Source: Aplysia californica
Lineage: Eukaryota
Reading direction: 5' to 3'
Length of the DNA: 64,000 bases
Assembly: GCF_000002075.1 (NCBI RefSeq)
Contig: NW_004797478.1
Coordinates: forward strand, 446,197 to 510,196
A model generated the notes under the pieces. It saw only the letters and a list, made by a program, of their open reading frames with translations. It had not been told where the DNA came from and did no database searches. Positions 1 through 64,000 of the stretch are shown here, piece by piece. Position numbers and translations under genes: made by a program. How positions within the stretch are numbered: the first letter of the stretch is position 1; each line of letters starts with the position of its first letter.

Positions 1-105
1 TATCAAATCAGCTATCAGAAATTCCGAGATATTTGTGTAGATTAAGCATAATATACATAGACACTTCCATCTTTGGTGCCATGCGGTTGTCTATACTTAG
101 ATGTA

Positions 106-156
106 GTCACGTGATCGGAGGGGTATCCTGGTCTGACGTCAAACAAGATGGGCGCC
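106..156. promoter_or_regulatory. Candidate housekeeping core promoter cluster (E-box, CRE, YY1-like)
   Basis: GTCACGTGAT at 106-115, perfect CRE TGACGTCA at 134-141 and YY1-like CAAGATGGGCG at 144-154, within 50 bp. COQ2 coding exon 1 is preceded by a splice acceptor, so an upstream non-coding exon and promoter are expected. Assignment to COQ2 is inference. Confidence 0.4.
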
Positions 157-486
157 TTACCTAAAAATAGTTTGCATCATTTCTACTTTTAATCGCATGT
201 TACTGCGGTTGCTGCTGGCTGACCCTAGCAGACGGCTGTGTCTGAGTCTGAGTGTCCTGCTGCACAACTGCACTGCACATTGCACATACCGACCGACATG
301 GCCCTCTAAAATCGTCTTAGCTTCTGTGCCTGTGTTAGATAAGATCATCGTACCTGGATGTAAAAGGGTTCATGTTTTGTTTGTTTCCAAAGATGTGACT
401 GTGAGTCATTCTTCCGAAGTTATCCTCCATTTTTCAGTCTTCTTGTCGTCCCCAAAGCCAAAGCTGGGTGCAAGGTGTCAAAGTTT

Positions 487-497
487 GTGTGTGTGTG

Positions 498-536
<39 letters not shown>
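487..536. repeat. (GT)n microsatellite
   Basis: Seen directly. Confidence 0.95.
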
Positions 537-539
<3 letters not shown>

Positions 540-1464
540 CACAACTAGATTCTACGTCTGGACAGAAAAAGAGGAAGATACAGAATGGTACTGGTGCAGG
601 CTAAATTTATGGACGAGAATTGGTGAGATTGTCTAACCCTATCCGTATGCCCTGCCCTGGGGTCATTTTGTACCCCCGGGGTTGTATTCTTCACATTTTA
701 GAATACTTCTAGATCTAGATATCTTGTACGAAGATCTCTTTGAAACTTTCAGTATTTCTCAAAAGGCCGTCATTATTCGAACTCGAGTCCGAATAACATT
801 TTTTCATATTCGGACTCGAGTCCGAATTTAAAAATTTCATATTTGGACTCAAGTCGCCCACACCTTGTCTGCCGATCCGATGCCCGCCGCCTCATTGATA
901 CGCCCCCACCCCCCATGTTTCCCACTTTCTTTGTTGTAGAAAAAGGTAAAATTGAAGAGGAAGAGGCTAGCCGTACTTAATGTACTCGCAGTCTAGCCGT
1001 ACTTATTCTTAATATGATGGCTAGACTGACCATTTAACAAAAAATTAGGCCTACTGAATTGTAAATATACTTTTTTAGTGTGCAGTACCTAAAGTATTTG
1101 TATTTGAGACGAAACCAGGTGCCTAAATGACAGTGCATGTATTTTAAACCTCCTGTTTTCTAATGTTAATAGGGCCTAAGATAAGTACGGCTAGACTGGC
1201 AGTCTAGCCGTACTTAAGTACGGGTAGACAGCCAGGCTAGCCGTACTTAAGGACGGCTAGACTGTCAGGCTAGCCGTACTTAATATTGATGGCTAAATTG
1301 TAAATGAAATTTTTAGTTTGCAATGCCTAAAGTATTTGTATTTCAGACAAAACAAAAAGGTGCCTTACTGACTTGCATGTATTTGAACCTGAATAATTAC
1401 TAGATCTAGATCTAGATCTAATGAGACCTGTGTACTTAACAGGCTTGAGTCGATAGGGCCAAAC

Positions 1465-2753
1465 CTAGACGGTCATATAATCAGGCCACCTGCGCGCTAC
1501 TGACCTAGATTCCTTGTGGGCTGACACACCCGTATAGTAAGCCCACAACCTTGTAGATCATTAGTAGTGATAAGCCTACGCAGGGTGCGGCGGTCAGTTT
1601 GAATTGTTGTTTTCTCATACTTTGACACTGGATTATTTCTGCCTAATGCAGTTTGCTTTTCAAGTCATCTGGATTATGTGAATATTTTATACATCATTGT
1701 GTGTGTTGAGGAACAGAAGTGGTGACTAATTAATTGATTAATTAATTAAGATTGACCAACAGTCTTGAGATCGCAAATTTGAAGTGCTGTTTGGCTGCAC
1801 TGTAGGCCTACTGTTCATTTTCAGATTCTTCATCGCCATCGTACTCAGTGAATGCCTGGATTCTTTTAGTTGAGGCCTAATGCAGTTGTTTTTTCCAAAT
1901 CATCTGGATTGTGTGAATATCAAATATCTCTTCCATCAGTGTACGTGTTTAGATTAAACCTACAGTGAAGTTTTGACCGTGCAAGTTTAATTCATATCTG
2001 TCTAAATCCATTCTAAAATCCATGTCTACACAGTGGAGGCCCCCCCCTTCTGATCCGCACACTCTTCACTGACTTAGAGCCTCTCTATGCAAACAACCAC
2101 TAAAAACGAACTCTCCATCCTATCCCTAGGTCTAGATCTGCTTTTAGATTTAGATTAGTTTGTAACACAAACAATAGACTAAAAGGACCATGTAGATATA
2201 AATCTATATATCTAGACTCTGAGCGTTTAGGGGCCCACCCTTGTTAGGTAGGGAAAAGTATACGGATCATAATTATGGGGGAGCTCCTTTGTGTTTTTCC
2301 CGACCTGCTTTGTATATTAATATCTGCTGTTCTTTCACAGTGCTTACATGCTTCTCTTCTAGGCCTATTTATTGCTTTCATCATGTGTGGTTATGACTCT
2401 GTTGGACTGTGACTGACACCTTCAAAATAAACTGAAGGAATAAGAACAACAATGGGAAGAAAATGCTCAGTTGGTGGATGCAAAACTGGCTATGACAGTC
2501 AGAAAGGTGCAGAAAAAGTGACCTTGTATGGATTTCCTTCGGATGAAACAGAATGTCGGGCATGGACTGCTAGCTTACCAAACATTTTATCCTATGAAAA
2601 GGTGTCAAAACATATCAGTGTGTGCCCTCCATTTCCGTAAAACTCTAACTCAACTCAAGTCAACTTTCTGTCTTCCCATCGCTTTTGTCTGTCTAGAATA
2701 ATTTTTTACATGTCCGTTAGTTTGAACACAAACACAGGGAAGCTAAACCATTG

Positions 2754-2789
<36 letters not shown>

Positions 2790-2945
2790 GGGAGAAAGAG
2801 ACCGCCTAGCCGTGGCCGTTGTAATCATTATTATCATTACGAAGGTCACTGCTTGCTGTGGGCCGAAGCCTGAGCGGCCGGTGTGTCAGCCCACAAGCAA
2901 GGTATGTAGTTCTTGGGCTGCGCTGCCTGATTTATGATCGCCTAG
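1465..2945 (+). mobile_element. THAP-bearing (P-element-like) deletion derivative with 8-bp TSD (nest level 4)
   Basis: Imperfect TIR CTAGACGGTCATATAATCAGGC / GCCTGATTTATGATCGCCTAG; TSD GGCCAAAC at 1457-1464 and 2946-2953; internal inverted TTGTGGGCTGACACACC; contains a THAP ORF. Confidence 0.7.
2452..2640 (+). pseudogene. Truncated THAP zinc-finger (transposase N-terminus)
   Basis: MGRKCSVGGC...LYGFPSD...RAW...ISVC matches the THAP pattern M-x3-C-x4-C...FP...W...VC; the terminal HF motif is lost and no catalytic domain follows. Confidence 0.75.
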
Positions 2946-4834
2946 GGCCAAACCTAGATCTAAGTACGGCTAGACTTGCAGTCTAGCCGTACTTAAGTAC
3001 GGCTAGACTCTCAGTCTAGCCGTACTTAAGTACGGCTAGCCACTTCGAATTGAAGATTAGCAGATCTCCTGGCACCTGCATATTATGAGCTGTGTAAAAA
3101 AAAGACCGATTCGTTCAAATACACAAGCCTGTGTCATCTCGATTGTTTACCAAGAAAAAGTTGTGTTGCTGTGTAGAGCCGAGCATACGGCAACTTTTGA
3201 TTCCATAGACCAGCGCACAATTCATTACGTAGATCTAGGTCAAGACTAGCTTTGTAATGATCAGTTGCCGGGGGGGGGGCTGACGCGAATGCGACGTTCA
3301 ATGCCCGGACCGATAGCGCGCCCCCCCCCCCCCCCCCCCTTCTCCGAGATGCACACACAGGCACACGTGTGCAGGGCGCCCATTCGACCCCAACACACGC
3401 TAACAAGCCATCTTTAATTGCTTCTGATGACCTCTTGTCAAATCAACATTTATTAGAAGCGCTCTAACTTTTCAGGCCGGCCTCAAATTCATCATAAGAT
3501 AAAAACTCGGCTCCGGCACAATAAACTTAACGCCATTTTGCCCAAAGTGGTCCCGGTCTCTACCCAGCCTGAGGCGAGTCACGAGTGAAGCAGGACAGGA
3601 AGCCGGAGTCACGAGTCACAGGAAGTCGGAAGTGATGTCATGCTGGACAAGAATCAGAGTCCGAATAACATTTTTTCCGAATAGTCGTTCTCAAAATATC
3701 ATTTTGACAGACTGCTTTGCAAAGCCTATGGATCGGATTAACGAGTAAATTTCCTCTTTGAAAGTGGTGTCACAGAGTTCCCCACGTCGTATTGTATGGA
3801 TATGATTTTGTATAACACAACATACGGATAGGGTTAAAGATAAACACAAATTAATGCCAATCGAAAATAAAGAAAGGGGTTGGGGGGGGGGGGGGGCACC
3901 TTATTTTATCAACCCACTGTCAAATTTACCTGCCTCTGGCGGCCAGGCGTGATCTCGCATTGCCGGATGCTCTGTCATAAATTTTGAATCGGCCTCACAC
4001 TACACGCTGTGGATGGGCAGTCATAATTCAGTCACCTGTCATTATTGTCAGTCCCTCCTGTGAATGTTTACCCAAGTTGATCTATGGGTAGGCCTAACAC
4101 TACATTTTTTTCAACAGCTGGTGAGGGAAGCGTGATCCATCATTACCTATAAAAGCCCCGCTCACAACTCATGCATAAATCGTGTGTGATGTGACTGGTC
4201 ACTGTTTTGTTTACCTAATCTGTAAGAACAAAGTTACAATGGACATTGACTTGAGCTTGCAACAGAAGCATCGCTCGTTCTCTAGTGGTGGCGACCCGTG
4301 TGTTTGTTTTACCATGGCACTCTGTGTTCATCATCTTACTTACATAATATTTAGTTAATTTTACCCTTGCACAAAGTCAGCAACAAAAAGAAAGCTTCCA
4401 AAAAAAACACCATCAAAACAACACAAAAAAACCTTACACCATCCACCCCCCCCCCCCCCCCCTTTTTCAAAAGAAAACAAAAACCCTTTTGAATTAGCCC
4501 TACGGCAGTTTAAAGTCTGAGATCAGCCCCGGTTTGGACCTCAGAAGAGAATGATTTGCTTTCTTCATTTTGACCAGTCCTGCCTAAGACGGCCACCTGT
4601 ATTATACAGCCACTTTTCTCTTTGACATTGGGAGGCCGTTTTACACAGGTTTGACTGTTCACATAATTGCGTGCGTATAGCAAACTATGATACCTTGCAC
4701 GCAATTGCGCGCGTATAGCAAAATTTAAATTTCTGTGCTCGCAATTGTGTGCGCATGTATAGACTCAGCCATAGACTTTTATGATTTAAAAAAGTCAGGC
4801 CGTTGTTTTTTTAAGGTAAATGTTGTATTTCAAT

Positions 4835-6320
4835 GTGTGTATTCCCAACCGATGTTGCCTTAGATTTCCAACCGGTGTTTTCTGAATCGCTTATGAAACA
4901 GTCGGCGCTCAATTCTTCAGATACCCTGCGGTACAACTTAAGAATGTGGGTCCAGTTTGGTGATAACTATGAAGTGTGGATTTTGGCTCCACTGATGATT
5001 ACTTCTGGTTCTAAATGATTACTTTTTGATGCGCATGCCGATATGGAGATATATCAAACCTAGGCCTAATTGCAAAACATCAAATTATGGGGGCATGCCC
5101 CCTTGAAACACCCCCCCTCCCCCCCCCCCCCCAATTGCCCCCATTGTTTTTGTTGGGTCAGGTGGGAAAGCTCCCCTGAAACCTCCTTTGTTAAAAGCAA
5201 GTGAAATTTTACTCCTTTTTTCATAGGCTACTGAAAAATAACAGGTCGTGTCTCGCTCTCGTTGGGATAAAACATCGATACTGAATATTTATGTCAGTAT
5301 GGGTATCTCGTAGGCCTAAAAAATAAAATAAATAATAATAATAGATAGCATTTGTATAGCGCATATCCCCGCTCAACAGCAGGCTCTATGCGCTTTACAC
5401 TATATTATTACCCCAGCAGACCATAGAACACTCCGAAACATTCTCAGCTTCCCGGGAAGCATACAGTGCAAGCAGCTGATTAAGCGCTCAAACACTAACA
5501 AACTGACAAGATCTTTCGCTGTCTATAGCCGGGTACCCATTCCCACCTGGGTGAAGTGAGGAAAATTCGTGTAAAGTGCCTTTCCCAAGGACACAACGTC
5601 GGGCCCTTGACGGGATTCGAACCCACGACCTTACGGTTGCGAGTCCGAGAGCCTAACCACTAGGCCACCGACGCCACAGACGGAACCCACATTTTTAAGT
5701 ATTACCTAACCTGTATATATCTTAGATCTATATATATATCCTATTTTACAATCATTGACTCGTCGCAAAAGTCTGAATTCTCTTAAGTTTACAGATCCCC
5801 TAGTTATATATATATATATGCACGTGAACAGTTAAAAGAAACCACGCCAGCTATTTTTTTCCATCTGTTTTGAGGTAGGAGAAAGTATCTATTGGGATAA
5901 AATAAACGTGGTAAGTAAATTGATTCACCACCACTGTACGGACGACTGCAACCGGCAGGCAAGATGCTGAGACATAAAATTAATGTCACGTTTTCAAACC
6001 CCCTACCTTTTTTTCCCCTTGCCCCAAACATCTAAGCATGCCTTTGCATGGAAGTGTTGACGTCATTCACAATACCACCAGGCCCTGCCCGCTTTAAATT
6101 GAACACCGGATAGGAAAGCTGCTGTGATAGATCTAGTGACTAGTAATTTTATCATATTATGCCTCGTATGCGCAAAGCAAAATATTTTCATGGTCCCCCT
6201 AGACTAGAAAATGTCCGTAGACCAGGATCCTGGTCTTGCGAGACACTTCCTTACTATTAATAGTTCCCAACACCGGTTGGGAATATTCTATCTTTTCCAA
6301 CACAGATTGGGTAAGCATAG
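4835..6320. mobile_element. Probable TIR element, family unknown, hosting a SINE
   Basis: TTCCCAACCGATGTTG / TTCCAACCGGTGTT repeats near 4842-4880 mirror CCAACACCGGTTGGGAA / CCAACACAGATTGGG near 6265-6311. No clear TSD. Confidence 0.4.
5325..5675 (-). mobile_element. tRNA-derived SINE, apparently full length
   Basis: Minus strand has A box TGGCCTAGTGG and B box GGTTCGAATCC, a body of about 250 bp and a (TTA)n tail; related decayed pieces near 8500-8630 and 31850-32050. Confidence 0.85.
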
Positions 6321-6777
6321 CCTTTTGATTTTCGGACTATGCCTGTTATAGTCAGTTTTAATTTAATTTTTTTTTGTATCTACACAATTTTACAAGTTAA
6401 AACAATTTGATCCACCCAGGCATTTATCCTTAATTGATTAGTCTAGATCTAGTATATAGGTTACTGACTACAAATAATATTGTCATGAGAAAGCTTTGTT
6501 GTAGGAATCTTACAAAGAGATAAATTTTGTGATAGCTGGTGGTTGGTGGGTGCTCTTCTGATGTGGTTTGCTCACTTCTTCTATCAATTCGATCTCTCCT
6601 TAACCTAACTTTTTCGTGTTTGATACTCTCCTGTGACACCTCTAATCTTCGGCACTTATATGACCTTTGCCTTTATTGCTAATCATAAAATGCTTGTACT
6701 AAAAAAAAGATTGTGATAGTTTACAATGATCTCTGTCCTTTTCTTTCGCAGTAGTGACCTGGGTCTAGATATTCACA

Positions 6778-7366
6778 ATGGCCTTAACAGTGGCCAGTTG
6801 TACTACTCTCCTGAGGACCATATCTAAAAGGGCAAGCACATCACTTGGTGTTGCTATCGGGAAACACCGTCAAGACGATGTAGATGTCTCCATGACAGAG
6901 CGGCTGCAGACATGTAAAAGATTCAATTCATCCATTAGCTGTTATGGTGAAAAAAGTGCCATTAATGACCTTTCACTGGAAACTGTTCATAACACTTTGA
7001 TGAAAAGGAGCAGGACATCTTCTTTGCCAAAGTCAGACTCATGGCAGTATGCTCCAGTTTTTCAGTATCCTAGTCCAAAACTCTCATTGAGTAGCCAACA
7101 CAACATTCCACTTTGTTTGCATCAACATCCAGGCAGCCTAACTTTTTCTACATTCTCCTCAATGTGGACTAATCCCAGTTCAAATACCTCGAAAGCATCT
7201 CACAGCACGCTCAGTAAATCTCATGCAGCCTTACTTCATGTTTGTGATTGTCATCAAAAGTCACACAACAGCATGAGTAGCTTCTCCCCAGCAAGACTTA
7301 TTCTAGAATCGTCCCCAGGAAGTGTTCAACCTTATCTCCGCCTGATTAGATTTGACAAACCAATTG
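6778..7366 (+). CDS. COQ2: COQ2 coding exon 1 (targeting peptide, long Ser-rich extension, ...[13 protein letters not shown])
   Basis: Acceptor ttttctttcgcag ends at 6751, ATG at 6778, donor G|GTAAGG at 7367 (phase 1). Confidence 0.9.
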
Positions 7367-10300
7367 GTAAGGAAGATGTTTAGTCAATTTTTTATTTTTT
7401 ATTTTATTATCTAGTATCTTAAGTAATCATGTAGTGTGCTCTTATTATTAACCAACAGGTGATGGAAATGTTAGTGCCTGAGAGAATGTACAGAAATTGA
7501 AATATAAATAGCGAAAACTGCAGCTGTTGCTTTTAGCATTTTTCATTAAGATTGTAGTTTCATTTTAAAATAAGGATAATTATAAACCAAGCTCATTACT
7601 TTGAAGCTTAGATTAAGTTAGTAATTTTGTTTTCTATACTTTTAACTATAATCTCATACCTTAAACTGTTGTCAAACAGCCTCTATCCATTAACACTTAC
7701 AGTACCGAAGGCTTCTATAGTGAAAAAGACTCAAGTACCACACCAGTTTAGAACGGTGGTAGAATTTTTTTAAAGTAAAAAAACCTTGGCAGCCCAAGAA
7801 ACACACTTTAAAAGTCCATAGAGGTTCATCAACCATTCTGCTGTCATAGAGTGACTTCCTTTGGTATTTACTTCAGTGCAGTGTGTGCATTCGTTGTTTT
7901 CTTATGTTTTGTGCGCCTGGTTGTGTCAGCGACTAAAATCGCCAGCGGTAGTGAGGGCATACTATGGCCTGGCAACTAAATTCGCCGACAGTACTGTAAG
8001 TATTAATGTATTTTAATGTAATTCAGACCTGAGGGGATCCTGAAAGATTCTGTGAGACTGAAAGACCATTTTTTCCCCAGATTTAAGTCTGTATTGCAGC
8101 TTTGAGTCTGCTTTGTCTTTGAAAAGTTTTCATCTACACGTTTGTAGGCTCATAACCTTCCCTTTTATCCTTTTGTCGTCTCTTACAACTTCACTGCATA
8201 TGAAAGAAAAGATTAAACTGAGGGAATGGCTTCATGGAATCCACTTTATTTGCCTGATTTTACCTTATATTAGATAATATGTAGATTCTATCTACAGTTA
8301 GCTAAAAGATGATCATGATCTTACAAAAGCAATTTGTGCCAGTGAAAGTGGAGATGAAAGCAGATGATTGAACATGATTAGAGCATGAAAGGAGGTGAAA
8401 GGAGAACATTTTTCGTTGCTGTCAGATTTCGAACCCAGGACTTATTGAATGAGAGGTGAACACCATACCTTTCGACTATGAGAGCCCAGTCCATTTGCAG
8501 TAGAAGGGAACCATGTGAGAAAATTCATTTAATATGCCTTTTCCAAGGACACAACGTTAGCCGAGCTGAGCTTCGATGCCCCAAACCCGGAATCTCACAA
8601 TTACAGGTCTGGTAGCCTGACCACTTGACTATTGATACAACGTTTTGTTTTCAACCATCCCTAAAAAAAGATGCTAAATTAAAACAGGTGAATTGAGGTG
8701 AAAGTGGTGCCTTATATTTCTTTAAGCCATAATCCTGTTGTTGCAATTGATGCCTTAACTTTCATCTGTGCACTGTTTTCAGGTACATGGCTGCTGTATT
8801 GGCCTTGTACCTGGAGCATTGCCTTGGCTGCCCAGCCTGGCTGTATGCCGGACCCTAAGCTCCTTGCCCTCTTTGGTGCTGGAGCCTTCTTCATGCGGGG
8901 TGCAGGCTGCATCATCAATGACATGTGGGACAAGGACTTTGATGCCAAGGTTAGTTGGATAGTAGAAACTTCAGTTTAGAGTTGGAGAGGGGTTGGGGAG
9001 GGAGAGAGTAAAACCATTTACTGACAACGACTATTTGAAGCTAAAAAAGTCCTAGCAGTCAACCACTGCCCATAAACTGTCCAGTACTAATAGTATTATG
9101 TGGAAAACTGAAAATTTCATCGTGTGTAGTACTTAGATTATGTTTATGATCTTTTTGTTTATGCATCTTGCTGGCCTACTCCAGTTTCTCCTAAATCCTT
9201 CTCATTGGGCTGTTGATTGTCATATTTATTTTCTTTAATGTCATTGTTTTAATTTGACTTTTAGTCAGTACAGAAAAAGATAATTCTTTCTGCTTTGGTT
9301 TTTCAAAGTTGTAGTTGTTCGACACCCAAAAATCTGAAAAGAATAGTTAGGGAAACCAAAATTCAAAATGTATGCTGGTGGTCAGTGGATTTTCTGGTAA
9401 TATTTCCTTTTTCGAAATTGTTGAAGTGTTATTATTACGAACATTATACCTCTGTTCTTTACAAAATATGCCCGTTGTTATCATGCTACAAATCGCCATC
9501 TTTGTGATGTGCAGGTTGAGAGAACCAAGCTTCGGCCTCTTGCTGCTGGAGAACTGACCAGCTTCCAGGCCTTGGTATTTCTAGGCACCCAGCTGAGCTG
9601 TGCCCTCGCCATATTGTTGCAACTCAACTGGTACAGGTGAGCATCTTTCACCTTTGGGCACCTTTGGCTTTTGCATGCAGTAAATGTGAGTTCTATTCTC
9701 ATGTGGGGAAGTCTGGGTTGGTCTTGAAAGATGAGGTGGAAGCAGCCCACCTCTATTGATATGAATTGTGTTGATGGAGATGTAAAAAATTTACAATCAA
9801 TCTAATATGGTATCATTTTTCTGGTTATTTACTAAAATCAAGAAGTCTGGGACAACCTAAACCTTTTTCATTTAGTACAGCTATCAATATTCATATTGAA
9901 TGGCTTGATGATATTCCTGGTCGGTCCTATTGTTAGCAGTCGTTTTGTCATTTCTGTCTGCCAGCCCTTTCTGTCTGTAGACTTGCAGTAAATAACCATT
10001 ACCATGTGTGTGTACTTTGCCTGTACCTCATCAGAGCTATATATTTTTTTTAGGCCTTTTTAAAGCATTTCTCTCTGGTTGTTTCAAATGTCTTGGTATC
10101 CACCTTGATCATGAAGACGACCTTGAGGTTGGGACATTGTTCTTCTCTCTTTGTTATTGATATGTTAGTATTCGTTAACTTTTGTCCTGTTACAAGGAAA
10201 GGGATCTGAGCTGATATCATAGAGAAAACTTTATTATTTCTTACTTATGACAGCATTTTATGAGGAGGAAGAATCAGAATAGAATAGGAAAACTTTACAG

Positions 10301-13300
10301 TTCTATCCAAGTCATAACACAGTATTTTGAGTTCATGTATCTTGAAAGGATATTGTTTGGGTGTTCCACAGTGTTTTACTTGGGGCATCTTCCTTAGGCT
10401 TGGTGATTTTGTATCCACTTGCCAAGAGGTACACGTACTGGCCACAGCTGATGTTGGGTAAGGCTTAATTTTTTTGCCACTAGATTGTTAAGGTTGCCTT
10501 GATCTGGGGTCAAGGGCTCGACCTTCAAAATGTGTATAGTTTGGATTTCGACACTAGCAACGACTCACTCTCTGTCAAGGAATTTAACACAGGCTCTTTT
10601 GAGAAACAAAACCAGAAATTTCTCTTAAATCCTTGATTGTTATCATTTTGGAATTAACGGTTCTCATTATGTTGAAAGTGATTTATATAGAACTTTCCTG
10701 GGCACACAGTAATTTTTTTAATATGGGCTCTTAAAAGTAAAAAAAGGAAAGCAAAACAAAATCAAAATATTTATATATAATGTTGATGTGCACTGTAGAG
10801 TGATTTTATTACTGGTTTAATTTTTTTTTACCTGAGTTGTGCTGGTTGATTTTCCGTACTCATGTTCAGCACTTCTGCAGTATTGATTTTTTTTTCTGAT
10901 AGAAGGTTCACCCAAAGGCCTAAGCCTATTTCTTTTGACCAGCTCTGTCTCACGCAGGATCTACCACATTGCAGCCTTTTATACACACTTGACAATAGCT
11001 TATTCCATCTCCGGCCTTCAGTTAAGTGTTCATTTGAAAAGACATGGACATGGAAAAATAAGGTTAAATTAACCTACTTTCTTGAGAATATTAAGTCTTG
11101 CCACGCCTTCTAAGAAATTGAAACTAAAACCTTTCAGTAAGCTAAGCACCTTAGCCATTTGGGGACTATTAAAGTCCATGTAAATTTTTATTGAACAGCT
11201 GATACTATTATGGTTTTAGGTAAAAGTTTGTAAGTCTGGAATATCATCCCACTTGGTAACATGGAATTAATTATTTTTGCTTTGGACATATATGTGAGGC
11301 AGCGTGGTGGAATCAGGCTCTCGTCAAAATAATCAAAGTGAAAAAACTTGCATTTTTCCGCAGGTTTGTGAACTTTTATCAAATTTTTTTTTTTGGCTGG
11401 ACACCTTTCATGCCCATTAAAGAACTAATTTCTGTGTGGATTTTTCTGAAAAACATTGATTAAATGCACAAAAAATGTAAATTTTCAGTTACCACGGACT
11501 ATTAAGATAAGGAAATAGCTAATCTTTGGCGGCCATTTTCTCACTAATTTTACTTCTGAAAACAGGTGACCCCCACCTCCTTCAATCGCAAATATCTCGA
11601 CTTGTATTCAAGATAAATGGATATTTTTTTCGTCCTAATAAAAACAAGTGAACAAGCTTTAAGATGATACCAATAACTCAACATGCCCAAAAATTGAGGA
11701 GAGCCTGATTCCACCACTCTGCCTCACATATGCCCCTCACACTTACTATTACTTTTACCTAAAACAAATCTGTTGTATATTGTAAATGAGTCTCTCCCTC
11801 ACATACACTCACATACTGAAAGCAAGCATTTTCAGTACAAGTAGAACCCTGAACTTTTGGAGGAGGGATGCTAGGACTCAATGATCATTAGGAGACAAAT
11901 GCTGACAAAACATCAACATGCACCAAAATAGTCATTTAAAAATCACACAAATTGAGAAAGTCTGATGTCTTCTCTAAACCCCCCAAATTATAAAAAAAAT
12001 CCTTATCATACATGTACAATAGTAGTACGGGGGCTCTCATGGCCTAGAGGTTAAGGCGTTGGCCTCTCATTCAAAGGTCCCAGGTTCGAATCTGGGTAGC
12101 GACCAAAAAATTTTCTTCTCTAAAATTGTCTCCTTTCACCTCCTTTCCTGCTTTCTAACAATGTTTTGTTGTCTGCTTTCGTCTCCTCTTTGAAACTCTT
12201 TCTGCCCCCGCCCCCTCCTCTGGGCTCCTGACTCTTTCTGCAGCCTTTCTACTGCTACTCCTTTGCTCCTTCTTACTGCTGTCTTTCAGCCACCTCCCTG
12301 ATCTTCTGGTAAGAAAGATCTACACCTAGCCTTCTTGGACAAGGGCAAAAATTCTCGGAGGGCCCATGTGCAAGTTGCGCACGTTAAAGATCCTTTGGTG
12401 GTCTAAAATGGATAAGAGTAGGCTTCGACCGCATCCCCGGCAAAATTAACAATTTCCTACCAACTAAAAATATGAGGTGTGTCCCGCGCACTCATATGAC
12501 CTTATTTAGTTGCGAGCATCGTAAAACACTTACCCCGTTCGCAAGGTTCCAAATTCCAAACTTCCCTACCAAGAAAAATATCCATACCACACCTGAAAAG
12601 GTAGTAAAATATCCATTACACTTTCCTTGATTCCAAACATTTTGACCATGTCTCTCCATTGAAGTTTACCAAGGAAATGAAGATCTGAAGAGGGGGAGGT
12701 ACAGTGAAACTGGGATACAACAAATTCCGAAAAATCGTATTCAACCCCTTTTTTGAAAGTTCATTAAAATCAAAATAAACACATGAATGAGCAAACTCGG
12801 ATTTAATGAAGCCCCCCCCCCCCNNNNNNNNNNNNNNNNNNNNNNNNNNNNNNNNNNNNNNNNNNNNNNNNNNNNNNNNNNNNNNNNNNNNNNNNNNNNN
12901 NNNNNNNNNNNNNNNNNNNNNNNCCCCCCCCACTGATATTGCTTCAAGACTTTACTCCTGCAACAAAGTTTATCACCTCTATTCCAAGGGACTATCAATC
13001 GGTCCTGCACCATGGGTCATTACATGCTTAGCCTATTGCATACATATTATATGACCAATCAGAAGCTCTCTTTCACATTTCACGCCAACATGTATATGTT
13101 GTTGACACATGTGTAAGGCATGACTTGTCCTAGCATGTGCAGGTGCAGGGATCAGGAGAGGTCACATGGCCGGCCAGCACATGTGTGGCTGTTATTACGT
13201 ATGTCTAGGGATCGGAGGAGCGTTAGCATATGCGTTCCTGGCATGAAACATCTTGCAGATGCGTCACAGTCATACTCCCCTCCCCTCCTCCTGGGCTACT

Positions 13301-16300
13301 GAACAGTGAAAGGCTAGCTTAGACATAGGACTATGTCATGGATTGTGCTCTGATCTTTGGGAACAAGCATTGCCATATGATAAACCCCACACTGCTCACA
13401 TTGATATCACAAACACTCGAATTTAACTAAATTAGAGGTCTGGTCCAACGACTTCAAGATATCCGAGTTTTACTGTAGTACTTGGGCATTCTACTTCCTC
13501 AATGTCGACCCTCCCACGCAAAGCTGTATTATGCCAAAGATCATGTATAACAAGATAGTTCATTCCTCTCTTTGAGCCAATTAGAAATGTGTCCTCAAAA
13601 TTCAGTGGCGTCTTCTTCGAAAAAGCATGGACTTTGCGAACAGAGTTACCCTACTTGTGTGGAACAACAATAAAAGTGAAAATAACAAACTGTGCTATTC
13701 CTATTCTTCTTCTGGAAAAAAGAAAGAGAGCTTCAAAACAAAGACTGCAGTGCCATCTGAAGCAATGTGCAGACTTCCTCTGACACTTTTTTGGCTAGTG
13801 AACAATCTTGTTATGTAGGATCTTTGATTGTACATAATGCTTTAATCATCCAAGTGTCGATGGCCAATTAAATCAGCAGTAAGATTCGCGGCCGATTTAA
13901 TCAGACATAATTTGAGTGGCTGTATTGGTTCGTTTGTCCCATTTTTCACACCACCAAACTTTTTAACTTTTTCACAAATGAGCTCAACTATGTATTTCTT
14001 TTCTACTTTCTGAAAATGTTTACGTTTATGGCCTTTACTTGGCTGGTTTGCCTGTTCTCAAGCATTTTTTCGACATAATATTATGGTTAAATCACATAAT
14101 TTCCCCTGACACCACAGGTTATTTGTTACTGACTTTGTGGGTTAAGATCAACTGTCACAAGGCCAAAGCTGTACAAAAGAGCTATATATGATGTCTACAT
14201 ATGAAAACTCTTAGGAACTACAAATACACCCAATTAGGTGGTAACTTATGGAGTAGACTAATTGACCCAAAGTTTTGATTCCCTCCAACGATATCAGCTA
14301 AAATTTGGCTTTTCTTATTGATTGTAATGAAATTAATTCCTTCCCTGGTCCCATAATGGTACCCCCCTTCCAATAACATGAAGTAAATACTGTTCTTGTG
14401 TAATTACTGACAGTGGTAAATAATTGTTTTTCACTAAAAATATGTAGAATCTGTTATCTATCGAAACACTAGTTGTTGTTTTTTCAGATATGTGTACTCT
14501 GTAGGACACAAGTTCACTGGTATTTGCTTTGAAATAAGAATAGGCATGTTGTTCCACCAGTTCAGTTATTATATTTATAGTATCTTAGTCTTAATGTTCA
14601 CCTTTGATGGCCTCATTTTCCCAGGGCTAACATTAAACTGGGGTGTTCTGCTGGGTTGGAGTGAGATGAGGGGCTCAGTGGAGCTGGCAGCCCTGAGTCT
14701 GTACGCGGCCTGCACAGTTTTTACCATCATTTACGATACCATTTACTCTCATCAGGTATATGCAGTCAGTTGCTATCAGGGTTTTTTTTTTCTCAGGTTT
14801 TGTTTTGTAGTTATGTTCTCTGCTGGTTGTGTATTTCTCATAGATCTTGAGGATGTCCCACTGTTTTGTTTGTTTTCATGCAACATCGCAGTATGATTAA
14901 GAAACATTATTAGATGCCACTGTGGACAGCTTTATTCAAGAAACTTTTTGGTGTATTTTTTTGTCCTTTCTGTTGTCATTTTTTTGGGGTCCTTTTGTTC
15001 CTTTTTTTTTGGTGGGGGGCTGATGAGGATTTTAAAAATATGCGACATTTGGTTAATATAATTAAATTTCATACTGTAGTTATTCAATATTCTGTGATCT
15101 GATTTTGGATTCTTTTTTTTTTTTTTTTTATTTCACCCTTAATACTATACTCTTGTTGATTATTTCAATTTTTGTGAGTGAGGTCTGATTTTTTTTCAAA
15201 GCTTCTTGTCTGCACATCTTGTCTATCATTAAAAAGCTTTATCAAGTTTATTTGATTGTTTTGATAAACCGGTCTATTTATTCGATAGTGCTCTGTGAAT
15301 TTAGAATGTTGAAACTCAACTTTAGAGTTGTATGTAAACTTGGGAAGGATTCCAGTAGTAGTCCTAGATTAAGCATTTCCTTTAATTTCACCAAATTTTA
15401 TCACTTTGAATTCACATGATAATTTGTAGTGTTATGTTTAGCAAAATCTACTCTGTTTTGGTGTAGTAAATGCTCTGTACTGTTAAGAGAACGTACCAAG
15501 TCTTCAAATACCTTCACACACTATGTTTATTGCGTGCTGTCTTTTTTTAAGGGTTGGGGGAGGGGGGGGGAGGGGAACACCATTGCAAAATGAGCAACTT
15601 GCAATGAAATATTTTTTCTTTGTTCTCTTTGACGCAATACAATTCGCCCCCACATGACGTTACAGTCCTGCGTGCGGAAAGTTTGATCCTTGACTCGTCC
15701 CCCTTTTGTAACCCAATAGTTTTTTAAATGACCGAAGTAGGGTATCGACACTGGTAAATGATCTTTCATATCTCTGAGCATTGCGTGCGTGTGTTTGTGT
15801 TCTTAATTTGAAGTACAGTGTTATAGTTATCCCTGCTCTCCATGGGGAAGTAGGAATAGGACCTCAAAGAGGGTATCTACTTATCATTTTATGTTGGATA
15901 TCAATGATTTATCCACACACACAACGCAGGTGTACAAAATACATAATACATCAGTGATTGCTATAACCTGCCCAAAACTTCTTTCAAGTGTACACTCATA
16001 AAAATCTGTTTAAGCCCAGTGACACAACAGTGACGCTAGCTTCATTAAAGAAAAAAGTGGGGGGGGGGGGGGGGGGATTTCATGGTCAGCTTCTCCGACT
16101 GGTAACCTTTTTTTTTTTGACCGGGGGAGGGCGAATTCAAGACCCCCCCCCCCCTCCTCTTTAAGTGGGTGGGAGTTAAGGGGGTGGGGGGGGGGGAGGG
16201 GGGAATACAAATTGATGCACGTGAAAGAAGCACTAAAAACGAAAGGTTGTCATTTGCAGTTGAGACTGATGTGTTTGTTGGGTCAAGTTTTTTTCTGTGC

Positions 16301-19300
16301 ATGTTGAAAAAAAATCTTCACTGCATTTATCCACTCAACCCAACTGTCTTTTAGGTTATGATTGGTGATGGGTCTTTGTTGTGCTCAGGATTTCTCAATC
16401 CCACACCTCTTTGAACGAACTTTTCTCCCTGAAATATAATATTATATGAGCCACATTTTGTAAGTCTTTGCCGAGAGTGTGCTTGACAAATTGTAAATGA
16501 GTATTGTGCTTTGTCAAGAAATGTCTGTGTGGCATAGAATAAAATTTTCTGAAGTGCTTTGAGTGGCAAAACTAAAGAATTGGTCCTGAAATAGGTCTAT
16601 TACATACTTGACACTTTTGCAAGTTTGGAAAGAAACAGTTAAGAGTATGCAAAGGAGGTTACAAAGTAGTGAGGCCTGTTCTTTAGTTTTGCTCTTTGAG
16701 TTTTCTACACTCCATATGCATGAAGCCTGAAGCCGTTTGTTCATACTCAAGTGTTTCCTATGTTATTTTATAACAAAGTTTACAACCTTTTGATGCTAAA
16801 TTAGAGAGGAATATGCTTCAGATTTCTTTTAGCTTCTGTTGTTAGGGGATATTTTTATCTTTCTGTAGTGTGTAAAGAACATTCTGTTTTTCGTGTGTCA
16901 GCTCAACTTATGTGTTGTGACATTGCCATTTATTGGCTTTTTTTTCTGCTGCATTGCACCTATCGCCACCTATTAGCCTTGTAGGTCATTTTTCTGTTGC
17001 TTTTCTGTCATAGACAGCTTCATGCTAGATTTGCTGTACAGTGTAGATCCACAGTGAATCTCTGTTGAAAGTGTAAAATGGAAAGGATAGTAAAAAAGAT
17101 ATCTGTGACTTGTTAAACCTGTGCCATTTCTAATGGGACCTGGTGGATTTCATACGTTTTTAAAATTGCTTTTGAAAATATTTTTCATGTTCTTACTTTT
17201 GGAAACAGGAGGGGGGGGGGAGGGAGTTGGTTGTTTTCATACGTCATTTTATTAAATAATGAGTTGGGTTTTTTAAATTTCCAACCAAAATTTGTTGTGG
17301 ATTCCTACTGAATTTGTTCTGTGTAAAGCATTTGCTGACGCGTTGTATTCTGAGACTGGCATCTAAGAATTTATCTCATGCTTTATGAAGACTTATTAGT
17401 TTTCAAGTCCATTTTTTCTTCATAAGTTCTTCTATAAAATTTTAGGTCTTTATCCTTTTGGTGACTGACTGCATGTACAAGTGGAAACCCATAAATTGTA
17501 CTATAATCATATTTATGTTTATCAAGTTTAGTTATTTCTTTCTGGTTCCTGGCTTTTTATTGTGATTTTGTCACTCAAGGAAAACCACATTTTATTTTGA
17601 ATAACGGAATGAAGTAAGTGTAATTGAGATGAGGTCAACCAGATTCCTATGTTTACCACTGGGTCTGTGGCAACAAAAACAATTATCTTCAGACTTTTTA
17701 TCTGTTATGGCAGGGACTTTTTTGAACAGCATTTGAGTTTTCTAATAACATTGCAATCAATCAATCTCAATTGTTTCTCTTTTGTGGTCTTTTTTGCTTT
17801 AAAAAGATATAGATTTTGAAACTTTCTAATATACGGCTTACTAAAAGTAAATGGAAACGTTTGTTGTTTGATAGTAGTCTGGTGTCCAGGACTGTCGTTT
17901 CCTTTTGAGGTACGCGGAACTTTAGAGCAGATATGTGGAGGGAAGATGCTGTGGGACATTTATATCAAAGTATTTTGTGGACAGCAGTGGGGCATCCTTG
18001 TTTACTGGTAATGTGGTTAGGCTCACTATCAAATTAGGGCTCTCCAGGTCTAGAGGTTATGTTATTCACCTCTCATTCAATAGGTCCTGAATTCGAAACC
18101 TGATAGCGACAGAAAATTTTTCTTCTCCGTATTTTCTCCTTTCACATCCTTTCCTGCTCTCCAACCATATTGTGTCGTCTCCTTTCTTCCCCACCCCCCT
18201 CCCCCCTATTTTTTTGCACCCTCCTCTAGGCTCCTGACTCTTTCTACTGCTACTCCTTTTCTCCTTCTCTCACTACTGTCTTTCAGCCACATCCCTGATC
18301 TTATGGTAGGTAAGATCTAACATCTAGCCTTCTCGGATAATGGTGAAAAAATCTCTGAGGTCCCATGTGCAAGTTGCGCCCATTGAAGATCCCTTGGTGG
18401 TCCTAAAATTAATAAGAGTGGGCTTCGGCCGCCACCCAGGCAAAATTCATAATTCCTACCAAACTGTTTAATGTGTCCTGCGCGCTCATATGACCTTTTG
18501 CAGTTGCAAACATCGTAAAACACTTACCAACCCCCCCCCCCCCCCCCCCCCCCCCCCCATCAAATATGGTTTTAATTCCTTGCAAAGTATAGGAAAGATT
18601 CTTTGCCTTATTTTTCCAAGTTCACCGAACTGCAAAGGAGTTCATTGCCAGGTTCATAGCCTACCTGTGTATGTGAATAAGAGAGTAAGGTTCTTAACAG
18701 GCTGCAATGCTGTATATTTCCCAAGGATTTGAAGCAATGAAAGATTGTCATTATGAAATCAAATGGGCTTTGAGAGGGTTACAAAACTTGGTGATATGAC
18801 CTTTTGATTTGAAAATTCATTGCTTCGAAGCTAATGACTTTATGGGCCAACTTCCCGCCCATACTTTCTCGCCCCTTCTTGTAGGGTTCACATTCAACTA
18901 TGGGGCTCTGCTGGGTTGGTCGGCTGTTCAGGGATCCAACGATTGGTCCGTCTGCCTGCCCCTGTATTTCTCTTGCGTTTTGTGGACTTTGGTATATGAC
19001 ACCATTTATGCCCATCAGGTAAGGCCACTGGTAGAAGTGGTAGAAGTAGAAACTGGACCATAACATTTAGGTATGCCAATAGCAACCCTCTCCCGCTTCT
19101 TTTAGCCTTTGGAATTGCCTACAATTGATTTTCTGCTTGTAGTTACATATATATTATAATAATTCAGTGCTTTTTTGTTCCTTCCTTTTTGCTGTCTATC
19201 TAGATTTATTTTCCTGTTAGTGTTTGGAATTTCTTTCACTTTCTTAAATATGAATTAAGTGGGACTTAGTTTTAGTGGATAGGCAATCTAGTGTACAGTG

Positions 19301-22300
19301 GAAACCATATAACTGACCTGGTAATAACAGGGATCCGGTAATAACTGGGATTTTTTAAATCCCCGTTTTTTCCTACTCTTTGTCTCTATTAAAAGTTATC
19401 GGCAGTAACAGGGCCTCATTGGAGCCCAATGGGTTATAGCAGGGACAAAGGCTCGTTAGCAATGTGTTAAAAGTAAGATAGAGAGAGGGAGAGAGTAACG
19501 CAGAGATGGAGTGAGCCCACGCTGGCCATGCCACTGCAGGCACACGCAGCGGGTAAAGCAAGAAAGGGCTGCGGTGTGTTGCAGACTTCGATCTAGCCCT
19601 AAGCCCAGCTACACACACGCGTAATGTGTCATGCACAGGGTACTTTTTGCAGGGGAAACTACCCATTAACAAATACAGTTTGATTAGTCCACAAATGCTT
19701 ATTTCTGATTTCACAGGGATCTGATATAATAGGATTTTTTTCTCTGGTCCCACCACCCCAGTTATATCAGGTTTTCACTGTATAATTAATGATAAAGTTG
19801 CAAATTTTTCTTTTTAAAAAATAATGAATTCGGACTTGTATATTTTCTCTAACACATTAGTCAATGGCTTTTTTGTTAAAGCCATCAAACCCAAAATCAG
19901 TGAGAGCAGCACTTAAAGTTTTTTCCCAATGTTCCTTGTGTTAGTTCTGTGAGTATGTCCTATTCTGGTTTTGCCACACAGCCATTTATTACATTTAATG
20001 GGGGGGAAAAAAGAATGACATTGTACTTTTTGGTATGCCTACTTGTATTTTGTATGATGCTGTACCACAGATTTATTTCTCTTTGTTTTTTTCCTAATTA
20101 TCAGTTATTTTCCCAACCTACCTTCATCTTGTGCTTTTGCTTGCTGTGCCTTTTTTGCTTTGGGATGGGTCAATTTTAGCGTGCAGTGAGTTATATAACA
20201 ATTCATAAGGAATAGTTTTTAGATATTCTTGCCTACTTGAGTAAAGCGCCTGAAGGTGCCAGTTTCTTAGTACTTCTTTGTTCTAGACCCTGGCTACTAT
20301 AGTAATGTTCCTCTCTCTCTCTCTATCTCTGTCTTTTCATTTGGGTGAACCCTTTGCAAAACCTCTGCACTACGGCAGTCACCATTTTGGCCAGAGTTCA
20401 CGCCATTTTGTCTCATTACAGTTCAATCCCCGAAGAGTCAATATACAATTTGGGAGGGGGGGGGGAGAAGGGGGGTTGGACCAAAGATAACTTAATTCCA
20501 CTCCAGCAAACTGACTGGGACCTATTATTTTTTGCCTTGGTAGTGTAAGATACTTACATTCCTTTGGTCATTCAAGACAAGAATGTTGGATACCTTCGAC
20601 AGTAATATGCTGTCACTTTAGTCAAGACCGTTGCTCATTGATTCATAATTGTTGTAGACCAGTTGCTCTGGAGACTGTGTCTGGTAGAGATCAAAGTTTA
20701 TCCTTGCTGAGTTCCATTTGATACTTATAAACTACTAAAAATGCTACTAATACTAATTGACTTAGTGCATATCCCATTTCGTGTGAAATTTACAACTGTA
20801 GATGTGTACTCTTCCCGTCTGCTTTAATTTTTTTTTGGTCTCTTTTTATGGGCGTACTTATTATTTTTATCCTCTGCTTATCCTGTCAAAATGTGGCCAT
20901 ATTGTGCTGTCCACCCAGCAAGCCCTCTTTGTCAAACTTTCCTCGCACCTAAACAAGTATATACTTACAGTGTCAGTGCCACCGTAACCCTGTAAATCTA
21001 GAGCTGAAGTCACCCCATGATCATTATCCTTCTAATGTCTTCAGTGTCTTTTGCCTTTTTTCAGTTTCCCCTTAAATTAGTTTAGGTTTTGTAAGAGTTT
21101 TACTGCACTTGCAATGCTTATAGGTTATATAAGTGCCAAAAATTAGAGGGGCTACAAGAGAGTAAATTACATAGAAAAGAAGGAGAGATATGGACGACAG
21201 ATGTTTGATAGGGAAGGACCAAACCACTCCAAAGAACCTGCCAACCTACTACACTCTTTATCATGGGTGGATGGTGAATGCTTTGGTGTGGTTTGCACCT
21301 TCTTTCTTTAATTAAAAAAAACTCCTCCTTATCTCTCCTCCCTCTTTTTTTGTTTGTTTCTCTCTTGTAATTGAAACACCTCTAATGTTCCGCACTTATA
21401 TGATCCTATTGTGTTGCAGGTGCCTTAAAACTCTAACAAAAACTGAACAAATCATTCCTTATCGTTTGCAGTATTATTATATCTCATGCTGTCTGCATAA
21501 GCATAGATCTGTTTGACTTTGGCTCAGTTTATTATTCCCTGTATGTAATTTAAAAGTCTTGTTTGACCAAGTGACCGAAGGGCAATGCATGTTTATTACA
21601 GAGTTTCCTTTGAGTTTATGGCTACTGCTTTGAAATTAATACATTTTGTATGACAATGGCATTGCAGCTTGAAGAGCTTAATCCGTTTTTCTGCTCCAAA
21701 ACTTCAAATCAGTAACGTGCATTCCTCATTCTGCTCATGAAATTTAAGTGTGGTCCTTGTAATTTTTTAAAATTATTTTTTCGGCAGGGGGGTGGGACAG
21801 TTCCAACTGCATGGGATTGTGTGAAGATGCTTCTCTTTGACGTTGTCCTTGACAAACAAAATGTGGTTCAAATTGGTCCATGTAGTGGATATGTGCATTT
21901 TTTTAGATCAATTAACTCTTTATCTCCGAGGAAGGTAAACCCACTGCGCCGGGGCCCTTTTTTTGGTGCTAAATCTAAAAATGACGAAAACTGCTTTAAA
22001 TGGATCATTAAATCGAAACTAGCAAACCTATTTTGATAGTTCTTCATCTAATGAATGAACTTCCGGTATAAGAGACCTGTTTTCGACAATTGCCGAAAAG
22101 TAATTTGATGTCGAAGTCGTCGTAAAGGAGTGTGCCCGAGCCGGAGATGAAGAGTTAATGAACACATTTTTCCTTTCTCATGATTCTGTTTGTCTATCTT
22201 GCCTTTTAACTGTACTTAAGCCCATTAACTTGTTGATGTTTTTCTCCATGACTGAAATTTATAAATGAACCAAAGTTAAATCCAACATTTTAGTATATTA

Positions 22301-25300
22301 ACAAGTGGTTTGGGTTTTTTTTAGTTATAAGTATGAACTGTTATGATTCAGTATGGTGAGTTCCCATTCTACCTGACCCATTCATAGAAACTTTTTCATC
22401 GAAAATCTTTTATAAATTTTTTTTTTTAAATATTTTTTTAAAAAATCTATATAATACAATTCTGGTGGTTCAATCTTTGCGTCTTAAGAAGAAACCACAC
22501 GCTTTTCCAACCTCAAAATCTAAACAGAACATTCAATATGCCTAAGAGCATGATGGAGCCAGATTTTTATTGTTTTTAACGTAAGAATTTATTAAACCTT
22601 ATCCATACGTCGTGTTTTACTATCATATCCATACCACATGGGAAACTCTGTGCCACCACTTTCCAAAGGGTAAATTTACTCGTTAATCCGATCGGTACGC
22701 TTTGCATAGCAGTCTCTCAAAATGATTTTTTGAGAAATACTGAAAGTTTCATAGAGATCTTTGGACTAGAAGTCTTCTCAAATGTGAAGAATACAACCAT
22801 GGGGGTACAAAGTGACCCCAGGGTATACGAATAGGGTTAAATTGTAAATTTCAATTGCTACATACATTGGAAGTCGGATTCAACGAAAACTCGGATTCAG
22901 CAAAAGGAGTTGGATTTCCTGGGGGGGTGGTTATTCATAAAAATCAATAAAAATAACTCAGAGTCAACGAACACATAAATGAGCAAGCTCAGATTCAACG
23001 CAGTCGCTTGCAGTTGCAGGAACAACAAAAGGAGACCTCCTTCTTTTTCTTTCCTCATCCTTACTATCATCATTTTACCTCTACTTCTTTTGTATGTTTG
23101 TCTCTCTCTTTTGAACTGCTATTTCTGGGGTGCCTTGATAGTCGAAGCAGACTTTGTACTGTTGAGGCTATAGGGGTGAGCAGAGTAAGCCTGATTCTCC
23201 GTTTGGACTTCTCTATTGACATCCACTCATTGGTGCTCATTTGATCTTATGCAGTTGCTAGCACTGTAAAACTGTACTAAAACTAAGCAGTTGCAGGGTG
23301 AACAGTCCCCGCTGACATGGCTTTGCCACTTTGCTCATTTTTCTCCCGAAGTGAACCATATCTAATCCTGGAAACCATCTATGGTACTGCATCGTAAACC
23401 ATTATTCTCTTTACCGTTTGGTTTATATCTTATGCGACTAATCAGCGGCCTTCTTTCGTACCAACACACATGTTGTTAGCATGCACGCATGCGGTTAAGA
23501 ATCTAGAGGAGCAATACCTCAATAAAAAACACCAGTCCTGTGGCTGACCATCTGCCATAAGGATACACAACTGTAGGTCAATCAACCTTACACAAATCCT
23601 AATCTCACAGTGTACCTACTACGTGCTAATGGGATAAATGGCTATAGGACTAAGTAGTCGCTAATGTTGGCTTCTAAGCAAAAGGGATGGCGCCAGGCGT
23701 ATGGACTCTGTAAGGACATCCCCTGTCCCTTCCCTGGTATAGGGCTCTGCCAGGGTGACTGTTTTTTTCTCTACCTTAGAAAAACCAAACATTAGTAAAA
23801 GTTTAGAAAATCTAAAAAGGAAACGGCGCAGGAGCAAGGGAGAACGTGCTCCTTTTGCAAAGCTCTCTCCTGAATCATTGCTGAGGACTGAGGGTAGGAG
23901 AGGGAGGAGGAGAGGAAAGAGAGGAGTTGCTAGTAAAAGAAGAACAGGGTAAAGAAAGAATCAGGGAAAAACAGACAGGCTCAAAATGGAAAACATCTGC
24001 ATTGGCTATTGGAATTGCCGCAGACTTCTTTAATTTGCAGGAGACCAATTCTAAAACCTTTTCATGTCCTGGGTACACGTCATATATATCAACCCAGTGA
24101 GCCCGACTCATCGTGTATCAGCCACACTGGTTAGGAATGGTAGCCTACACTGGGTAAGAGGCGTCTCTGCTTGGGACAAGGAGGACAGGGAGCTACAATC
24201 ACTTGAGCTAACGATCCGCAACAGGTCATGGGTCATTGTTAATCTCTATGCTGGAGGTGGAAAACTTGTCAAGGAAGATGACTGGGAGTTTCTCCATGAG
24301 CTATGCGATCTTGGAGATGTTGTCCTAATTGTTGGGGACTTCAATGCTAGAAGCTCGGCCTGGGGCCATGTCAACGAAAATGGTCAGGGAAAAGCTTTAG
24401 ACAGCAAGTTGATTGAAAGTGATCTCCACATCGTCAACATTTCCACCATGACAAGACTATATCAAAGAACTGGCGAGCAGGACTCCAATATTGATCTGGC
24501 CCTGATCAAAACAAGTGGCGAAGCTTTTACACAATGGAGTGTACTGGCAGATCATGGTAGCGACCACCTGCCATGCTCAGTTCTAATACAGTCCGTGCCG
24601 GCTATAAGCACGCCGGCCTTAAGCACGTTTCGGACTCAAGCACGCTAAACGGCTCTTACTGAATTTTTGCTATATAAATTACACCCCTATAAGCATGGTA
24701 ACTTCGGCTTCAAGCACGCTTCATTTACAAGGCAGTCAATATTTTCATGATGACCCATCGAAGTTCGAACACAGTTTACACCGCAACAGTGGAGTGTGTC
24801 AAGAGAAACACAAAGAACGCAAGTGATGGACACACACACTCGCACGGGCGGAGAGGAAGGCAAAGAGATGCACACAGCCGTTCGTGCGGACATAGGATCT
24901 AGCCTAGGCCTAGGGCAAAGCTACACACGATCCAAAAAAAAAAAAGGGAGTCGGGGAGATGAGAAAGGGAGGCTGGCTGCGATTTCACCTTTGACCCTCG
25001 CTACCCATTAATCCTGATTGTGTATCACGCGCGAGGTGGGATGGAGGCGGTGGTATGAGTGACACAGCGGGCAGTGGTACGCACAGGCAGTGTGTTACAG
25101 TAGGCCTAGTGTGCTGTATCGTGGAGTCTAAATTAAGTTTTCATTTCCCATTCGACCACAAACAAAAACAAACAAGCGAACAAAAACTACCATGGCGGGT
25201 GTCTAAATAACAGTGCACACTTTTGTGGGACCACTACAGGCCTACTTACAAACAAAGGGAAATAGCACGGGGAATTTTCTACATGAAGATCTCTGGATTA

Positions 25301-28300
25301 TGTCTACTTCGCACTTAAGCACGCTTCGGCTTTAAGCGCGCTTAAGCTTTCTCCCGATGACCGTGCTTAAAGCCGGCATGGACTGTAATCAAAGGGTGCA
25401 AAGGCAGTGAAACAAAAGGTCAAGAGGGTGTTTAAGTACAAACCAGACACCTCGGCCTTGGGAGGCCTGAGAAAGAAAACCTGGAACAGAGAACCTTTAA
25501 GATCTAATGTTGCACAGCCACCATTGTGGAGCAAGGAAATTGATTGCCTGTGGAAAGAGAAGAGGAAAGCTGTTAAGGACTTGCAAAGAAAGAGGAAGAA
25601 ACCCAATGTCACAGGAAGAAAGGGAGGCAGCTAAAGAGAAGATGAGGCAGGCTCGAGATAAGTTCAAAGCTGAAGCAGATAGGACTTAAAAGACAAAGTG
25701 GGAAGAGTTTGTGAAAAACATTGCAGCTGAGAAGGCACTCTCAAAGTTCTGGAAACTGCAAAAGAAGATATGTGGACAGGGTCACTCAAAAACCACCGTG
25801 AATGTGAAGGACGAGTCAGGAAAGACACTCCAAACTGATGAAGAGAAAGGAAGGGCTTTCTTGGACCGATTCATACGTCAAACACACCTGGGAAATATAG
25901 ACTCAAGAAAGGAAGTTGAAAGAGATATTTCAAATGCGCTGACCCCACAGATGTATGCAAACTACGAGGATGCGAAGAGGTTTCCCGAACATTAAAACAT
26001 GCCTATGACAGTGCTGGAGGGCAGAATAGTGTAAGGTATTGCCGTATGAAAGAAGCAGACGATGAGATGATTGAAGAAATGACAAAAAACTTCAACATGA
26101 GCACTGGCACTGGCAAAATCCCTGAAGAATGGTTGCACAGCTCTTTGAAACCAATCCCCAAACCAAGAAAAGACCATTCGGCTCTCAGTGGTTACTGGAT
26201 CATAGCCATGCAGAACACCTATGAGAAAATTCTGGACGGATATCAGCACACTTTGAGAAGAAGTCACCGTTACCAAATGAGCTTGGCAGCTATAGACCCC
26301 ATCAAGAAACTGCTGTGAATGCAGCAGTCGTGGCGTATGACATCTATGAAGGCTTTCAGCAGCGGAAGAAAACAGTTGTGATGGCACTTGACCTTGAAGA
26401 TGCTTACAACCGGGTCAACTATGAACGTTTGATCGACGGCCTCCTGGAATTTGATGTGGACATATGGCTGATAAGATGAGTAGCTGTAGCCCTAGTGGAG
26501 AGAAAAATGGCTCTGAGACGGGGTGAATGGACTTCAGATCCCATATCAATTTCTCCAGGATTGCCCCAAGGATCCCCCCTTTCTCCTGTGCTTTTCAATG
26601 TGTACACTTCACAGGTAATGATGCATCAGAAGGAATCTGGACGTGTCCTGAGCTTTGCAGATGACTTAATGGCATACAAGCACAGAGATGACAGACTTCA
26701 GCTGGCAAGGAACATGGAGAAAAGATTTCACTCTGTTGTTAAATGGTACGACCAAAATGAAGCAGTTATCCATCCTTCAAAAGCAAAGGTACTTTGGTGT
26801 TCCCTCGTAACAGGATTGTTCAAGACATAACTCCTCCAATCACTTTCAACTATGAGGTTATCGACAGACAGTCAGAGCTGAAGTATCTGGGAATAGCATG
26901 TGGATCATGTTGTTACAAAGGCCAATGTGGGTGCAATCAAGACCATGGCAGCCGCTCTGACTCTACAAAGAGTGCTCTTCCTGATGTTGCAGCTGGTCGT
27001 CTTATCTGTCATTGATTACGGATTGGACTGTCTCACTCTGTTTGACACACAGATCACAAAGCTGGATTGAATGCAGAATGAGGTAATGAGAGCATTGCTG
27101 GGCTGCACCAAGGACACTCTAATATTGTACATGCGCTTCTTGCTAGGTTTAAGTGGCATCAGAGTATGCCGTAGGATAGCGCAAGCAAAGATGTATCTAA
27201 GTGTAATGGGCAAGAAAGATCATCCACTACACAAAGTACTTCATGACAAAAAGAGAGGCAGAATCAAAAGAGGAAAATCTTGGATGGCAGAAGTAGAGGA
27301 TTCTCTCAGTAAAGTCTGTGTACCTGAAAATCTACCACTTGGCGAAGAATGGACACAGGTGGCAGAGAATACAGGGACCTCACCTAGGTCGAAGTAAGCA
27401 TGGGCAGAGACAGAAGAAATGTTGCAGCTTCCGTCAACGAGAGTGATATCATCGAGATTGTTGACAGAAACTCGAAAGCAGGCGATCTTGTAATTTATAC
27501 AGATGGCTCAGTGAAAAGAGATAACCAACTAAGTGGATGGGGATTTGTTGCATTCCCAACAATAAAATCATCCACAGTGCATCTGGAGCCTGCAGCAGGG
27601 CTACATCAAATATGCGAATGGAAATTGAAGCCATCACGAAAGCACTTGAATGGATGGCCCAAGATCGTCCCCACACAACCCATGCTGTTCTCATCACAGA
27701 TTCCATGTGTACCCCTAGAAAGATCGAAAAAGGTTTCCAGAGACCAGAATGGATTCAACTGATTGAAGCAACGCCAATAAGATCGCTCACATGTATTTTC
27801 TGCCCTGGCCATGCAGGCAGTAAAGGAAATGAAAAAGCCGAGAGACTGGCTGGTGAGGCCACCTCAGTAGACATCATGGTTCAAGCAGACAAGGTCGATA
27901 TCCTGAAATGTCTCTCTCGCCACCTGATTAAAGAGGAAGATAAGGAGGCAGAGGCCAGTACTGCTGTGGAGAGGATAATGGTTTTGGGAGTACAAAAAGG
28001 AAGCAGAAAATCTGGCACCCTTAAAGGAAAGAACAGAAGAACATTCAACCAGATATGCACCGGCACAATCAGTAGAAAGGTCCTCGCAACTTTTTGGAGA
28101 GAGCAACGATGCATCAATGGACATGTCCGGAATGCAAGGATGTTGCTTCCTGAAACAATGGAACAATATAGATGATAGATGACACAGGCGTACATTTGAT
28201 AAAATTGGCCGTTTTGCACTGTGTGTGCTTGGTAGTGTTCAGTGTATTTTCCTGGAATTTTCCAGCATTTCTTCGTATGGCATCATAGAAACTAAAATTC

Positions 28301-31300
28301 CTCTCTATTGAAACCAAAGTACTTTTGGTTGAGAAAGTCAAATACATTATACATTATACATTTCTCGCTTGGTGCCTGTAATTATCTACACAAAAACCTT
28401 ATGTTTGCTATAACAAACTCTCGGATTGAAGGAAATTGAAGGTCAAGCCTGACGACTTTGCTGAATCTGAGTTCCACTGTATGTTTGTGAAATACTCCAG
28501 AATTGAGACATTGATTTCCTATTCCACTTTTTAAAATTCTGTTCAGTATTGGCTCACAGCTGCATAGGTAAAAGCATACGGGAATCTCTAATGCATGCTT
28601 TACTTACTGCCGACTCTGTATTATTATAAAATGTTGAACAAGACGCTTTTTTAAAGAAATTAACTATAAATGTCCCATGTATTTCAAGTGTTGAGACTTA
28701 CCATACGACAATTTGTTCTATTCTCTAGTGATCCAACCCCTTGCTGTTTAAAAAGCTATTTTTTGTGTGTATAATATGACACTTTTAGAGGAATGAATAA
28801 AACGGCAAAGATGTGTGTGGGGGGGGGGGGATTGGATTTTTTTAAATAATTTGTTTGAGGTCCAAATATCTATACATATGAGATATAATTCTGGTGAAGC
28901 CGACCTTTGCGTCACTTTTTAGAAGAAGCCAGACACTCTTCGGAACTCGAATTTTAAATGAAGGTACCTCTAACCTTCGAGCTAAAGAATTATAAAGCTG
29001 TATGTTTTGATCACAGTGGATTGTTATGAAATACTCCAGAATTGAGCTACTGCTTTACAATTCCTCTTTTAATAAGAAATGTGCGTGTCGGCTATTCAGT
29101 ATAGGTTCAAAGTTGGTTAGTGAGTTTAGGTTCACAATGTCATGTGTATGTCTGTGACACAGCTTTTAGGTGGGAGGTCATTTGGATGGGTCCTTGAGCA
29201 ACACACAATAACCCTAACTTAGTTTAAACAGGGCACTGCACAGTGGTGACCAGCAATTGTGTGCGGATTGTCATTGTTTGTGACATTGTGTATTATTCAT
29301 GCATTTTATTTATTTATTTGTGTGATTATGTGTGTTATCATAAAACAAATTTCCCGCCAGATCAGTAAAGTGGAATTTATGTTTATTTTTATTCTTTATT
29401 TAGTTTATATTATATTCCAAAGACACAGTAACATCCAGACTTTCGTCAATTAGGCGTGCCTGTAATGGCAGTCGAAAGTGATACATGATGGTCAGAGCCC
29501 TGAGTTTTAGGTTATCATGCCAAAAGTATGTGGGCTGTCAGTTATTATATACTTGCTGTCATGCCCCATGCATAAATGATGTGCTGACTTGTGTGTGCTG
29601 GGGAGGAGGGGATTTGTCAGGTGGTTTGAATTAGCATTTTAGTATGTTATGAAGGACTACTTTATGGTTCTTTAGAGTACTGAACGACCTTAATTGTCTG
29701 ATGGCTTTTAAAAATTCCTTTATTGAAATGTGTTAGAAAGAAAGACTTGAAAGGATTGCAATAACTTTTTTTATACACTTATTGACTTAAATATAAATCT
29801 AATGTTGTTTTATTTATGTAATTTAGAATATACATGTAAGTGTTTCTAGCAGCAGATAGATTTATGCACTCATGTAATCACTGTTCTGTTTAAAAAAGCA
29901 TTTTGTTGCACTTCAACTGCACTTTTATTGGAGCTCTATGAAGCATCTAAATGTGTTGAAAGAGGTGAATTGATAAAGAGTTCCTTGGCAAAAACTCACT
30001 TGTCCTATATGGCAAGAAAGAGAAACATAGCTTGTTTTCCCCATACTCATGTTTTAGCTTCGAGTTACAGTCTGTAAATTAATTTCCATTGTCACAAGTC
30101 ACAATGTCTGACCACTTTTGGAAAATTTTTAGAAATTCTACTGTTTGTGGCAGACATGTTTTCTCATTTTTCTCCTTTCAAAACTTGTGGACAAAATTAA
30201 AATAGACTTTGTCATGGAACTATTCATACGTATGTCTCAAGGTAGAAATTTGTACCACTTTCTTGTTTGTTTATTACAGTATAAAGCATTGAGTTTTTGA
30301 GTCTTAAAGAAAACAACCAATGTTTCAGGACAAATACGATGACATGCTGATTGGTGTGAAGTCAACAGCACTCAAGCTTGGAGACAACACAAAGCCTTGG
30401 CTGTATGGTTTTACTGCCCTTATGTCGGGAGGGTTAACCACAGCTGGTTTAATGAATGATATGACTTGGCCTTACTACGCTGCCGTTGCCATCACATGTG
30501 GAAGGCTGGCTCAGCAGGTAGAGTGGGGAGTCTTGAACATCGTAGCAGTAACAGTGGGGGATTCGTTAGGTGGCAAGTTTTACCTCATTGAGGATACACA
30601 TTCTGGTCATTCAACAATGCTTTAATGTTCTGTTTTGAGGCATAACTTTAGTATTATTTAAACAGATTTTGCGAATTCGTTTTCTTTATCTGAAACTTTA
30701 AAAGGCATACAACAACATGCATACCATGAAGTATGCAAACTCGTGTTTCTGATTTGAGAATGATGGTTCAAAATGTGCCGAAACATTTCCTCTCTCTGCT
30801 GCTGATTGGACACATGTGTCTGCTCTACGTCCTGAAAGAGTAAAAAGAGTTTAGATTTGCCATCATGGGTGGTTGGCGGGTGCTCTGGTGTGGTTTGCTC
30901 CTTCTTTCCTATCAAACATCTATCATCTTTTTCTCCCTTCCTTTTATTTTGTTTTGTTACTCTCTTGTAACACCTCTATTCTTCAGCACTTATATGACCT
31001 TATTGTGTTGCAAGTGCCATAAAACTCTTACTAAAAAGATTTGCCATCACTCTGATTCATCAGTTACTACACAGGTCTTTTATTGACTCACAAGGTCATA
31101 CAAGAATGGGCTAATGACCTGGAGTGGCTGGGTCATCAAGTAATAACAACAAAGGGTACCTATGATAATAATATGTACACTTGGAACATTTTTGGGTGTT
31201 TTTTATTTGTATATCTTGACCGTATTTTATTGAATTTTCTAATTGCACTTTTAAAATCAACTGTTTCATGTAAGAATCTGCCAAAATCCATTTTGAAAAA

Positions 31301-32405
31301 TGATATAGGTATTACAGAGTCTTACGCTGAGCAGTCGAATTGCGCACATGGTCACGAAAAATTTGCTTCATTTTCGTCAATTAGAATTAATTTTTAAACC
31401 TTGCAGTGAGCATGTCTTATCTAAAAGTTTTTGAAGTTATAGTGATAGTTTGTAGTCTTATCCTTTCCAATTGAGTGTTTTTTGTGTGGACACTTGAAAC
31501 AGACTTTTGGACTGAGATGGTTTGACTTTATCATCTTTGAGGAACTATTGCCCATTAAAAGGAAGATAAAAAAGGAAGCAACATGATAGAGAAGATCATG
31601 ATTGATCAGACTTGCATATGTTTAGTAAATCGGTGAGTGACAAGTATAAACTTGAAAGGCTTCTGAGATGGTTAGAGGAGCAGAGGAAAACCAAGAACAA
31701 GGGAGAGAAAGATAGAGGCAAAAGCCGAGACACTAGTCTAAATAATGATGATGATAATAATAATGATGATGATGATGACAATAATAAATGATATTTTTGT
31801 ATGGCGCAAATTCTTGCTCAACAGTGAGCTGTATATTTTTTCCCCTGCAGACCTGATAGCTTTCTGAAACCATCTCAACTTCCTTGGAAGCATACAGTGC
31901 AAGCTTCCATTTTACAGGCTCTAAATCACTAACACACTGACAAGATCTTTTGCTGTGTATGTCCATATCCATTCACACTTGGTGAAGTGAGGAAAATTGT
32001 GTTCCCCAAGAATACATCGTTGAGCCGATCTGAGCTTTGAACCTCTGAACCCACAACCTCATTAGAATTCTAGAAGTGAAAGATTCATAGGACAGACATA
32101 TTTTGGAGTACTTTTTTGATGGCTTGTACTCGTTATGGAGTTTGGAGGTTTGAAGGCAAGAGAAGGGGGCGGGGGGGTTGGGTTTTTGTGCATCTTGTTT
32201 TTTTAACTTTTCTTATGTTTAAAGTGGTTTTTGTTTCCTTTTTCAGACATACTCGGTTGATCTGAATAGTGCTGATGACTGCGCCAAAACTTTTCGGGGT
32301 AACTTCTACCTAGGGGTTGTGATGTTTGTCGGCATTATCATGGCCAACATTCAGAAGTCTAAGCGACAAAGGGCTGACGATGACGGATTTGAAGTGGACG
32401 CTTGA
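6778..32405 (+). CDS. COQ2: 4-hydroxybenzoate polyprenyltransferase, mitochondrial (UbiA family), whole gene: join(6778-7366, 8783-8949, 9515-9636, 10372-10457, [14625-14755 OR 18885-19018], 30329-30517, 32247-32405); 480 or 481 aa
   Basis: All junctions are GT-AG and phase-compatible. Motifs [26 protein letters not shown] (first Asp-rich motif), [24 protein letters not shown] and YDTIY(A/S)HQDKYDD (second Asp-rich motif), GVKSTAL. Confidence 0.97.
7694..8002. mobile_element. piggyBac-like MITE
   Basis: TTAA-CACTTACAGTAC ... GTACTGTAAGTA-TTAA termini. Confidence 0.6.
8375..8488 (-). mobile_element. 5' fragment of the SINE family found at 12029 and 18037
   Basis: Reverse complement GGGCTCTCATAGTC...TCTCATTCAATAAGTCCTGGGTTCGAAATCTG matches the heads of those copies. 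Confidence 0.7.
8783..8949 (+). CDS. COQ2: COQ2 coding exon 2 (167 nt)
   Basis: ttttcag|GT ACA TGG...GCC AAG|gttagt; [13 protein letters not shown]...[12 protein letters not shown]. Confidence 0.97.
9515..9636 (+). CDS. COQ2: COQ2 coding exon 3 (122 nt)
   Basis: gtgcag|GTT GAG...TAC AG|gtgagc; [40 protein letters not shown]. Confidence 0.96.
10372..10457 (+). CDS. COQ2: COQ2 coding exon 4 (86 nt; not in ORF track)
   Basis: ttccacag|T GTT TTA...ATG TTG G|gtaagg; [30 protein letters not shown]. Confidence 0.95.
11293..11728. mobile_element. Tc1/mariner-type MITE
   Basis: About 35-bp TIR TGTGAGGCAG(C/A)GTGGTGGAATCAGGCTCTC(G/C)TCAA flanked by TA. Confidence 0.8.
12029..12536 (+). mobile_element. 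tRNA-derived SINE (family 2)
   Basis: A box TGGCCTAGAGG, B box GGTTCGAATC; colinear with the copy at 18037-18528. Confidence 0.85.
12702..13475. mobile_element. Tigger/pogo-like MITE spanning the first gap
   Basis: TA-CAGTGAAACTGGGATA ... TATCCGAGTTTTACTG-TA. Confidence 0.6.
12824..12923. other. Assembly gap (100 N) within poly-C
   Basis: Seen directly. Confidence 1.
14625..14755 (+). CDS. COQ2: COQ2 alternative exon 5, rhodoquinone type (COQ-2e-like), 131 nt
   Basis: ttttcccag|GG CTA ACA TTA AAC TGG...TAC TCT CAT CAG|gtatat; [44 protein letters not shown]; Leu at 14633-14635 and Ser at 14747-14749. Confidence 0.92.
18037..18528 (+). mobile_element. tRNA-derived SINE (family 2)
   Basis: Colinear with 12029-12536 and ends in the same CATCGTAAAACACTTACC. 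Confidence 0.85.
18885..19018 (+). CDS. COQ2: COQ2 alternative exon 5, ubiquinone type (COQ-2a-like), 134 nt
   Basis: cttcttgtag|GG TTC ACA TTC AAC...TAT GCC CAT CAG|gtaagg; [45 protein letters not shown]; Phe at 18893-18895 and Ala at 19010-19012; branch-like GCTAAT at 18830-18835. Confidence 0.95.
19296..19780. mobile_element. Tigger/pogo-like MITE
   Basis: TA-CAGTGGAAACC..ATATAACTG ... CAGTTATATCAGGTTTTCACTG-TA. Confidence 0.75.
21091..21438. repeat. Head-to-head inverted pair of a dispersed SINE-like repeat
   Basis: 21091-21249 is a reverse copy and 21263-21438 a forward copy of the repeat also seen at about 6535-6700 and 30865-31035. Confidence 0.7.
21916..22154. mobile_element. piggyBac-like MITE
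   Basis: TTAA-CTCTTTATCTCCG ... CGGAGATGAAGAG-TTAA. Confidence 0.75.
22596..22836. mobile_element. piggyBac-like MITE, uninterrupted copy of the family at 637-3833, opposite orientation
   Basis: TTAA flanks; internal sequence is the reverse complement of 637-764 plus 3688-3833. Confidence 0.8.
23035..23282 (+). repeat. Dispersed SINE-like repeat shared with 56875-57120
   Basis: Near-colinear TTTCTTTCCTCATC...GAACTGCTATTTC...GCAGACTTTG...GTGAGCAGAGTAAGCCTGATTC...TACTAA. Confidence 0.7.
23700..28175 (+). mobile_element. Decayed LINE (I-group; Ingi/Nimb-like) with APE, RT and RNase H
   Basis: APE: [21 protein letters not shown] (24064-24588). RT: [33 protein letters not shown] (26046-26900). 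RNase H: [25 protein letters not shown] (27400-27860). Many frameshifts and stops; the 5' boundary is approximate. Confidence 0.9.
24589..25385. mobile_element. Tigger/pogo-like MITE inserted into the LINE just after the APE domain
   Basis: 24-bp TIR CAGTCC(G/A)TGCCGGCT(A/T)TAAGCACG; TA TSD at 24587-24588 and 25386-25387. Confidence 0.9.
30329..30517 (+). CDS. COQ2: COQ2 coding exon 6 (189 nt)
   Basis: tttcag|GAC AAA TAC GAT GAC...CAG CAG|gtagag; [25 protein letters not shown]...RLAQQ. Confidence 0.96.
32247..32405 (+). CDS. COQ2: COQ2 terminal coding exon 7
   Basis: tttttcag|ACA TAC TCG GTT GAT...GCT TGA; [52 protein letters not shown]. Confidence 0.92.
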   Translation, partial: TYSVDLNSADDCAKTFRGNFYLGVVMFVGIIMANIQKSKRQRADDDGFEVDA

Positions 32406-35400
32406 TGAGAACAGAATGTGATGCTATAGAACAAAATCAAATCAAAGACTCCCATGTGCTCCAGCTGTGTGATGCCAAGCTCAGGCAAAATTATTGTGAA
32501 CTGACGTAACATCCGAGTGGCGACAGGTTCTGCACTTAATGCAACCACATCAGAACATATAGGTTTTCCTAAAGGTCACTTATCATGAGCATTACCCACC
32601 TTGTGATGATGTTTTCTTATGGTCTGCTTGTTCTGTTTCTTTTATTGTCCCTGCAGCAAAGTGACATAACAATAGTTTCACTTCCAAAGAATTCAATTCC
32701 AATGAAGCTAATAGGGAAACCAAAAACCTTGTCTAATTCTTTCTTGGTTTTAAAAAAAAAATAACGTTTGTATTATTTGGGTTTTTTCTTTTCCACATAA
32801 AGTAGGCACCCCAAAGAAAAATTTCAAATTGTCTGAAAATTGTTTTTATTTACTGTATCAGATAGAGCTGTAGAAATGATGCAATTCACAGTTCAAATAA
32901 TTAAAATCAGACATTAAATTCAAAAGTTATCAAGATTCATATTCATTCAAAAAGTAGAAAATTTCATGCAGCATACAAAAAAAAAAAAGGAAAAAGGCAG
33001 GGCTTTGAACTGTCACACAATCATGTCATGACAGTGTACATACTCATTTATTACTTCTTCTTGAAGTCAAGAACAATATAGAGGCACACAAAGACTTGAG
33101 AAATCGTGGGACTTTGAATAATTTCAATCCTATTAACATTGTATGAAAATGGCTTTTTACTGATTTTCAGTGAACAATTTTTGCGTACAACACACATAAA
33201 ACCAATTTCAGAGGCCTGTTACGTGAAAATTTATTATCCCATAAAGTAGGTACCACAATTGAAAATTTTCATTTGCTCAAAGCTCAAGGGAAAGACTTTT
33301 ATCCTGTAGAGCTTGTGAAACCATGAACAACACCCAAAAAAAAAAAAATCAATTGAGAAATAAAAAAGTTATGAGTAGTTGAACAAAGAGAGGGGGGGGT
33401 GAAAACTGGAGCTTCCGAACTACGCTAAAGCCAGCAAAGGCGGCCCGACTCGGCCGTGACTGTCTATTGATGGAGGACTGTGGCATAATAACGAACCGAC
33501 AAACAATATACCAACAAGAAGAGAAAAACTAAAACAAGTTTTGCTGGTGTCAAACCTGTTTATTTTGTATCAATTGGAAAGTTATGAGCCGATATATGGA
33601 GGATGAAAAACAGCGCGAGCGTAGACTTGTGGTACCTACATAAAGTCAAACTTCGTGATGTTGTTGACAGGCCTAAATATGTTTGCAAGAATGGGACAAG
33701 TAATGTCTTACCCAGTACCCGTTGGGAGATCAGTTCTCTAACACAAATGGATCGCCCGACTTGCGGCCTTGAAAACAAACGCATTTGATTTTTAAGGTCA
33801 CCATTGTCAGGTCAGCCAGCTTGTGCGCAAAAAAGAAGGGGGGGGGGGGGTGTCTGCTTCAAAACTAAATGTTTCGCTTAACCAGGAAAGCAGTTTCCCT
33901 ATACAGTATAACACGGATAGCTCGAATTCGCTGGGACCGCCTTGGTAGTTCGAGGGATCCTTAGTTGGAGGGATATGTGAACAGTGTTATGGCATCGGCT
34001 GTGTCAGAGAATCAAGGGAAGCAACAAAGATTGGGTTGGAATAGATTTTCTTCTTTCGGCCATTGTCCTAGATCAGCCTATTGACTTGAATTTGAAAATT
34101 GAGAGAATTTGAAATTGACAGGTTGAAAATGAGTAACACGATGAGCAACACTTTCGAGTTCGACCGGTAATGAGCTTCACATTGGAATATTTCCATTGAC
34201 CAGGAAAATAGGCTACAGATTTCTTCATTATATTTAGGTCTATGTACACCAGTATTGGGTAAAGAACGGCCTTTCAGTTGAGCCTTTTAAAAAAATGTTT
34301 CGTTTTAGAAAATAGCAGCTCAATGTCTGGTAATTCCATTTTTTACTTTGTTTTTCTTACAGCTTCTTTTGTATTTTATCATTTTGCCTGCTATTTAAAG
34401 AGAGTGCCCCCCATCTTTTTAAATTAAAAAATAATAAAATTAGGTCATTTCCGTTTCTCCTAGTCAAAGGGTTTTCGTTTGAATAACCCTACCAGGTACC
34501 CTCCTAAAACCATGACCAAACACACCTAGCGTGACGATCCACCCGTGGATTCAGTTGTCGTTTTCCCACTAATAATTATAGTGCTTCTACAACACAATCA
34601 ATTTTTTTTATGGCAGTAGTTTTAAATATCGGTTTGTTTCAAAGAGGAATTAGTAAAGCTTTTTATTTAACAATCGCATTGGACTAAGAAATGTTTTCTG
34701 GGAATCCTGAGGCTTGACTACCGTATTTGTTTTCACCAATCTACCTGATTCTTTCATGTAGCGACTACACCATTGTTCTTGTACATGATTAAGTTCCTCT
34801 TCACATGTATTTGTTTTATGAAGTCTAAACAGACGCCTGATTTGGTGCCTTTTTTTAATAAACAAAATGTTTCTCACTTCAACTTGGTTTGATTGTATTT
34901 TGTCATTTGGCATCATTCCACATTAGTGTTCAGTGTGCTGTAGTAATACCTTAAGGTTAACAAGAATGGAATAGAATATAATTATTTGTAAGCATTGTCA
35001 AACATTTCTTTCCACTAGAAATAGAGCTGCTCTGTTATTTTTTTCAGTTTTGTGGGATGGCATTCACTAATGGAAACCACCTAGTGCGAAAGGAAAGGCA
35101 CTTTTCTTGAAAAGACAACCGCGTAATAATACTTTTATCCTAAATGCAAATTTCCGGCAGTGAGCATACTTGTGACATGAAAAGGCTGTCGCTGTTGCAC
35201 TCAGAAAAGACTTGAATTCTATTAACTCTTGGGAAAATTTTTAATCATCTACCTTTTTATTTGCTGGAATAATGCAGCCCACTCTGCCTGAGTTTGTCAC
35301 GACAGGAAGGGTCAAATTAAAAGCAGCCCATCCCTTAAATTATATCGATAGGGACGTTAAAACGTTGAATATTTAGAATTAAAAAGTTAACGAGATCTTT

Positions 35401-35539
35401 TACTTAAAAAATCCTCCCCCCCCCCCCCAGTTAATTTGAATGCCTTACTTTCTCAATTTGCAGGAAGCAACTGTATAAACTGTTGGTGGTTGGGGTTGCT
35501 TTGCTCTGTTAGAAAAACAAAATGACAAAAGGAACTGCT

Positions 35540-35757
35540 GACCAGCATCTGTGGTGTAGCAATTAGGCACTTCTCTGTCACGCATAGAGGAGACCCGAGT
35601 TTGATTCCCGAGTGAGAAGAATTTTTTATCAAGTTTCTCAGTCTTTCTGCTGGGATGTTGTATCCCTTTCAGCCCGTATTGGCCCTGAGAAGCAGGGTCA
35701 AAGCCTGCCTCCTAAATGTTTTAATTGTATCATGGGGGGTTTAAACACACCCACTTA
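35540..35757 (+). mobile_element. Short tRNA-derived SINE (family 3)
   Basis: TGGTGTAGC A-box-like and GAGTTTGATTCC B-box-like motifs; further copies near 42200-42330 (-) and 43605-46090 (split). Confidence 0.65.
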
Positions 35758-36728
35758 AAAAAATTAAGAAGTCCCAAGCTGTCTCGCAGACTGCTGTGTG
35801 ACAGTGTGAGCCTCACATGTCAGCGATGGTATTTGGGCTTCATTTTCTCTCCATAACCAAATGGTATATTTGTTTTATATGGTTACATGTCCTTCATGAC
35901 AAGTTTGGCTCATCAACTGCAGTAATCTATTTTATAATCCATTTGCTTTCTATTCTGGAAAGGGTCGGACATTGTCCAATGTTTGTAATAGAAAGAGAAG
36001 CACATCGACACAAAACAGACTTACAGGTTGGGGGGGGGGGGGGGGAAGCAAGACGGAACAGACAGAAACAATAGAGGGGAATAAAAGAAGTAGGACCTAC
36101 TAGGGTGGGCTGAAAAGTAATGTCTGTATTGTAGTAGTGCAGCAAGAACTCGATACTGATTCGTTACCCACAAGTGCAGAGGGCACAAGCGGACCCCTTT
36201 GCGAGCAGTGGATTTAAACGCTTCACTAGACTTTCTCGTCTGCTATAGACTCGAGATGTATTGGTAATCACTCTGACTCCTGAGTTCGGCGCACCGGACG
36301 CTGGTGGGGCCGCAATTTGTAGACGAGGAGTGGCTGCGCAACAGGCTAGGCCTAGTGATGGGTTGGCTATATGATAGTCATAGTGTTGGGGCAAGCACTC
36401 AATAGAATAAGCCTAGATCATTAAACCGAATCGAGAAATGATCAGACGTGTTGTGTACATCGAACGCTAGGGTCATAAAATCTACATTATATTATGTGCT
36501 CGATACGAAAATGCATTGTTTCTTGAGCATTGCATGCAAGGCAATAGCGGGACTGTATTGTGACTTTGTGACCTCATGAACAAGCTAGCAAGCTGACCTG
36601 TGGGTGCAGTCAAGATTAGGCAAGCGTCGACGGCTCAATTTGCTTGCTCGTTATTAACGTCACGAACAAGACGAGCAGCGCCTTGAGCAACATAATTGTA
36701 TTGAATCTTTGCTGTGTACCCAGGACCT

Positions 36729-39630
36729 TTTTGTTGTTGTTGTTGTTAGCGATCAGTAGCATCTGAGCGTTAACACTTCTGCATGATGCCATTCGGTAAT
36801 AGCTGTATGTCTGTTCTAATTGTTGTCTTGAGGAGTAGAGGCAATTAGGTGTGTGGGGTAGCTTGGGAAGAAAACATCACCTTAAATCAGTTACTTTTCT
36901 ACAGAAGAACAGATGATGTTCCACTGTCTCTGAGGTGCAGTCACATATAGTGGGCAGGCAGCAGACTGCTTTACTCCAATTCGGTTGAGATGTTGATTGA
37001 GGGGTACATGTTGTGTTCTAAGTTGGAAGATATGGATTGATCTCCCCTCCTCAACTCATTGATTGGATCTTTGACCAGTGGTTTATTCATGTGGCCATAC
37101 ATCATCCTTCCTGTCGTGCCTGTGGCCCAATCATTCATCCAGTCTTCCTTGAGGTTTGACTTGATCATTTGGCAGCAGGTGGTGTAATTAGTAGGAATAT
37201 CAGGCTGAGGGGAGCTAGCCTCCTTTCTTTGCCAGAGCATCAGCTCTTTCATTTCCCGGTATCCCAGTGTGGGCAGGAATCCATTGTAGTTGTAGGACTA
37301 CTCTGACTTGGTGCCTACTTATCAAATTATTTAGACTCCAAATCAAGTCACATCAGTCCCACTCTCAAGTGTCTCTAGTGTTGAAAAGCTGTCTGTAAAG
37401 ATAACGATGTCTGTGATAACAAGTGGGTTAGTGTCAAACAAGTGGTTGATGTAGTTTGCTGTGTTGGCGATAGCCTATTGTTCGGCAATGAAATTGGAGC
37501 AGAAGGACCAGCTGGAATGAAAGACTTCTTTTTTTATCCCACTGGGCAAGTTGATCACTGACCCATATCCAGCGTTGATTGTTGCCTTAAAGGCAGATCC
37601 ATCAGTGTATGAGTAGATACATGTTGGTGGATAGGAATCAATTGTTTCAAGGGCAGAATATTTTAGTGCTACAGTATATGTGTTTTTATTGCTCTTGTCC
37701 AAAAGTGTTTTCCTAATTTCTGGCTTTGCTATGGTGAGATGTGGTGGGAGAGTTGAGGGAACTCTTTTCAGGGGTTCTCGTCTTTCGGGGAGGTGATGTT
37801 TTTCTTGGAGATTGAGGACAGTCTCAAGTACAGATTTTGTATTTTTTAGTCTTTGATTAGGTTTCCACTTGTCAACAAGAATTCTATTAGAGTGGTTATT
37901 TTCTAGCCTTTTAGATCTTTCATATACTTCTAAAGCTGCCTGTTTTCTTCGAGTTTCTAATGGCTCAGTATTTGTGTGAATTTCACAGGCCGCAGTCGGT
38001 GAGGAGTGGCTGCGCAACAGGCTTAGGCCTAGTGATGGGTTGGCTGTATGATAGTCATAGTGTCATAGTGATGATAGTCATAGTGTCATAGTGATGTTTT
38101 CTTCCCAAGCTACCCCACACACCTAATTGCCTCTACTCCCCAAGACAACAATTAGAACAGACCTGTTAAGAAGTCCTGGAAGATACTCGGTGCCATAAAG
38201 TTTCTCTCTTTTCTTTTCAGAACACTCAGTAGACCCCTGTCCAGGTCATTCCTTTTGCTGCTTTTGTTAAGGGGGGGCAAAATGTTTATTAAAGTGTTCG
38301 GCTTTTTTTAACTCGCTGGTGAGAACTTCGTTTTCTGTGTGTAGTGGTTTGGGGTTTTCTTTCCTTTTTTCGCCAGTGAGGTTATTTAGAAGTGACCAAG
38401 CTTCACGTCCACCTTGATGTAAATTGAGTCCCTCACACTTCTGTGTCCAGGCTTCCTTCTTAGATTCCTTGGTGACAAGTTTAGCCTCTGCTACGGCCTT
38501 TTTGTATCTAATTTTCGTGTCCATATTTTTTTAATGTTCATGTCTGGCATCATTTTTAGTTTTTGTAGCTTTCTCCAAGCGCTCATTCCAAAAGGGTTTA
38601 TAGTTGGTTCAGCACCCCTGTGGGATACTCTTCTTTGCAGCATATAAGATGGCGGGGGTGAGTTCACTATTAAGGGCGTCTATACTTTTATTGTCTAGAT
38701 CATCCAGTTTAACGGTGTCCTCAGCTGTTTTTCTGAAGAGATCCCAGTTTGCCTTCTTGAAGTTCCAACGGGTTCTTCTTTTCCTTTGTCTGTGTTCCAG
38801 TATACTGATTTTGGTGAGAACGGGACGATGGTCACTAGATATACTGTCTAGCACCTCTTCACTGCAGTAGTTGTGTAAATCAGCAGAGACCAGGGTGAGA
38901 TCTGGTCTGTGGAGGTCCCATGTCTCCTATGAAGAAGTGTTTTAGTTGAATCCTCATCTTGAAGAAGGATGAGGTTAGAGGACTGACATAGTTCTTCAAT
39001 CCTCTTACCTGTGTTGTTTTGGTCTGCATAGTCCCAAAGGGGGGAGAGTCCATTAAGGTCACCAGCTATGACCGTCTTCTTAAAGATAGTGCTCTGTTCC
39101 ATGAAGTTCAGAGTGCTACTTGGGGGACAATAGATGTTATAAAGAATGAGCTTGTTGTTGCCATACCACAGGGTGACTTTATGTGCGTCTGTGGGGAGCC
39201 AATTAAGGAGCTCTACTTCACCCTGGATGTCATTTCTGATATAGGTTATAATCCCTTGGCAACCTTCACATTTACATGGATAAGGGGTATACCCAGTGAT
39301 GTATATGTCACAGGATGAATGGAGAGTTTCCTGTAATAGAGCAATGTGGACTTTCCTTTCATACAAAATTTTCCCCAATTGTGTTTTCTTCTTGTCCAAG
39401 CCACAGACATTTGCCTGAAGAATATTGAAGTCTATAAGCTTCTCTTTTCCGTTACCAGTTGTAGGGGTGTTTTCTTCTTGTTTTTCCATTTTCTCTGCTT
39501 TCTGATTTTCTTTTTCTTCCAATAACCATCCACGAGGCCAGCTTGGTTGCCCACTAAGACCTGGGGGAGACCTTGATTACCGAGGCGGCGTCTCAGCTCG
39601 TATGGGAATCTATCATTTGTGAATAGCATC
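36729..39630 (-). mobile_element. Decayed LINE (I/Nimb-like): APE and RNase H present, RT deleted
   Basis: FNILQANVCGL, IALLQET, AGDLNG, SDHRP, RWNFKKANW (39522-38609); YTDGSA and LQWIPAHTGIPGNE (about 37620-37250); (CAA)n tail near 36731-36746; no RT motifs between 38267 and 38000. Confidence 0.88.
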
Positions 39631-39870
39631 TAAAACTGGTGGTTCTGTAATTTTCCTTCCATCCCGGGGTAGGAGATAAAGCAGTGGCTGTAGGTGCAAC
39701 GCCACAAACAAAAACCCAACTCCATCACAGAGAGATCGTAAGAAAAATGAATGGGTAGGTAGGTGTCTGTTGTATTGTTGAGAAGTTGTTTGAGGAGAGA
39801 AAGAAGAGAAAGACGCTATTAAGAGCTGTGTGTTGCTGAAATACAAAAATTATAATATAATGATAATAAC

Positions 39871-39931
<61 letters not shown>
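39871..39931. repeat. (AAT)n microsatellite
   Basis: Seen directly. Confidence 0.95.
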
Positions 39932-39932
<1 letters not shown>

Positions 39933-42900
39933 CAATTGGAAGCTAGATTTTCCTCCCCGCACCCTCCCAAAGCAACCAAGTCCTCTCATCCCATAGATGG
40001 GGGCAGGGGAAGGCATGGCAGGTCCCCAGAGGGTTAATTTTGTCACACACACAAGACGCAAATGGTCTCTGCACCTTCTCCGCAGTCATAGGGTTCTCCG
40101 ATAAATGCATGCTTAATACATGTATGTAGCTGGGTATTCCCTAGGTAAAGTCACATCCAGTACAGTGCTGACAATGAACCTCTGCTTCCCACCCCACCAA
40201 TACCCGTCCCAACTCCAGGTCAAAGACAGGCTGTCGATGGAGAGAGGAGAAAAGAAAAGTTAATAAATGTAATAAAGTAAAACAATAAAAACAATAAATA
40301 AAAAGAGTAAGATACATAGTAAAGTAATATGTCTATTTTCGGGGTCATCCCTTGACCCGTTAGCTTCCTCTTTTTCTTTTCCTATTCGAAGAGTACTAAT
40401 CCCCCCTTCCCCGAAGAGGTGGATCTATTGGGGGGGGGGGGGATCCAGGACCTTTTCAACCTCCTTAACTTCTGTTCACTGATACAGCATATGATTCGTC
40501 TATTCGCTTGTTTATTTGCGGACACTAGGAATTAGAAATAAGCTCTCATTTATTCGCAAATAAAAATGTTGGTCAGCTCAACCCAATATCATTGTATTGT
40601 ATATCATTTTTAAGCCTACTTATATTCAATATAGAATAATAAAGATTGCAGAAATACTTTCTAATCATTGGACAATTGACTACACCTCAGAAAATTCCAA
40701 TTCTTTATAACGTACGTCATTCACACACAAAGTAGCATGTGTCACATATCACAGTTAAAATCGTGACCAAAAAATCTTTCTTCACAAGCAACATGCTACA
40801 CTGTAATTGAATTTCTTACAGCCGACGGCTGTTCAACAGCGGACATTTATGAAAGTATGATTGATATAATATGTATGGTGAGGTTTGTATTGATGTTAGA
40901 CTATTGGGCAATGGGAAAGATCTTTGGATGGCCCCGGAGAATATCTAACCAGGATAAAATTGAATGGCAGGTCGCAGGACTAGGCAAGAAAAGTGGGAAG
41001 GCATGCAAGTGGACTTCCTGGAATAGGGAAAGACCGTGAACTCCAAACAATACGTTGCAACTTACAATAGCTGTGATGTAAGTTACACCAGAGACTCTTA
41101 AATATATAAGTAAATACTCTCTGGTTACACTTAGATGATTTCGCCTACGGAAAAATGTAAAACAGCTTAATGACAATGCATACCCCCACATAAGTCGGAT
41201 TTCTCCATCCTGCAGAATCTGACGTACTCTTGCTGCTTCAGACTTTTTTTCCTTTTCCCAAGGTTAAATGAGTAAATGTGCATCTCTGGAAGGGAAGGGA
41301 ACCTTTACAACAATGCTGATGAAGAAGCCAATGTTTGGTTGTGGTGTTGGACCAAGGAGTTTACTGTTTCTAAAAAGGTCCTTGTGTTGGACGAATCTGT
41401 TGATTTCGTTGCTGATGGGAAGTGCCAAACAGTCCAGAGTTGGCGGCTCCGTGTGGATTGAAATGGAGACTTTGCCTAAAAGTAAGCAGCTTGTAGCTGA
41501 GATTCTTAGCTTTCTTCTTGAGTGTTATTTGTGCAAAAAGTTTTGAAAATATGAAAGATATGTCCAAACAGGCACGAATTTTCAACCCATCATAACAGTA
41601 ATATTTTTACAAGAAAAAAGCTAATACACACCTGTACATGTATAATGTTCTACAATGTTTTATAAAAAAAAACTTTGATTCCTTTCAATGATTTAGAAAT
41701 TTCTTGACATAGATGGAAATGATGAGAATATCTAGATCTACCAAGACCAGCCAACATTTCACAAAATTCGTAGGACAAATTATAATGATCTCCAACCAGC
41801 AACCAATGTTGATAGCCAGCTTGCCATGTTCCTGTACAGCCCTTTTTTACCAACATGAATAAAAGTAAAAATTTCTACATATAGATCTATTCTTATATCA
41901 AGGAGATTAAAAGTAATGGAGGATGCTCTGTGGGCGGCACCGCACGCCTGATAGGAGCCCTCTCTCGCGGCGGAACTGTGATCTACCTGCGCTGCGGGAA
42001 TGCTCGACTCACGCACTGAAATCTAGATAAGAAACAAGGTTTTATTCCGAGGTCCTTGAGATTAGGCAAGTCAATTAGTAAAAAAGCATTGCATATATGT
42101 GTTGTATTTAAGTGTAAGAACCGATATGATGCTGCAGTGGACCGAAGTTTTCACAGTTAAGTTGTTTTCCTTTTTAAAAATTTGAATGAAAGTGTTTTTA
42201 TGCCCCCCAGCAACACAATTTAGATCATTAATATTCATAAGAGGCTGGCTCCGGCGCTACCTGCCAAGGCCAACCCAGGCTGAAAGGGATACAACACCCC
42301 AGCAGAAAGACCGAGATACTCAATTTTTTAAAAGTATTCTTATTCATAAATATAATTATCATGTGTATATATATAATTATTATGTGTGTGTATGTATATA
42401 TTATACATTTTAATTAAAGATATTGCTTTCCATTGTGTATGCAAATTAGATGCTACTGTTGTCTAAATGTAGATATCTAGAGGCTCCATTAGAATATGAA
42501 ATCAATACTCAACTACAATAATGATGAATATTTTCTATGTTAAAGAAACACCAAACCATATCAGATGAGGGGAGGGGGTAGGATGGGGTGGATAAGAGTT
42601 TGAGTCTTGTTAGAACTATACTCGGTTTAATTCTATTGTTGTAGTCTTCACCTAAGATTCCACAATCAATAATTCCGGTTCACTTAAGATTCTGCTGTTA
42701 AAAAATAAACCAAACAAAGCAACAACAAATTTTACTACACAAGAGTCATCACTAAGATAAATTGTCCCCCTCTGGAATGTAATAAGGGGCTAAAAACGTT
42801 ACTCTCCATATCATACTTAACTGAACACAAAAAAAACCCAACCCTTCAAAGGTCATCAACGCTCATGCACGCGATCACACCTCCAAAGGTGCTGTTATCT

Positions 42901-43360
42901 CTTTTTTTTTATATTTGAAATCATTGTGCGCTCCACTTTGTGAAAACCAGGAAACAAAACTATTGTAATCAATAATATTATTATTTATAGACCAAGACAT
43001 ACTGTTAGCAATCAGATAAAGCTGGCATCGACCCTCTTTCGTGTTCGCCTATTCCTTACACATAAAGTTAGTTATGGCACACGCCTAGATTCATGCAATC
43101 ATATCTTAAATTCAGTTTAAAAGTATATTTTTATCCATTTCTTATAATTAAATATTTTAGCATCTTGAAAGATTATCTTTATAATTTGGTATGTTTGATA
43201 ATTTTATGTTACTCGGACAGGTTTTCTTCTTATTTTACACATCTTTTTTATTTTTAAACTAGATTATGACATAAAACTCTTAAAGAATTGAACAGTCCGT
43301 ATCACACACAAAATTTATCGGGGGTTTTTCTCCCTGTATCTATCAGCCCGTCAGTTGATC

Positions 43361-43365
<5 letters not shown>

Positions 43366-43414
<49 letters not shown>
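43366..43414. repeat. (CT)n microsatellite
   Basis: Seen directly. Confidence 0.95.
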
Positions 43415-43419
<5 letters not shown>

Positions 43420-43714
43420 CAAGTTTTCCCATTCTCCTTCGTCCCTTCCCAAGGCCCGCCCCTCCTCTTTCATCCCAGCCCCATCCCCTCTTCCTTGCGT
43501 GCATTCCCCCACCCCGCATTTTTGCATGGAACAAAGACAGGAAATATAATGAATGTACACTACAAAGCTTATCTTATTTTTCATTAAAGTTAAAGCTAGA
43601 TGTTTCAACCAGCATATGTGGTTTTGTGGCAAGACACAGAAGATCCAAGTTTGATTCTTGAATGGACTGAAAACTTTTATCAAGTATCTCAGTCTTTCTG
43701 GCAGGATGTTGTAC

Positions 43715-45044
43715 TGGCCCCGCGGAAAATTGCATTTTTGAAATAGAAAAATTGCAAAAAATTGCAATGTAAACTACCTAAAAATTGCAACCTTCCAATC
43801 CCAGGCGCATTTATACGGGCTTAGCATTTTTAGTTTAAAAAACATGACAATTTTGAGTACCGGAAGCATAAAAGCAGCACAGCCTTTTAAAAAATCATGA
43901 CCCACAATACAAATTCATCAAATGTTATTAACAATATTTACTAGTAACAATACACGAGTACATTCACAATAAAGTTATCGACCAAATATAATATGATAAC
44001 GCGTGACACAAAATAACGGAACCTTTGGTTTTCGTAATAGCTTTTAAATGAAGGCATAAAATTATACCAAATTTAGTACATACCGGGTACTTGGTTCATG
44101 CAAAAATCCAGAAGTGTATGAGGTTTAGTCTACAAAAAAATGTTAAAATGACGAGAGATTTTCGAAACTACCTCTAAATACGAAATAAGCTTATTTATGC
44201 TCCAATCAAATCAGATCCTGTTCTATTTTACTCTTGAAACCTTCGATACATCGGTAATCTGTATTTAGATCTAGGCTATTTCAGATATTTTCTGTTTTAA
44301 AGCCGGCATGATATTGTTTTAACACTAAGTCAAACCGTAAAATACAGCAATTTTTTTTCTATTTATAAACAATAGTAATACATGTACTAATGTAGATCTA
44401 GATCATTTCTATAGCACCCACTCCCGTGTGAACGCAGCTTGGGGGGGGGGGGGCTACACCTGGAGGCTATCTCGCTTATTACTGGACCGAATTTTACCAA
44501 TTTCACACATATAACAAGCATAGTAAGGAGTGTTAAAATCCGCAATCAAATTTGAGAAAAAAGTTTCGTTTCCATGGATACGCCGCCATATTGGATTTTA
44601 TTGACCTGTCTTACGTAATGAATACCGCACTTATCACTCCTGGAAATTGATTGTTTTTTTGCATGCGTGTTCACAAACATTAGATCTAAAAACAATTCTG
44701 TTGGTTTTTTCCTAAACGAATTAGAAAATTTTTAATGAATTTTTTCCTGAGGTAGCATTCAAGTTTGCGAAAAATCCGTGAAAATCCACACTCCTGACAC
44801 CACCAACAAAAATCTATTCCATTCTTTTAGAGAAAAGTCGCGTTTTGAGAAAACGGCTGATAAAGAAAATTAAAATACTGACTTTATGAGGAAATGGCGG
44901 TCACAAACATGCCCGGTATGGGAAAAAATAAGGTTTTGGGGGGTTCTTATTCCATGAAATAGTTGTAGGAGAGGCTGAGAAAGCTAAAAATGCCTACAAC
45001 TTAAATTCCATGATTTTGAGCCGAATTTTGACTTTGGGGGGTTT

Positions 45045-45080
<36 letters not shown>

Positions 45081-45981
45081 GGCGTTGTAGGCCTACATAA
45101 CGGGGTGTTTACATACACGGTAAGCGGACACCTGGTCCTAGCCTCAGTGTCTACGTACACGGTAACCGGCAACCGGGCACGTAGTCTCAGTGTCATGTAC
45201 ACGGTAACCGGGCAGTTAAGAATTCCAAGTTCAGTTTTTGTCATCCGGTGTTGCCTTCAACTCCAGCCCTCTCCCGACTGTCTAAAAAAAAAAAAACCCA
45301 ATAATTCCCCCATTCCAGAGCCCTATAATTCGTAGCGCACAGACTTTGAATGAACTTTGGTGACCCCAACCGGTACTCACAATGCGATGCGAAAACACAG
45401 GTTCACTGACCGGTAACGATAGCGAGCCCGACAAGACGCGTGTTATAACTTTCTTTTTTTTAATTTCAACAAGTGACAGCACAGGACAAATATTGGTTTA
45501 TTTTCATTCCGGTTACCGTGTACGTAGATACTGAGACTAGGTGCCCAGTTACAGTGTATGTATGTATGCATCATGTACGAACAATATTCACGCGCGCGCA
45601 CACTCACGTACATCTCACACACGCCTACTTTCTTATCACACGCGCACGATTACACACATTAGATAAAGGCCTAGCCCAGTTTATGTCACAGTTTGTGTTG
45701 TAGAATTCTGTGGTTGTAGATGATGCATTCCGGCCTGAATTTCCGGTTTAGCTTTTAGAGAACGCTCAGTAGGCTTGAGCTGGTTTGATGATACCATGAT
45801 TTACGTAGGCCTATCGGCTCTGAACTCGCACCATTTCGTATTAAAAATTCTGTTAAAATTAAAGCGTTGATGTATTTTTGTCTAAAATTGCAACAAATTG
45901 TGAAAATTGCAAAAAATTGCGGGTTTATTCCGGAAATCGACGAAAAGAGCGGCCGCAAGACCGCGATTTCCTGGGGGGCTA
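43715..45981. mobile_element. hAT-like non-autonomous element inserted into a family-3 SINE
   Basis: TSD TGTTGTAC (43707-43714) / GGTTGTAC (45982-45989); ends TGGCCCCGCGGAAA / TTTCCTGGGGGGCTA; AAAATTGC subterminal repeats; the flanks rejoin into the SINE seen intact at 35540-35757. Confidence 0.75.
45110..45562. mobile_element. MITE with long imperfect TIRs nested in the hAT-like element
   Basis: TACATACACGGTAA...CTCAGTGTCTACGTACACGGTAACCGG mirrors CCGGTTACCGTGTACGTAGATACTGAGACTAG...TTACAGTGTATGTA. Confidence 0.75.
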
Positions 45982-47255
45982 GGTTGTACCCCTTTCAGCC
46001 CGGGATGGTCCTGACAGGCAGGGTCAGAGGCCCGCATCGTAAATGATCTAAAATGTGTCGATGGGGGTGTAAGAAACGTCTACATTAAAGAGCATTTTGA
46101 TATTTCAATCGAAAGCCCAAGTCCTCAGTCACAAAAAGAGGTAGAATGACATTCTAGCTCTTAGTACATATATTTAAAAATTCGGAACTTGCCGTCTGGG
46201 CGTCTCAGTAATACCGCCTGTATTATACTTGATTATACCAATGATAGTACATGATTATACTACGCACCATATACAGCCATGCCAGGATCAGCCCCAGCAA
46301 AGGGAAATAATGCCGGATAGGATTTTCACAGATTAAATCAATTTCAATGCAACAATCAACAGGTCTTAAAGGTAAGATATTAGGGCATATACTTGCATAT
46401 TGAGCCCCCTCCAGCATGTCAGAAATGCACCTTGTATTAATGACAGTATACACATGACCTGCAAAAATGGGCGGATTTTTAAAGTCAAAATAACATAAGT
46501 TCATGTTTTAGGCAAGGGTATTGTAATGACCGACTATGTAATTATATGCACGCAATTTCTGTTTTTACATGTGAGAATTGTGATGCTCAAAGAACGACAG
46601 GATTCCCATTTTACCATTTACATTACATTCTACCATGGTAGACATCATTTTAACACCGATTTCAGGGTGATCCCAAAAAAAACAAAAAAACTACAACTTT
46701 TTTGGTACTCCCTCACACAGAAGCTTTGAGTTTCTAATTTGTACAAAATATATTTGGAAGTCAAAAGGAATTTGTCTGAAAATCTCAAATTTTAACAATT
46801 TCCAAAGAACAGTTTTGCTCTACATGGCACATTTAAAAATAAAAAACCGATTTTTAACGTTGTCCCCATTGTTGTAGCATGATGCACAGGTATGCATTAG
46901 GTTAGGCCTACCACACGCCACATTGCAAGCTACAACAGTAACAAGCCAGCAGAAGTTTTCTCAGAGATATTGTTTTTCTCAAGTTTCCTTTGCCTGCTGT
47001 GCTCATGGTTAAGTTTAAGTTTAGTAAAGAACAGAGAGCTTTCTGTATTGAACATTACCTCACCACCAACTCGCCGACCCCAACCTGAAGGTAAAGAAAA
47101 AAATGTTGGATGTCATGGGTAGAGAAATTCCATCAGTTTGCATCCATAGAGAATGAGAACTAAAAATTCCCAAATGAAACACACTTCCAATCGAAAATGC
47201 ATCATTCCCATCTCTTTAAAAGTGACCAAGGAGCAGAATTCAGAAGTGGAGTCCC

Positions 47256-47504
47256 ATGAGTATGAGTATGAGACATATATCTCTGCAAGCGATGTCTAGG
47301 ACTTTCCCAAACCTCATTCTCAAGGCAGATCTTAACATGCTCCTACTACACTATCATATTCATGTCCGCAAGGCTGACATGGATCAGAGAATGGCAAGGT
47401 GTTTGTGGTTCCTCTATCATCTTGAAAAAAGGGAACATTTTCTTGATGACATCTGGTTCAGTTGCAAAACCCATTTTTCACCTTTCAGGATATTATATAT
47501 GTAA
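47256..47504 (+). pseudogene. Possible Crypton/DUF3504-like fragment
   Basis: DLNMLLLHYHIHVRKAD resembles the LxxFYxxVRKxDG motif; short and degenerate. Confidence 0.25.
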
Positions 47505-48032
47505 ACTCAAAAAATGCTGTCTATTGGGCACCTCACCCACTCCCTATTGTCTCTAGAAGCCACTCCATACAAAAAGGCGTACAGTGTACGGATAGGGTTA
47601 AAAACTGCCTCACTTTGTGTTTATAGGAGTTTTGTGTTTTTTTCGGCCATTTCCATTTTGAAAATAAGTTTCTTCTTACTGAATTTTATGTCAAACAAAT
47701 TTCTACTTAACGAATTTTATCAGTTCCAAATTACAACATTCTAGAACAATTTTTGTGCAAGATATTCATAAAAAAGTTGTACTTGCACAGGACCTATTCT
47801 GTCAAAACTGCATTGAGCATAACTGACTTGTAAGCTGCATCTCACTACTTTTGAAAATTTCAACCAAAGACTGAGAATTTGGAATAAAATGAAATCACCT
47901 GTGTTGTGTGAAGTGTGTTTCTAGGAGAAATATAATGCTCAAAACATTGATAGTTTTTTCTTGAGTAGAGAGTCTCTCGCAGTTTCAAATTTTGCCCGGA
48001 TGTGGGTAGACATATTATTATAATAATTGAAT

Positions 48033-49134
48033 ATCTTTCTTTGCAGAGTTAAAGGTCAAATTAAAAACTCTAAAATTTTGGGTCTTGCTGCTCAACAGAG
48101 AGCAAATAATGCAACTCTAACATTAGCACACTTTCATTCCATTGAATATGAATCACAATATGAAGAACAGCTTTTGTCCATATTCTTTCCATCCCCAAGT
48201 TAAGTAGCAGTCTGAACAGTACGGTGTCAATTTGGACTACAACAATGAAGGTTTACGACCATTGACATGAGATGAATTTTAAAAACTGAAAGAAATTTAC
48301 ACAAAACAATCAGCAGTTGTATCAAATCCACTTGATTTATTATATATGCATTTCAGCCAACAAGGCAAAATTCAACATAACAATCACAATATTTTTGGAA
48401 AGCAAAATGTTGAAACAATAGCCCTTGATTATTTTGCTTTTGTAGCAATTTGAACAAGCCTAACTCCTAACTTAATCTTCCATAGCAGTACGCTAAAGAC
48501 ATCATTATGCACACCTCAATTTCATGACGCCATTAGCGATACAAAATTCTATTAATTTGAAAATAATCATTGGGCATTATAAAACACTTGAACTATTCTA
48601 CCCTTTAAATGGTGGAGAACAGACTGTCGTTCTGTAACTTCTTCCTTTCAACAGTTAAACTCACGAAAAAAAGTGAAAGGTTCAGACAGAGAGTCAATCT
48701 GCTGGTGACCGGACATACGTGTGTCTGCTGCATTCTCAAAGAGTAAAAAGATCTAAAATATACAAGTCGCCCAAATAGTTGCATGAACCTAGCTACCCTT
48801 TTTTTCTGAACCCTGCGTTACAAAAGATCAGAAGATTCTTGGTGATACAATGTGTCCCTGGCAAAAATAACACTATACTAAAAACTAAGGCCTGCAGTTT
48901 CTGCACCTTACAACAAATTGCACCCAAAGCAATGGAACAGCTGTTATACGAGTCTTTTAGCAAAGTTTAAACTATCCTAGGTTTCTTTACTGTATAAGTA
49001 TAAAGAATAAAGAAGGCTCTGCCTAAATCTTTCTTTGCAGAGCTAAAGGTCAAATTAAAAACTCTAAAATTTTGGTCTTGCTGCTCAACAGAGAGCAAAT
49101 AATGCAACTCTAACATTTGCACACTTTCATTCCA
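48033..49134. repeat. About 108-bp near-identical direct repeat (48033-48141 and 49027-49134)
   Basis: ATCTTTCTTTGCAGAG(T/C)TAAAGGTCAAATTAAAAACTC...GCACACTTTCATTCCA present twice, about 1 kb apart. Confidence 0.9.
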
Positions 49135-50579
49135 CTATGAGTGACAAAATAAGAAATGTGAGTCAATAAACTGGGAAAAACAGCACAAATTCAGATGATT
49201 AGCAGAGTCAACTGGTATCAGCAACACTGAATCTGTGTGACTGGGAAGAAGAGGAAGAAGTCATAAGACCAGTATTTGAAAAAAAAAAAGTTAATGGCAC
49301 TTTGCTTCAATCTACTTTTTGGAATGTCAGAATAAGTATAATTACAGAGGAAAATTGCTACAAGTAGGTACCGCAAACTGGCCGTGCGCCCCCTTGGCGC
49401 ACTGTCACGGAGACCAAAACCCATATTTTTACCCTCCTAAAACACAGTGTGATCATGCATACACACAGACACTTGATATATCAGAAGAAAGAGGAGCTTT
49501 TCCTCTTTTTAGTGGTATTATTTATTTGAATAAACGATTCTTTTGAAAGCAAAATCTTGCGGGATAAAAGACAACACTATCGAGGTTTTCACCGCAGCGG
49601 CCACGCGTTTCGTGTATTGATTTTTAGAGTGACCTCCGTTGAACAGGAACGGGGAGCGTATGGTATTAAATACTGCAATCTGATTCGTCGATACTTCAAG
49701 ATGAGAAGACGCTCTTTCCGGTGATATATTTCTAAAGACTGTCCTTAAAGAATTAATAGAAGAGATTTGTGTGTGAAAACTTTCGGTGCTGTTTTTTTAT
49801 GGAACCAGTGATCAGACAGACTACGGAAATATATCTGCAGAAAGCCCATTCATTCCTCTTCAAGAATAACATAGCCATTATATGCAAATAAACACCGGAT
49901 GCTCCCCGTCGGCTCGCAAGCAGGGCACCATCGCCCCGGTTTCGTATAAATTCTCTCTCCTTCCCTTCAGCGCGGCCCGGCCCGCAGCCGATAAGCCGGC
50001 GGTCGCGAGTGGTGATTTTAACCTCCCCTTGTATTTCTTGCCGTTTTGGTCAAAAAGCCATGTTTACGTCAATAAATTTCCATCTTCTGGTTATTTGATA
50101 GCCCTGAAAAAAAATTGAGCTTGTTCTCTATGTGCATAGGTGTGTGTCTACAAGTTTTTATGAATGTCCATTTAAATTTAAGAATGTTGTGACATCTCAA
50201 AGTGTAGACATTTCGCAATTAAAAAACTTACATTTTTCTGCAACTTCAGATGTTCATAACTTTGTTAAAAATGAAGCTATATGTATAAATTTGGTATCAA
50301 AATGCTCAGAATGATAAATTCTATAAGGTAGTGCAGTTAAATATAAAATCAGAGGACTTCGAAATTTCAGTTTGTGGTACCTACTACAACCACTCAATGT
50401 GAAAGGTGAAAGCATTGAATACCTCAAACTATCAAAATTTTGCTATCAATTCTAAAAGTTAACATTTTTCTCCATAGGACCTTTTTAAAAGCATTGACTT
50501 TTACATTTTTTTCATCCAAGGTCTTATTAGTCCACACAGTACTTTCAGAGATTTACAACAATTTCAGAACTTGCGAGCC

Positions 50580-50585
50580 TTTATT
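50580..50585 (-). terminator. Candidate WASHC1 polyadenylation signal AATAAA
   Basis: TTTATT on the + strand about 360 nt past the stop codon. Confidence 0.4.
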
Positions 50586-50944
50586 ACAAAAAACAAAAAC
50601 ACTCATTACAATTACATAAAACAATAATCATCCTGATGTTTGGGTATTTATCTCTGCAGCAAAATAAAATTCCACTGCTGTAAGATTCGGCAATACACCG
50701 TTTTGAAAAGTGACAAATCACAAATTCTTACAACGAGAAGTCAATTTGAAAAAACTTTTTCCAAAAATAAAAATATAAATCACAAAAGAAAACTCTCAAA
50801 TCACATGTTTTCTTGGACTCCCACACTGACAGTAAGCACCAACGAGTTATTAATCTCATTTGAAAGATTACACCAAATAATCTTACACCAAATCACTTCC
50901 CCATCCTCATGTCAGGAAAATTCCTTGTCTTTACAAGAAGATAC

Positions 50945-51445
50945 TTAGTCCCAGTCATCACCATCATCATCATCATCTGCTGGAGGTGGCGGGGCATTGT
51001 TTTTAGGAGGTGCTGGAATCATTGAGGATATCTTATCCATGGCTGAGCCGCCACCACCACTTCCTGCACCACTACCACCACCACCACCTGCGTCTGACTT
51101 CTCACCTCCCTTAGGAGTTCCGGAAATACCTCTCCTGCGCATAGTTAATTTGCTGAACAAATCACTCATCAAATCGCCTCCTCCTCCTCCCCCTCCACTG
51201 GGTGCTGCCTGACCCTGATCTTTCTCCTCCTGCTTCTTCTTCTTCTGTGTGTGCTTTCTATCCTTGGCTGATTTCAGACCAGCTCCTGCAGCCCCTCCAG
51301 CCTGTACGATGGAGTCTAGCAAACTCTGGCGACCACCGCCAGGTGTCGCTACCTCAGTAGGAACGTTAGCCGGGGGTGGGGGAGGTGGGCCAGGAGGAGG
51401 GGGCGGAGGGGGAGGAGGAGGTGGTGGAGGTGGAGGAGGAGGAAG
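50945..51445 (-). CDS. WASHC1: WASHC1 3' coding segment (poly-Pro plus VCA)
   Basis: ORF 50945-51475; TAA at 50947-50945; 5' boundary unresolved because no convincing acceptor is present. Confidence 0.9.
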   Translation of the reverse strand, partial: LPPPPPPPPPPPPPPPPPGPPPPPPANVPTEVATPGGGRQSLLDSIVQAGGAAGAGLKSAKDRKHTQKKKKQEEKDQGQAAPSGGGGGGGDLMSDLFSKLTMRRRGISGTPKGGEKSDAGGGGGSGAGSGGGGSAMDKISSMIPAPPKNNAPPPPADDDDDGDDWD

Positions 51446-51907
51446 GTGATGAAAATAATAACAAAAACAGTACACTACAAATATTCAAAAACAGTGCTCC
51501 TATTTTTTCCCAGTATACTTTCGTTCCTGTCCTTTCCCGTTGACTCTAAGTCCAAGCCAGAAGTATAGACACATAAAAGCATCTTGGAATCAGAATAGAT
51601 TCTGCCCACTTGACAGCTTTTCATATGCAAACACGGCTGGCGAGTTATTTTTCAGGTGGACGCGATCGTGCAAAGAGAAAGCAAATAGTTTTCTTCGCCT
51701 GATTCTAAGCCATTTCCGATCTCGTCTGCGCTTTTCTTGGGGACATCGACAGACAATGAGGGTCTTAAAGAGTCTTAAAGAAGAGAAGGAGAAATGTGTG
51801 GTTGGGGGGGGGGAGGTAAAGAAAGGAAAGGGGAGACAGACAGGGACACTCACACGCACAAACATACACACACACATGCACGCAAAGGGAGAGAGAGAAA
51901 GAGACAA

Positions 51908-51952
<45 letters not shown>

Positions 51953-54900
51953 NNNNNNNNNNNNNNNNNNNNNNNNNNNNNNNNNNNNNNNNNNNNNNNN
52001 NNNNNNNNNNNNNNNNNNNNNNNNNNNNNNNNNNNNNNNNNNNNNNNNNNNNGGAGGGGGCCCAGAGGGTGGTGGGGGTGGTGGGCCACTAGCATCTGCT
52101 GGGCCTCCTGCAGAGGTGGGACCGGCAGGAACAGCATCTGGTTCTGGCCCCACTGCCGGGAGGTCAGGCATGTTGGAACCCATCACAGACGGAGCAATGG
52201 AGGGGCCCTGGTCAGCACTGAAGGCCAAGTCGTCGGCAACCCCTGAGAGAAATTACACACGTGGAAAGCCACATGTAAGATTTTTTTGTCATTTGTAGGA
52301 AACATGCATACACTGTGGACACAACAATATGTGTATATATATCATATACACATAGTCAAACTTGTCTAAGACAGAATCGCAAAGAAGCAAAAAAAAACCA
52401 TTCCATCATAAACATTTTTCGTCTTGGACAGGGGAACGTAGAAGGAGGGGGGGGGGGGGGTATCAGAGGCCCAGCTAGTGGGATTAATGCTTGCCTCTTG
52501 TCCAATAGATTCCAATTTCCTACCTTATACAACACTCGTACAATCCATATATATATATAGAGAGAGGACGTAAGCTCATCTGTGTTTCTGCCAGTAAATC
52601 ATTGTTGTGTGGTAGATGTGTACATGTACATCTAGATCTACTCTTCTCTTCCAGCTAAAATCTGAATCTGACGCTTTCAAATGGGGGGTAAATGGAGGTA
52701 AACATAACAGGAAGGTACCTCAATAATAATTACAAGATTTTAGCAGTAACTTCCCTTATAATTGGTATCAAAACAACCTCTGTCACAGTTCGGTAGATCC
52801 TACGGGCCAGAGGCACAGCCCTACACAGTTCAGGCCCGCATATGCTACGGGAGTGGCAGCAAAGAGGTTAAAGTCATGACTTGAACATTTTGGGAAATCA
52901 AGCAACAAACATCACAAAATAGCTTTTAACCCTTTCGTTGCCATGGGGCAACTGATTTTCAGCTTAGATCGTTACCCAGGACAGCAGCCTAATGTCTCAG
53001 TGTAAATGGATGCGCCGACTAGATCTAGCACACCCGTGACACATTTCAGACACTGGGTCTTTGATTGTGTCACTTTTCTCATTTTTCTTATTCCCCACTT
53101 CCTCCCATCTTACTCATAATTTCAAATAACTTGCAAATATAAGTTAAAAAGTGAATTTATTTGCCTTTTTAAAATCATTTTGATGTTTACATTTTACGAG
53201 AACTTGTGGCCCCCCGCAAGCCTAGATCTATGTTTATCGATTGATTGCATTCCTAGCAGTAAAGAAATACTAGCAAATTTGGTACCGATATGGGCGTCTT
53301 TTATTCCCAAATAAGAATCTCCGCAGCGCTTGTGGTTAAAACTCCGTACAGAAGAATTAGAGCCAGGTTTTTAGCATGAAGTACAGGTAACGTCATATGG
53401 GCAATCCGGAGCAGCAAATTTTGCGACCTTCTGCGACATACATGGTACAGCACTGCGCTAAAAATTACTCATTTTCATGACGTACGAAGTACATCTTAAG
53501 GCAACTAAGGGGTTAACAATTGTATTAGCTCACAATGATACAAACTTTATGGAGCTCTCTCTTTGAAATAGGTTTGAGAACACTTTCATGCACATGGTTT
53601 TCGAGGGAAGTTTCTTGAAATCCCCAAAACACTGTCTGACCCTATACTGGACCCCAAAAACCTGTGTGTGGCCTTATTATATACAAACAATATACATGTA
53701 GGCTACGGAAGTCTCCACCTAAGATCCCACCGCTTACGATTGCGGTTCGCTCCAGATCCCCCTGCTTTAAGAAGACAAGATTTTTACGACACAAAAATTA
53801 CCCCTAAGATCTCACTTTGATTCAATCTGAAGGTCTACATTCCACTAAGATCCCACGTTTCAGATCATAATCTACGGAACAAACTTGCAGGCAGGCATAG
53901 CCAAACAACCAAGAGTGAAAAATTGAGATCATTGAACTGCCCCTCACATCAAGGATCAGCCACTTTCATGAATGTGATCACATAAGCATTGTACAACTCG
54001 ATGAAACAGTCCGTACAATGTTTGCCCCACCTGTGACCACATCAAGGAGTGAACTGACGGACGCATTTTTTTCCCCCAAATATCGCACTCACATCTGAGC
54101 TCTCCACTATTATGGAACATTTTTAAAAGGGTATGAAAATGCTCACAACGAAAGGCACAGCAAATATCAAATGGACTGTAATGAGTGAGTTTATTGACAC
54201 ATTTTATCATTAATGATGAAACCACAGTAGACTTGGTATAATGTGAAGCCATTTGACACAAAATTCCTGTTAACATGACAGGATTTTAAATCCCTGAGGG
54301 GATATATAATATATAGTAACTTCCCTTGACACGAAATATGTATAACACAAAGAAATTCTCTCGTACTGTAAAGTTTGAGTTATCAAGGTTTTACTATATG
54401 TTCTTTGAAAAATATATAGTAAAAGAAACCAAAGTTTGGAACACATCCCCTCTTGTTCTTTACTAGCAGACTTACCTGGGAGATTTGGAAGGAGCTCCGG
54501 AACAGCAATTTCTGGAACAGTACCCAATTCTGGCATGTACAAGAAATTCTCTGCAGCAGCTCTGAACATTTCTTCATTGTGTATGATAGTTGAAGGAGCT
54601 TCGGCCATCCCAGCTTCTTCTTCTTCAATAGCAGCCCTGGTCTTCGTAACCACACCAAGAGGATCCAACATAACATACTTCTTGTAACTGAAGGAAGATA
54701 TTTTTTTTAAAGAAGGAGATATATTTTACTGCACTCAATCTTAAACCCGTATTCTGACTAAAATAGAACAGTAGCCTACATGCATTAGCTACATAGAACA
54801 GGCACCTCCAATAATCAGAAAAAGAAATGTAATTACATTCATGAGATATGTGTGCAGTTAGGGGTGAAAAGGCCTTATTCTGACAATTTCTCCTTCTGAG

Positions 54901-57900
54901 TCAGGAAAAAAGCTTAATAAAAATACCCAGAGTACAACTGCAGACGGAGAAACACCAAGCATCGTGGAAATATGCACGAAAATCTAATCTCAAATACAGC
55001 CTCCACATGAGATATTTACTTTGGAGTATGAAGCTGACATCGTAGTTTTCTGCATGGAAAATTTCAAAATTCTGCGAAGAATTTTACTCCCAAAATGACC
55101 AAATTCTGCAAAAATTCTGCAAGGATTACAACCATGTCTAAGGATTACAACCATGTCTAAACTTCTTTTTCCATACTGCTTTCAATATATATATAAGTAC
55201 CAATTAAGTACCAAATAATCAGACGCGGTTCGTCCATAGAGCACGGTCGTGCAGTGCCGCCCAAAATTTTGTAATGTTCTTATACGAAAAGCACCCACAA
55301 ACATGAAATAAAAGAAGTCTGAAACAGACACTAGCCAAATATATACAATATCAAAACAAGGTCATTTCTGTGTCAAAAGCGCCGAAAAAAATCTACTATG
55401 TCATTGTCATGCCAAAGTCCACACGCTTTAACTAAACGTAATAGAATATTCAACAGTGGCAATCTGACCTATAAATCGCTCTTTGGGATAACCCAAGCGA
55501 TGACGACACTCATAGCGAGTTCGGCAGTACATTAATATTAACAAGACGGCACATTTCAAATGTGCACCCACGAAACATAGCCCACAGTAGGCAGTCTAAA
55601 AATAAACGAGATAGCCTGTACACTATTCAATGCCAAAATTATGTGATCCCCGGAGCAATCCAGCGGAGTGCTCAAGTGAATTGTGATTGGTTCATTGTCT
55701 TGCCACTATTTTAAGCAACTCTGTGACCCTGAACCTGAGGGAGGTGAACGTGACATACTTAAGTCACCGCTCTATGAGTTGTGCCTTTGAATGGTTTTGT
55801 AGTGGAGCGGTGAAAGTTATTACTCGAGTGTTCAGTTCCAATGCAGGACAAAGAAATTGATCTTTAGCTAACAAACATATTTAGTTCTAAAAATCAAAGC
55901 GACCAGTAAAAAGAATGAAAATAAAAGCATAAGGTCCTCCTTCACCAGCCCAAAGATCTTACCATCCCATTTACTATGCCCTTGACTATCTTCATCCTGC
56001 TGTTGCTTAATTGTGCACGTCCACTTTTTAGCCCCACGAGCCGCCTCTGCAAATAATCGTAAGCTGAAGAGTAGCACTACAGACGCAGTAAATAAAATAA
56101 AAAACCAAGCAATTAGCAGCATACAATCTGTATTATTGTTTAGAAACACAAGCTCATAACATAAAATACTAGCAAACGAGTGACCCAAAGAAATGAGACA
56201 CTATACCGGTAATTTCAAAATCAGGTGATCTGGTGTTTTGAGCTTAGGTCATCGATTGTCAGGAGGCCTTGAAGACAAAAAAGACAATTATGTTGTTGAG
56301 AAAAAAGAAGTCCCAGGAAAATGGGCAGAATATGTAGGACAGAATTATTTGAAGACAAAAGACCACCCCTACCACAACCAAGCAACAACAATGGTCCCAA
56401 CATTCTAAAGTCAGAGGTAGAGCTCGCAATTAGAATTAGAAACACCCCAGAAGGAAAAGCCGCGGGAGAAGATGGCATATAAACACAGAAATGCCCACCC
56501 ACCGTCGATTTACAGATGTGGTGAATTACCACATTACATACGTACTAACAGAACAGTTTTCCACCAGACGCATGTGTGCTTTTGGTAAACTGAAGCTGAC
56601 GTTCAGCGGCATTTGTTCTCAATGCACTCATTTCTTTTAAAATTTTTGCTGAAAGACAAATCTCGTCTCGCCTGTACTCCTATGTACAATAGCCGTTACT
56701 AGTGCATGCACAATAGAATCTTGATAAAAGTGCTACTGACTGAAATGTTTTAGGCCATTCTCAAAGGGGGGGATATTAACATCTTTTTCTTATGCACAGT
56801 AGAATTGTAAATGGGCTAATTTATCAATGTCATGCTCATACTGTGCCGGAAAAACATAGGGAATAGGGGGAACTGCTGCTTTTTCTTTCCTCATCTTTAC
56901 TATCGTCATTTTTTCATCTATTTCTTTTGTATGTTTGTCGCTCTCTTTGTGAACTGCTATTTCCGGGGAGTCTTGATGGTCAAAGCAGACTTTGCACTGT
57001 TGATGCGAGAGAGGTGAGCAGAGTAAGCCTGATTCCCCGTTTATACCTCTCTGTTGACATCCGCCCCTAGGCGCTCATAATATGAACTATGCAGTTGCAA
57101 GCTCCATAAATCTTACTAAGGGTTACCCACTACGGATGGGATCGGCCGATCCAGCCAGCCGTATTGGGCACCTCGTTAGGCCTATAAACTTAAAACAAAC
57201 AAGAATCTAGATCAATTTTGTTTTTTTTTAAAAGAGAGCGCCCCAATTTCCAGCTTCCGGTGAGAGGGAGATCACTTTAACATCGTCAGCTTGGATCAGT
57301 TAAATTTTTTTTCCGCAATTCTACGTCTGAAAGCATAATAATGCTGTAAATTACTGTAAAAATTCTTCAAAATTCTGCAAAAAATCAAAATTCTGCAGCG
57401 CAGTTGACATATTTTTCCGCGGCCGTGGTTGCAGCGCTCGCAGAAAACTACAAAGTCAGGTATGAAACAAGTCTTTTTCCACCCTTTTTCCTTTTTCTTC
57501 CCTCTTTCGTTCAAGCTTTACCTCAGAAATGTGCTACTTGAGTCTGAAACACCCCAATAATTCTTGCAATAATAAATATACAATCTCTGCAACTTATGAG
57601 ATTAGCAATAGCTAGAAGAGATAAAACTTGAAAAGCACAAACTTTATCATGAGTTAATTTTGGAGAAAAAAAACGACAAAAATCAGAGACAAATCATGAA
57701 AAAGCAACCACTCACGGATTCTCTGTGGTGTTGAACAGAAGCAAAGAGCTGACAGATGGAACATCACTGGGCAGGCCTCCTAAACCTTCACCTTGTTGAC
57801 TTTGATCTTTCCGAGCGCGTATACTGAGGTGAACATTGTAAAATTGTAGCTTTTCCCGCAGAACTTGCTCATCTACGGCAGGATGCTTTTCCTGCACCTA

Positions 57901-60900
57901 TAAAAATACAAAGCATCGAATGAAGAGCAAGATTTAACAAAAGAATTTAGGTTCCTCATTTCTCTCAATCTTGGTTTTATGATCCATGATCCATGCAGTC
58001 ATTATTAAGAGCTATTCTACAGATTAAGAAAACCACATTAAACTATTCTTGTACATACACATCTCAACTATATACAATTGATGTACATTAGAACCTGCTC
58101 TAAAGGCCACTTGTCCAAGACAATCACCTGTAAAAAGGGCCACTTCCTCTTTCCCCCTGGAGTTACTTTTGATGTAATGACACTGTCCAAGATATCCACT
58201 TGTCTAAGAGTAGACAATTACTTTCCTTCTTGATAATGGGTGGTCATCTTGGACAATTTTCACTGTGCATCATATTCTTTTCTAATATCACATTAATGGC
58301 TGTAACAATAGATCCTCATCTAAGATGTGTTTAACAGTTTGCAGCTTTTTCTCAAAAGTGTAGGTTGGATGGCAAGAGATCTACAATCCTCTGAAAGGAC
58401 CATTTCCACATTCAAGGAGTCCTGTCCTATCTGTTCCTGTTTAACATCGCATGTTTCAAGGAAACAGAGAAATTTACTAAAGCATGCAGGTTCGTCTGAA
58501 AAAAAAAAAGCAAAAGAGGGGCTAAGGGTACCCACAAAGACTGCTAAAAATTGAATAAGGAAAACTCACTCCTTGATCACAAAAGAAGCATAAAATTATT
58601 AATATGAGCTCTAGACACAGAAATAGCGCATATAAATAGTCAACAATCAACAGTTTTACACTTAACTACAAACTGCTCTCGGGTCCATGATTTTAGCTTG
58701 AAGTGCCAAGTGTTTTGATTTTGTGGATAGCTTTTCCCACAAGAAAGACATAATCCACATCTCTCATTGGCTGAAACAGAATGTCTAAACAATGAATCTA
58801 CAAAACAGATTTTTACTTCTTCACAGATTCTCAAACGACTGAAACACTTGTCTAAATATTAGACATTCATTTATGTCAATCACAGTGCAAAATCAAATTA
58901 AAAAATGAGTTGGATTTACAAGATCTGTCTCTTATGTAATGTTTTAAATCTCTCAAAGGGCTTGCATCACAATACATTTCAAGTGGTATTCATAGTCCAA
59001 AACATACACCTACGAGGCAACTAGGATCAGCCTAGGTCTAAACTACTTTAATTGAACCAACTAGCCATTATAGGTTATTTGGCCAGGGCTGTTTCTTTCA
59101 TTGTGGGCCTAAAGCCTAGAACTAATTACCCCAAAACATCAGGGAAGCCAAGTCTTAGAACATATTGTCACTTTCGTAGTCTAACCCTATAGCATCAAAG
59201 GCACAAGAAGTGTGTTTTATAGGCCCAAAATCTAATAACGCATGACCGTCTAATGCCTCCATTCGGCGTACTATTTGTACAAGCAGCATCACGGCAAGAC
59301 AGCTCCTTCTCAAAGACAAATGCGCTCTTTGTCTTTTTGATTAAAGAACTTCATCTTTGTGTTTGACTGAACAGCTGCCTTGAGAAATTCAGGTAAGTGA
59401 AAATGTATGGCAGAATTACCTTATAACGGCTATCAATCTCTTTCATTAAACACAATAACAATTTGGGTGTTTCCTTGATGATTTCTTTCTTTTATTGAAG
59501 TTAGAAAATAAATATAGAGATAGGTGTATAAGTAGATCTGGATTGTGATAATAATCGATCTACAATTCCATCCTCTATCCATGGACCAGAACAGCAGAGG
59601 CTTCAGCTCATAAAACTTGCCCCAAGAGCGGATGCAAAAATCACACCAGCAGACAAACCAAGAAGACTTCAGTGAATCCCTCCCTGATATATCTCTCCAT
59701 CTTGGTTGACAAAGAAATGGATGAGTCTTTCATGACTCATGTTGTAGAGTCCCTTTCCAGTGGCATTCGGGACATTCTTGACGGACATGTGTCAGTGGCA
59801 GTCAGAGACAGTGGTGATTCAGTGGCAGTGGCAATAGGAGACAATAATGAAAAGGTGCCAATGGCAGTGGCAGTAAACAACAGTGGTATGTCAGTGGCAG
59901 AAGTCAGTGGTGCATCAGTGGCAGGAGTCAGTGGTATGTCTGGGGTGGTAGGAGACAGTGGTATGTCCCGGATGGTGGGAGACAGTGGTATGTCCCGGAT
60001 GGTAGGAGACAGTGGTATGTCTGGGGTGGTAGGAGACAGTGGTATGTCCCGGATGGTAGGAGACAGTGGTGCGTCAATGGTAGTGGCAGTAGGAGACAAT
60101 AATGATTATGTGCCAGTAGCAATAAGAGACAGTGGTATGTCTGGGGTGGTACGAGACAGTGGTGTGTCTGGGGTGGTAGGAGACAGTGGCGAGTCAGTGA
60201 CAGTTGAAGACAGTGGTGTGTCAATAGCAGTATGAGAAGGTGGTGCGTCAGTGGCAGTGGCAGTAGGAGACAATAATGATTAGGTGCCAGTAGCAATAAG
60301 AGACACAGGTATGTCTGGAGGGCAGTGGGTGACAGTGGTGTGTCAGTGGCAGTAAGAGACAGTAAGTGATTCAATGACAGTGGCAGGGCAGTGGCAGAAG
60401 GAGACAGTGATGATTAAGTGTCAGTAGAAGACACGGTGCATCAGTGACAGTAGGAGACAGTGGTGTGTCAGTAATAGGAGAACAAGTTTCAAGCACAAAG
60501 ATGGGAATGATAAGCAATTGCATTGTCGGGGGGGGGGGGGGGGGGGGGGGGGGGAGGAAGGAGATAAATCTAACTGGAAACAAGAGATGAAAAAGAGAAG
60601 AGGGCGAAAGGAGAAGCCAGTGTAGGACAATGGCAGTTTCGTTCAAGAAGAGAAACCAGCAAAATAAATATAAATATCTGAAAAGTGTGGGAGTGAAAGC
60701 AAGAACACCAAATGCCATGTGTTTAATGAGAATGAGCGACTCTGTTTTTAACTTCATGTGGTCTCTTTCTTGGCCAGGGAAACGTGTGTCTGTATCCTCA
60801 ATTGTAGACTATGTTGTTAAAGTGAAAAGTAAAAGAGTAAAAAGTGACTCAGAATTACCACAGAAAACTACAGACCTGTACAATTTGAAAGCTGGAGACA

Positions 60901-62585
60901 ACACGACAAATAGGCAAGAGGATGTTCTTGAACACAATCAACTTGTTGGATTACTTGGTTCGAATCTGTGCCAATGTGGCAAAAGACAGTCCTAGCGAGG
61001 TCAGAATCCGGTCAGTGAGTGTTAGCGAGACTTGTGAAGGGGTGACTCGGTTCCTGGACAGTTATGTGACAATAATGCCATCTCATTCCGGCCAGAAGAA
61101 GAGTGATGAGACCTACATCGAGCCCCTTTTCAACAGTTATTACAATCTTTATTAAAAATACGCTCGGTTTGCATTTTTAAAAAGTAACAAAACTGGCATG
61201 CCAGAAGGTTTTTATGGATAATATATATTGTGAGAGAAGATTTGAAATCTTCCTACCCCACAAAGACCGGAGCGACATTTGTGTAGCTTTTGAGGTAGGA
61301 AATCTCTTTGACGAGGACTATTCAGCACACAGGGAAGACAAAGAACGTGCGAGATGCAAGAAGAACAGTGACAAGGTCTAAGCCTCATCCAGCGATGGAA
61401 AAATCAAGTTGATAGCAATGGATTTGCAGGGTATTCTCCTACTACCCCATCTTAGAAAGCTTCAGAGCGCTGTTATCTTTCAAAACTATGTGTCCACAAT
61501 TTCACTGTCTTTGACTGTGTGATATGCACGAAGTCTCCTTGAATATAAAAAGAGCTCTATAAGGTGTAACCGAGCTTTTCCTACATGACTCACTTTGAAA
61601 TGATGATGTTTGATTTCTCTGAGACCATCGGTGTCTGTGAAAACTGCGCTGAATGGCTGCAGACGATCCTCAGCAGGGTACTTGGCACAGGCAAAAACTT
61701 TCGTCGCTTTGTTGCTTCCCTTGAGTTTGTCCACGCGAGCTGCAGCCACATTAACTCGGTCGTTAATCTTTTGCAAATGTGCCTTGTTTTCTGTCACCCT
61801 CTTGCCGATTCTAGCAAACACTTCATTTGCTACCTGGGGCCGACAAATCAATCAGATTTTAAAAATACATTATATCTCAAGATAACATGGAACATTAAGT
61901 GACAGCTTTTATCACCATCGAAAAAGCTGTAAACTGATAAGGAAATAAAAATGAGTCTAAAGTTAACCCTCATAAAAAAATGACTGGCACTTATGAACCT
62001 CTTTACTGTCTGTATCAGGCAGTTGAGTTTTCTGAATCAAAAAATTTCAGAGATTGTGATAGTTTCTTCAGCTGGGGTAAATCCTTGTCATGGTATATTG
62101 CAAAAAAGTCAGTGACAAAGGTCCATAAACTACCTTCGTGAAAAATGTTAAGTCGTAAAGGCTGAGGTTTTAAAAAAAAAATCAATATAAATGTAAAGTG
62201 AAGCTGTGTTAAGTTAGAACCTGAAACATTAATTCCCTCTAGCTATTACAGTTTTCTTCAACAAGCTATTTAGAAATATAAGAATCTAAAGAACAGATCA
62301 AAGAAATTAAACAAAACATTAAATACGGTCACAGAGTTTTAAAACACTTTTTCAACTTGATATTTCAAAAGAAAGAGGCACAAATTATGAGCGATCCTTA
62401 CATTTAGAAAAACAACTCTTGTTGTGTATATCTAATTAATGCTCCCATACTATAAACAAAAAAATCTGTACCCCTACCTTATCTAAATATTCAAGGGCAT
62501 CTGCAATGTGGTGTATTGTCTCCTCTCTGCGGAGGTCAGGAGGAATCGTTGGGACATTAAATCCCTGGATTCCCATGACGACCAT
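50945..62585 (-). CDS. WASHC1: WASH complex subunit 1 (Arp2/3 nucleation-promoting factor), whole gene: complement(join(62585-62478, 61833-61594, 57897-57716, 54687-54476, 52242-gap at 52053, about 51445-50945))
   Basis: WAHD motifs PDLRREE, KGSNKATKVFACAKYP, EGLGGLP, SVSSLLLFNTTENPYKKY..LDPL; poly-Pro; WH2 GRQSLLDSIVQAGG..LKSAKDRK; central GDLMSDLFSKLTMRRRGISG; acidic end DDDDDGDDWD*. Confidence 0.95.
51912..52052. other. (GA)n microsatellite followed by an assembly gap (100 N, 51953-52052)
   Basis: Seen directly. Confidence 1.
52053..52242 (-). CDS. WASHC1: WASHC1 coding exon 5 (runs into the gap)
   Basis: tctctcag|GG GTT GCC GAC GAC TTG; GVADDLAFSADQGPSIAPSV...PPPPPPSGPP. Confidence 0.9.
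52930..53512. mobile_element. piggyBac-like MITE
   Basis: TTAA-CCCTTTCGTTGCC ... GGCAACTAAGGGG-TTAA. Confidence 0.7.
54476..54687 (-). CDS. WASHC1: WASHC1 coding exon 4 (212 nt)
   Basis: cttcag|T TAC AAG AAG TAT...CTC CCA G|gtaagt. Confidence 0.95.
55034..57459. mobile_element. hAT-like non-autonomous element (2.4 kb) containing a LINE fragment and a SINE
   Basis: TIR CTGAC(ATC/TTT)GTAGTTTTCTGC; TSD GTATGAAG (55026-55033) / GTATGAAA (57460-57467); AAATTCTGC subterminal repeats; RTE-like GPNILKSEV...GKAAGEDGI near 56390-56480. Confidence 0.75.
57716..57897 (-). CDS. WASHC1: WASHC1 coding exon 3 (182 nt)
   Basis: tttatag|GTG CAG GAA AAG...GAG AAT CC|gtgagt. Confidence 0.95.
59788..60480. repeat. 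Minisatellite built on GGTAGGAGACAGTGGTATGTC(T/C)(G/C)G (about 24-bp unit) with CAGTGG variants
   Basis: Seen directly; produces repetitive ORFs on both strands. Confidence 0.9.
60600..61545 (+). mobile_element. Degenerate Sola-like DNA transposase relic
   Basis: Frameshifted fragments KRMFLNTINL, MPSH..KKSDETYIEPLFNSYYNLY, KD.SDIC, AMDLQGILLLP and KLCVHNFTVFD match the motif order I recall for Sola-type transposases. Confidence 0.55.
61594..61833 (-). CDS. WASHC1: WASHC1 coding exon 2 (240 nt)
   Basis: ccccag|GTA GCA AAT GAA...TTC AAA|gtgagt. Confidence 0.95.
62478..62585 (-). CDS. WASHC1: WASHC1 coding exon 1 (not in ORF track)
   Basis: Acceptor ttgcag| with the exon starting at 62596; ATG at 62585 or in-frame ATG at 62576; (MVV)MGIQGFNVPTIPPDLRREETIHHIADALEYLDK|gtaggg. 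Confidence 0.92.
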
Positions 62586-63292
62586 TTAATGAAAACCTGC
62601 AATGATATAACAAAAGAGCCTGTATGGTAACCTGGGTCATTCGAGTACAAGATAGATTCAATGAAGGACTGGATTTCTTATGCTCCAATACTGATTGAAT
62701 AAACATCCACTGCAGATTAAGCATTATATGTTTAATCAGTCTAATTAAAGACTTCAAACATCCTACGACACATTTTTCTGTATTTATATATGGGTCAAAA
62801 ACGATGACCTACGGGGAAGGCTAATACATAAATACACCTAAAACTTTAAGTTGAAAAGTTCCAAAAATTGGGGACAGGGATCTACCTGACTCCGACTTGA
62901 TAAGGCACTCTGTGAGGAACCCCCCCCCCGTTGCAACAAAAATTCCGCTGCTGGTGCGCTGCGTGCAATAATAATACATTTTTTACTTTTAAAAACTTAC
63001 ACAGGCACATTTTTCATTTGACTATATTTTTAGAATGCACCATGTCCCTCCATGAAGATGAACTAATAGTAATAGGATAATGCACTGTGGGTCTTACTGC
63101 TGGGGCCAGTTTTCAATATGCCCGCCAGATGTTTGATTCCACAGACTCATGCGCAACTAACGTAGCTCTATGACTATCATTGTTCAGTGGCCAGGAGAAA
63201 AATAATAACAATGTTGCATCTGTACCACACCTCTGCTAACAATCCATGCCCGCCATGCGCATCAACAATTCCCAAACGCATACACAGCACAT

Positions 63293-63768
63293 TAGTGCTG
63301 GGACGATACCACTATTTAGGAATCGATACGATACGTGATACTTTTTCAAAGAATCGATTCGATACCGATTCTGATACCTAGTAGGCCTACTTGTACTTGA
63401 TCGATAAAAAAAATATTCTTTACCAATGCACACATCATGCACGCAAAATCAACACATTAACCTGAGAATGCAAATGTTTTTTTGCATATATAATAAACAC
63501 TTAACCTGTGAAGGAATATCCTTCTCAAAATGTTCCCACACAATACTAGTCTTTCTTGATGCCATGTTGATTTATAGGCGAAGAGCGCATTTCTTTTTTT
63601 AACCGGATGTTTCGATTGGACTTGAAAACAACAAGAGTATCATCCCTTGGATCAGTGAATTGCCTGGGAATAATTAGTCCCCATGTATCGAATCCTTTTC
63701 TAAAGTATCGATTCGATTCTGATACCATCAGGGTATCGATGCATCGAATCGATTCCCGCCCAGCACTA
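63293..63768. mobile_element. hAT (Ac-like) MITE
   Basis: TIR TAGTGCTGGG / CCCAGCACTA; perfect 8-bp TSD CAGCACAT (63285-63292 and 63769-63776); ATCGAT / GATAC subterminal repeats. Confidence 0.9.
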
Positions 63769-64000
63769 CAGCACATGTGCTGGCCACCTTTCCAAACGCA
63801 CTCACAGCACATGTACTGGCCACTTTTCCAACCTCTTTCAACTCCAGCTCATGCTCAAACACGTCCTATGTACGTACCCATCTGATTAGTCCCACAAGAT
63901 GACTGTGTGACTCTGATAAGTCACTTGCAGAGTACAGTATGCCTTACGCAATGCATGAAATGATTCATGGTACAGGGGAAATAACATTCCATTGGAACAG

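What the first reader, a model, noticed from the sequence alone, without database searches (positions are those of the whole stretch)
14625..19018. Mutually exclusive COQ2 exon pair: a ubiquinone/rhodoquinone splicing switch for anaerobic mitochondria
Seen: two paralogous, stop-free exons with identical splice phases (1 in, 0 out) lie between COQ2 exons 4 and 6. They share 23 of 45 aligned residues by hand alignment. The upstream exon reads GLT-L-NWG...YDTIY-S-HQ and the downstream exon GFT-F-NYG...YDTIY-A-HQ. In the 134-nt exon the Phe and Ala are 39 residues apart. Established: in C. elegans coq-2, exons 6a and 6e are mutually exclusive; COQ-2a (F204/A243) prenylates 4-hydroxybenzoate for ubiquinone, and COQ-2e (L204/S243) accepts kynurenine-pathway 3-hydroxyanthranilate for rhodoquinone, the low-potential carrier used in fumarate reduction (Tan et al. 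2020, eLife; also reported there for helminths, annelids and molluscs). Inference: this animal makes RQ and can run malate dismutation under hypoxia, controlled by this exon choice (L325/S363 versus F325/A364 in my model). The mechanism is known; a single-isoform annotation would miss it in this genome.
Basis: partly seen in the sequence, partly recalled or inferred. Interest (0 to 1): 0.92.

Follow-up and report, generated by a model that had tools for sequence, protein, structure and literature searches.

The report
Sea hare's two-way quinone exon switch
The sea hare Aplysia carries the same pair of swappable COQ2 exons that worms and snails are known to use to choose between the ordinary respiratory quinone and a low-oxygen one, so this is a real but expected example of a published switch.

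Summary
Observation confirmed; the mechanism is already published. The window is Aplysia californica COQ2. Exon A (14625-14755, 131 nt, L325/S363) and exon B (18885-19018, 134 nt, F325/A364) are paralogous (23/45 aa) and have identical phases. RefSeq already holds both isoforms (480 and 481 aa), which differ only here. RNA contigs from two studies have exactly the lengths expected of an exon4>(A or B)>exon6 bubble. Order and lengths equal the e/a pair that Tan et al. 2020 list for Biomphalaria, oyster and Capitella. Exon A groups with e-type exons of molluscs and nematodes. Kynurenine-pathway genes are present. Not shown for Aplysia: rhodoquinone itself, substrate preference, hypoxic regulation, malate dismutation. 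Side leads: ribbon worms carry the pair (a phylum not in Tan's list); a short-exon tree fits a single origin of the e-exon; Nematostella has two tandem COQ2 genes, one with L/S; Aplysia has two divergent SDHC genes. The scan noted other mutually exclusive exon pairs in this genome, but not this one on other DNA.

The parts
6778..7366 (+). COQ2 exon 1, coding part (long N-terminal leader, probably the mitochondrial targeting part, to the DKPIG motif)
   Evidence: 100% match to residues 1-197 of RefSeq P0001/P0151; GT donor at 7367
8783..8949 (+). COQ2 exon 2 (first Asp-rich motif)
   Evidence: AG..GT
9515..9636 (+). COQ2 exon 3
   Evidence: AG..GT
10372..10457 (+). COQ2 exon 4 (common upstream exon)
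   Evidence: AG..GT
14625..14755 (+). Alternative exon 5e (A): e-type, 131 nt, L325/S363; donor GTATAT departs from the consensus
   Evidence: RefSeq isoform X2 XP_005099332.1; spliced contigs in runs X17 and X20; tree
18037..18530 (+). Interspersed SINE-like repeat in the intron between the two exons; not part of the switch as far as tested
   Evidence: 14,539 first-look candidates in the genome, the scored ones about 79% alike; other copies at 12031-12534 and 8348-8487; related copies abundant in RNA
18885..19018 (+). Alternative exon 5a (B): pan-eukaryotic a-type, 134 nt, F325/A364; donor GTAAGG
   Evidence: RefSeq isoform X1 XP_005099330.1; spliced contig in run X17
30329..30517 (+). COQ2 exon 6 (common downstream exon, completes the second Asp-rich motif)
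32247..32405 (+). COQ2 exon 7, coding part; 3' UTR probably runs to the AATAAA at 33359

Best explanation
Aplysia's single COQ2 gene makes two polyprenyltransferases by including either exon 5e or exon 5a. SHOWN: both exons are spliced between exons 4 and 6, one at a time; the proteins differ only in residues 323-363/364; the e-exon is conserved across gastropods, bivalves, ribbon worms, a fluke and nematodes. KNOWN FROM C. ELEGANS: the swapped stretch is two helices of the enzyme core; deleting the e-exon abolishes rhodoquinone (RQ); F204L plus A243S in the a-exon restores RQ-dependent cyanide survival. INFERRED FOR APLYSIA: the 5a form prenylates 4-hydroxybenzoate for ubiquinone, and the 5e form prenylates kynurenine-derived 3-hydroxyanthranilate for RQ, which lets complex II run as a fumarate reductase when oxygen is short. 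Including both exons or neither shifts the frame and gives a stop early in exon 6, so such messages are probably removed by nonsense-mediated decay. Whether oxygen, tissue or stage sets the ratio is open.
For: Layout identical to the published mollusc and annelid pair: e 131 nt upstream, a 134 nt downstream. Both diagnostic residues match worm 6e and 6a (read by hand). RefSeq X1/X2. X17 unitigs of 183 and 163 nt, with 27 and 23 unaligned flanking letters on the first, equal the k=31 bubble prediction, whereas A joined to B predicts 28. The X20 contig of 2013 nt holds A, has no depth on B, and its length fits an end about 10 nt before the poly(A) signal. Matching isoform pairs in Biomphalaria, Physella, Pomacea, Patella, Gigantopelta and Bradybaena. 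L+S occurs in 1 of 119 segments of a control set of mostly vertebrate, cnidarian and insect COQ2. KYNU and two IDO loci are in the genome; TDO, AFMID, KMO, KYNU and HAAO orthologues are listed for A. californica in PMC9481534 Table 1. An Ldh_2-type dehydrogenase, the class Lautens et al. link to RQ makers, is present. Two-residue sufficiency: PMC8659336.
Against: No RQ measurement, hypoxia series or enzyme assay for Aplysia turned up. The e-exon and RQ are not strictly coupled: siboglinids keep the exon without most kynurenine genes, and RQ is reported in sponges and vertebrate tissue without it. The Ser site is not invariant (Bradybaena and Tubulanus are L/A). Aplysia 5e keeps the a-like Gly at column 11. 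Neither Aplysia SDHC has the Gly or Phe of nematodes or flatworms at the quinone site. The raw RNA runs X23 and X24 had no reads on either exon. Contig flank letters were not displayed, so the junction partners are deduced from lengths.
Confidence: 0.85

Rival explanations
1. The pair is the RQ/UQ switch, but the exon choice is fixed by tissue or stage rather than driven by hypoxia. RQ is kept as standing cover for emersion, sulfide or poorly oxygenated tissue, and full malate dismutation may be minor. This is a variant of the best explanation, not an exclusive alternative.
For: C. elegans makes 30-50% coq-2e at all stages. One Aplysia run shows only 5e and another shows both, with no sign that either was hypoxic. 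No acetate:succinate CoA-transferase domain was found (low sensitivity).
Against: In Strongyloides the same larval stage shifts from under 20% to over 60% e-form inside the host. The sample conditions of X17 and X20 are hidden, and contig depth measures expression poorly.
Confidence: 0.45
2. The e-exon is conserved for another purpose in Aplysia, such as a different aromatic substrate or tuning of ubiquinone output, and little or no RQ is made.
For: Siboglinids keep the exon without a canonical 3HA route. Aplysia 5e sits on a longer branch than 5a (0.29 against 0.07). There is no direct RQ data for this species.
Against: L and S are both intact, they suffice in worms, the 3HA pathway is present, and molluscs as a group are reported to contain RQ.
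Confidence: 0.12
3. Exon A is a decaying duplicate or an artefact of assembly or prediction.
For: Non-consensus donor (GTATAT); no raw reads on it in two RNA runs.
Against: Spliced contigs in two studies, a RefSeq isoform, an open frame, orthologous exons in more than 20 molluscs. The two raw runs also lacked exon B.
Confidence: 0.01

Closest known systems
coq-2 e/a mutually exclusive exons of Biomphalaria glabrata, Crassostrea gigas and Capitella teleta (Tan et al. 2020, PMC7434440, supplementary file 3)
   Same: Same exon position, order (e then a), lengths (131 then 134 nt) and residues (L/S against F/A); Biomphalaria RefSeq X1/X2 differ over the same 41/42 residues.
   Different: Only the species and the intron sizes (4.1 kb between the exons against about 1.6 kb). 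Aplysia is not named in that paper.
C. elegans coq-2 exons 6e/6a
   Same: Same switch and diagnostic residues (L204/S243, F204/A243); function tested there by deletion and by two-residue swap.
   Different: Both worm exons are 134 nt; Aplysia 5e is one codon shorter, as in other molluscs. Function is untested in Aplysia.
Alvinella and siboglinid COQ2 e/a exons (PMC12403961)
   Same: Tandem e and a exons with transcript support in relatives.
   Different: Siboglinids lack most kynurenine-pathway genes; Aplysia has them.
RquA route to rhodoquinone (bacteria, protists, freshwater sponges; bioRxiv 10.64898/2026.04.08.717022)
   Same: Same end product.
   Different: Converts ubiquinone directly with an unrelated enzyme; no splicing switch. 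Not searched for in Aplysia.

Membership tests
COQ2 (UbiA prenyltransferase, PF01040) | UbiA domain with two Asp-rich motifs; orthology to COQ2 | tested here: met
   RefSeq name and best hits
coq-2 e/a splicing switch | Two tandem paralogous exons at the core-helix position with equal phases | tested here: met
coq-2 e/a splicing switch | e-exon has Leu and Ser where the a-exon has Phe and Ala | tested here: met
   L325/S363 against F325/A364; worm exons
coq-2 e/a splicing switch | Both exons used in mRNA, one at a time | tested here: met
   Unitig lengths fit the bubble and not an A>B join; RefSeq X1/X2. Junction letters were not displayed; rare double inclusion is not excluded.
coq-2 e/a splicing switch | e-exon is homologous to known e-exons, not a fresh local duplicate | tested here: met
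   Groups with mollusc and nematode e-exons, apart from Aplysia 5a; one clade is not rejected without the two diagnostic columns; 43-45 columns only
Animal RQ pathway | Kynurenine route to 3-hydroxyanthranilate (TDO or IDO, AFMID, KMO, KYNU) | tested here: met
   KYNU and IDO found here. TDO not found and KMO inconclusive in my exon-wise searches, but RefSeq orthologues are listed in PMC9481534.
Animal RQ pathway | RQ present in tissue and dependent on the e-isoform | not testable with these tools
   No paper found for Aplysia
Animal RQ pathway | e-form share rises in low oxygen | not testable with these tools
   Run conditions are coded; contig depths only
Malate dismutation | RQ-adapted complex II and end-product enzymes (e.g. 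acetate:succinate CoA-transferase) | tested here: inconclusive
   Two SDHC paralogues, neither with the nematode Gly or flatworm Phe; PF02550 and PF02317 searches gave no candidates, and such searches also missed TDO

The most novel reading that the evidence does not exclude
The Aplysia e-exon descends from one exon duplication older than the nematode-spiralian split, so COQ2e-based rhodoquinone synthesis is ancestral to protostomes. It would then have been kept in ribbon worms (not previously listed) and lost in arthropods, while the sea anemone Nematostella reached the same Leu/Ser pocket separately through a whole-gene duplication. This would answer the single-versus-repeated-origin question that Tan et al. 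left open and predicts RQ in nemerteans and in a cnidarian. The evidence lies mostly outside this window and rests on a 45-column tree.
Probability: 0.4. Interest if true: 0.55.

Novelty: new member of a known kind. Interest (0 to 1): 0.2.

Why it matters
For Aplysia, a standard model of neurobiology, it names which RefSeq COQ2 isoform is the likely rhodoquinone form (X2) and gives a two-junction assay for anaerobic mitochondrial capacity in neurons and other tissues. It does not change what is known: molluscs, including a fellow gastropod, were already shown to have this pair. The comparative side results (ribbon worms, a possible single origin, the Nematostella paralogue) matter more than the locus itself.

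Tried and rejected
Third exon copy or second COQ2 gene: none. Exon A joined to exon B: predicts 28 unaligned letters, 23 were seen, and X20 has no depth on B. Steric exclusion: the exons are 4,129 nt apart. Minor-spliceosome incompatibility: all sites are GT-AG with ordinary donors. Docking/selector pairing: blastn between the three introns found only same-strand repeats; short pairings are not excluded. Raw RNA runs X23 and X24: no reads on either exon, so uninformative. Run X17 is labelled as another organism but showed 0-1 differences over the listed intron pieces, so I did not count it as a related species. Nematode-only profiles ranked A over B on the e-profile (61.1 against 55.4) and B over A on the a-profile (77.6 against 67.1), but A's absolute score was higher on the a-profile, so this is weak support only. 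Genome searches for TDO, KMO, octopine dehydrogenase and acetate:succinate CoA-transferase were too insensitive exon by exon. A row labelled Nymphaea (two tandem domains) and the upstream Helobdella segment were left out of the trees.
Full report
1. Observation. Exon A is 14625-14755 (131 nt) and exon B is 18885-19018 (134 nt). Both have AG before and GT after, enter in phase 1, leave in phase 0 and are open in that frame. They share 23 of 45 aligned residues (score 129; 5000 shuffles gave a mean of -18 and a maximum of 20) and 78 of 134 bases. Each matches the same positions, 123-164, of Pfam UbiA. No third copy exists in the window or genome. The other strong UbiA loci of the genome are different genes. 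The full gene has seven coding exon positions, from 6778 to 32405.

2. Organism and annotation. A search with exon A returned a 480-aa public protein containing it at 100% identity. It is Aplysia californica COQ2 isoform X2 (XP_005099332.1); its cluster partner is isoform X1 (481 aa, XP_005099330.1 and others). Both map exon by exon onto the window, share residues 1-322 and the last 117, and differ only over 323-363/364, with L325/S363 against F325/A364. An attractin gene in the genome fits Aplysia. So the public annotation already holds both forms, without calling them a and e.

3. Both exons are used, one at a time. In run X17 a 183-nt contig covers exon A with 27 and 23 letters left over, and a 163-nt contig covers exon B. 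For a de Bruijn graph with k=31 in which exon 4 leads to A or B and both lead to exon 6, the predicted A branch is 28+131+24 = 183 nt with 27 and 23 unaligned letters. The B branch, cut where a retained-intron path forks, is predicted at 163 nt, and the intron path at a start of 18990; all three were observed. A join of A onto B would leave 28 letters, not 23. In run X20, another study, a 2013-nt contig holds exon A and there is no depth on exon B. Its downstream length would end it near 33,350, about 10 nt before an AATAAA (the script assumed an exon 7 start 3 nt too early). Contig depths in X17 were 35 (A) and 22 (B), a rough sign that the e-form is not minor. The flank letters were not printed, so the partners are deduced from lengths. 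Two raw RNA runs had no reads on either exon and say nothing.

4. What it is. Tan et al. 2020 (PMC7434440) describe mutually exclusive coq-2 exons, a and e, with Phe204/Ala243 switched to Leu/Ser in the e-form; deleting 6e removes almost all rhodoquinone in C. elegans. Their supplementary table lists oyster, Biomphalaria and Capitella, each with a 131-nt e-exon upstream of a 134-nt a-exon, the same layout as here. Read by hand, the worm exons in their supplement carry L...S (6e) and F...A (6a) at the same motif positions. Lautens et al. 2021 (PMC8659336) showed that F204L plus A243S in exon 6a restores RQ-dependent cyanide survival. Substrate preference for 3-hydroxyanthranilate is the authors' inference from genetics.

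5. Conservation. L/S exons occur in more than 20 gastropods and bivalves. Isoform pairs differing only over this stretch are annotated in Biomphalaria, Physella, Pomacea, Patella, Gigantopelta and Bradybaena. Aplysia A shares further e-type states: Val at column 8 (39 of 39 e rows), the one-codon gap, and loss of the Trp at column 34. It keeps the a-like Gly at column 11. Among 119 segments of a control set of mostly vertebrate, cnidarian and insect COQ2, 111 were F/A and one was L/S. In a tree of 74 exon segments, e and a fall on two sides of one branch (support 91/88), with a fungal and an alphaproteobacterial sequence on the a side. Without the two diagnostic columns the quick tree needs two changes, but one e-clade is not rejected (p-AU 0.84). 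With 43-45 columns and possible convergence, this fits a single origin but does not prove it.

6. How it most likely works. Exon 4 is spliced to 5e or 5a and then to exon 6. Double inclusion (265 nt) or double skipping shifts the frame and gives a stop about 20 or 11 nt into exon 6, well upstream of the last junction; removal by nonsense-mediated decay is inferred. Steric exclusion is ruled out by the 4.1-kb spacing, and no long pairing between the introns was found. The donor of 5e (GTATAT) is further from the consensus than that of 5a (GTAAGG), which would suit a regulated exon (inference). By homology, 5a yields ubiquinone and 5e yields rhodoquinone from 3-hydroxyanthranilate. The supply route exists: kynureninase and two IDO loci were found, and PMC9481534 lists A. 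californica orthologues of TDO, AFMID, KMO, KYNU and HAAO. An Ldh_2-family dehydrogenase is present in several copies.

7. What is not shown. No paper in the library reports RQ, fumarate reduction or a hypoxic splicing shift in Aplysia. The exon does not guarantee the pathway: siboglinids keep it without most kynurenine genes, and the Ser site is less diagnostic than the Leu site (here Bradybaena and Tubulanus are L/A). RQ is also reported in animals without the exon. Aplysia's two SDHC genes lack the nematode Gly and the flatworm Phe at the quinone site. 'Malate dismutation under hypoxia, controlled by this exon' is therefore plausible, not established.

8. Verdict. Real, expressed, conserved and explained: a further molluscan member of a switch published in 2020, with both isoforms already in RefSeq. 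Interest 0.2. The leads worth a person's time lie elsewhere: the pair in ribbon worms, the single-origin signal, and two tandem Nematostella COQ2 genes, 84% identical, one L/S and one F/S, where other cnidarians checked are F/A or L/A.

Noticed in passing
L003:6001-8642 and L003:10911-14636 (Nematostella vectensis; P0274, P0297): Two tandem whole COQ2 genes, 84% identical. One has Leu and Ser at both e-type sites in an otherwise a-like 45-residue stretch; the other has Phe and Ser. Both persist in the newer RefSeq. Other cnidarians checked are F/A (Hydractinia L/A). Since L+S suffices for RQ-dependent survival in worms, this may be a convergent RQ enzyme made by gene duplication. No paper found.
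   Followed up: partly
P0216/P0276 (Lineus longissimus), P0203/P0277 (Tubulanus polymorphus): Ribbon worms have RefSeq isoform pairs differing only over this exon: L/S or L/A (44 aa) against F/A (45 aa). Nemertea is not among the phyla listed by Tan et al..
   Followed up: partly
G000:C937:66100-68610 (-) and 74630-77190 (+); L008, L009: Two divergent SDHC (complex II cytochrome b) genes, head to head, 47-60% identical in the exons compared. One reads S-L-T-H-R-V-T-G at the quinone site, the other S-I-T-N-R-V-A-A. Could be a tissue- or oxygen-specific subunit; untested.
   Followed up: partly
window 18037-18530, also 12031-12534 and 8348-8487: An approximately 490-nt SINE-like repeat, very common in the genome (14,539 first-look candidates) and abundant in poly(A) RNA from younger copies. 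A Meta-domain SINE is my guess from memory and was not confirmed.
   Followed up: partly
window 24064-28175 (+) and 37475-39522 (-): Broken LINE-type retrotransposons: endonuclease, reverse transcriptase and RNase H pieces in the intron between exon 5a and exon 6, and an endonuclease-bearing piece downstream of the gene.
   Followed up: no
window 50945-61851 (-): Exons of a WASH1-like gene (WAHD domain, proline-rich C-terminal part) on the opposite strand.
   Followed up: no
P0007/P0153 (Bradybaena similaris): The land snail's e-exon has Leu but Ala at the second site, in line with the Alvinella paper's remark that only the first residue is diagnostic.
   Followed up: yes
P0242/P0286 (Liolophura sinensis): The chiton has a 477-aa F/A isoform and a 521-aa isoform with about 44 extra residues just before the a-exon; possibly a model that includes a diverged e-exon. 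Not examined.
   Followed up: no
G000:C228, C39, C2962: Several Ldh_2-family (archaeal-like malate/lactate dehydrogenase) loci.
   Followed up: no
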